From a virus (taxonomy: Duplodnaviria > Caudoviricetes): a stretch of DNA of 24,967 nucleotides. The DNA lies in the IMG/VR virus record IMGVR_UViG_3300045457_000062, positions 1 to 24,967 of that record, one strand, 5' to 3'. The translations under genes and the position numbers were made by a program. The notes beneath the pieces were generated by a model. It made no database searches and was not told the DNA's origin. It saw only the letters and a program-made list of their open reading frames with translations. This document shows, one piece after another, positions 1 to 24,967 of this stretch; the stretch's first letter is position 1; the number at the start of each line of letters is the position of its first letter.

Positions 1-106
1 CAGTGCCAATGAATCCTGTTACGTCACCAGCAGCAACACCGTCGTCAACGATGCCTGCGTATTCATTATCAATCTCTGATAATAGGTTGTTAAAAATGTC
101 TGACAT
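1..106 (-). CDS. uvsX: UvsX/RecA-like recombinase, N-terminal part (runs off the window)
   Basis: Manual translation MSDIFNNLLSEIDNEYAGIVDDGVAAGDVTGFIGT... resembles the N-termini of T4-like UvsX proteins before the TGSY motif. AGGAG RBS at 113-117. Position downstream of gp43 matches T4-like synteny. Confidence 0.75.
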   Translation of the reverse strand, partial: MSDIFNNLLSEIDNEYAGIVDDGVAAGDVTGFIGT

Positions 107-118
107 AAGATTCTCCTT

Positions 119-1081
119 TTAGTCAGTGAAAAATTCTTCAAGATTACAAGTCTGGCTATTATATGCATGTTCAACTCTGGCTTGTGCGATTTCAAAGTAA
201 TCTTTGTCTCTCTCGATCCCGATAAACTTGTATCCTTCAAAGCCACATGCTTTACCAGTTGTGCCTGATCCCATAAAAGGATCAAGAACTATGCCACCTT
301 TCTGTGTTACTAGTTTGACAAGATATTTCATCAAGTCTGTTGGCTTCACAGTTGGATGATTATTCTTATATTCTGTATTTCTTCCTGCTGATAGAGATGA
401 TGCGTTACCGGATGCTCCTCCACCAGTTTGAAATGTTACGATCTTCTTTGCTAGAAATTGTTCTAGTCCTTCATCACGATCAGACTTAGACGCTTTAGCA
501 GAATAGAAGAAACGTCCTTCAGGTATATCAATAGCGCCATCATGGATGACATTAGCAGGATAACGACCTAATGGATTATCCACTAGTTCTGCTTTTGCTT
601 CTTTATCGGTCTTCCAAATACCACCTCTTGGATTTGTCCATTTTTTTGCGCCTTCTGGAAGTCTACTCTCTTCTATATTCAATCCACCAGTGCCATACTG
701 TGATAGATTATCTTTACGTGATCCATCAAAAGGTTTGCGAGCAACTACGATAGGTTCATGTGCGGGTTTTAGATTTCCTGCTTTAGGAAATCCAGTGCCA
801 TACAGCCACATGATCTGGTCCCTAATTTCAAATCCAGCATCTTCAATCTTAATAGCACCACGATGATATGTGCGTGATCCAAAGAACGCAAGTAAGTGTC
901 CACCAGGCTTCAATACACGAAGAACCTCCCGCCAAATATCGGCGGAAGGCACATCATAGTCCCATGAATTACCCATGAATGATAATCCGTAGGGCGGATC
1001 GGTCACACAAGAGTCAATAGAGTTGTCTACTAACTTTTTAAGTTCAACTAAACAATCACCATTGTAAAGTTCAAAGTTCAT
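119..1081 (-). CDS. Orphan N6-adenine/N4-cytosine DNA methyltransferase (beta class)
   Basis: Catalytic DPPY near the N-terminus, HPTVKP and SAM-binding DPFMGSGTT near the C-terminus. No cognate endonuclease adjacent. Confidence 0.92.
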   Translation of the reverse strand: MNFELYNGDCLVELKKLVDNSIDSCVTDPPYGLSFMGNSWDYDVPSADIWREVLRVLKPGGHLLAFFGSRTYHRGAIKIEDAGFEIRDQIMWLYGTGFPKAGNLKPAHEPIVVARKPFDGSRKDNLSQYGTGGLNIEESRLPEGAKKWTNPRGGIWKTDKEAKAELVDNPLGRYPANVIHDGAIDIPEGRFFYSAKASKSDRDEGLEQFLAKKIVTFQTGGGASGNASSLSAGRNTEYKNNHPTVKPTDLMKYLVKLVTQKGGIVLDPFMGSGTTGKACGFEGYKFIGIERDKDYFEIAQARVEHAYNSQTCNLEEFFTD

Positions 1082-1251
1082 GCTACCTCTTTAAAATATG
1101 TTTGTAGTTCTTCACTCATTTCTTTTAGAACATGGCCACCTACACCTACACGAATGACATTACATAGTTCAATCACGTTGTCAGGTGTAATCTTGTCGTC
1201 AGGCTTGAACTCATATAGTTTGCCTGGTGAATATTTGTTGTCTTCTGTCAT
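1078..1251 (-). CDS. Hypothetical protein, 57 aa (MTEDNKYSPG...)
   Basis: ATG overlaps the gp43 stop (ATGA), and its own stop overlaps the methyltransferase start. Start re-assigned from the ORF track. Confidence 0.7.
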   Translation of the reverse strand: MTEDNKYSPGKLYEFKPDDKITPDNVIELCNVIRVGVGGHVLKEMSEELQTYFKEVA

Positions 1252-3800
1252 TTGAAAAAGTCCTCTAAACTGGCAGTTCTCTCTGCCTTCCAACCGATTG
1301 CTTCCAGAATGATCTTTAGTGGTTCTAGAAACGACTTCTCAAATTGGGTTGAGTAGTCGATATACTTGTGTAAGTCAAACTCTTCCGGTATACCTCCTTG
1401 CGGAAAAGCAATCACATTAGATTGCACAGTGTTGGGTTCTTTAAGAAAGATAAACTTGATCTTCTCGCCATTGTTGATTAGTGGATACTTATCAGTAAGG
1501 CTATGAACCCGTAGAAAGTTATTATATACAAGAGAACCACGAACATGGATAGGGCAACCTGATGCATAAATGCTTCTCTTGTCTGCATACTTAACCATTC
1601 CATTAACACCACGAGGAAAAGAAATGTCCGAAAGAGGAAGAGTTTCAAACTCTCCACGAAACTGCTGAATGAACTCCTGAACTGCTGATTCATCTGCACC
1701 AAATATAACATCAATCGCCTCTCTTAGTTTGTCTCTACATGCTGTAGGTGTGGAACTCTTGATCATTTCAAGGCCCATAACTTTCTTCTTAGGATGTGCG
1801 TATTGCACACCTTCAGAGTTATGGACATTTAGAATATAACGCTTCTTGGCAGTCCAGATTGCTTTGTCTGCCAAGACTTCACGCTTCATGACAATCTTTT
1901 GCTGATAAACGTTAGTATATTCACCAAGACTTGCACAAGCCTTATCAATAACACGTTGTATTCCAGTTTCACACGCTCTATCCAAGAAAGTGATTGTACC
2001 GGCTGTATCGATAGTTCTATCATCCGACGAACAGGCTTGTCGGACCAAATCAGCAAGTCGCAAGTATACCGAGTCAGTATCGACCGCAATGACATAATCT
2101 TTCTCCGTCTTTAGTATTTTGTTTAGATATTTGTTGATGCTGTTTTCAATCCAGCGGATGCTAAGTTGTCCAGTAGTCGTAACGGCAATAGCATTACGAA
2201 GATCAAAGAAACGAAAATACTTTGAACCCATTGCACCATAGAGTGAGTTGAGTGATACTTTCTTAGAGAGTTGCAGGTTGTTATATCTTGCAATCTTGTT
2301 TTTAAGTTCTTTCTTCTTATCAGGATCAGTCTCTATCTCATATGCTGCCTGTGCTTCAAGCATCGCCTTCTTATACACCTTACGATCAGCAAACATCTTC
2401 TCAACCATTTCAGGCATGAAGCCTTGCTTATCACGGCGATAGAACTGACCGTTTGCTGTCAAACAAACATTCTCGTCCTTTAGAAAGGATGTATCAATAG
2501 ACTGATTGAGTAGTTTATCAACACTGACACCAGAGGCAATAACAGAACGCATAGCATCGCTATAAGAATCAAATTCAACAATCGTCTCAGGAGAGATATT
2601 GGACCCCATAATAACAGACGGATACTCTGAGTTAACGTCAAAACTAGCCACCCAATCATGGAAACCAATAATAGGGTCTTTAACATATGCGCCAACATAG
2701 GCAGCCTCCTTCTCGTGTTTCTCAATAGGAGGGACAACTATGTTCTTTGATTTCAAATGATGAAAACAAATAACGTCCCACATACGGACCTGTGCGAACA
2801 CGTCCTCGTAGTTACACTTGTTATCATAAGATAAAGTTAGTGCTAGTTCAATAAACTTACCCTTGTCATCAATACGATCAACAAGATCAACGTCTTTGAT
2901 GTTATAGTCGATGAACTTTTGATAATCTTCCTTGTATAAGTTATGCAAGGTACCAAATTCTTCATATGATATTTTATGCTCACCAAGTTCAACATGAGCA
3001 ATATTGTCTAGTCGGTATGACTCTTGTGAGTATCCGCCAGATGCATATTTCTTATATAGGGTAATCATATCAAGCGTGGAGATACCAAGGATAGAATACC
3101 CCTGACCACGACGACCCATACCCAGGTCTAATGTTTTGGAGTTGATAACATTCCAAGGAGAAAGTTTCTTTGCTTCATTCTCACTCATAATCTTTGTGAT
3201 ACGATTTACAAGATATGGTATATCAAATTGCTCTACGTTCCATCCTGTAATGATATCTGGATACTCTGACTGCCACCAACCAAGAAACTTACGAATAAGT
3301 TCAAACTCGTCAGCACATCGGTAATATACAACATCTTCACGTTTGTTGTTATAGTCACCTGTTCCAAATGTGACAAAGCGACCGTCCATCTTCACTGTGA
3401 TGGCGGTTAAAGGTTCAGATGCCGTTTCAGGTTCAGGAAATCCATTCTCTGAGCCAACTTCAATATCAATGTTGGCTACTTTGATATGTGAGATATCCCA
3501 ATCAACGGTGCCTGGAAACTCGTCGGCAATAAAGCAATATTGATACCGTTGATTGCCGTAAATTTTAAAGTTCTCAATGCCTTCATACTGCTTAACAAAA
3601 TCACGACAATCACGAATGCTGCCAGGCTTTACAGACCCAACATACTCACCATGAATTGTCGTGTATTTTGTTGGCTTGTCGGAAGGCACGAACAAGGTGG
3701 GATTGTAATCCACCTTGAGTCGCACACGCTTTCCATTCTCAACACCACGATATAGGATTTTACCACCCCATATCTCAACATTTGTATAAAATTTATTCAT
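1248..3800 (-). CDS. 43: Family B DNA polymerase, T4 gp43-like
   Basis: ExoI DIE, ExoII WNVEQFDIPY, ExoIII YNIKDV. Polymerase motif A SFDVNSEYPS, motif B KVSLNSLYG, motif C DTDS, KKRY. C-terminal clamp-binding SLEDFF. Confidence 0.98.
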   Translation of the reverse strand: MNKFYTNVEIWGGKILYRGVENGKRVRLKVDYNPTLFVPSDKPTKYTTIHGEYVGSVKPGSIRDCRDFVKQYEGIENFKIYGNQRYQYCFIADEFPGTVDWDISHIKVANIDIEVGSENGFPEPETASEPLTAITVKMDGRFVTFGTGDYNNKREDVVYYRCADEFELIRKFLGWWQSEYPDIITGWNVEQFDIPYLVNRITKIMSENEAKKLSPWNVINSKTLDLGMGRRGQGYSILGISTLDMITLYKKYASGGYSQESYRLDNIAHVELGEHKISYEEFGTLHNLYKEDYQKFIDYNIKDVDLVDRIDDKGKFIELALTLSYDNKCNYEDVFAQVRMWDVICFHHLKSKNIVVPPIEKHEKEAAYVGAYVKDPIIGFHDWVASFDVNSEYPSVIMGSNISPETIVEFDSYSDAMRSVIASGVSVDKLLNQSIDTSFLKDENVCLTANGQFYRRDKQGFMPEMVEKMFADRKVYKKAMLEAQAAYEIETDPDKKKELKNKIARYNNLQLSKKVSLNSLYGAMGSKYFRFFDLRNAIAVTTTGQLSIRWIENSINKYLNKILKTEKDYVIAVDTDSVYLRLADLVRQACSSDDRTIDTAGTITFLDRACETGIQRVIDKACASLGEYTNVYQQKIVMKREVLADKAIWTAKKRYILNVHNSEGVQYAHPKKKVMGLEMIKSSTPTACRDKLREAIDVIFGADESAVQEFIQQFRGEFETLPLSDISFPRGVNGMVKYADKRSIYASGCPIHVRGSLVYNNFLRVHSLTDKYPLINNGEKIKFIFLKEPNTVQSNVIAFPQGGIPEEFDLHKYIDYSTQFEKSFLEPLKIILEAIGWKAERTASLEDFFK

Positions 3801-4108
3801 TAAGGAGTAATCAACTTAGAGTTGGGAACAACGATTCCACCAAACATACTATTGTATTGGTTGACGAACTCTGTAATAGGTGTAACAGACACAATAACAT
3901 GATTTGCATTCAATGTCAACTCTTTATCATCGGACCACTGAACGAAAGGTGCAAATGCTACCGAAGGATTATTTGGATCTGCCTTAGAAGGAACCATAAT
4001 GACACGAACAGGATTCTTTATCGTAATCTTGGTTACGTTTTCACTTGTAACCTCACCAATAATTTCTTCACCTGTAGCAAGTCTTAGTAGTTTCAGATTA
4101 GTTGCCAT
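3800..4108 (-). CDS. Conserved T4-like hypothetical protein (Sm-like beta fold), usually upstream of gp43
   Basis: MATNLKLLRLATGEEIIGEV...IKNP...PF..WS...YNSMFG pattern. Stop overlaps the gp43 start. Start re-assigned to ATG 4108. Confidence 0.75.
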   Translation of the reverse strand: MATNLKLLRLATGEEIIGEVTSENVTKITIKNPVRVIMVPSKADPNNPSVAFAPFVQWSDDKELTLNANHVIVSVTPITEFVNQYNSMFGGIVVPNSKLITP

Positions 4109-4277
4109 TCTTTTCATCTTTCTTTGGTAGGATAGCTGGAGGTGGAATAATAACAGGATTAGGTGCCACATAAGGCACATAAGGTCTTACTCTTGCCACT
4201 GGTGGATTTACAACAGGCGGCACATAAGGACGGATGATGGGTGCAAAGATAGCACCCACTAGAATTATGGTGTTCAA
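4098..4277 (-). CDS. Small proline-rich protein, 59 aa, absent from the ORF track
   Basis: TTG start overlaps the upstream stop (TTGA), with GGAGG upstream. Translation: MNTIILVGAIFAPIIRPYVPPVVNPPVARVRPYVPYVAPNPVIIPPPAILPKKDEKNGN. Fills the gap and overlaps the next start. Confidence 0.65.
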   Translation of the reverse strand: MNTIILVGAIFAPIIRPYVPPVVNPPVARVRPYVPYVAPNPVIIPPPAILPKKDEKNGN

Positions 4278-4483
4278 TCTACCACCTCCATAAGATAGTC
4301 ATAAACACCAACTGTTACCCACTTCTCTGGAATTAGAGTAGTGCGATTACCATTCTCATTCACGAATGAATAAGAGTTATCAAGATCCATAATCTTGACG
4401 ATTCGTTCCCACTTGCCATCAAAGGCACGCTGCTTGAATGCTGTCTCTAGGACATGCATATTACTTTCACTTGATGGAATCAT
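4274..4483 (-). CDS. Hypothetical protein, 69 aa
   Basis: AAGGAG RBS 7 nt before ATG 4483; part of a tightly packed operon. Confidence 0.65.
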   Translation of the reverse strand: MIPSSESNMHVLETAFKQRAFDGKWERIVKIMDLDNSYSFVNENGNRTTLIPEKWVTVGVYDYLMEVVD

Positions 4484-4494
4484 TGTTACTCTCC

Positions 4495-5187
4495 TTAGTC
4501 CCACAGGTTCTGATAATACTTTCCGAATAGTCGGAAACCGTTTTGAATGCGTTCATTATAACGCTTCATGCCTTCATAGTCAACCCAATAATCAGGATCA
4601 ACTTGATCCATTCTTACCCAATCAGTTTCATCATTGTTTATAGCAACAAAGTTATCGGAGTGCGATGGCTCTATATGTTCTTCATAGGCTCCATCATTTA
4701 TTCTCACAGTTGTATATTTGTATTTCGGTTCTCCGTGATAGAACTGATCTTCCCAAGATTCATCAAGTTCCTGCTCAAAGGCCCAAATCATTTCATTGAG
4801 AACCCAGTCCCACTTATAATGAACCCAGTTGTCTCCCATGTTCCAACCATTTTCATCGACCTTGGGATGGCTATAACGCATATGTGAAGGAAGATCCTCA
4901 TCATCAACATAACCAGAACCATGCTTGGTATCTCTTAGCTGCTTTAGCATTGGTAGAATGATATGAGCGAGAGTATTGTCCATAGACCAAGTATCATATG
5001 GATCAATACGAACTTTGATGGTGCGTTCACCACGAATTTTATAAATCCAGTCGCAGATATTAGCAATCCAAGTATGACTAATCCAATGACCAAGTCTATC
5101 CTTCTGGTCTTCATTTAGAAACGGAACCCATTCAGCAATCTGCCAGGGTCCATACCAATTCTTATATGGTCCGATTTTTATTCGCAT
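4495..5187 (-). CDS. Conserved phage hypothetical protein, Trp/Asp-rich
   Basis: 230-aa ORF with AAGGAG RBS. DTWSMD..LA.II.PML, EMIWAFE and GFRLFGKYYQNLWD blocks resemble a family of uncharacterised myophage proteins. Confidence 0.8.
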   Translation of the reverse strand: MRIKIGPYKNWYGPWQIAEWVPFLNEDQKDRLGHWISHTWIANICDWIYKIRGERTIKVRIDPYDTWSMDNTLAHIILPMLKQLRDTKHGSGYVDDEDLPSHMRYSHPKVDENGWNMGDNWVHYKWDWVLNEMIWAFEQELDESWEDQFYHGEPKYKYTTVRINDGAYEEHIEPSHSDNFVAINNDETDWVRMDQVDPDYWVDYEGMKRYNERIQNGFRLFGKYYQNLWD

Positions 5188-5356
5188 AATGTCTCCTTAT
5201 TTCAATCTTGATATTGTGGGCGCAAGTAGCACAAACAACAGAACAACCATGCTTCTCCATAATCTCTTGGACGGAAGGAACAGCATCAAAAGAATGGTCG
5301 TCTATGATTTGCTTTACGGTATTGGAAGATAAACTGTTACAGGAACATAAAATCAT
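5162..5356 (-). CDS. bfd: Bfd-like [2Fe-2S] ferredoxin (bacterioferritin-associated ferredoxin family)
   Basis: MILCSCN...GCSVVCATC gives the C-x-C ... C-x2-C ligand pattern of Bfd; 64 aa. First gene after the promoter at 5382-5409. Confidence 0.8.
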   Translation of the reverse strand: MILCSCNSLSSNTVKQIIDDHSFDAVPSVQEIMEKHGCSVVCATCAHNIKIEIRRHYANKNRTI

Positions 5357-5381
5357 TACCTTTCCTCTCACATAGATATAT

Positions 5382-5409
5382 AGTATAGCATACTGTGCGG
5401 AGGTGTCAA
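5382..5409 (-). promoter_or_regulatory. Sigma70-type (early) promoter
   Basis: TTGACA (5409-5404), 16-bp spacer ending in TGC (extended -10), TATACT (5387-5382). Points toward bfd and on to gp43. Confidence 0.7.
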
Positions 5410-5410
5410 G

Positions 5411-5794
5411 ATGCCAACATTTATTTTATCTCTCATTACCTCAGGTTCCATAAAGTGGCTTTCCATTCTTGGAATTGTAGCAGGGCTGGCAGGTGGATTA
5501 TACATGAAACACCGTGAGATTGTCAATAACGAAAAGCAAATAGCACTCCAGCAATACAACATCAAACAGTTGGAACAGACTATAAAAGACCGAGATGCTT
5601 ATATAAAAGAAATAGAAAATGTCGCCAGAGCAAGGTCCGAAGCAATCAACAATCTTGCACAGAAGAATAGAGAACTGGAAAACAAATTAGATTCTGTTGT
5701 CACAGAGATTGATAAACATGTTGGTGCTGGACATGATAGAGAGTCGTCGCAAATACTTAAAGACACAATCAAGTCTTTGGAGCAAATGAAATGA
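5411..5794 (+). CDS. i-spanin (Rz / T4 PseT.3-like)
   Basis: N-terminal TM segment followed by a long coiled coil; GGAGG RBS; ATGA overlap with a downstream lipoprotein gene. Confidence 0.8.
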   Translation: MPTFILSLITSGSIKWLSILGIVAGLAGGLYMKHREIVNNEKQIALQQYNIKQLEQTIKDRDAYIKEIENVARARSEAINNLAQKNRELENKLDSVVTEIDKHVGAGHDRESSQILKDTIKSLEQMK

Positions 5795-6072
5795 AAAAGA
5801 TTATTCTATTGTTAGCCGTAGTCTTACTGGCTTCTTGTAATGACCAGACTCAGGTGGTGACAACTTATCGTCATATGGTTGTTCATCCTGACGAGGCAAT
5901 GTATTATTGTCCTGTTGTGAAGGAGTTTCCAAACTGGAAGACTCTGACGGATAGTCAGGTGGCGAAGTTGGTTGTTCAGTTACATAAGAACAATTTGACA
6001 TGCAAAAGTTCCATTGAGTCTATTCGTAAGTTTCTAAATGAAGCAGACCAGATAGTGAAAAGGGCGGATTAA
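5791..6072 (+). CDS. o-spanin lipoprotein (Rz1 / T4 PseT.2-like)
   Basis: Signal peptide with lipobox LLASC, two further Cys and a Pro-containing region; coupled to the i-spanin. Confidence 0.8.
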   Translation: MKKIILLLAVVLLASCNDQTQVVTTYRHMVVHPDEAMYYCPVVKEFPNWKTLTDSQVAKLVVQLHKNNLTCKSSIESIRKFLNEADQIVKRAD

Positions 6073-6080
6073 ATCCGCCC
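6057..6080 (-). terminator. Intrinsic terminator between convergent genes
   Basis: Perfect inverted repeat GGGCGGATT-A-AATCCGCCC (6062-6080), followed by TTTTC on the minus strand. Confidence 0.75.
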
Positions 6081-6088
6081 AGTTCAAA

Positions 6089-6316
6089 TTATAGATCAAC
6101 CTTGTGTGACTCGACTGTGTTTGTTGAGTTGGTAACATTGTTGTCCTTAGCGGCAACACCAACACCAAGTAGTGCTAGAACAAATGGCCATACTTCATCA
6201 AGTGGAGGAAGTGGCATTGACTCTGGCCAAACACCGGCATACTTTAGACCATATGCTACAACAGGAATAAGTGCAGCAACAGTGGTCTTCCAGTTAGCGG
6301 TAATATTCTTGAACAT
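6089..6316 (-). CDS. Holin-like small membrane protein
   Basis: Two hydrophobic segments and the NWKTT ... AKD.NVT pattern seen in small phage membrane proteins. Strong AAAGGAG RBS; adjacent to the spanins. Confidence 0.55.
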   Translation of the reverse strand: MFKNITANWKTTVAALIPVVAYGLKYAGVWPESMPLPPLDEVWPFVLALLGVGVAAKDNNVTNSTNTVESHKVDL

Positions 6317-6330
6317 GATAATCTCCTTTC

Positions 6331-6362
6331 GAAAGAGAACCCGAAGGTTCCTTTCTATTTAG
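6331..6362 (-). promoter_or_regulatory. C(UUCG)G hairpin with an upstream CTAAATA late-promoter-like element
   Basis: Minus strand reads TCTAAATA-GAAAGGAACC-TTCG-GGTTCTCTTTC-GAAAGGAG-ATTATC-ATG. Confidence 0.55.
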
Positions 6363-6366
6363 AGAT

Positions 6367-6603
6367 TTACTGAATTTGATAAACCGCTGTGCCACAAGAT
6401 GGCTTGATTACAACAGTTCCCTCCCATGGACGTAGCCAACCACTATGCCAAGTTCCCTGAACACAATACATGCCACGATGAACTGGAACAGACCAGTCAC
6501 CAGTAAATGGTGGATCCTGAACTGGATTATAATAAGTGCCATATGGTGCTGCAAAGGCAGCGGTGCTAAACATTAGAGCAGCAATAACTAAAATCTTTCT
6601 CAT
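6367..6603 (-). CDS. Small exported protein
   Basis: Sec signal peptide MRKILVIAALMFSTAAFA; mature part has two Cys. Confidence 0.75.
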   Translation of the reverse strand: MRKILVIAALMFSTAAFAAPYGTYYNPVQDPPFTGDWSVPVHRGMYCVQGTWHSGWLRPWEGTVVIKPSCGTAVYQIQ

Positions 6604-6836
6604 AGTCCTAGAACTCCTAGACCTAGAAGACCACGATCCGGACCATCAACAGTTACATCAACATCACGGCCATCAACATCGACTTCAACATTAGAACCGA
6701 CTGGTGCCTTAACTGTCACACCCTTTTCAGTTACCAATGCACCCGTGCCGTTTGTTGAAGTTGTTGGTCGCTTATGTGCTAGTGCGGATCCTGTTAGAGC
6801 AACAACAATAGCGGTAGCAATAAAAAACTTATTCAT
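6600..6836 (-). CDS. Small exported protein
   Basis: Signal peptide MNKFFIATAIVVALTGSALA; V-D-V alternating beta segment; C-terminal GLLGLGVLGL. Confidence 0.75.
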   Translation of the reverse strand: MNKFFIATAIVVALTGSALAHKRPTTSTNGTGALVTEKGVTVKAPVGSNVEVDVDGRDVDVTVDGPDRGLLGLGVLGL

Positions 6837-6837
6837 A

Positions 6838-7032
6838 CTATTCACCTTTCTGTTCAACATCCTTATTAAAGTTGTCGGGATGTTTCATAATGTCCGCAAG
6901 AAAAACAACCAGTTCCTGTAACTTGTCTTTGTTATATTCTGCGGCAATCTTGCCCTCTTCACGAATATAAGAGGTTAGTAAGCAATATGCCTCACTAACA
7001 GCATCGTAACTTACCTTATCTCCAACGTGCAT
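6838..7032 (-). CDS. Hypothetical protein
   Basis: AAGGAG RBS; 64 aa; operon packing. Confidence 0.7.
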   Translation of the reverse strand: MHVGDKVSYDAVSEAYCLLTSYIREEGKIAAEYNKDKLQELVVFLADIMKHPDNFNKDVEQKGE

Positions 7033-7044
7033 GTAGTTCTCCTT

Positions 7045-7209
7045 TTAACATTTAAATCTTACCGTGGCATCTTTCCATTCACCCATAACTGGGACCTGCG
7101 CCTTAACAGTTTTCAACTGACATACACGAGGTTCAATCTTTACTTGATGTGTCTCACATTCACCTGTCTGTAGGCAAATGCTAATGACAGCAAACACTAA
7201 CTCTTTCAT
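7045..7209 (-). CDS. Small Cys-containing protein, 54 aa, absent from the ORF track
   Basis: MKELVFAVISICLQTGECETHQVKIEPRVCQLKTVKAQVPVMGEWKDATVRFKC; GGAG RBS, ATGA overlap, four Cys. Confidence 0.7.
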   Translation of the reverse strand: MKELVFAVISICLQTGECETHQVKIEPRVCQLKTVKAQVPVMGEWKDATVRFKC

Positions 7210-7385
7210 GATTTATTCTCCGACAATACATGATGGGCAATATCGAGAATTTCATCTAATGTGGCTGCTTTTGTGATATCCTGCAATGCCTGTTTATAGG
7301 CATCTCTTTCGTCCATAATATCATAGACAGTTGTAGGTTTATGTTCTCGCATCTTCTGAATGCCTACAATAGTATCTTGATCCAT
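7206..7385 (-). CDS. Hypothetical protein, 59 aa, absent from the ORF track
   Basis: MDQDTIVGIQKMREHKPTTVYDIMDERDAYKQALQDITKAATLDEILDIAHHVLSENKS; stop overlaps the next ATG. Confidence 0.7.
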   Translation of the reverse strand: MDQDTIVGIQKMREHKPTTVYDIMDERDAYKQALQDITKAATLDEILDIAHHVLSENKS

Positions 7386-7464
7386 AACTCTTCCTTACAA
7401 TACAAATAGAATGGAAATGTATAACAGTCCAATGAATGCGCCTAACAATGTAGGCCAATAACTG

Positions 7465-7638
7465 TTACTCTCCTTGAGACATGGAGACGGCACGGTGGTA
7501 GTAACGCTCGTATATTGACAGACGATCCTCTTCCGAGTAGTCTGCGGGAATATCAATACCTTTGACTTTTCGCCATACTTCATTTGCCATCTCCAATCTA
7601 AACTGTTTATCTTTTTCTTCTTTAGTCTTCTCTTCCAC
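7465..7638 (-). CDS. Hypothetical protein, 57 aa
   Basis: GTG start (MEEKTKEEKDKQFRLEMANEVW...) preceded by GGAG. Confidence 0.6.
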   Translation of the reverse strand: MEEKTKEEKDKQFRLEMANEVWRKVKGIDIPADYSEEDRLSIYERYYHRAVSMSQGE

Positions 7639-7744
7639 GTAGATACTCCAATAGACTAAAAATAGTGTAGGCAACAAATGTGCCTACAACAAACCAGAAC
7701 AACCAGTTGAGTGCTAGTTCACCTAGTGATTCATATTCATTCAT
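7622..7744 (-). CDS. Single-TM small membrane protein, 40 aa, absent from the ORF track
   Basis: MNEYESLGELALNWLFWFVVGTFVAYTIFSLLEYLRGRED; TAATG overlap with the upstream stop. Confidence 0.65.
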   Translation of the reverse strand: MNEYESLGELALNWLFWFVVGTFVAYTIFSLLEYLRGRED

Positions 7745-7977
7745 TATTTAGTTCTCTCTGAAATAGTTCTCTCGGCAAGGTCGATGAATCCTTGTCTTAG
7801 TTTTTCTTCTAAGATATCAGGTCCATCTCTCCTTAGCATATTACGAAGAAAGGTGCCATCTTTAACCATGACCCTCTCAAATAGTTCTCCTGTTTCATCA
7901 TTGATTAGATCGATATAAAACGGTCTTGGACCGATATACTTTTTCCATGAAGGTCTACGTCTTGCTTTCTTGCTCAT
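7744..7977 (-). CDS. Hypothetical protein
   Basis: 77 aa, basic N-terminus, stop/start overlaps at both ends. Confidence 0.7.
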   Translation of the reverse strand: MSKKARRRPSWKKYIGPRPFYIDLINDETGELFERVMVKDGTFLRNMLRRDGPDILEEKLRQGFIDLAERTISERTK

Positions 7978-8384
7978 TATCGTGCTACCTTATTCAAGTA
8001 TTTAAGATCATCAGACTCGGATAGAACCTGAAGACCACCTTTGTTATAGAGCGGCATCACCCGCTTGGCCTTGTCAAGAATGGCCTTACGAGTTTCTTCG
8101 TTTTCTTTATGTAGATTAGCCATCATAGACCGATTGGCCGTGGCGTTAGCAGGTGCATTACACACCTCTTGAATAGACTTTTCATGATGCTTGGTAGAAC
8201 GATCAACCTGCAAGGAGTCTTTATACTCGGACTTCCAGGAAGTGTTCTTGGTTTTCTTTGCTTTGATTTGCTTGGGTGTAAGACCCATGGACTCAAGCCA
8301 CTTGATATGTTCGGCAGTATTAGTCTTTTTAGGCTTGCGTTTACGAAGATTGGTGGTAGTATAATAGACGGGTAAAAGAGCCAT
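7977..8384 (-). CDS. Conserved basic T4-like hypothetical protein
   Basis: GGAGG RBS, first gene after a consensus promoter. C-terminal PLYNKGGLQV motif recalls a family of T4-like hypothetical proteins. Confidence 0.75.
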   Translation of the reverse strand: MALLPVYYTTTNLRKRKPKKTNTAEHIKWLESMGLTPKQIKAKKTKNTSWKSEYKDSLQVDRSTKHHEKSIQEVCNAPANATANRSMMANLHKENEETRKAILDKAKRVMPLYNKGGLQVLSESDDLKYLNKVAR

Positions 8385-8405
8385 GACACCTCCGATATTT
8401 CAAGC

Positions 8406-8434
8406 ATTATAGCAAAAACCGAAGGTATTGTCAA
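8406..8434 (-). promoter_or_regulatory. Consensus sigma70 (early) promoter
   Basis: TTGACA (8434-8429), 17-bp spacer ending in TGC, TATAAT (8411-8406). Confidence 0.88.
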
Positions 8435-8441
8435 TAGGAGT

Positions 8442-8464
8442 GGGTGCGACAAAGTGTCGCACCC
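8442..8464. repeat. Perfect inverted repeat, operator-like or hairpin
   Basis: GGGTGCGACA-AAG-TGTCGCACCC, 7 bp upstream of the -35 box; no U-tract on either side. Confidence 0.8.
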
Positions 8465-8473
8465 CGTTGACAT

Positions 8474-8710
8474 TTATTCTATCTCTTCCCATTCTGGCAT
8501 CATTACCCTTGCACCGCCTGCACGAACAGTTGATTGCCATCCTTGTGTAGCACCTTCACTTGTGTTTGGTTGCCAAGAATATGTTGGTGATGTTTGTGGT
8601 GCGTTAGGTGTTGCTCTTGTCAATGAATGATTGTCCGTTGTCATTGCTAGTTGAGCATTAGTAACCGTGGGGAATACCACCATTGAGATTATCATCAAAT
8701 ATTTCGTCAT
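8474..8710 (-). CDS. Small exported protein
   Basis: Signal peptide MTKYLMIISMVVFPTVTNA; Thr/Pro/Gln-rich mature region. Confidence 0.7.
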   Translation of the reverse strand: MTKYLMIISMVVFPTVTNAQLAMTTDNHSLTRATPNAPQTSPTYSWQPNTSEGATQGWQSTVRAGGARVMMPEWEEIE

Positions 8711-8856
8711 ACATACTTTTTCCTCATTCTTCTATTGGTCATTCTGATATGCCTAGACCATGTGCTACAAAGAAACTCATCATATGGTCTTAGCCATTTG
8801 TATCTACTGCATCGACGACAAACAATGATACTATCTTGATGAATACTAATCCACAT
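8707..8856 (-). CDS. Small basic hypothetical protein, 49 aa, absent from the ORF track
   Basis: MWISIHQDSIIVCRRCSRYKWLRPYDEFLCSTWSRHIRMTNRRMRKKYV; fills the gap and its stop overlaps the next ATG. Confidence 0.45.
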   Translation of the reverse strand: MWISIHQDSIIVCRRCSRYKWLRPYDEFLCSTWSRHIRMTNRRMRKKYV

Positions 8857-9049
8857 CCTTCACTCTTCTCGTATATACTTCTGGTGGAATCTTCTGTGAT
8901 ACTACTTTCCACACACCTGTTACATTCTTTTCTGTTTCTACATAGTCAGCAACCTGATCCATGGAGGGAAACGAAATAGCAAACTCATTTCCATTCTTCT
9001 TGGAATGGACAACATACTTACAAACATCTTCTTTGTAATCAAAAATCAA
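8846..9049 (-). CDS. Hypothetical protein
   Basis: TTG start and GGGAG RBS both lie inside the 34-bp repeat copy. Confidence 0.7.
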   Translation of the reverse strand: MIFDYKEDVCKYVVHSKKNGNEFAISFPSMDQVADYVETEKNVTGVWKVVSQKIPPEVYTRRVKDVD

Positions 9050-9078
9050 AACTGCGCTCCCATCATAGTATCAGAACC
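9045..9078. repeat. 34-bp direct repeat, copy 1 (duplicate of the acyl-CoA dehydrogenase 3' end)
   Basis: atcaaaactgcgctcccatcatagtatcagaacc; 32/34 identical to 9374-9407. Confidence 0.92.
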
Positions 9079-9220
9079 CAACAGGGCGACGATTATGCAC
9101 ATCTTGTAATAAATAATGATACCAATCCGCACCCCAAATCAAACGCTGACGAAACTTACCGTAACGCCAATACTTGCGTTTTACTTCTTTACTACCGTTC
9201 CAATGGAATCGTTTCATCAT
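9071..9220 (-). CDS. Small basic, aromatic-rich protein, 49 aa, absent from the ORF track
   Basis: MMKRFHWNGSKEVKRKYWRYGKFRQRLIWGADWYHYLLQDVHNRRPVGF; GAGG RBS, ATGA overlap. Confidence 0.6.
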   Translation of the reverse strand: MMKRFHWNGSKEVKRKYWRYGKFRQRLIWGADWYHYLLQDVHNRRPVGF

Positions 9221-9378
9221 TTATTCCTCTTTTTTACAATTTCATCAACTTTTTCTTTTGATAGTAGTTCAAGTATTTTTGATTCTTTGTTTATTCTTAC
9301 CCATTGTCCATTTTCACAACAAACAATCGCTTCCATTTCATCATCTGTTACATAACAGGTATCGGTAAGTTTTATCAA
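9217..9378 (-). CDS. Hypothetical protein, 53 aa, absent from the ORF track
   Basis: TTG start overlaps the acyl-CoA dehydrogenase stop. MIKLTDTCYVTDDEMEAIVCCENGQWVRINKESKILELLSKEKVDEIVKKRNK. Confidence 0.65.
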   Translation of the reverse strand: MIKLTDTCYVTDDEMEAIVCCENGQWVRINKESKILELLSKEKVDEIVKKRNK

Positions 9379-9407
9379 AACTCCGCTCCCATCATAGTGT
9401 CAGAACC
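9374..9407. repeat. 34-bp direct repeat, copy 2
   Basis: atcaaaactccgctcccatcatagtgtcagaacc; encodes GSDTMMGAEF-stop on the minus strand. Confidence 0.92.
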
Positions 9408-11087
9408 TTCTCTAATACGCTGCAACAGAAAACTTGTCTCCGGTAGAATACGCTGCATGAAGTATGTGGCATTGTCATGGCGAGTCTTATCATTCGTCTT
9501 TAGACAAATCTTGATGTGTGCCATACCAAGCATAACAAGTCCCATCATCTTCATATAGTCGTAAGAAGCAGAACCAGCATTGTTTGGATTCTTGATAGCA
9601 TTATGCATCAACCATTCCGTTGCTTGCTTTAGTTCATTCAATGATCTTGTCATTGGTTGCACGATTGGATTGATATCCTTATCATATGCATTAGTCAAGA
9701 AACTTTCACTATCCTTGAAGAACTTGGTAATAGCACGACCCATGTTCTTAGGCAACTTACGACCAACAAGGTCAAGTGCCTGGATACCATTGGCACCTTC
9801 ATAGATCATAGCAATACGAGCATCACGGACAATCTGCTCCATGCCATTGTCACGAACATATCCATGACCACCCCATACCTGTTGCATCTTGATAGCATTC
9901 TCAACACCATAATCAGTGATAACGCCTTTGAGAACTGGAGTCATTAGACCAAGACGATCTTCTGCATCTTCCTTCTGTCTATTAATATCTGCTTCTACTG
10001 CCATGTCTGTTGTAGAACCATCAGCATTTACAACATCAACCAATGTTGCTGCTTCCAGTATTAATAACCTAGCAGCCTCGTTGATAGACCTAACATCAAG
10101 GAGCATACGGCGAACGTCAGGATGATCCACAATAGATACAGTACCAGAATCACGAGAAACCAGAGAATAACCTTGCTTACGCTCTTTAGCATATTGCACT
10201 CCATTTTGATAAGCCAACTCCGATTGTGATAGACCGTGAATAGCACAACCTAACCTTAATTCGTTCATCATAACAAACATACCTTGAAGACCCTTACAGC
10301 GTTCTCCAATAAGAAAACCTGTAGCACCATCAAAGTTCATAACACAAGTTGGTGAACCATGAATACCCATCTTTTCTTCAATAGCACCAGCAGATACATT
10401 GTTGTGTGATAGATTAACCAAAAACTTAGGCACAGCAAATAGACTGATACCCTTGACGCCTTCTGGATCACCTTCAACTCTTGCTAGAACAAGATGAAGA
10501 ATGTTCTTTGTTAGATCATGATCACCACCAGAGATAAAAATTTTCTGACCTGTGATTTCAAATGAACCATTGTGCTTGTCTACTGCTTTAGTCTTTAGCA
10601 AACCAAGATCAGTGCCGCAATGCGGTTCTGTTAAACACATTGTTCCTGTCCATTCACCACGAACCATTGGAGGAATGAAATGTTCTTTCTGTGGTGCTGA
10701 ACCAGACACTAGCAGGGTCTTGATAGCTCCACGAGTAATGCCAGGATATAGAGACCAAGCCATATTAGAAGAGGATACAAACTCGTTGAACGCCACCGCA
10801 AGTGTAAACGGCATACCCTGTCCGCCATAGGTTTCAGGAACTGATAAACCAAGCCATCCTCCTTCTGTGAACTGCTTCCAAGGTTCATGAAAACAAAATG
10901 GAACTTCAACATCGCCAGTTGAAAGTCTCCTTGCTCCGATTTCATCCCCTTTCTGATTAGTAGGTGCAATAACATCCTCACATAGTTTTGCTGCTTCTGT
11001 TAAGATTGCCTCAGTATTCTCATTATTGAAACCTAGAACATCACGGAGAAGAAATAGTGTTGATGCTAATGGTGCTGTATATTTCAT
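9375..11087 (-). CDS. Acyl-CoA dehydrogenase (long DmdC/FadE5-like type), host-derived
   Basis: GTMCLTEPHCGTDL, GQKIFISGGDHDL, EEKMGIHGSPTC, QVWGGHGY, IYEGANGIQALDL (catalytic Glu present). Confidence 0.95.
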   Translation of the reverse strand: MKYTAPLASTLFLLRDVLGFNNENTEAILTEAAKLCEDVIAPTNQKGDEIGARRLSTGDVEVPFCFHEPWKQFTEGGWLGLSVPETYGGQGMPFTLAVAFNEFVSSSNMAWSLYPGITRGAIKTLLVSGSAPQKEHFIPPMVRGEWTGTMCLTEPHCGTDLGLLKTKAVDKHNGSFEITGQKIFISGGDHDLTKNILHLVLARVEGDPEGVKGISLFAVPKFLVNLSHNNVSAGAIEEKMGIHGSPTCVMNFDGATGFLIGERCKGLQGMFVMMNELRLGCAIHGLSQSELAYQNGVQYAKERKQGYSLVSRDSGTVSIVDHPDVRRMLLDVRSINEAARLLILEAATLVDVVNADGSTTDMAVEADINRQKEDAEDRLGLMTPVLKGVITDYGVENAIKMQQVWGGHGYVRDNGMEQIVRDARIAMIYEGANGIQALDLVGRKLPKNMGRAITKFFKDSESFLTNAYDKDINPIVQPMTRSLNELKQATEWLMHNAIKNPNNAGSASYDYMKMMGLVMLGMAHIKICLKTNDKTRHDNATYFMQRILPETSFLLQRIREGSDTMMGAEF

Positions 11088-11302
11088 GATAGCCCCTGTA
11101 AGTCGTTCATCATTTCTTTATGAATTTCTTTTGCTTTTTCTATTTTAGCAGCAAGATACTCCTGCTCCTCTTTCTCTAAGTCTTCCATGTATTTCTTATA
11201 CCGTAGCGAAACATTGTGTTCAAACAACTTATCGTGTGAGTAATGAACCGCATGTGAAATGTCGGCATTGATGTAGTGTTTTAGTTTTTCCCATTTGTCC
11301 AT
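11084..11302 (-). CDS. Hypothetical protein
   Basis: 72 aa, helical and charged; coupled to neighbouring genes. Confidence 0.7.
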   Translation of the reverse strand: MDKWEKLKHYINADISHAVHYSHDKLFEHNVSLRYKKYMEDLEKEEQEYLAAKIEKAKEIHKEMMNDLQGLS

Positions 11303-11303
11303 G

Positions 11304-11621
11304 TTACACCATATACTTTACTGCATAACCTTTATTCAAAAGGTCTTCGTTAATGTTTTCACCATCGAGGATGATGGTGGCTAGATATCGACCATATTTT
11401 TCTTGTCGATCTTTTACTGTTTTGATTGTTACAGTCTTATTATATAATCGAGAGAATAGATAATCCCTTGTAGTCTTACCTGCTTCTTCTTTTAGTTCTG
11501 GTGCATTGAGTCCATACAATCTAAGTTTTATTTCAATTGAGATATGAAATCCAAGATCGACTAAAACATCTACGGTATCACCATCAACAATTCTCACAAC
11601 TTTTGCTATATATTCATACAT
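11304..11621 (-). CDS. Thermonuclease (SNase-like), no signal peptide
   Basis: VDGDT, RLYGLNAPE, KYGRYLA and INEDLL.KGYA motifs. Confidence 0.9.
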   Translation of the reverse strand: MYEYIAKVVRIVDGDTVDVLVDLGFHISIEIKLRLYGLNAPELKEEAGKTTRDYLFSRLYNKTVTIKTVKDRQEKYGRYLATIILDGENINEDLLNKGYAVKYMV

Positions 11622-12561
11622 CTTTCATACTTTCTATAATATCTTCCAGTGAATATTGTGGTTGGAAATCCAATAGTTCTTTTATCTTTGTAGTATCGGC
11701 CACAAGATAGGAAACATCACCAGGTCTCCTTTCCTCATATCTAACATTCATCTTGCCATTATGAATGATTTCGTTCACTTTGTCAACAACTTCTTTTACG
11801 GAATATCCTTTACCACTTCCTATATTTAGAAGGAGACTTTCATTCTTTTCTTCCATATATCTATACGCTAGTGTATGAGCCCGGCAAACATCCCTAACAT
11901 CAATAAAGTCTCTGACACATGTTCCGTCTTTTGTCCAATAATCTGTTCCGTAGATTACAGGATCTTCTCCTCTGACAAGCAAAGGAATCAAATGTGTTTC
12001 AGGATCATGTTCCTCGTATAGATTTGCTCTTCGATTTCTACCAGCAACATTAAAGTACCGAAGAATGGCACAGTTCATTTCTTTTTCATCTAGTAGAACA
12101 TTCTCAATCATGGCTTTACTCTTACCATATACAGAATAAGGATTGATCGGACATGTCTCAAATAGATGACCAAACGTTGAACTCTCTGACTTACCATATA
12201 CAGCAGCCGTAGATGAAAAGATAAAGTTCTTTATGCCATATTGCTTTGCTTCTTTCATCATACGAAGCGTGCCTGTCACATTGTTAAAGTAATACTTCCA
12301 TGGATCTGACTCACCTTCTTCAACAGATATCTCAGCAGCAAAATGAAAAACGGCATCAATGTGCCGTTTCTTTCCATTTGATAGAACGATAGGATCAAGA
12401 GCCAAGTCTACCTGAATGAACTCGTCATACAAATGCTTGAGATGCTTCTTTTGAACTCTATCGATACCTATAATGTGACAGTCATTATATAATGCACCAA
12501 GTTCATGGCACATATGACTGCCAATATATCCATTACAACCTGTTACAACAAATGTTCTCAT
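11614..12561 (-). CDS. galE: UDP-glucose 4-epimerase (GalE-like)
   Basis: TGCNGYIGSH, HFAA, FSSTAAVYG, YGKSK, LRYFNVAG, E.H.PETHLIP, DGTCVRDFIDV, RRPGD. Start re-assigned to ATG 12561 (ATGA overlap). Confidence 0.88.
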   Translation of the reverse strand: MRTFVVTGCNGYIGSHMCHELGALYNDCHIIGIDRVQKKHLKHLYDEFIQVDLALDPIVLSNGKKRHIDAVFHFAAEISVEEGESDPWKYYFNNVTGTLRMMKEAKQYGIKNFIFSSTAAVYGKSESSTFGHLFETCPINPYSVYGKSKAMIENVLLDEKEMNCAILRYFNVAGRNRRANLYEEHDPETHLIPLLVRGEDPVIYGTDYWTKDGTCVRDFIDVRDVCRAHTLAYRYMEEKNESLLLNIGSGKGYSVKEVVDKVNEIIHNGKMNVRYEERRPGDVSYLVADTTKIKELLDFQPQYSLEDIIESMKDV

Positions 12562-13118
12562 TTTATAGCATTCACCTTTAATACGGCCCAACGAGCAGGC
12601 GCAGGATTACGATCATCTTCTACTCTATAAACTCTGGTGAAACCACATTCATAGAGTAGTTTGGTCAAAGACTCTTCACAAAATCCATTGATATGTCCCA
12701 TACCAGGAATCTTGTGTTCGTCAGGATGACGCCAACCACCAAACAAATAGTCCATGGCATTCTCAAATGGATCAGGATGCATACGAAGCCAAGACACATT
12801 GGCCTTTTCATCCCAATCTTTATGAACGATGCGTTCCATAATCCATAGAACATCGGGACAAGTAATTTCTAGTGTAGCACCCGTCTTCATAATGCGCTTG
12901 ATTTCTTTTAGAACCTTAGGTGCATCAAACTTTGTTAGATGTTCAATCACATCACCAAAATAAACTTTGTCGGCAAAGTCTGCTTCAAAAGGATATGGCA
13001 CATGTCTAAGATCGTGAACGTGAGTTACACCTGCCCACTGGTGCAAATCCATCTTGTATGTTGCATCGGGCTTAGGATGTGGGCCAGAACCAATATCAAT
13101 AATCACTGGCTTATTCAT
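12558..13118 (-). CDS. Class I SAM-dependent methyltransferase (Methyltransf_11-like)
   Basis: DIGSG motif I, HDL, VIEHL, RIMKTGA.L.ITCPD; GGAGG RBS before ATG 13118. Confidence 0.82.
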   Translation of the reverse strand: MNKPVIIDIGSGPHPKPDATYKMDLHQWAGVTHVHDLRHVPYPFEADFADKVYFGDVIEHLTKFDAPKVLKEIKRIMKTGATLEITCPDVLWIMERIVHKDWDEKANVSWLRMHPDPFENAMDYLFGGWRHPDEHKIPGMGHINGFCEESLTKLLYECGFTRVYRVEDDRNPAPARWAVLKVNAIK

Positions 13119-14107
13119 TTCACCTCCACAACATGCTTGAGACACATACGAATTGAATCATCAACTTTCATCTTTGCTTCCCATCCAAGGTCTCTCTTGG
13201 CCTTCTCACAATCAGGAATACGAACACGAACATCGTTCTCATAATCACCTATTGATTCATATAGTAGGAAGTAATCTTCTAGAAGCATAAATTCTTTTGC
13301 TGCAATGTCTTTAATCTTCTCAGCAAGAACACGCATAGAGATTGGTTCTGGATTACCTAGATTGTAAGTCTCATTATCTGTCTTTTCAGAGAATGAATAG
13401 TCAGCAATGGCAGCAGCAACCTCATCAATCCATGTAAAGCACCGAATCTGATAACCATCACCAAGAATAGGCAGAGGCTTCTTCTTATCAACCACAATAT
13501 TCTTGATATAGTCAGCAAAGACATGTGAGATGCCAACTTCTTCTGACTCGCTTCTTTCATATGGTGTAATGATGTTGAATGGACGCCAGATGGTATACTT
13601 TAGACCATGCTGCTTTAGATATGCTTTTGACACTCTTTCACCAACAAACTTTGATAGACCATAGTCTGTATAAGGAGCAGGATTGCTGTCAACAATATCC
13701 TCTGGAACAGGATAAGCGATGTCTTGTGGACAGTTCTCATATACCATAGAAGATGAAATATAAACTACCTTTTTCACTTCATGAGCAACAGCAGCACGAA
13801 GGACGTTATCGTGTAGTGTAATATCCTTATACATCTCACCACAATACTTGTTGAATCCGCCTACACCATAGATGGTAGCAGCAGCCTGAATAATATAGTC
13901 AGGCTTCACTTGCTCTACCAACTTATCAACATTTAATCGGTCTGTAAGATCACACTTGATAAATGTATAATCTGTGCCGGCATGTCCTAGACGTTCACCA
14001 TATCGTGCTAGATTGTCTACACCATAGACAACATGTCCTTTGTTTAATAGTAGCGGAATGACCGCCTGCATTAGTGAACCTTCACTACCTGTAACCAAAA
14101 TCCTCAT
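13115..14107 (-). CDS. NAD-dependent nucleotide-sugar epimerase/dehydratase (extended SDR)
   Basis: ILVTGSEGSL, SSSMVY, YGLSK, RPFN, GDGYQIRCFTW. Confidence 0.88.
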   Translation of the reverse strand: MRILVTGSEGSLMQAVIPLLLNKGHVVYGVDNLARYGERLGHAGTDYTFIKCDLTDRLNVDKLVEQVKPDYIIQAAATIYGVGGFNKYCGEMYKDITLHDNVLRAAVAHEVKKVVYISSSMVYENCPQDIAYPVPEDIVDSNPAPYTDYGLSKFVGERVSKAYLKQHGLKYTIWRPFNIITPYERSESEEVGISHVFADYIKNIVVDKKKPLPILGDGYQIRCFTWIDEVAAAIADYSFSEKTDNETYNLGNPEPISMRVLAEKIKDIAAKEFMLLEDYFLLYESIGDYENDVRVRIPDCEKAKRDLGWEAKMKVDDSIRMCLKHVVEVK

Positions 14108-15369
14108 CGTATATCTCCAACTCTATAAATGCCTGAATTACTTAGTTTACTTTCTGGATACATCTTCCAGATATCTGCCATAATACAATCATCATTAAAA
14201 TCATTTAGTGGCCATTTCTTTTCTGTGCCTGTATGTGGTGTCATTACAATAACAGCATCAAAATGTTCTCTGTATGGAAAACCTTTGTCCTTTGGCCACG
14301 GAACATAGTCATCCCACATATACACCTCGGCTCCATTCTTTCTACATACCTTCTTCATCTTATATGATAGACTGTTTCTTGTATCGTCGCAGTCCTTCTT
14401 GAAGGTCGCACCAAGAATCAAAACACATCTTATCTTAGGATTCATCTCCTTGATACGATTGAAGATGTAGTCTGGCATACCTTCATTGATATGAAACGAA
14501 GTCTGAATAAGATCGGCAAACGGAATGTCTGATAGAAGAAATCGACCGTCTTTGAATAGACATGGGCCGCCGACATTCGGACCTGGTAAAGGAATAGCAT
14601 TTCTTTCATAACCAAGATTTGCTGCCTTGATGACATTATGCATATCTACACCTTGCTTTTCACCAATCATCCAAAACTCATTGGCAAGAGCAAAGGTAAC
14701 ATACCTATACATATTCGTCATGAGTTTGGCAATCTCTGCCTCTCTTGCTTTTAGACGAATGATTTCAGCCTTGACGAATGTTTGTAAAAAGTCTCTAGCC
14801 TTATAAAAAGACATTATAGAACAGGCACCAACTAGTGCTGGTAGAGTGGCAGTCTCTTCAATACCTTTTGTCTGTAGAACTCTTTCAGGAACAAACGTCA
14901 GATAAAAATCTACACCTTCTACCCATTTAGTCTTTTCTTCAATACGATCACGAAGAATTTCTGTTGTGCCCGGTGATACTGTTGATCTTAGCATCACCAA
15001 AGTATCTTTCTTCATATAAGGTATAAGAGTGTTATCAACAAAGTTGAACAAATCATCTAGTCGTGGATTGTTTTCTTCATCAACAGGTGTGCCAAGCATA
15101 ATGCATACAATATCACTTTCTTTGATGAAAGATGGATTGGTTGTGAAAAATATGTTTTCAGTCTTCAAATGCTTTGCTAAAAGTTCTGCGGCACCATGTT
15201 CAACATAAGGAACATTACCTTCTTCTAACTCAAGAATAAGTTCTTCATTCAAATCTACACCACAAACTTTATGTCCTGCATCCGCAACGACAAGAGAAAA
15301 CGGAAGGCCAACGTGACCTCCCGCTCCAATAACTGTAACTTTTTTAGGGGTTGAATCCGCAGTATTCAT
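14104..15369 (-). CDS. UDP-glucose/GDP-mannose dehydrogenase family (WecC-like)
   Basis: IGAGGHVGLP, GTP, RSTVSPGTT, PERV, AEIAKL..N, catalytic GGPCL.KD, GATFK...DDTRNS. Confidence 0.92.
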   Translation of the reverse strand: MNTADSTPKKVTVIGAGGHVGLPFSLVVADAGHKVCGVDLNEELILELEEGNVPYVEHGAAELLAKHLKTENIFFTTNPSFIKESDIVCIMLGTPVDEENNPRLDDLFNFVDNTLIPYMKKDTLVMLRSTVSPGTTEILRDRIEEKTKWVEGVDFYLTFVPERVLQTKGIEETATLPALVGACSIMSFYKARDFLQTFVKAEIIRLKAREAEIAKLMTNMYRYVTFALANEFWMIGEKQGVDMHNVIKAANLGYERNAIPLPGPNVGGPCLFKDGRFLLSDIPFADLIQTSFHINEGMPDYIFNRIKEMNPKIRCVLILGATFKKDCDDTRNSLSYKMKKVCRKNGAEVYMWDDYVPWPKDKGFPYREHFDAVIVMTPHTGTEKKWPLNDFNDDCIMADIWKMYPESKLSNSGIYRVGDIR

Positions 15370-16318
15370 AACTCTGTGTCTCCAATAATATATCTTCAAT
15401 GTCATTAGCCGTTTGTTCTACGGTATGATTCGCCATAACATAGTTGTAAGCACGGGTAATCTTTTCTTCGTCACGTTTATAGTTCCTGAGCAATTTCATT
15501 AGTTCCGCTTCATCATTATAAACATTGCCATGATAGCACAAATCATGAGCGGCTGCAATATCTCTTGCGAACCAAGGTGTTTTATTCATCATTGCTTCCA
15601 AAAGAACAAGACCATATCCTTCCTCATATGAGTTCATAATATAGGCATCAGCATTTGCCATTGCCTGCATTACCTCAGATTTAGGAAGTCCGTAAAATAC
15701 TTTTACCTTTTTAGATTGTGGTGGGGCTAAATGTTCTTCACCGTATCCGTAAAGATGTAACTCAGCATTAGGAATGTTTGCACTTTCAAATGCCTGTGCA
15801 AGAGGAGTCATTGCTTTATGTGGATAGAAACCACCGGCAGAAACATAAATTGTTTTATTAGTGGTCTTGTTTGCTGTTGCAATGGTTTCTTGTGGTATCA
15901 ATCCGTATCTAATACGTCTAGCCTTTTTCAACAATCTATACTTATGTATATGCTGCAAATCCATAGTTGTAGCATAAGAAACAAAACGATGATGATTCAT
16001 ACCAAAAACAGAAAGATAAGAGTCGCTAGGTTTAATAATCATATGAACAACCGGCGATCTTAGTCTTTGTGCATTTTCATGGACAACGTTTTGTGTGGAA
16101 CAATCTGCACCATGAACAAGTATCAAATCCCAATCTCTTGGCAGCCACTTATATTCTGTAGCAACCTTCACACCATTGATATCACCCTTTTGTATATCGG
16201 CGAGAACATGAACATCATGACCACGGCGAACCAATTCTTCTGCCATGTTGCGAACATTATATTCGCTACCGCCCGGAAAAGGATAGTAGCGATGAACAGC
16301 AAATAAAATTTTAGACAT
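15344..16318 (-). CDS. GT4 family glycosyltransferase (GT-B)
   Basis: YYPFPGGSE, L.RRGHDVHV, EEGYGLVLLEAM (E-x7-E). Confidence 0.9.
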   Translation of the reverse strand: MSKILFAVHRYYPFPGGSEYNVRNMAEELVRRGHDVHVLADIQKGDINGVKVATEYKWLPRDWDLILVHGADCSTQNVVHENAQRLRSPVVHMIIKPSDSYLSVFGMNHHRFVSYATTMDLQHIHKYRLLKKARRIRYGLIPQETIATANKTTNKTIYVSAGGFYPHKAMTPLAQAFESANIPNAELHLYGYGEEHLAPPQSKKVKVFYGLPKSEVMQAMANADAYIMNSYEEGYGLVLLEAMMNKTPWFARDIAAAHDLCYHGNVYNDEAELMKLLRNYKRDEEKITRAYNYVMANHTVEQTANDIEDILLETQSYEYCGFNP

Positions 16319-17334
16319 TACTCACCCTTTTCAAGCAGACACATATCTTCAACAAGTGCCTTAAAATCATACTTTGGAGTCCAATCTAATGTGAATCGTG
16401 CTTTGGTAGGATCACCTAGCAGTAATTGAACCTCTGCCGGACGATAAAAATATGGATTGATATTGATAACAATCTTATCAGTCTTTCTATCAATACCAAC
16501 TTCATTCTCTGCCTTACCACGCCATTCAATATCCATATCAAAATATTTGGCAGCAACCTCAATAAACTCTCTGACAGTATGTAGTTTGCCTGTAGCAACC
16601 ACATAATCATCAGGAGTATGGTGCTGCAACATCTTATGCATCACCTCAACATAATCTTTAGCATGGCCCCAATCTCTTTGGGCATCAATATTACCCATAG
16701 TAACAAATTCTTGCTTACCGAGTGCTACTCGTTTCAGACCATGAATGACCTTGCGAGTAACAAAGTTTGTACCACGACGAGGGCTTTCGTGATTGAATAG
16801 AATGCCATTACAGTTAAACATACCATATGACTCACGATAGTTTACCGACATCCAATGTGCGGCCAATTTAGCACAACCATATGGCGAACGGGGATAGAAT
16901 GGTGTTGTTTCTCTCTGTGGAGTTTCTTGAACGAGTCCAAACATTTCAGATGTTGATGCCTGATAAAACTTTGGATTGTGTCCAGCAACTTTTAGTTTGC
17001 GAAGGCCTTCTAGAATACCTGTGGTGCCAACAGCAATACATTGCATCGTGTATTCAGGAATATCAAACGAAACTCTAACATCTGATTGTGCTGCGATGTT
17101 ATATGTTTCGTCAGGCTTAATTTCTAGAATGTTATCTATAACAGCCGATGGTGATGTTAGATCACAATAGATAAGATTTAGATTTTTATGATTTCTTATG
17201 GATTCTATATTAGAATAATTGGGTGTGGATGATCTACGGACAAAACCGTAGACCTCATATCCTTTATCTAATAGAAGTTCAGCAAGATATGATCCGTCTT
17301 GCCCGGTGATTCCAGTAACAATCGCTTTCTTCAT
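16318..17334 (-). CDS. gmd: GDP-mannose 4,6-dehydratase
   Basis: TGITGQDGSYLAELLL, QASTSEMFG, PFYPRSPYGCAK, LFNHESPRRG, RDWGHAKDYV. GAGG RBS before ATG 17334. Confidence 0.96.
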   Translation of the reverse strand: MKKAIVTGITGQDGSYLAELLLDKGYEVYGFVRRSSTPNYSNIESIRNHKNLNLIYCDLTSPSAVIDNILEIKPDETYNIAAQSDVRVSFDIPEYTMQCIAVGTTGILEGLRKLKVAGHNPKFYQASTSEMFGLVQETPQRETTPFYPRSPYGCAKLAAHWMSVNYRESYGMFNCNGILFNHESPRRGTNFVTRKVIHGLKRVALGKQEFVTMGNIDAQRDWGHAKDYVEVMHKMLQHHTPDDYVVATGKLHTVREFIEVAAKYFDMDIEWRGKAENEVGIDRKTDKIVININPYFYRPAEVQLLLGDPTKARFTLDWTPKYDFKALVEDMCLLEKGE

Positions 17335-17335
17335 A

Positions 17336-18226
17336 TTATCCCTCATAAACAAACATATGCCACCAAAGATAAAACTGATGTAAATCAGTGTAACAGTTAG
17401 GTCTGTTATCAACAAATGGAGGCTGATATAACATATCTAGGTATTCGTTTTTACCTTCTGGTGAGTCAAGATGCTTGGTATAATCAATGACTCTATCAAA
17501 AGTGCCAAAGTCATGACTATTGATAAATGCTTTCTTGTTAAAGTCTCGGTGAACTGTATTGTTTGCGCCCCAATAGATAGGTACAGTATTAGCCTGAAAC
17601 GCATTCAAAATCTTTTCGGTCACATATCCAGGATAAGTTTGATTTTCAAATGCTATATTGAATTTATACTTATTCAAGAAATTAATCTTATGTTCTAGTT
17701 TATCTCTAGGCAAAATGAAACCTGTATTGTTCAGATGTGGCCCTGCCGAATCAACCTGCTTGTATGCACAAATCATAGGAAAGAAAGTGTTACGAACAGA
17801 AGATTTAGGATTGGACTGAACAAAAGAACAAAACTTTCTGTTCCAATTTTTCTCAGGATCACCCAAGTCACGATTACACAACTGTAAGTAATCATCCGTC
17901 CAATGCTCAAAATGAACAGCACTCCACATATCTAAAACATATAGTGGTAATCGGTAATGTCTGGGACTATTCTCTGGATCAAATGTTATGGCATGATTGT
18001 ATGTTAGATAGTCTGGACGAACATTTTCTCCTGTATAAAAGATTTTCTTAGCACGTCCATTGAACTTGTTATGTGCTTTACCAAAGTTACTATCACCAAA
18101 GATAACATACTTTGGGTTTTGATTATCAATAGTAACATCGTAGTATTCACTTAGAACCGTTGTAAAAAACAGTTCTGCGGTCGCAAAGGTATCAGAGAAA
18201 CCGAGGAGAAGAGGCGGCTTACTCAT
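17336..18226 (-). CDS. GT10 alpha-1,3/4-fucosyltransferase-like protein
   Basis: IFYTGEN.RPD, KFCSFVQSNP, and the alpha-1,3-FucT motif YKFNIAFEN..YPGYVTEKI..AF...TVPIYWG as in Helicobacter FutA. Confidence 0.9.
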   Translation of the reverse strand: MSKPPLLLGFSDTFATAELFFTTVLSEYYDVTIDNQNPKYVIFGDSNFGKAHNKFNGRAKKIFYTGENVRPDYLTYNHAITFDPENSPRHYRLPLYVLDMWSAVHFEHWTDDYLQLCNRDLGDPEKNWNRKFCSFVQSNPKSSVRNTFFPMICAYKQVDSAGPHLNNTGFILPRDKLEHKINFLNKYKFNIAFENQTYPGYVTEKILNAFQANTVPIYWGANNTVHRDFNKKAFINSHDFGTFDRVIDYTKHLDSPEGKNEYLDMLYQPPFVDNRPNCYTDLHQFYLWWHMFVYEG

Positions 18227-18843
18227 TACTTATACCAAAAAAATGAACTGTTAGTTGTTAGATTGATTGGTGCGGTAATCTTATTCTTTTCTCTGAAATC
18301 GTCTACGGCACGATGAACAGATTCCAATGCAGAGTAATCATGGCCGCAAAATATACCACCCTTCTTTAGTAAAGGATAGTATGCTTCACAATCTGCTAAT
18401 GTTGCTTCATATGAATGATCGCCATCAACAAAGATAAAGTCAAATGGTGTATCATCTTGTGAATTTAGAATTGTCTTGATCTTAGAGGCTGCATCTAATG
18501 ATGTTTCACGGATCATTTGAACACGTTCACCGAACGACTTTAGGTTCTCTTCGGCAATCATTAGAAACTTATCTATGACCTCTTGATTAAGTTCACCAGC
18601 CCAGTCTTCATATGCTTTATATGGATCGATTGTGTAAAGTTTTAGAACATTATCACAACGACTAAGAATATCATATGTGCTTTCCGCACGACAAGTTCCA
18701 ATTTCAAGTCCCACAAGATTGTCACCTTGTCTCTTTATGTAAGGAACAAGACCTTTAGTAGAAGTCCATTCAATAGGCCATTTACTAGCACTCTTAAGTT
18801 CGTCTACCGTCATAAAATCTGTTTCAGTCAATTCAATTGCCAT
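18226..18843 (-). CDS. Class I SAM-dependent O-methyltransferase (Methyltransf_24-like)
   Basis: GLEIGT, IDPY, FDFIFVDGDHSYE, LLKKGGIFCGHDY. Confidence 0.88.
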   Translation of the reverse strand: MAIELTETDFMTVDELKSASKWPIEWTSTKGLVPYIKRQGDNLVGLEIGTCRAESTYDILSRCDNVLKLYTIDPYKAYEDWAGELNQEVIDKFLMIAEENLKSFGERVQMIRETSLDAASKIKTILNSQDDTPFDFIFVDGDHSYEATLADCEAYYPLLKKGGIFCGHDYSALESVHRAVDDFREKNKITAPINLTTNSSFFWYK

Positions 18844-18844
18844 A

Positions 18845-19753
18845 TTAGTCTCCATACACATTCTGTATCATTTTATTCCAATCAGGTACACGATCCCATT
18901 GATGCAAAACTGTTACCTTCTCACCATTTACATGAACACTATTATCTTTAATAGTATAGTTCAATTCTTCTAAAAAGTCAATCTTCATATTAGGATTGAT
19001 TACATATGCTTCGCCTATACCACCAGAGCCCGCCTCGATTGCAGGCATTGACGTGCCGGCATGTAGTACCCAACCATTAGAAGGCATCGTTAATAATGTG
19101 GAGAAATGATATGTTTCAAAATCAAGCATGATATTCATCGCAGCCTGATCCGGGCCGCCGCCACCTTCTATCCAAGGATTTAAGCCACGACATATTAGCC
19201 AAAGATTTAGACAGAAATCTTTTATAGTGTCTAACTGTCCGGCAATCACACCAGCACAAAAGATAGGATCATCTTTCTTACGATCAAGAAAGTATTCACC
19301 AAATGATTTAGCAAGGTTGTTACTTCCCCACGGTTCGTTACCATATGTCATGTTCTCTGATCCAACCAGAAGATTATAACCATTTAGAAAATATTCATCT
19401 AACCATTCTGTAGGATTACTTTGAAACACAACATCCCTAACGTCAGTAATAATAACACGATCTACCATTTCAGGATCGTTTAACATATTGAGAAAATGAT
19501 GTATATGCAGAAAACGGTCAACCATAATGTTGCTATTACCTTCATACACAAACCCATTTTTGTCATCACTAGGACCGACACCAATCAACATAAACTGTTT
19601 TTGTGTGAGAAGTTCAACTGTTTCTTTATTCATATTATATACGATAAGAGCCTTGTATCCATCAAAGCCCGACTTTTCAATAGAGTTGGCCCAATACTTA
19701 ATCTTATCCCAATCGTAATTATCTACGACGCCTATAATCACGTCTTTAGCCAT
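18845..19753 (-). CDS. Putative GT-A fold glycosyltransferase
   Basis: TDVRDVVFQSNP (DxxD), CAGVIAG, DQAAMN and HQWDR motifs, within the glycan cluster. Confidence 0.72.
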   Translation of the reverse strand: MAKDVIIGVVDNYDWDKIKYWANSIEKSGFDGYKALIVYNMNKETVELLTQKQFMLIGVGPSDDKNGFVYEGNSNIMVDRFLHIHHFLNMLNDPEMVDRVIITDVRDVVFQSNPTEWLDEYFLNGYNLLVGSENMTYGNEPWGSNNLAKSFGEYFLDRKKDDPIFCAGVIAGQLDTIKDFCLNLWLICRGLNPWIEGGGGPDQAAMNIMLDFETYHFSTLLTMPSNGWVLHAGTSMPAIEAGSGGIGEAYVINPNMKIDFLEELNYTIKDNSVHVNGEKVTVLHQWDRVPDWNKMIQNVYGD

Positions 19754-20478
19754 GGAAACCTACCTCCGTAATATGCCTCTTGTGTGGCATTACCTTCAAC
19801 AAAAAAATCTTTCGTAACTGAATTAGGATTACCGTCTAGACGATAGCAAAGTGTGTGCTTACCATTTGTATCATACTTGGCATGTTCTTTTACAGCATAA
19901 AAGAATGCTCTATCACCACCCCAACCTGTGTGCCAGAAATGACAAGTCTTTTGAATGAACTCTCTTTTGAAGCAGAAAGAAGATGTATCAATCAGATAAT
20001 GCTTGCCATGGGGTGAATGACGAGACATAAAGATTTCCCACTTCCCAAGACTTTCACAGTTATCATCACAAAGGTACTTTTTATCAGGTGAGAAAATCTT
20101 GCGAAGTGAGTAGGAGAAATCCAAATTCTTCTTTTCAATTGTTTCAATTAGTGAAGCAACATGGTCAGGTTCATACCAGTTGTCTTCGTCAAGAAATAGA
20201 ATATAGTGTGAATTGATTAGATGTGGATAAGCGGCATAGATACGATGCCCATAGAACTCACCACCGGTCTTACCTGTGTTCTCTGGTGTTTGCACAATCT
20301 CACAACCATCAGATCCACACATATTGACAACTCGATCCCAATACTCAGGACCATCGACCACAAGCAAATGCTTACAACTATAAGTCTGCTTCTTAACAGA
20401 CATGATAGCATCAAGGAGTTTTTCAGAACCGATTGTAGGAGTAATAACTGTTACGGGTTTTTCAATCACTAGATTCAT
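19738..20478 (-). CDS. GT2 family glycosyltransferase
   Basis: VITPT, SVKKQTY, VVDG, FLDEDNWYEPDH (DxD), IDTSSF. Confidence 0.9.
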   Translation of the reverse strand: MNLVIEKPVTVITPTIGSEKLLDAIMSVKKQTYSCKHLLVVDGPEYWDRVVNMCGSDGCEIVQTPENTGKTGGEFYGHRIYAAYPHLINSHYILFLDEDNWYEPDHVASLIETIEKKNLDFSYSLRKIFSPDKKYLCDDNCESLGKWEIFMSRHSPHGKHYLIDTSSFCFKREFIQKTCHFWHTGWGGDRAFFYAVKEHAKYDTNGKHTLCYRLDGNPNSVTKDFFVEGNATQEAYYGGRFPWLKT

Positions 20479-20491
20479 AATATGTCCTCAT

Positions 20492-20533
20492 AAAGAGAAG
20501 GCCGAGGCGTACCTTGCGGCAGAGGCCCCGACC
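20492..20533 (-). terminator. GC-rich GCAA-tetraloop hairpin with a pyrimidine tail, between hsp20 and the glycan cluster
   Basis: GGTCGGGGC-CTC-TGCC-GCAA-GGTA-C-GCCTCGGCC followed by TTCTCTTT. Confidence 0.6.
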
Positions 20534-20542
20534 GTGTCATTC

Positions 20543-21106
20543 TTATTTAGTATCCTTGGGAGTCATCACATCTGCGACTTTCTGTAGGCTTTCAGCCCAG
20601 ACCTTGCCGCTCTCGGTGAGAAGTTGCTTTGTCGTCTCCTGGATGCCGAACGGATCCATGATGTCGATCTTCTTTGGCTTCTTCTCCTCTGGAATAAAGC
20701 GTTCAAGAAAGATTTTGAGCATACCGTTAGCAAGTTCCGCATTCTTGACCTCCACTGAATCTGCGATGGTAAACTTTCTAGTAAAAGCACGATTAGCAAT
20801 ACCCTTGTGAAGGTAGTCGCCTTCTTCGGTTTCAGTATTGCCTGTAATCGTTAACACACCATCTTTCAGTTCAATGTCAAGATTATGCTTGCCGAATCCT
20901 GCTACAGCCATTTCAATGGTGTAATGTTCATCGTCAATCTTTTTGACATTGTATGGTGGATATGCTGGAATCTTAGGTAGGTATTCTTGTGCTTCTGCGA
21001 TCCGTTGCAGCACTTGATCAAAGCCGATAGCGCCCTTTGATATGTCATTAGCGAATGTGAAAGGATCAAACCAGATACGGTCTGTTGAGCGATTGTTATT
21101 TCCCAT
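20543..21106 (-). CDS. hsp20: Small heat-shock protein (Hsp20/IbpA-like)
   Basis: IGFD, YPPYNV, IEMAVAGF, YLHKGIANRAFTRKF, A.L.NGML.I.L, PEEKKPKKIDI (IxI), then a tail of about 37 aa. Confidence 0.95.
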   Translation of the reverse strand: MGNNNRSTDRIWFDPFTFANDISKGAIGFDQVLQRIAEAQEYLPKIPAYPPYNVKKIDDEHYTIEMAVAGFGKHNLDIELKDGVLTITGNTETEEGDYLHKGIANRAFTRKFTIADSVEVKNAELANGMLKIFLERFIPEEKKPKKIDIMDPFGIQETTKQLLTESGKVWAESLQKVADVMTPKDTK

Positions 21107-21161
21107 TTGTTTCTCCTATAGTTAGCGAGAAGTAAGGAATGATGCCTTCGTGACACCATTC
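21107..21161 (-). ncRNA. ROSE-like RNA thermometer in the hsp20 5' UTR
   Basis: Hairpin 1 GAAUGGUGUC-ACGAA-GGCAUCAUUC. Hairpin 2 UUCUC-G-CUA-ACUA-UAG-GAGAA pairs the AGGAG SD with a UCGCU motif containing a bulged G. Confidence 0.75.
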
Positions 21162-21168
21162 TCGTAGT

Positions 21169-21198
21169 ATTATATAGTAAACTTTGTATGTTTGTCAA
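21169..21198 (-). promoter_or_regulatory. Sigma70-type promoter of hsp20
   Basis: TTGACA (21198-21193), 18-bp spacer, TATAAT (21174-21169). The predicted start lies just before hairpin 1. Confidence 0.78.
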
Positions 21199-21206
21199 GA
21201 AAAATT

Positions 21207-21587
21207 TTATCCTACCAGCCAATATATCCCGTTACTGAACACAGGAACATTGTTGGTACCGCCTGTGAAAACTCTTGCACCAAACGTATTGACATTACTA
21301 TCAGACACAAATGATCTTGATCCGGTGCCAATTACTGCTGGATCAGGAAGATTTGATACGGTATATACAACTGTTTTGAATATATTAGATGTTACAGTAT
21401 TCGCAAAATATGCATTGGCATTTACAACACCTGAGGTGCTAACATCAAACACTGTGTTTGAGTTTGCTTGTAATCTGATTAATCGTGAAGAGGTGTTCTG
21501 ACCAATATCAACTGCATTGAAACCAAGACCTATCTTGGCATTTGCGTCAATCCATATTGCTGATACATTTGAAATTGCTACTGTCAT
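21207..21587 (-). CDS. Putative virion/tail-associated protein
   Basis: Asn/Thr/Val-rich beta protein. The C-terminal YTVSNLP...G.RSFVSD...GG.N.VPVFSNG..W.VG resembles a module found at the ends of phage tail proteins. Confidence 0.55.
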   Translation of the reverse strand: MTVAISNVSAIWIDANAKIGLGFNAVDIGQNTSSRLIRLQANSNTVFDVSTSGVVNANAYFANTVTSNIFKTVVYTVSNLPDPAVIGTGSRSFVSDSNVNTFGARVFTGGTNNVPVFSNGIYWLVG

Positions 21588-22270
21588 AGTGTCACCAATG
21601 ATGCTGTAAGATTTTGTGATGGAAAATCAAAAAACGAATCTACTACTATATAGTCACCATTATCTGAAAGTATTGCATCGGTCACTGATGATACCGATGG
21701 ATACGCATATGTATTAGCCGTAGGAGGATATAGATGCCTACTGTCAATGTATGCTGTGAAAGTAAATGTAGCACCAGTATTTTGTCCGACAGCGGTTTGT
21801 CCTGTTTGTGGTGGCTGTCCTTGCATATTATTCATTTGCATAGAACCGCCACCACCACCTAAATTGGCGATACTAGACACTTGACCTATAAGTTGCTGAC
21901 CTACTTTTAGTAGTTCACCAGGCTGCATATTACCCGATAACATACCAAGACCTAATGCACCCGCTCCATTATTACCATTGCCAATAAATACTTTCTGAGA
22001 ACCTTTTGCAGGTATAGGCAAACCGGTTTGATGTATAATCGTACCTATAATATCTGGTGCTGCTGTATCTTTTAGAGCAGCAATAGCAGGCTGACCCTGG
22101 ATAAACACTTTAGGATTATTAGCCTGTAATGCGCCTAAGTTGCTATGTGTATCTGTGTCACCTTGAACAGACGCAAGTATATTATCAGAAAAAACCTTCG
22201 TGTTTAATCCTAACGATTGTGTAATAGCACCACACATTCTAGGATCAAGAAATCTAAATAACGGAAACAT
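21584..22270 (-). CDS. PAAR-like (gp5.4-like) spike-tip protein with a C-terminal extension
   Basis: Residues 1-97 show three repeats ending in KVF, with D.RMCGA, GD.DTH and H...P.PAKGSQKVFIG. A Gly/Gln-rich linker and further domain follow. Confidence 0.65.
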   Translation of the reverse strand: MFPLFRFLDPRMCGAITQSLGLNTKVFSDNILASVQGDTDTHSNLGALQANNPKVFIQGQPAIAALKDTAAPDIIGTIIHQTGLPIPAKGSQKVFIGNGNNGAGALGLGMLSGNMQPGELLKVGQQLIGQVSSIANLGGGGGSMQMNNMQGQPPQTGQTAVGQNTGATFTFTAYIDSRHLYPPTANTYAYPSVSSVTDAILSDNGDYIVVDSFFDFPSQNLTASLVTL

Positions 22271-22871
22271 TTTTCTTTGGTCTTCCTCTACCTCTCTTAG
22301 GAGGTTCTGGCTTTACAAAATCGGGGATTTTTGGTTCAGAGATATTTAGCGTGATTTCACCACCTTCATCTTTTACACCTGTTGATCCCATCCCACCAAC
22401 ACGGGTTGTCTTTACACCAGGTCTAGCAGCAGTTTCTACAATAGAATACTCAGCATCCCTGATTAGTTCTGCCTGTGCAATACGATCACCTGTAGTGATG
22501 TTGATTTGATTGTCAGAAATATTCCACACCAGAACCATTAGTTCTTCTACGTAATCAGAGTCAATAACACCCTCGGCATTTGCAAGAACCAATCCCTGCT
22601 TTAGTGATAGTCCTGACCGTGCATGAACACGAACCGAGTGTCCTGTTGGAATATCTAGAATAAGACCTGTAGGAACCATAACACGGTCACCTGGCTGTAT
22701 TGTAACCAGATTATTCATGGGACGAGTAAAGGCTTTATTGTTTCTAGTGAAACCCTTATACTCTTTCTTACCATGTCCTTGAAACTGCAAATCAAAGCAG
22801 GCAGAACCTGCTGTCTGCTTTTTAGGAGTCTGATTTGAGGGGTGTGTTTTCCAAATCTTCAATGTTTCCAT
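22254..22871 (-). CDS. dut: Trimeric dUTPase with a C-terminal AT-hook-like tail
   Basis: Motifs AGSACFDL, ARSGLS, GVIDSDY, GDRIAQ, RVGGMGSTG, followed by about 40 aa ending PPKRGRGRPKK. Confidence 0.92.
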   Translation of the reverse strand: METLKIWKTHPSNQTPKKQTAGSACFDLQFQGHGKKEYKGFTRNNKAFTRPMNNLVTIQPGDRVMVPTGLILDIPTGHSVRVHARSGLSLKQGLVLANAEGVIDSDYVEELMVLVWNISDNQINITTGDRIAQAELIRDAEYSIVETAARPGVKTTRVGGMGSTGVKDEGGEITLNISEPKIPDFVKPEPPKRGRGRPKKNVSVI

Positions 22872-22885
22872 AACAAACTCGCTTT

Positions 22886-23299
22886 CTATTCGTCTTCGTT
22901 GTGACGTTTCCTACCCAGTGAATACTTAGCGACCAAGTTCCACTCTGGCTTTTCCATATATGATATGATCTTGATTCTGTTTAGTGGTGTTAGAGGTTCT
23001 TTACTCTTGTCAGGATCAACAAGAGTTACAAGTTCCCATTCTGCCAATAGATTGGCAATGGTATTTCTTCTACCACGATCCTCTTCTGAGAAGTCAGTAG
23101 ACTTACCATCTAACATGAACATTTCTTTGAAATGCACCAAATAATAACGACCTTGCTTATGTAGGATGTGACATGACTGATAGAGTGTTTTGTCTTTCTT
23201 AGACGCCACTCCAATACGAGTCAATGTCTCTTTCACTTTTAGAAAGGCCTGTGGATCAGGAAGCCTTACTTCCACGAAGTCTTCTAGGTTTGCTGTCAT
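22886..23299 (-). CDS. regA: RegA translational repressor
   Basis: FLKVKETLTRIGVAS, LYQSCHILHKQGRYYLVHFKEMF.LDG, RRNTIA.LL.EW, W.LV.KY.LG. Confidence 0.97.
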   Translation of the reverse strand: MTANLEDFVEVRLPDPQAFLKVKETLTRIGVASKKDKTLYQSCHILHKQGRYYLVHFKEMFMLDGKSTDFSEEDRGRRNTIANLLAEWELVTLVDPDKSKEPLTPLNRIKIISYMEKPEWNLVAKYSLGRKRHNEDE

Positions 23300-23672
23300 T
23301 TATGCCACCTTTGTTTAGTTCTTTTTTTATTTTTTCTAACTGAGTAGCGTTTAGCAAAACCAATGCTTCTTTGGCCTTTTCATTGGAATAGTTATAATAC
23401 TCCTTTACGGCATCTAAGTTGTCAATGGTCTCACGCTTCTCCCATTTACGAAAAGGGCGTTTATAGCCTCTTATGCTATTTAGCAAAAAATGGTATTGAA
23501 GATTAGCAGGTAGATGTGGATACTTGTTCATCTCATTAGCCTGCATAACGCAATCGTAGTGAAACGAGATGGCACGATTCACTACGAAAGCATTATAGTC
23601 CTTTTCGTTCTCTAGAACATTCTTCTTGGTCTGTAGAATGGATGGTATGATATCTCTGAATAAGTCACTCAT
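23256..23672 (-). CDS. 62: Clamp loader small subunit gp62
   Basis: Y..FVVNRAISF..D....ANEMN, QY.FLLNSIR..KR, VKEYYNYSNEKA, KGG; lies between gp44 and regA. Confidence 0.93.
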   Translation of the reverse strand: MSDLFRDIIPSILQTKKNVLENEKDYNAFVVNRAISFHYDCVMQANEMNKYPHLPANLQYHFLLNSIRGYKRPFRKWEKRETIDNLDAVKEYYNYSNEKAKEALVLLNATQLEKIKKELNKGGINDSKPRRLRGSKAS

Positions 23673-24607
23673 TTTATATCACATTCCACCATGATTTCCG
23701 TCAGACATGCCACAAGATTTAGTTCTTGGTCAGCCACGAATGCTGCCTGATACTGATACTTAGCCAGTGTCACCACGGCAGCAGGAATGGACTCTGGCTT
23801 TAGATACTCATTCAGTCCATCATACACAGTGCGATAAATGAGAGACGGATCAATGTCAGAGTTTAGAACGATCCACTTACGCATGGCACCAAAGTCTTTA
23901 TCTTTTAGTGCTTTGATTAGTTCAGATAAAGATTTAATACCATCAAGTTGACTAACAACACCAGCGTCAATGTTTCCAGACACAGCATGGCGTTGGAGTT
24001 CATTAAGAAGACGCCGATAGTCTGGGAAATACTTTTCAACAATCTTGATGAGAACCTGCTTGTCATATTCAACACCTTCTATCTTTAGAATCTCATTAAC
24101 TCTCTTGAACATCTTAGAAGCCATAAGAGGCTTTTCACTAGACTTCAAGGTAAAGTCAACAACGGCACATCTAGAATGAATAGCGTCCTTGATCTTTGCC
24201 TTGAAGTTACATGTGAAGATGAAAGAACAGTTTTCAGCAAACTTTTCAATCACACCTCTAAGAGCATCTTGCGTATCTGGTGTAAGACCGTCGGCTTCGT
24301 CTAGAATGATAACCTTACGACCACCAGTAAGCGATACGGTTGACGCATAACCCACAACCTTTGTTCTTAGAACATCAATGCCTCTTTCTTCTGAAGAGTT
24401 GATGAAAAGATAGTTACAACCGATTTCATCACACATAGCCATGGCTGCGGTAGTTTTACCACATCCAGCAGGACCAGAAAGAAGGAGATTTGGAATCTCC
24501 CTCTTGGTCACATATTCCTGAAACGCTTTCTTGATACGCTCAGGAAGAACGCAGTCCTCAATCTTGTGAGGACGATACTTTTCTACCCAAAGAAAGTCAT
24601 TGCTCAT
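23669..24607 (-). CDS. 44: Clamp loader AAA+ subunit gp44
   Basis: LWVEKYRP, Walker A GPAGCGKTT, Walker B IILDEAD, SRC motif, FPDYRR.LNELQ. Confidence 0.97.
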   Translation of the reverse strand: MSNDFLWVEKYRPHKIEDCVLPERIKKAFQEYVTKREIPNLLLSGPAGCGKTTAAMAMCDEIGCNYLFINSSEERGIDVLRTKVVGYASTVSLTGGRKVIILDEADGLTPDTQDALRGVIEKFAENCSFIFTCNFKAKIKDAIHSRCAVVDFTLKSSEKPLMASKMFKRVNEILKIEGVEYDKQVLIKIVEKYFPDYRRLLNELQRHAVSGNIDAGVVSQLDGIKSLSELIKALKDKDFGAMRKWIVLNSDIDPSLIYRTVYDGLNEYLKPESIPAAVVTLAKYQYQAAFVADQELNLVACLTEIMVECDIK

Positions 24608-24762
24608 TCATTTTCCTCATAACGAGATGCGCTAAGTTGCATTATAATAGATGTTAGTAGGAAAAACAACCAACGATTTGTATCATCGTGATCCTTAATC
24701 CAAAAGTAAGACGCAGATATAAAGTTTATTACACTTAGCAATTCAAAGATAAGCGCCATCAT
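24604..24762 (-). CDS. Small two-TM membrane protein, 52 aa, absent from the ORF track
   Basis: MMALIFELLSVINFISASYFWIKDHDDTNRWLFFLLTSIIMQLSASRYEENE; ATGA overlaps at both ends. Confidence 0.65.
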   Translation of the reverse strand: MMALIFELLSVINFISASYFWIKDHDDTNRWLFFLLTSIIMQLSASRYEENE

Positions 24763-24967
24763 AGTTGTGTCTTCTCCATCACAGTGGTATAAAACTCTTC
24801 AAAGTCTGTGTTCTCCTGAATCTCAGAGTTGAAGTTTGCCTTGAAGTATGTGCGAGCCATACGACGAATGAGTTTCTTATCAATGTCCAGTTTACCACTT
24901 AGTTCATTGATAGTATCTTTCTGTAGTTCTCGCTCGGCACCAACACGAGTCATGGAGTCATTCAACT
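24759..24967 (-). CDS. dsbA: T4 DsbA-like dsDNA-binding protein (5' end probably outside the window)
   Basis: ...KD.INEL..KLDIDKKLIRRMARTYFKANF..E..E..DFEEFY.TV matches the length and pattern of the T4 DsbA C-terminal part. Confidence 0.7.
   Translation of the reverse strand, partial: LNDSMTRVGAERELQKDTINELSGKLDIDKKLIRRMARTYFKANFNSEIQENTDFEEFYTTVMEKTQL

Follow-up and report, generated by a model that had tools for sequence, protein, structure and literature searches.

Can a DNA methyltransferase of a phage use the sliding clamp of the phage to reach newly replicated DNA? This question is raised by a gene in the stretch of DNA analyzed here (24,967 nucleotides, hereafter the window), which represents an approximately 25-kb piece of the genome of an uncultured T4-like phage (G000). 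The initial annotation of this stretch had pointed out that the encoded methyltransferase ends in TCNLEEFFTD beyond its catalytic domain, that the DNA polymerase gp43, encoded two genes upstream, ends in TASLEDFFK, and that such peptides could bind the clamp gp45. Both endings are indeed present: bases 119-145 read as described, the PF01555 domain of the methyltransferase stops at residue 300, and a single 57-aa ORF lies between the two genes.

On the minus strand of the window, the order of genes is dsbA, gp44, gp62, regA, a sugar-modifying block, gp43, the 57-aa ORF, the methyltransferase gene, and the start of uvsX (Table 1). The start codon of the 57-aa ORF overlaps the stop codon of gp43, and its stop codon overlaps the start codon of the methyltransferase gene, with ATGA junctions, which suggests that the three genes are expressed jointly. 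No match to the 57-aa ORF was found in Pfam, PHROG, NCBIfam, or the Atlas. Two loci extend the window at its ends. L001 is 99.95% identical over window positions 1-1956 and extends through uvsX and a 124-aa gene into the gene for the gp41 helicase (DnaB_C match). L456 is 99.3% identical over window positions 20930-24967 and carries gp45 (L456:3081-3734) approximately 270 bases past the window end; the gp45 gene is absent within the window itself, which ends in dsbA. The phage therefore has a clamp as well as a clamp loader, with gp44 and gp62 in the window and gp45 in L456.

Table 1. Features of the window that are discussed in the text, sorted by position.
Feature	Position	Strand	Evidence and remarks
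uvsX 5' end, next gene downstream of the methyltransferase gene	1..106	-	RecA match, via L001
Candidate gp45-docking tail, L-[D/E]-x-F-F plus stop codon, last 8 codons	119..145	-	59/60 closest homologs
Methyltransferase ORF, 320 aa, open and intact	119..1081	-	PF01555, phrog_67
SAM-binding motif I, F-x-G-x-G, residues 269-273	263..277	-	F269, G271, and G273 invariant in 70/70
Catalytic motif IV, D-P-P-Y, residues 28-31	989..1000	-	Invariant in 70/70 aligned sequences
57-aa ORF between gp43 and the methyltransferase gene	1078..1251	-	Look-alikes in the corresponding position in G001 and G002
gp43 C-terminal peptide, same pattern	1248..1271	-	Also in gp43 of 4/4 relatives G001-G004
gp43, family B DNA polymerase, 850 aa	1248..3800	-	PF00136, PF03104
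regA, translational repressor	22886..23299	-	PF01818
gp62, clamp loader small subunit	23256..23672	-	PF16790
gp44, clamp loader large subunit	23669..24607	-	PF00004, PF21328
dsbA, cut by the window end	24759..24967	-	PF11126

The methyltransferase gene is absent from the interval between gp43 and uvsX in 4 of 4 relatives (G001, which is complete, and the partial G002-G004), and it is therefore considered accessory and dispensable. In G001, a gene of the tryptophan halogenase family (L246:16282-17862) is found directly behind gp43, which points to this interval as a spot for accessory insertions. Beside the methyltransferase gene, whose neighbors are the 57-aa ORF and uvsX, no gene for a cognate endonuclease was found, and the locus is not classed as a type II restriction-modification system. 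Elsewhere in the window (positions 11614-20478, minus strand), a GDP-mannose 4,6-dehydratase, a nucleotide-sugar dehydrogenase, epimerase-like ORFs, and glycosyltransferases are encoded in one block, and none of the genes in this block carries a clamp-type tail. Furthermore, positions 9375-11087 (minus strand) hold a 570-aa acyl-CoA dehydrogenase-family gene with a look-alike in G001.

Judged by its sequence, the protein encoded next to uvsX is an intact beta-class N6-adenine/N4-cytosine DNA methyltransferase. PF01555 covers residues 22-300 (E 3e-38; 132 bits versus a cut-off of 26.7), phrog_67 is matched with E 2e-78, and motif IV precedes motif I, which corresponds to the beta order, with both motifs intact. 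Its nearest solved relatives are CcrM, a DpnA-type enzyme, RsrI, and MboIIA; the PF01555 fold and the order of motif IV before motif I are common to CcrM, the DpnA-type enzyme, M.RsrI, M.MboIIA, and the phage enzyme. With 85.8 bits against the CcrM equivalog profile, the phage protein scores far under the cut-off of 830. Beta-class amino-methyltransferases are often dimers. As for the target site, counts of 4- and 6-base palindromes in the window versus G001 single out no candidate. A second, unrelated methyltransferase-like protein of 539 aa is encoded in the near-identical record G009 (L458:352-1971); its motif I lies before motif IV, its match to PF01555 is weak, and a clamp-type tail is absent from this protein as well as from its G002 relative (L459:1504-3126).

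The specificity of the tail was assessed with a strict pattern, L-[D/E]-x-[F/Y/W]-F at most 4 residues from the C-terminus, in gene calls that follow a plain longest-ORF rule. Of the 41 genes called in the window, gp43 and the methyltransferase gene encode this pattern, versus 0.0055 expected from composition. In the complete relative G001, it is restricted to gp43 (1 of 238 called genes), and it occurs in 0 of the 222 called genes of G005, the gp43 of which has a looser form. A similar motif is found in sub-terminal position in gp55 of G001, G002, and G004, and the gp33 of G001 (L249:18268-18495) is without an aromatic clamp-type tail. In the AlphaFold2 monomer of the methyltransferase (mean pLDDT 76.8), the last core helix spans residues 293-307, residues 311-317 have a pLDDT below 50, and a four-residue helix is placed at 314-317. 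As far as this monomer shows, the tail is predicted to be free and to lie outside the fold.

The same ending is conserved among homologs. The strict pattern was found in 59 of the 60 closest ones (with the window protein counted) and in 83 of the best 120 of 8000 scored; among the same best 120 of 8000, 89 have the relaxed pattern and 6 end in Q-x-x-L-F. Across 57 distinct tails, the linker positions -7 to -2 are variable (1.6-2.8 bits), and even among proteins with as little as approximately 45-60% identity, the motif persists on a linker that has changed. Since the ranking of homologs itself included the tail, a FastTree tree (321 rows) was calculated from core columns only, with the tail columns excluded. 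In this tree, a clade of 70 members around the query (support 0.87) contains 63 proteins with the strict and 68 with the relaxed pattern. Many homologs end right past the last core helix, and the tail is also present on homologs that adjoin gp46 or uvsX instead of gp43. In a search of cultured phages, the best 60 of 1424 and the best 60 of 2401 matched records are mostly small phages, in which the matches stop before the tail. A DNA-level cause of the conservation of the motif was considered as well and rejected, as the ribosome-binding site of uvsX is located 3' of the stop codon, outside the motif codons.

With regard to other classes of clamp motifs, bacterial beta-clamp peptides follow a consensus of the Q-L-x-L-F type, and a motif of this kind (Gln, then L-F within four residues) is absent from the phage methyltransferase tail. 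At position -3, 36 of the 57 distinct tails have Thr, and Gln is outside the five commonest residues there. The tail also lacks the Gln three residues ahead of the aliphatic residue that characterizes the PIP box of PCNA (Q-x-x-h-x-x-a-a, as given in the available part of PMC3012046).

The initial annotation had suggested checking whether the tail is limited to phages that encode gp45. For this purpose, 228 loci from three collections were evaluated, which yielded 217 full homologs (190 distinct); 53 short loci were left out of the context counts. A locus was considered T4-type if it contained a core gene with an identity of at least 40%, with L001 included, and context counts rest on the fetched loci rather than on the best 120 protein hits. 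The raw counts are in line with the suggestion, for tail classes that were defined after the data were seen: 10 of the 14 distinct homologs from T4-type loci have the pattern, 4 have no tail, and none has a beta-type ending, versus 0 of 60 homologs in cellular records with the pattern, 26 of which have a Q-x-x-L-F-like ending and 34 no tail of any kind. Related sequences do not count independently, and a kinship-aware test of this association comprises only 5 independent pairs on supported branches, a number too small for significance; a mean of 2.8 of them go in the expected direction and 0 in the opposite one (median p 0.25). Beside more distant genes for PolB or clamp loaders, the ending is aromatic in 13 of 13 cases (4 with this pattern, 3 with Phe-Trp, 6 with Trp-hydrophobic), and beta-type endings occur in 0 of the 27 homologs beside viral replication genes. 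The 50 loci of at least 10 kb without a marker comprise 2 homologs with the pattern, 1 with a Trp-hydrophobic ending, 9 with a beta-type ending, and 38 with none. One of the 2 with the pattern, L048, is an apparent exception and belongs to a record that carries a gp45-like clamp; the other is L165.

Moreover, the ending of the methyltransferase frequently corresponds to that of the polymerase encoded in the same locus. In 25 loci with both ends, a comparison by eye revealed shared endings in 14, a weak likeness in 9 (which are near-identical loci), and a mismatch in 2. The shared endings comprise 2 of the L-[D/E]-x-F-F, 3 of the Phe-Phe-x-Phe, and 9 of the Trp-hydrophobic type; the last two types represent two other virus groups, whose methyltransferases and polymerases have an ending of another kind in common. 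In many loci, the methyltransferase homolog is encoded directly behind the polymerase, and in L190 and L057 a gp45-family clamp gene adjoins it. L190 belongs to a large phage, in which PolB is encoded next to two methyltransferases, followed by a gp45-family clamp (L190:225-1034, 6109-7497, 7629-8726, 8795-9490); an upstream glucosyltransferase-family protein in this locus ends like the second methyltransferase. In the viruses of the L016 group, an ending of Trp plus a hydrophobic residue is found on the polymerase as well as on the methyltransferase. A 284-aa protein from this group (L016:5723-6577, with look-alikes in L007, L039, and L041) is a candidate for the clamp of these divergent PolB/clamp-loader viruses: the Atlas leads from it to gp45-containing clusters at 0.90-0.91, it has no PHROG match, and no match to a gp45 profile was found in its record.

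In order to see which other proteins end in this way, viral contigs were scanned for the pattern, written in a single codon form, ahead of a stop codon. Of at least 120 matches, 31 do not terminate an ORF of at least 60 aa, 28 are short on flank, and 61 were classed. Among the matches listed, the 61 classed proteins comprise 47 family B polymerases, 8 gp26-type baseplate proteins, 3 DNA methyltransferases (C5, N6/N4, and D12), 1 TET/JBP oxygenase, and 2 unclassified proteins. The L-[D/E]-x-F-F ending is thus chiefly a polymerase tail that recurs on unrelated DNA-modifying enzymes. The latter, a TET/JBP oxygenase and C5, D12-class, and N6/N4 methyltransferases with a polymerase-type tail, are encoded by other viruses (L286:3001-4353, L264:818-2050, L317:3001-3870, L316:3001-4011). 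The baseplate proteins (PF12322), with a gp43-like acidic Phe-Phe end, are found in L263, L276, L279, L281, L299, L307, L324, and L326. Clamp binding by such virion-assembly proteins is unlikely, and since 8 of them among the matches listed share the ending, the pattern by itself is no proof that a protein binds the clamp.

On the side of the clamp, the gp45 encoded in L456 matches the clamps of RB69 and T4 (E 6e-17). The available part of PMC3012046 names Tyr39, Ile107, Phe109, Val217, Trp199, Arg32, and Lys204 as residues of the peptide pocket of RB69 gp45. In the alignment, 4 of the 5 hydrophobic positions stay hydrophobic in the L456 protein (Tyr39 to Leu, Ile107 to Leu, Phe109 to Leu, Val217 to Phe). 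Trp199 is replaced by Gln, and 0 of the 2 basic residues are kept (Arg32 is replaced by Ile, and Lys204 is aligned to a gap), in a part where this sequence alignment is weak.

A possible benefit of a protective methyltransferase is suggested by the scarcity of palindromes in the phage. Counted on both strands, the window contains 0 CGCG sites versus 13 expected, 3 AGCT sites versus 60 expected, and 12 GTAC sites versus 62 expected. In the 162 kb of G001, CGCG is absent versus 160 expected sites, AGCT is found at 0.44 of the expected number, and many 6-base palindromes are absent. Such a strong avoidance of palindromes fits a restriction pressure on the phage lineage.

As the tail is mostly confined to relatives from phages that encode replication machinery of their own, the comparison of sequences and loci suggests that the methyltransferase likely docks on the gp45 of the phage. 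The tail would bind the hydrophobic pocket or the subunit interface of gp45, as the polymerase tail likely does, and clamps at the fork, or left behind it, would concentrate the enzyme on phage DNA. Since the trimeric clamp has more than one site, there could be room for the enzyme to travel alongside the polymerase or in its wake. It would methylate nascent phage DNA ahead of packaging, and the resulting mark, m6A according to the D-P-P-Y motif, or possibly m4C, would protect progeny genomes from host restriction. For this second part, a fork-coupled methylation by the clamp-docked enzyme that counteracts restriction, we see slightly better than even chances. Both parts considered jointly, it is probable that the tail docks on the phage's own gp45 and that the enzyme methylates new phage DNA behind the replisome.

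Different explanations of the tail have to be weighed against this reading. It is conceivable, albeit rather unlikely, that the tail does bind gp45 and that the benefit lies in clamp-loaded phage DNA in general (sites of late transcription, repair, or recombination) or in timing, with little effect on the methylation of progeny. The available part of PMC2988020 describes a role of gp45 in late transcription as well, the accessible text of PMC13216743 reports that the T4 alpha-glucosyltransferase was not mainly driven by clamp binding, and the homologs in cellular records without any tail (34 of 60) agree with such a general role. On the other hand, overlapping stop and start codons tie the gene to gp43, homologs lie directly behind polymerases in many loci, and the ending appears retuned to the ending of each polymerase, which implies selection. 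The variation of the ending with that of the polymerase would also be unexpected of a fold element, and many homologs stop after the last core helix; both observations speak against a tail that is a structural part of the enzyme, e.g., packing across a dimer, or that binds another partner, such as that of gp26. We consider this improbable, while acknowledging that the structure model represents a monomer only and that 8 of the 61 classed proteins with the ending, among the matches listed, are baseplate proteins.

It is even harder to reconcile the data with a neutral leftover, for which recombination would have copied the 3' end of gp43 onto its neighbor, where it would have persisted within a single clade. 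The two genes do neighbor each other, most strict matches fall into few clades, and both Phe codons are identical in gp43 and the methyltransferase gene. However, the Leu and Glu codons as well as the upstream residues differ between the two, the motif is kept with a drifting linker in proteins down to approximately 45-60% identity, and the tail is found beside gp46 or uvsX and on unrelated modifying enzymes as well, so that we regard a neutral copy as very improbable. Finally, members of the family in cellular records carry beta-type endings, and the family can therefore plausibly use the host clamp. Nevertheless, for the phage enzyme itself, binding to the host beta clamp instead of gp45 has next to no probability, considering that its tail does not have the Q-x-x-L-F form and matches that of the phage polymerase, and that the beta type is found in 0 of 27 homologs beside viral replication genes.

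Docking on gp45 would establish a new class of clients for the T4-type replisome through a simple mechanism of one peptide and one clamp, and it would suggest an 8-residue tag for bringing enzymes to the replication fork. More tentatively, and with more doubt than confidence on our part, one widespread methyltransferase family of mobile elements may swap its terminal peptide to fit its clamp (the host beta clamp, gp45, and at least 2 further viral clamps), and several unrelated DNA-modifying enzymes of T4-like phages may have converged on the polymerase tail. If this is true, clamp docking would be a general route by which phages direct modification to the DNA that they replicate and spare that of the host, and the tails could help to find clamps and clamp clients that have so far gone unrecognized.

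A recent review (PMC12707154, available text) lists it among the open questions how methylation can match the high speed of phage replication and how the fork hands on protective marks. Within the accessible passages that our literature search covered, a clamp peptide was found on no DNA methyltransferase of a phage or prokaryote. The gp45-binding epitopes of gp43, gp33, and gp55 from T4 and RB69, as described in the accessible parts of PMC2988020, PMC9690074, and PMC3012046 (RB69 clamp-peptide, 1B8H), resemble the methyltransferase tail in being an acidic-hydrophobic peptide with two aromatics at the extreme C-terminus, preceded by a variable linker, and they share with it the phage setting of a gp45 with gp44/62. 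The T4 tails of gp43, gp33, and gp55 are interchangeable (PMC2988020, available part). However, the T4 epitopes have the L-D-F-L form, whereas the tail of the methyltransferase, a candidate client, takes the form found in environmental T4-like phages, L-[D/E]-x-F-F. Furthermore, its tail is located on an accessory DNA methyltransferase, unlike those of gp43, gp33, and gp55.

Clamp-tethered DNA methylation is textbook knowledge for DNMT1 and PCNA, and the initial annotation had drawn an analogy to this pair. It holds insofar as DNMT1 is a DNA methyltransferase with a clamp-binding motif that acts on newly replicated DNA (PMC9690074, in its accessible part). However, DNMT1 is a eukaryotic C5 maintenance enzyme that acts on hemimethylated CpG, whereas the phage enzyme is an amino-methyltransferase that presumably acts de novo and is protective, and the T4 alpha-glucosyltransferase represents a closer analogy. 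Among methyltransferases of mobile elements, the plasmid enzymes M.EcoGIX and M.BceJIII are likewise linked to the replication machinery, and the clamp is brought up by the authors as a potential intermediary; in contrast, their partner is the host PolI, they act on single strands, and a clamp motif is not given in the available text (PMC7736820). The Bacillus enzyme DnmA gathers near the replisome via substrate binding alone, according to the accessible part of PMC9973331.

For the T4 alpha-glucosyltransferase, the available part of PMC13216743, which cites Sommer 2004 (PMID 15381072), reports that it co-purifies with gp45. Since a DNA glucosyltransferase of T4 is thus already known to associate with the clamp, our finding is less surprising than it appeared at first. 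According to the same part of this source, the enzyme glucosylates hmC, which is a different chemistry, its binding motif is not named, and the share of modification is set by expression strength and enzyme activity, not by gp45 binding. Nonetheless, it is likewise a DNA-modifying enzyme of a phage that counteracts restriction, is associated with the clamp, and has been proposed to act along with replication (PMC13216743, available part), as we propose here for the methyltransferase.

Follow-up and report, generated by a model that had tools for sequence, protein, structure and literature searches.

The gp43 locus of the window

The window, that is the whole stretch of DNA analysed here (24,967 nucleotides), comes from a freshwater T4-like phage and covers 25 kb of its genome. 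Its minus strand carries, in order, gp43, an acyl-CoA dehydrogenase gene, a nucleotide-sugar cluster, and the genes for HSP20, dUTPase, regA and the clamp loader (Table 1). The gp43 protein shares about 33% identity with RB69 gp43 and has what defines a T4-like gp43: the PolB exonuclease and polymerase domains with an RB69-like fold, the catalytic Asp of motifs A and C, the K..N..YG of motif B, the steric-gate Tyr and the ExoI-III acids. Motif A of family B polymerases contains a textbook fidelity-controlling Leu before the steric gate; this usual, non-defining residue is absent from the window gp43 and Glu is found there. The predicted model (pLDDT 87.8) superimposes on RB69 gp43 with a Foldseek TM of 0.85-0.90, and E392 opens the helix 392-400 in this RB69 fold, where the model confidence falls to 79 across residues 391-400. 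The C-terminal LEDFF tail matches the clamp-binding tail of RB69 gp43.

The window protein thus resembles the T4 and RB69 gp43 in its fold and in its catalytic, steric-gate, proofreading and C-terminal motifs, with the clamp loader and regA encoded nearby, but differs from RB69 in having Glu for L415, Val for L412, Thr for F589, Ser for A593 and Ile for M681. Judged from its sequence, it is likely the replicative polymerase of a freshwater T4-like phage clade. Two other features of the window were observed. An N6/N4 DNA methyltransferase gene (119-1081) follows gp43, where the related genome G004 has a tryptophan-halogenase-like gene. Opposite to the general gene direction, two ORFs that overlap on the plus strand at 5411-6072 resemble a spanin pair, with a membrane anchor followed by a lipoprotein-type signal, and are kept across the clade.

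Table 1 Features of the gp43 region and of the replication genes in the window. Positions are those of the window; residue numbers are those of the window gp43 unless RB69 is named.
Feature	Position	Strand	Basis or remark
gp43, family B DNA polymerase, 850 aa, intact	1248..3800	minus	Pfam PF00136 and PF03104; RB69 gp43 E 1e-139
Proofreading motifs ExoI (D112, E114), ExoII (N188, D193), ExoIII (Y299, D303), intact	2892..3467	minus
Motif A, FDVNSEYPS (387-395): D388 catalytic, V389 (RB69 L412), E392 (L415), steric gate Y393 (Y416)	2616..2642	minus
V389 (RB69 L412), pocket neighbour	2634..2636	minus	Val in 97/97 Glu sequences, Leu in 24/24 close Leu sisters
Codon 392, GAG (Glu)	2625..2627	minus	ORF translation and contigs
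Motif B, KVSLNSLYG (514-522), intact	2235..2261	minus	RB69 alignment
T543-G544-Q545-L546-S547 (RB69 F589-G590-Q591-M592-A593), cavity wall	2160..2174	minus	RB69 alignment
Motif C, DTDS (574-577), intact	2070..2081	minus	Sequence
I636-V637-M638 (RB69 M681-F682-M683), cavity floor	1887..1895	minus	RB69 alignment
C-terminal LEDFF tail, matches RB69 clamp-binding tail	1254..1268	minus	RB69 alignment
Clamp loader gp44/gp62 and regA	22886-24607		Pfam

Codon 392 encodes a conserved glutamate

The initial annotation had read Glu in motif A at codon 392, giving SEYP for SLYP, and this was confirmed by reading of the minus strand and by the RB69 gp43 alignment, in which E392 pairs with L415 and Y393 with the steric gate Y416. 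The codon was compared with assembled contigs from 4 of the 24 listed runs, belonging to four studies, one of the runs being possibly the window's own source. Pieces of runs X2 (2574-2702) and X7 (2300-2781) span the codon with identical letters, the piece of run X5 has four differences, of which the three listed close to the motif (2619, 2631, 2640) all fall on third codon positions, and the 40 contig difference rows compared, out of 81, list none at 2625-2627. Glu is present in 96 of the best 120 gp43 homologues (61-98% identity), the other 24 having Leu. The contigs and the homologues agree with the earlier view that Glu392 is not a read error but a natural variant, which is conserved across the clade. 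In 62 Glu genes the codon is GAG 58 times and GAA 4 times, and it is the amino acid, not the codon, that is conserved, since both occur. DNA-level constraint on GAG was rejected, its frequency being matched at other invariant Glu sites (43/46 at 846 and 54/61 at 467).

The Glu polymerases form a clade with a likely Methylocystis-like host

The Glu proteins form a single clade among Leu relatives (FastTree, 182 rows, support 1.0), recovered with an SH-aLRT of 100 after removal of motif A. D388, Y393, motifs B and C and ExoI-III are invariant in this clade down to 61% identity, the ExoI-III residues across 60 aligned Glu sequences. Five near-complete Glu genomes (G001-G005) measure 164-174 kb and contain one gp43 match each.

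A pmoC gene was found in 3 of these 5 genomes and in 2 of 4 partial Glu records (G001, G003, G004, G021 and G023, thus 5/9 Glu relatives) and is missing from the 85%-complete Leu sister G020; the window, whose record is 25 kb only, has none at the syntenic site. The PDB entries nearest to the G004 PmoC are 4phz and 3rfr, presumably both from Methylocystis. Because pmoC occurs in 3/5 near-complete genomes, the host of the clade is likely Methylocystis-like, the window phage's own host being deduced from its relatives. By their description in the accessible text of Chen et al. 2020 (PMC7674155), the pmoC-phages predicted to infect Methylocystis are alike, being myophages from freshwater that measure 160-175 kb and carry pmoC, HSP20 and acyl-CoA dehydrogenase genes; in that text the polymerase serves just as a tree marker and motif A goes unmentioned. 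In G004, pmoC (L083:1931-2701) sits between the acyl-CoA dehydrogenase gene and gp43.

Thirty-one gene families are present in at least 4 of the 5 Glu genomes and in zero Leu records, the named ones being FtsH, acyl-CoA dehydrogenase and DNA ligase. A complete FtsH protease gene lies between gp47 and gp46 (L081:6909-8696, G004), its family being found in 5/5 Glu genomes and not in any partial Leu sister. The ATP-dependent DNA ligase family (376 aa; L086:47-1174, G004) occurs in 4/5 clade genomes and in the unrelated Glu genomes G007 and G009; it was not found in six partial Leu sisters, which may be chance or incompleteness.

Glu before the steric gate arose repeatedly

We surveyed the best 150 of roughly 3,100 strong gp43 clusters (clustered at 50% identity), in which the position of residue 392 was Leu in 133, Met in 10, Glu in 4, Ser in 2 and Asp in 1. 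Met is therefore the commonest natural alternative, and the sister of one Glu protein has Met. Viral contigs scanned for the motif yielded 93 matches, 51 of them within PolB-like frames, in seven motif contexts; the scan undercounts, because the pattern requires TCN serine codons. In a tree of 36 chosen rows built without the motif A columns, the starred branches force seven changes, and a single Glu clade, as expected from one origin spread by whole-gene transfer, was rejected (p-AU 1e-8). As reconstructed from these sequences, T4-like gp43 underwent the Leu/Glu swap on at least seven occasions. In two Glu lineages motif A resembles that of their own Leu or Met sister, which makes short-patch transfer unlikely.

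SEYP was also found in three betaentomopoxviruses (Amsacta, Choristoneura and Mythimna), and five poxvirus-like relatives have SLYP, so the poxvirus origins are separate. Among prokaryotic genome matches, 5 of 120 were acidobacterial PolBs with DFTSEYPS. SEYP rows occur in Table S2 of PMC7544198 in three groups, PolB_CDTDS, pPolB and one archaeal PolB; the main text of that paper, as far as accessible, mentions neither SLYP nor the steric gate. The betaentomopoxvirus and PolB_CDTDS polymerases are alike in their SEYP motif A but belong to distant families (28% identity or less). The question raised at the outset, whether SEYP is widespread in ordinary gp43 clades, has a divided answer: the motif is uncommon (4/150 clusters), yet recurrent and present in three entomopoxviruses.

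Gln occupies the position in one unrelated PolB-like group and Asp in protein-primed polymerases of 16-kb viruses, in both cases again after Val. Gln was seen in 0 of the best 150 gp43 clusters and the Gln scan gave no T4-like match, while a Gln codon is one base from two Leu codons; that Glu recurs yet Gln is unseen in T4-like gp43 may point to selection for an acidic residue. Leu is present in each of the 13 cultured phage or halovirus polymerases examined, and a search of 50,697 phage records with the 27-aa motif A gave no match above 73%, as judged by match percentage alone. In the open-access literature, with most matches judged from listings, we found no description of Glu at this motif A position. 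Saturation studies of yeast Pol delta and Pol alpha reportedly exist. The sequences are public, some of them within the PMC7544198 supplement.

Other observations concern the organisation of these genes. Protein-primed PolBs of about 837 aa (L580-L626, viral records of 15-16 kb) have FDVCSDYPS and the motif C YWDTDS. In G008 (255 kb) the PolB is in two ORFs 12 kb apart (L286:2375-4426 and 16897-18963), the first containing motif A (DFKSEYPS) and the second motifs B and C. Several records (L126, L150, G012:83917-86098) have gp43 genes broken after motif A, by a split gene, an intron or an inserted ORF.

The pocket around Glu392

In RB69 gp43, according to the accessible text of PMC3799440, L415 lies under the dNTP triphosphate in a cavity lined by L412, Y416, F589, G590, A593, M681 and M683. 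The initial annotation had placed this Leu in the lining of the nascent base-pair pocket, where it would tune fidelity; the second part holds, but the L415 side chain contacts neither dNTP nor primer-template DNA in that text (PMC3799440). In the same source, Met fills the cavity of L415M and base selectivity is kept, and in L415A/G an ordered water is bound to the carbonyls of G590 and T622 and fidelity is reduced.

Several of the corresponding positions differ between the Glu sequences and their Leu sisters. Position 543 is Thr in 97/97 Glu sequences and Ala or Ser in the Leu sisters; position 544 is Gly in 75/97 and Ser in 22/97 Glu sequences, with Ser in 0/24 Leu sisters (all Gly); position 547 is Ser or Thr in the Glu clade; and position 636 is Ile or Leu in 97/97 Glu sequences against Met in 24/24 Leu sisters. 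Since 33 columns, these pocket positions among them, are clade-diagnostic between Glu and Leu, this linkage is in itself little proof. Of 8 independent Glu lineages, 7 have Val or Ala at the L412 site, vs 39 of 143 Leu/Met clusters (Fisher p 0.001, kinship ignored). The coupling was not significant in independent pairs (sign test p 0.25, 7 pairs), because several sisters already carry Val or Ala; this fits, but does not show, that these residues in the sisters are a permissive background for Glu. Ser or Thr at the F589 position is also common among Leu enzymes (113/143), so no dedicated partner residue is shown, and no Lys or Arg partner was found among the pocket positions. F470 and V396 were rejected as partner columns, their post hoc p values (4e-4 and 6e-4 over 370 columns) failing correction.

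The PDB matches listed include L415A, G, M, K and F, and L415E is absent from them. The engineered RB69 L415M/A/G/F, T4 L412M/I and 9N Leu408Gln enzymes are changed at the same position, Met and Gln having the side-chain length of Glu; however, they are single laboratory changes in a Leu background, whereas the variant of the window is natural, fixed and acidic, with changed pocket neighbours.

Proposed role of Glu392 and fidelity

From the sequence comparisons, and by analogy with the RB69 mutants, we think it probable that the enzyme is an ordinary proofreading replicase in which Glu would fill a more polar pocket in the manner of Met, with compensation. Its fidelity is then likely near normal, with Glu392 filling the RB69 L415 pocket. 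Glu has the length of the Met that fills the cavity in L415M with base selectivity kept, and could do the same. Its carboxyl, probably protonated or water-bridged, would replace the ordered water held by the G590/T622 carbonyls in L415A/G, a placement that the nearby Thr/Ser hydroxyls and the space left by Val389 may aid, and the buried Glu would maintain the register of D388 and the motif C hairpin. The effect would be at most modest, a shift in processivity or in polymerase/exonuclease partitioning, with no selection of modified bases. This filler role is supported by the fixation of Glu in the clade, the invariant motifs, the single gp43 per genome, the changed pocket residues, the Val/Ala excess at the L412 site, Met as the commonest natural alternative, the SEYP of the entomopoxviruses, Gln and Asp after Val in other PolB groups, and the isolated-SNP spectrum and GC3 given below; the non-significant independent pairs, the recurrence of Glu without Gln, and the extra unique changes of the Glu clade and its lower fourfold-site ratio, also given below, count against it.

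A real if minor possibility is that Glu is a selected tuning of the enzyme, into a mild mutator, a polymerase more processive at low dNTP, or one laxer towards ribonucleotides or analogues. The site is a sensitive one in the accessible texts of several reports: RB69 L415A, G and F lower fidelity (PMC3799440; PMC2475618 for F and G), T4 L412M raises processivity and analogue use and L412I is an antimutator (PMC4120765), and the near-isosteric 9N Leu408Gln makes RNA and takes C5-modified dNTPs (PMC10604792). The seven or more changes on the tree and the rejection of a single clade also speak for tuning, as do the core proteins of the Glu clade, which have about 1.0-1.5 times more unique changes than those of the Leu sisters. 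With S-SM2 as outgroup, unique amino-acid changes were more numerous in Glu than in Leu sisters in 30 of 30 non-polymerase core-gene comparisons (e.g. 408 vs 324), but this rate difference is one phylogenetic contrast, confounded by a likely host change. In the other Glu/Leu sister pairs the branch lengths of the polymerase go either way (e.g. 0.47 vs 0.37, 0.48 vs 0.49 and 0.94 vs 1.05). The ratio of transitions to transversions at fourfold sites was 0.92 in 13 Glu pairs vs 1.26 in 7 Leu pairs, a comparison confounded by saturated, recombined tracts. Against tuning, the spectrum of isolated SNPs (59:8 transitions to transversions in 16 Glu pairs vs 25:1 in 3 Leu pairs, p 0.44) and GC3 (0.396 and 0.398 for Glu and Leu) are unshifted, at low power. 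A strong mutator is unlikely.

Doubtful, and advanced as speculation, is the broader proposal of repeated selection in viruses for a carboxylate beneath the dNTP triphosphate, which would act as a natural switch of fidelity or sugar selectivity and be the family B equivalent of the position-762 marker of PolA.

Modified bases and the glycan cluster

The idea of the initial annotation, that Glu could suit the polymerase to a modified nucleotide or to a template glycosylated by the nearby glycan cluster, is very improbable. The nucleotide-sugar epimerase/dehydratase family is present in 5/5 Leu sister records too, GT10 in 6/6 and GT2 in 5/6 partial Leu records, and ThyX, dUTPase, dNMP kinase and class II RNR are common to the Glu and Leu groups where covered. 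No dCMP/dUMP-modifying thymidylate-synthase homologue was found in the five near-complete Glu genomes (G001 without 5 kb). A tblastn search with the G007 and G009 proteins, added because the first family search had missed the divergent G009 copy, gave none in G001-G005 either, and a Pfam scan of 143/177 G004 ORFs and of 86/121 family representatives of the other four detected no enzyme of pre-replicative base modification, PurZ, queuosine-pathway and TET/JBP proteins included. In addition, the residue does not contact the base in the accessible text of PMC3799440, and both RB69 and Rhizobium phage RL38J1, the nearest named relative of G007/G009, modify cytosine according to the part available of PMC13326640, and both keep Leu. 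Some observations go the other way: the distant Glu lineage G007/G009 carries a second thymidylate-synthase homologue, with a beta-glucosyltransferase-like gene in G007 and NTP-transferase and SIS isomerase genes in G009; UDP-glucose dehydrogenase is present in 6/6 Glu vs 1/6 partial Leu records; and the clade has many genes without annotation, as well as sporadic 2OG-Fe(II) oxygenases and methyltransferases.

The second thymidylate-synthase homologue and the differing sugar genes of G007 (L276:10265-10927, L270:16800-17912) and G009 (L284:11030-14299) are, on their own account, gene sets for candidate new cytosine modifications. A link of Glu to RNR class was rejected, as the class is common to the Leu sisters and G009, a Glu genome, has class I RNR.

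Lastly, a sequencing or assembly error or a decayed polymerase has practically no chance of explaining Glu: an acid within a hydrophobic pocket seems harmful at first sight, and nothing else speaks for this explanation, which the matching contigs of other studies, the 96 of 120 homologues with Glu and the invariance of the remaining motifs rule out.

Significance of the variant

The variant is less special than it first looked. Mutator and analogue-tolerant family B polymerases have nevertheless classically been obtained through its position, which prior work treats as hydrophobic, and the at least seven natural acid-bearing gp43 lineages with close Leu or Met sisters make ready pairs for tests of pocket fidelity. 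The Glu polymerases are also possible starting points for enzyme engineering. If a carboxylate switch were true, they would be proofreading replicases with greater processivity or with an acceptance of ribonucleotides or analogues as in the engineered 9N Leu408Gln. If Glu is neutral, the lesson would be a smaller one, that motif A has more plasticity than its textbook consensus suggests.

What the first reader, a model, noticed from the sequence alone, without database searches (positions are those of the whole stretch)
11614..20478. Ten-gene phage glycan pathway (sugar synthesis, four GTs including GT10, two methyltransferases) inside the replication module
Seen: ten ORFs with overlapping or abutting stops and starts: GT2, GT-A, methyltransferase, GT10, Gmd, GT4, nucleotide-sugar dehydrogenase, SDR, methyltransferase, GalE. 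None has an evident signal peptide or TM segment, and no flippase, Wzy or GtrA/B is in the window. Known: Gmd starts GDP-fucose/GDP-rhamnose synthesis; GT10 enzymes are alpha-1,3/4-fucosyltransferases; T-even phages add only one or two sugars to hydroxylated cytosines. Inference: the phage assembles a multi-sugar, probably O-methylated deoxyhexose/uronate glycan on a cytoplasmic acceptor. Candidates are virion proteins, hypermodified DNA, or host lipid-linked LPS/EPS precursors. This is the best candidate here for an undescribed system.
Basis: partly seen in the sequence, partly recalled or inferred. Interest (0 to 1): 0.85.

Follow-up and report, generated by a model that had tools for sequence, protein, structure and literature searches.

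The report
Swappable glycan island in freshwater phage
A freshwater T4-like phage carries a tightly packed ten-gene operon for making, attaching and methylating sugars; it is one version of a swappable glycan island shared by its relatives, it likely coats the phage particle or the host surface, and comparable clusters are already known in marine phages.

Summary
Ten abutting minus-strand ORFs (20478 to 11614) encode, in order, GT2, a family-less GT-A, a TylF-type O-methyltransferase, GT10, Gmd, GT4, an NDP-sugar 6-dehydrogenase, an SDR, a small methyltransferase and GalE. All are soluble.

The window is a fragment of an uncultured freshwater T4-like phage. Its relatives carry an AmoC/PmoC gene. 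The island always sits just after hsp20, between regA and gp43, and the only promoter-like site found for it is a consensus sigma-70 site upstream of hsp20.

Eight further contigs keep the same gene order. Other relatives keep the ends (GT2, GT-A and GT10; dehydrogenase and SDR) but swap the middle: a different dehydratase plus a C-methyltransferase replaces Gmd and GT4. dN/dS is 0.07-0.22, as in replication genes.

Near-complete relatives have no ThyA/dCMP-hydroxymethylase or C5-methylase family gene, and no large polytopic membrane protein except AmoC. A 5hmC DNA acceptor is therefore unlikely, and no export machinery is phage-encoded.

The acceptor stays unproven. I favour virion proteins (0.4), as in chloroviruses and mimiviruses, over host LPS/EPS intermediates (0.35).

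Multi-gene glycan clusters are already described in cyanomyophages and pelagimyophages, so this is a new member of a known kind, not an undescribed system.

The parts
21169..21198 (-). Perfect sigma-70-type promoter (TTGACA-18-TATAAT) upstream of hsp20. It is the only promoter-like site found that could drive the island.
   Evidence: There are 3 perfect matches in the window, all on the minus strand, against 0.04 expected. The function is inferred.
20543..21106 (-). Hsp20 small heat-shock protein gene. It is the conserved left flank of the island in all relatives.
   Evidence: Pfam HSP20 67.9 bits. It lies adjacent to o1 in G006, G007, G008, G010 and L101-L107.
20492..20533 (-). GC-rich hairpin (20500-20533) followed by UUCUCUUU, lying between hsp20 and o1. 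It looks like a terminator or attenuator, so the island would be read by read-through.
   Evidence: -25.8 kcal/mol, z -3.0, 1 of 200 shuffles as stable. The role is inferred.
19738..20478 (-). o1: soluble GT2 glycosyltransferase (246 aa, DED motif in LFLDEDN). It is the most conserved GT of the island.
   Evidence: Pfam PF00535 37.7/23.3. Identity to relatives is 70-83%. No match in 50,697 phage records.
18845..19753 (-). o2: retaining-type GT-A glycosyltransferase of a family with no Pfam model (TDVRD motif).
   Evidence: No Pfam family. AF2 pLDDT 93.8. Z 17.5 to the LH3 GT domain, 17.0 to mimivirus R699 and 14.2 to PBCV-1 A64R. 2820 cluster representatives at E<=1e-3. Fused to GT2 and/or a methyltransferase in 3 of 12 long homologues.
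18226..18861 (-). o3: TylF/Methyltransf_24-type SAM-dependent sugar O-methyltransferase. The likely start is ATG 18843.
   Evidence: Pfam 63.5/26.3 and TylF 37.6/23. Start candidates.
17336..18226 (-). o4: GT10 alpha-1,3/4-fucosyltransferase-like enzyme, catalytic domains only, with no C-terminal membrane tail.
   Evidence: Pfam GT10 68.8 and FucT_N 61.7. H. pylori FucT 2nzw at E 2e-41, with the FYTGEN, RN and YVTEK stretches aligned.
16318..17334 (-). o5: GDP-mannose 4,6-dehydratase (338 aa from ATG 17334). The 365-aa TTG form adds a spurious hydrophobic N-terminus.
   Evidence: TIGR01472 472.8/415. Start. Best bacterial identity is about 54%. 75-88% in L101-L108.
15344..16318 (-). o6: GT4 (GT-B) glycosyltransferase with an E-x7-E motif.
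   Evidence: Pfam Glycos_transf_1 54.5/26.4. Sequence.
14104..15369 (-). o7: NDP-sugar 6-dehydrogenase, nearest to the UDP-ManNAc/HexNAc dehydrogenases (GGPCLFKD catalytic-Cys motif).
   Evidence: TIGR03026 270.8/189.8; specific equivalogs are below cut-off. PDB 4r16 at 3.7e-50 and Cap5O at 1.8e-48.
13115..14107 (-). o8: extended SDR (SSS...YGLSK triad), an epimerase/reductase-like enzyme of unresolved substrate. It follows o7 in every island seen, with a homing endonuclease between them in one.
   Evidence: Pfam Epimerase 144.9. No NCBIfam equivalog is reached. PDB hits are mixed. Adjacency.
12558..13118 (-). o9: small class-I SAM methyltransferase (DIGSGPHP motif).
   Evidence: Pfam Methyltransf_23 27.4/27 and Methyltransf_11 22.4/21.2. 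Orthologues at 68-72% in G008, L101 and L102.
11614..12561 (-). o10: UDP-glucose (or UDP-HexNAc) 4-epimerase GalE.
   Evidence: TIGR01179 296.2/262.3.
9375..11621 (-). Three genes packed directly behind the island: an SNase-like nuclease (11304-11621), a 72-aa ORF (11084-11302) and an acyl-CoA dehydrogenase (9375-11087). They probably share the transcript but are not glycan genes.
   Evidence: The ACAD lies elsewhere in G008, so the linkage is not obligatory.

Best explanation
This is a ten-gene, translationally coupled operon of an uncultured freshwater T4-like phage that encodes nucleotide-sugar enzymes, four soluble glycosyltransferases and two methyltransferases, and it is predicted to build a methylated deoxyhexose/uronate oligosaccharide in the cytoplasm, most likely on the phage's own virion proteins.

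Shown:
- The gene families.
- The lack of membrane segments.
- The fixed position after hsp20, between regA and gp43.
- Collinear conservation in relatives, with conserved ends and an exchangeable middle.
- Purifying selection.
- The absence of phage-encoded flippase, polymerase or initiating-transferase-like proteins, and of 5hmC-pathway genes, in near-complete relatives.

Inferred pathway:
- Gmd turns GDP-mannose into GDP-4-keto-6-deoxymannose. Its reduction to a 6-deoxyhexose would need a host enzyme or a second activity, because no fucose synthase is present.
- o7 oxidises a UDP-hexose or UDP-HexNAc to the uronate. The invariably adjacent SDR o8 would epimerise or reduce it.
- GalE supplies the 4-epimer.
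- GT2 and the GT-A o2 (always first, always adjacent, and fused to each other and to a methyltransferase in distant homologues) would start the chain. GT10 and GT4 would extend it. The TylF-type and small methyltransferases would cap sugars with methyl groups.
- Transcription would come by read-through from the early sigma-70 promoter of hsp20.

Cassette exchange of the middle genes would give the phage clade different glycan types.
For: Enzyme set and solubility.

The island is genuine phage DNA at a fixed locus. The same phage is seen in 3 other contigs at 99.7-100%. The island follows hsp20 in 3 of 4 near-complete relatives (G006, G007, G008) and in fragment G010. The identical order o1 to o8/o9/o10 occurs in 8 contigs, L101-L108.

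The core (GT2, o2-like, GT10, dehydrogenase, o8) is in all 9 of the 9 islands I read through from o1 to o8 or further.

dN/dS is 0.071-0.218 in 18 defined comparisons of glycan genes, against 0.041-0.192 in 10 comparisons of flanking genes.

The system is self-contained and cytoplasmic. No ORF of 300 aa or more has 4 or more hydrophobic segments in the window, G001 or G006-G008, and the AmoC-family genes were the most hydrophobic mid-sized ORFs. Ten TM-rich ORFs (eight small ones of G006-G008 and two of G001, one of 385 aa) gave no GtrA or transporter family.

The genes have a long history in phages rather than recent capture. Gmd is at most about 54% identical to any of 185,579 species' genomes. 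The look-alike clusters of o2 are 94-100% viral. o1 and o2 have no match in 50,697 phage records.

o2's best structural matches are mostly protein-glycosylating GT-A enzymes, two of them viral: LH3 Z 17.5, mimivirus R699 17.0, GlyE 15.5, Skp1 GalT 14.8, glycogenin 14.4 and PBCV-1 A64R 14.2.

The GT-A + GT2 + methyltransferase fusion P0263 mirrors the GT-GT-methyltransferase layout of PBCV-1 A064R. That enzyme, with a second methyltransferase A061L, builds a di-O-methyl-rhamnose cap on the capsid glycan. Chlorovirus GTs are soluble and expressed early, chloroviruses encode GMD and UGD, and mimivirus glycogene clusters are clade-specific (passages of PMC9614988).

Phage virion glycosylation is established for mycobacteriophages (passage of PMC12363180).
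Against: There is no direct evidence for any acceptor.

The island lies among early replication genes, not beside structural genes as in mycobacteriophages. I know of no T4-like virion reported as glycosylated (recalled, not searched exhaustively).

Bacterial GT10, GT4 and GT2 enzymes mostly act on LPS, EPS or teichoic acids. LPS enzymes LgtC (Z 14.9) and WbbM (15.2) are within about 2.5 Z of the top hit for o2, and a shared fold shows no function.

Published authors favour host O-chain modification for the analogous clusters.

The dS values are largely saturated, so dN/dS is rough.

The hydropathy count is crude: AmoC, which by my recollection has six helices, scored only 3-4 segments.
Confidence: 0.4

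Rival explanations
1. Host envelope remodelling. The soluble phage enzymes would act on the host's undecaprenyl-linked O-antigen, capsule or EPS intermediates, or on lipid A-core, at the cytoplasmic face. The host's own transporter and ligase would export the altered glycan, changing the infected cell surface (superinfection exclusion, or less loss of progeny on debris).
For: This is the published reading of the analogous clusters in cyanomyophages and pelagimyophages (passages).

Bacterial GT10 (H. pylori FucT, E 2e-41), GT4 and GT2 relatives work on LPS, teichuronic acid and EPS (weak NCBIfam hits).

Early sigma-70 transcription fits a function needed soon after infection.

The host is diderm: an Rz/Rz1 spanin pair is present.

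Conserved ends with a variable middle is the architecture of bacterial O-antigen loci.
Against: There is no phage-encoded initiating transferase, flippase, polymerase, ligase or ABC transporter in the window or in three near-complete relatives. A de novo four-GT glycan would therefore have to pass the host's substrate-selective export steps.

Pre-existing surface glycan is not removed within one lytic cycle (inference).

The genes are old phage residents rather than recent host copies.
Confidence: 0.35
2. DNA hypermodification. The glycosyltransferases would attach a glycan to a hydroxylated base in phage DNA to block restriction, as in T-even phages or the methylase/TET-dependent phage systems.
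For: The island sits in the replication module, close to a dUTPase/dCTP-deaminase-like gene (22254-22871) and to a gp1-like dNMP kinase in the extended contig. Diverse glycans on phage 5hmC are in print (Pyle et al. 2024, seen only as a reference entry).
Against: The ThyA/dCMP-hydroxymethylase family PF00303 is found in 0 of 4 relatives that are 96% or more complete, while gp23 rings in the same 4. The C5-methylase PF00145 is found in 0 of 3 near-complete relatives. Tet_JBP is found in 0 of 5, but that search had no positive control.

None of the ten ORFs matched a T4 alpha- or beta-glucosyltransferase family.

Uronate, deoxyhexose and O-methylation enzymes are not part of any DNA glycosylation pathway I know (recalled).
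Confidence: 0.05
3. Cytoplasmic glycosylation of a non-virion protein or other molecule. The target could be a host receptor protein such as flagellin, pilin or an S-layer subunit, a glycolipid, or a free oligosaccharide. The purpose would be to mask receptors or alter host physiology.
For: The all-soluble set of GTs, methyltransferases and deoxysugar enzymes resembles bacterial flagellin and serine-rich-repeat-protein glycosylation islands (recalled). GlyE is among o2's structural matches at Z 15.5. The GT4 gives weak hits to glycolipid synthases.
Against: No candidate target was identified. It has the same lack of direct evidence as the others. The o2 family is overwhelmingly viral, which fits a phage-specific acceptor better.
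Confidence: 0.12

Closest known systems
'LPS / cell-wall synthesis and modification' gene clusters of T4-like cyanomyophages (P-SSM2, S-SCSM1, S-SCSM2R, S-SKS1) and of pelagimyophages
   Same: They share a T4-like myophage backbone and clusters of nucleotide-sugar epimerases and dehydratases (including Gmd), UDP-sugar dehydrogenase, GT2, GT4, GT10 and other GTs. They lie in variable genome regions and the acceptor is unproven. GT10 homologues occur in 11 deposited phage records, 9 of them Synechococcus phages.
   Different: The phage lineage differs: gp43 is at most 49.8% identical to any deposited phage, psbA is absent and relatives carry AmoC/PmoC.

The island is in the regA-gp43 interval, behind an early promoter, not in the tail-fibre 'host recognition cluster' of pelagimyophages.

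The leading pair o1 and o2 has no homologue in deposited phages.

There is one syntenic locus with allelic cassettes rather than scattered genes.
Chlorovirus (PBCV-1) and mimivirus virus-encoded virion glycosylation machinery
   Same: The virus encodes GMD and a UDP-sugar dehydrogenase, soluble cytoplasmic GT-A enzymes, two methyltransferases that methylate a terminal 6-deoxyhexose, early expression, and clade-specific glycogene clusters (PMC9614988 passages).

o2 matches A64R domain 1 (Z 14.2) and mimivirus R699 (Z 17.0) structurally. A GT + GT + methyltransferase fusion exists among o2 homologues.
   Different: Those are eukaryotic giant viruses. There is no detectable sequence similarity. 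The glycan on the capsid is demonstrated there and untested here. GT10, GT4 and GalE are not the enzymes used there.
Mycobacteriophage virion glycosylation (Che8, Corndog, Myrna)
   Same: Phage-encoded glycosyltransferases glycosylate the phage's own capsid and tail-tube proteins in the cytoplasm (passages).
   Different: Those systems are described as using only a few GT genes (the passages name single essential GTs; that they sit by the structural genes is recalled), with no nucleotide-sugar synthesis module. The hosts are actinobacteria. The primary paper was not available.
Bacterial O-antigen / capsule loci
   Same: Conserved flanks with a variable centre. They have nucleotide-sugar genes plus GTs plus terminal methyltransferases. 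Mosaic identity along the locus suggests recombination.
   Different: There is no initiating phosphoglycosyltransferase, Wzx, Wzy, Wzm/Wzt or WaaL. The locus is carried by a lytic-type phage.
T-even DNA glucosylation (alpha-gt / beta-gt on 5hmC)
   Same: Phage GTs encoded among early replication genes.
   Different: There is no hydroxymethylase, no alpha-gt or beta-gt family hit, and far more enzymes than a one- or two-sugar DNA modification needs.

Membership tests
GT10 alpha-1,3/4-fucosyltransferase | GT10 catalytic (C-terminal) domain and FucT N-terminal domain above Pfam cut-offs | tested here: met
   68.8/23.9 and 61.7/27.2 bits. H. pylori FucT 2nzw at E 2.2e-41 over both domains.
GT10 alpha-1,3/4-fucosyltransferase | Conserved alpha-1,3-FucT motif and catalytic/GDP-fucose-binding residues | tested here: met
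   FYTGEN, (V/I)RN and FENxxxxGYVTEK are aligned identically with 2nzw. The roles of these residues are recalled from the literature, not tested.
GT10 alpha-1,3/4-fucosyltransferase | Uses GDP-L-fucose as donor | not testable with these tools
   No fucose synthase is in the island. Relatives keep GT10 without Gmd.
GDP-mannose 4,6-dehydratase (TIGR01472 equivalog) | Score above the equivalog cut-off | tested here: met
   472.8 against 415.
GDP-L-fucose synthase (Fcl/GMER) | Score above the equivalog cut-off for any island SDR | tested here: not met
   o8 87.5 and o10 38.3 against 500. o8 has no Cys after the catalytic Ser (SSSMVY; the motif is recalled).
UDP-glucose 4-epimerase GalE (TIGR01179) | Score above the equivalog cut-off | tested here: met
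   o10 296.2 against 262.3; o8 only 89.2.
Nucleotide-sugar 6-dehydrogenase (TIGR03026) | Subfamily cut-off and three-domain architecture | tested here: met
   270.8 against 189.8. The N, central and C domains are present. Substrate-specific equivalogs are not reached (UDP-ManNAc DH 217.6/750, TuaD 112.6/700).
GT-A fold glycosyltransferase (o2) | GT-A Rossmann-like fold with a DxD-type motif | tested here: met
   pLDDT 93.8. 130 chains at Z>=8; the top ones are retaining GT-A enzymes. T103, D104, R106 and D107 (the TDVRD stretch) are invariant in 21 sequences. Membership of a particular CAZy family is inconclusive: weak GT_PLOD hits in 8 of 21 members, best E 3e-4.
LPS-type glycan gene clusters of T4-like aquatic myophages | T4-like backbone carrying clustered nucleotide-sugar enzymes and several GTs in a variable region | tested here: met
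   gp43, gp44, gp62, regA and gp45. gp23 in relatives. Island variability.
LPS-type glycan gene clusters of T4-like aquatic myophages | Product modifies the host O-chain | not testable with these tools
   Also unproven in the published cases.
Wzx/Wzy- or Gtr-type phage seroconversion | Phage-encoded GtrA/GtrB/Gtr(type), Wzy or O-acetylase membrane proteins | tested here: not met
   No polytopic ORF of suitable size in the window, G001 or G006-G008. No family hit for the ten TM-rich ORFs scanned.
T-even 5hmC DNA glucosylation | dCMP hydroxymethylase plus alpha-gt/beta-gt | tested here: not met
   PF00303 in 0 of 4 near-complete relatives, control 10 of 14. No alpha-gt or beta-gt family among the ten ORFs. 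The window phage's own genome is only about 20% available.
Methylase/TET-dependent 5hmC glycosylation | C5-cytosine methylase plus TET/JBP dioxygenase | tested here: not met
   PF00145 in 0 of 5 records, 3 of them near-complete, control 9 of 14. PF12851 in 0 of 5, but with no positive control, so that half is inconclusive.
Virus-encoded virion glycosylation (chlorovirus / mimivirus / mycobacteriophage type) | Soluble virus-encoded GTs with own sugar-nucleotide and methylation enzymes | tested here: met
Virus-encoded virion glycosylation (chlorovirus / mimivirus / mycobacteriophage type) | Glycan covalently attached to capsid, fibre or tail proteins | not testable with these tools
   Needs virions. 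The host is uncultured.

The most novel reading that the evidence does not exclude
The island is a phage 'serotype locus'. A T4-like phage clade builds its own methylated deoxyhexose/uronate glycan on virion proteins in the bacterial cytoplasm, using a virus-specific GT-A/GT2 initiating pair. It diversifies that coat by swapping the central cassette (Gmd + GT4 versus another dehydratase + C-methyltransferase + 2OG oxygenase). This would be a bacteriophage counterpart of chlorovirus and mimivirus glycan machineries.
Probability: 0.3. Interest if true: 0.8.

Novelty: new member of a known kind. Interest (0 to 1): 0.45.

Why it matters
Large aquatic T4-like phages repeatedly carry multi-gene glycan clusters whose acceptor has never been shown.

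This clade offers a clean comparative case. It has one fixed locus, a conserved five-gene core, at least two exchangeable cassettes and purifying selection. It also lacks any phage-encoded export or 5hmC genes, which narrows the acceptor to cytoplasmic proteins or host lipid-linked intermediates.

The phages are abundant in lakes, and their relatives carry AmoC/PmoC. Their hosts are therefore probably methane or ammonia oxidisers. A glycan that changes virion or host surface properties could bear on phage-host dynamics in those guilds.

It does not by itself reveal a new kind of system.

Tried and rejected
- Megablast of the island against 50,697 phage records gave no match. tblastn of o2 and o1 gave no match either.
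- The window's 'own genome' is only the window itself, so the rest of this phage could not be searched. I used the 33.6-kb sister contig and near-complete relatives instead.
- phmmer of o2, o1 and o3 against PDB sequences gave nothing. The o2 profile against PDB gave only insignificant hits; LH3 had E 0.59.
- A search for longer (fused) o2 homologues by words found none. The exhaustive profile search did find them.
- The Gmd donor or host could not be traced. The best bacterial matches are about 50-54% identical and taxonomically scattered.
- T4 late-promoter octamer TATAAATA: 0 matches against 1.8 expected, which is uninformative.
- Collagen-like Gly-X-Y runs as possible targets of an LH3-like GT are present only in G007 and weakly in G006 and G008. 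They are not conserved, so I dropped the idea.
- G002-G005 (the other GT10/Gmd viral contigs) did not ring for gp43 or gp23. They are a different lineage and were not pursued.
- Sequencing runs: no RNA holder is listed, so nothing can be said on expression.
- Earlier-findings look-ups returned nothing.
- Foldseek searches ('pdb', 'viral') never ran because the machine was busy. Only the VIA-align wide search ran.
- The second structure job, complex prediction and read laying were not used.
- The Freeman et al. 2023 primary paper is not held.
- Supplements of the pmoC- and amoC-phage papers were not examined. They may list these glycan genes.

Full report
OBSERVATION

The finding's coordinates coincide with ten consecutive minus-strand ORFs. 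In transcription order they are:
- o1, 19738-20478: GT2
- o2, 18845-19753: no Pfam family
- o3, 18226-18861: Methyltransf_24/TylF
- o4, 17336-18226: GT10 with the FucT N-terminal domain
- o5, 16318-17415: Gmd
- o6, 15344-16318: GT4
- o7, 14104-15405: nucleotide-sugar dehydrogenase
- o8, 13115-14107: extended SDR
- o9, 12558-13145: small class-I methyltransferase
- o10, 11614-12591: GalE

Nine of the ten pass Pfam's curated cut-offs for those families. Gmd, GalE and the dehydrogenase also pass NCBIfam cut-offs (472.8/415, 296.2/262.3, 270.8/189.8). o8 reaches no equivalog: GalE 89.2/262.3, fucose synthase 87.5/500, UDP-xylose synthase type 86.8/294.

Start-codon inspection moves four starts to ATGs preceded by Shine-Dalgarno-like sequences: o5 to 17334, o7 to 15369, o9 to 13118, o10 to 12561. 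This removes the only hydrophobic N-terminus, an artefact of the TTG start of o5. After that, neighbours overlap by 1-26 nt or are 1 nt apart. The packing runs on through an SNase-like gene, a 72-aa ORF and an acyl-CoA dehydrogenase down to 9375.

No ORF of the ten has a membrane-like segment.

THE UNASSIGNED ORF o2

- o2 has 269 homologues by word search, all unnamed.
- It has 2820 cluster representatives at E<=1e-3 by exhaustive profile search.
- Protein-language-model look-alikes are clusters that are 94-100% viral, some with minority PF03407, GT_PLOD or GT8 labels.
- 8 of 21 aligned members give weak GT_PLOD hits, best E 3e-4.
- An AlphaFold2 model from a 21-sequence alignment is confident (pLDDT 93.8, pTM 0.92).

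Against 48,161 PDB representatives the model is a retaining-type GT-A. The matches are:
- the human LH3 collagen glucosyltransferase domain: Z 17.5, rmsd 3.2, 210 aligned
- mimivirus R699: Z 17.0
- LH3/ColGalT1: 16.7
- blood-group GTB: 16.0
- BoGT6a: 15.9
- GlyE: 15.5
- WbbM: 15.2
- LgtC: 14.9
- the Skp1 alpha-galactosyltransferase: 14.8
- UGGT: 14.6
- glycogenin: 14.4
- PBCV-1 A64R: 14.2

T103, D104, R106 and D107, the TDVRD stretch, are invariant in all 21 sequences.

Of 12 longer homologues scanned, three are fusions: o2-domain + GT2 + methyltransferase (964 aa), o2 + GT2, and o2 + methyltransferase. This links o2 functionally to the neighbouring GT2 (o1) and methyltransferase (o3).

OTHER ENZYMES

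- o4 aligns with H. pylori alpha-1,3-fucosyltransferase over both domains (E 2e-41). The FYTGEN, RN and YVTEK stretches are conserved. It ends where the catalytic domain ends, so it lacks the C-terminal tail of the Helicobacter enzyme.
- o7 is closest to UDP-ManNAc/HexNAc dehydrogenases: 4r16 at 3.7e-50 and Cap5O at 1.8e-48.
- o8 has a Ser-Tyr-Lys triad (SSSMVY ... YGLSK). It lacks the Glu of uronate decarboxylases and the Cys of GDP-fucose synthase or GDP-mannose 3,5-epimerase (motifs recalled). Its PDB matches are mixed.

The island has no recognisable fucose synthase.

WHAT GENOME THIS IS

The flanks are T4-type replication genes: gp44, gp62, regA, a dUTPase/dCD-like gene and hsp20 on one side, gp43 on the other. 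An Rz/Rz1 spanin pair points to a diderm host.

The record is only the window. A 33.6-kb sister contig (99.7% identical over 17.6 kb) adds gp45, a gp1-like dNMP kinase, gp46, a MoxR-type AAA protein and an FtsH-like protease.

gp43 is at most 49.8% identical to any deposited phage, and the best hits are Synechococcus myophages. Near-identical DNA is held by freshwater and lake metagenome runs from several studies, 2016-2025.

Relatives found through the acyl-CoA dehydrogenase include four contigs that are 96-100% complete (G006-G009). Three of them (gp43 78-82% identical) carry gp23 and lack psbA. G006 holds an AmoC/PmoC gene between the dehydrogenase and gp43 (E 2.7e-109). G007 and G008 have 256-257-aa ORFs with the same hydropathy pattern, at a like place.

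The clade therefore belongs with the published freshwater pmoC-phages or amoC-phages (PMC7674155; bioRxiv 10.64898/2026.06.18.733297). The main texts of both papers have 0 occurrences of 'glycosyl' and 'lipopolysaccharide'. I did not see their supplements.

CONSERVATION OF THE BLOCK

In G006, G007, G008 and the fragment G010 the island starts right after hsp20, as in the window.

Eight further contigs (L101-L108) keep the same order: o1-o2-o3-o4-o5-o6-o7-o8, then o9 and/or o10. Small extras appear in some of them: a DegT aminotransferase, a weak 2OG oxygenase, a CmcI-type methyltransferase.

Two island types appear.
- Type A holds MT24, GT10, (Gmd), GT4, the dehydrogenase, o8 and o9. It occurs in the window, in L101-L108, and in G008, which lacks Gmd and GalE.
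- Type B holds GT10, unknown ORFs, sometimes a PF13640 2OG oxygenase, another 4,6-dehydratase-like SDR, MT24 (absent in G006), a Methyltransf_13/14 C-methyltransferase, the dehydrogenase and o8. It occurs in G006, G007, G010 and L018.

GT2, o2-like, GT10, the dehydrogenase and o8 are in all 9 of the 9 islands I read through from o1 to o8 or further.

Identity to the window is very uneven within a single contig. In L101, for example: RegA 97, o1 80, o2 59, o4 60, Gmd 85, o6 61, o7 65, o8 91. L018 has o7 at 93% but o8 at 61%. This indicates recombination between islands.

Of the 15 ACAD loci with upstream sequence, 8 have island genes next to the ACAD and 7 do not. One of those 7 is G008, where the island is at the hsp20 site instead. 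G009 is distant (gp43 33%) and lacks the island.

dN/dS (Nei-Gojobori) is 0.071-0.218 for 18 glycan-gene comparisons; one is undefined because of saturation. For 10 comparisons of flanking genes it is 0.041-0.192. Many dS values exceed 1, so these are rough, but selection is clearly not relaxed.

EXPRESSION SIGNALS

The window has three perfect TTGACA-N16-18-TATAAT sites, all on the coding strand, against 0.04 expected. One lies at 21198-21169, just upstream of hsp20.

Between hsp20 and o1 there is only a stable hairpin with a U-rich tail and no room for a promoter. The island is therefore predicted to be read through from an early, host-RNA-polymerase promoter.

ACCEPTOR

DNA is unlikely. The ThyA/dCMP-hydroxymethylase family is absent from 4 of 4 near-complete relatives (the control rang in 10 of 14 genomes, and gp23 rang in the same four records). 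C5-cytosine methylase is absent from 3 of 3. Tet_JBP is absent too, but that search had no positive control.

No phage-encoded export or initiation machinery exists. No ORF of 300 aa or more has 4 or more hydrophobic segments in the window, G001 or G006-G008. Apart from the AmoC-family genes, nothing polytopic was found. Ten TM-rich ORFs, two of them from G001, hit no transporter family.

That leaves two readings: host lipid-linked intermediates exported by host machinery, or cytoplasmic proteins.

For the host reading:
- It is the published interpretation of analogous clusters.
- Bacterial GT10, GT4 and GT2 enzymes work on LPS and EPS.
- Expression is early.
- The locus has an O-antigen-like architecture.

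For the protein, chiefly virion, reading:
- The enzyme set is wholly soluble and self-contained.
- The genes are old and phage-specific (Gmd at most about 54% to any bacterium; o2 clusters viral).
- o2 resembles protein-glycosylating GT-A enzymes, two of them viral.
- There is a close parallel with chloroviruses and mimiviruses: virus-encoded GMD and UGD, soluble early-expressed GTs, a GT-GT-methyltransferase protein plus a second methyltransferase, and clade-specific glycogene clusters (PMC9614988 passages).

Early expression therefore does not argue against virion glycosylation.

I put virion proteins at 0.40, host envelope at 0.35, other protein or lipid targets at 0.12 and DNA at 0.05.

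COMPARISON AND NOVELTY

Clusters of this kind are in print:
- S-SKS1 carries an annotated fucosyltransferase among epimerases.
- S-SCSM1 has 13 such genes, including Gmd, a fucose synthase and three fucosyltransferases.
- S-SCSM2R has 22, including a GT10.
- Pelagimyophages have 162 LPS-related proteins, many in a hypervariable island.

What is particular here:
- the lineage (relatives of pmoC/amoC-phages)
- the locus in the regA-gp43 interval behind an early promoter
- the leading GT2 and GT-A pair, which has no homologue in deposited phages
- the clear conserved-core, swappable-cassette structure

This makes it a new member of a known kind with an unresolved acceptor. It is not an undescribed system.

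Noticed in passing
L043:432-1202 (G006:140432-141202); ORFs of 256-257 aa with the same hydropathy pattern in G007 (L048:1931-2704) and G008 (L061:6330-7100): Near-complete relatives carry an AmoC/PmoC-family gene (PF04896, E 2.7e-109) between the acyl-CoA dehydrogenase and gp43. This places the clade with the published freshwater pmoC- or amoC-phages. The window has no such ORF in the corresponding interval (3800-9375).
   Followed up: partly
L009:11196-12014 (sister contig, upstream of the dNMP kinase and gp45): A fifth glycosyltransferase-like gene lies outside the island: 272 aa, a DSD motif, and a weak Anp1 hit of 26.8/28.8 bits. It is 83-89% conserved in G006-G008 and 48% in the island-less G009. 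It is present in 64 deposited phage records (Synechococcus 43, Sinorhizobium 7, Caulobacter Cr30, Pelagibacter, Stenotrophomonas DLP6), mostly annotated as hypothetical.
   Followed up: partly
window 9375-11087 (-): A 570-aa acyl-CoA dehydrogenase with all four ACAD domains, packed onto the end of the glycan operon. It is 73-93% conserved in 18 of the 19 related viral loci (99% in the 19th, the same phage). The pmoC-phage paper mentions a similar gene resembling one from Methylocystis.
   Followed up: partly
window 5497-5526, 8406-8434, 21169-21198 (all -): Three perfect sigma-70 consensus promoters (TTGACA-N16-18-TATAAT) on the coding strand, against 0.04 expected by chance. They are probably early promoters.
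   Followed up: partly
window 5411-5794 and 5791-6072 (+): An Rz/Rz1-like spanin pair, encoded on the opposite strand inside the early region. It indicates a diderm host.
   Followed up: no
L097:10646-11269 (G007 island): A NUMOD3-type homing endonuclease is inserted between the dehydrogenase (o7) and the SDR (o8). This is the only interruption of that otherwise invariant gene pair.
   Followed up: no
L097:4213-5013 and L099:6061-6855 (-); L101:9324-9944; L102:11180-11800: 2OG-Fe(II) oxygenase genes lie inside some island versions: PF13640, the prolyl-hydroxylase-like type, in G007 and G010, and weak 2OG-FeII_Oxy_5 hits in L101 and L102. They could hydroxylate a protein or a sugar. They are absent from the window's island.
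   Followed up: no
L004 (G002, 145-kb viral contig), 179-18407: An unrelated large phage lineage carries an even bigger glycan cluster of 18 kb or more. It holds GT10 (31% identical), Gmd (44%), MT24, several GT4/GT2 genes, a GT47-like gene, a sulfotransferase, an aminotransferase fragment and an FkbM methyltransferase.
   Followed up: partly
window 119-1081 (-); L009:5465-7084: Two N6/N4-type DNA methyltransferase genes are present, one in the window and a longer, weaker one in the sister contig. No C5 methylase was found in relatives.
   Followed up: no
L009:3-851 and 594-597-aa ORFs in G006-G008: A phage-encoded FtsH-like AAA/M41 protease, conserved in the clade.
   Followed up: no
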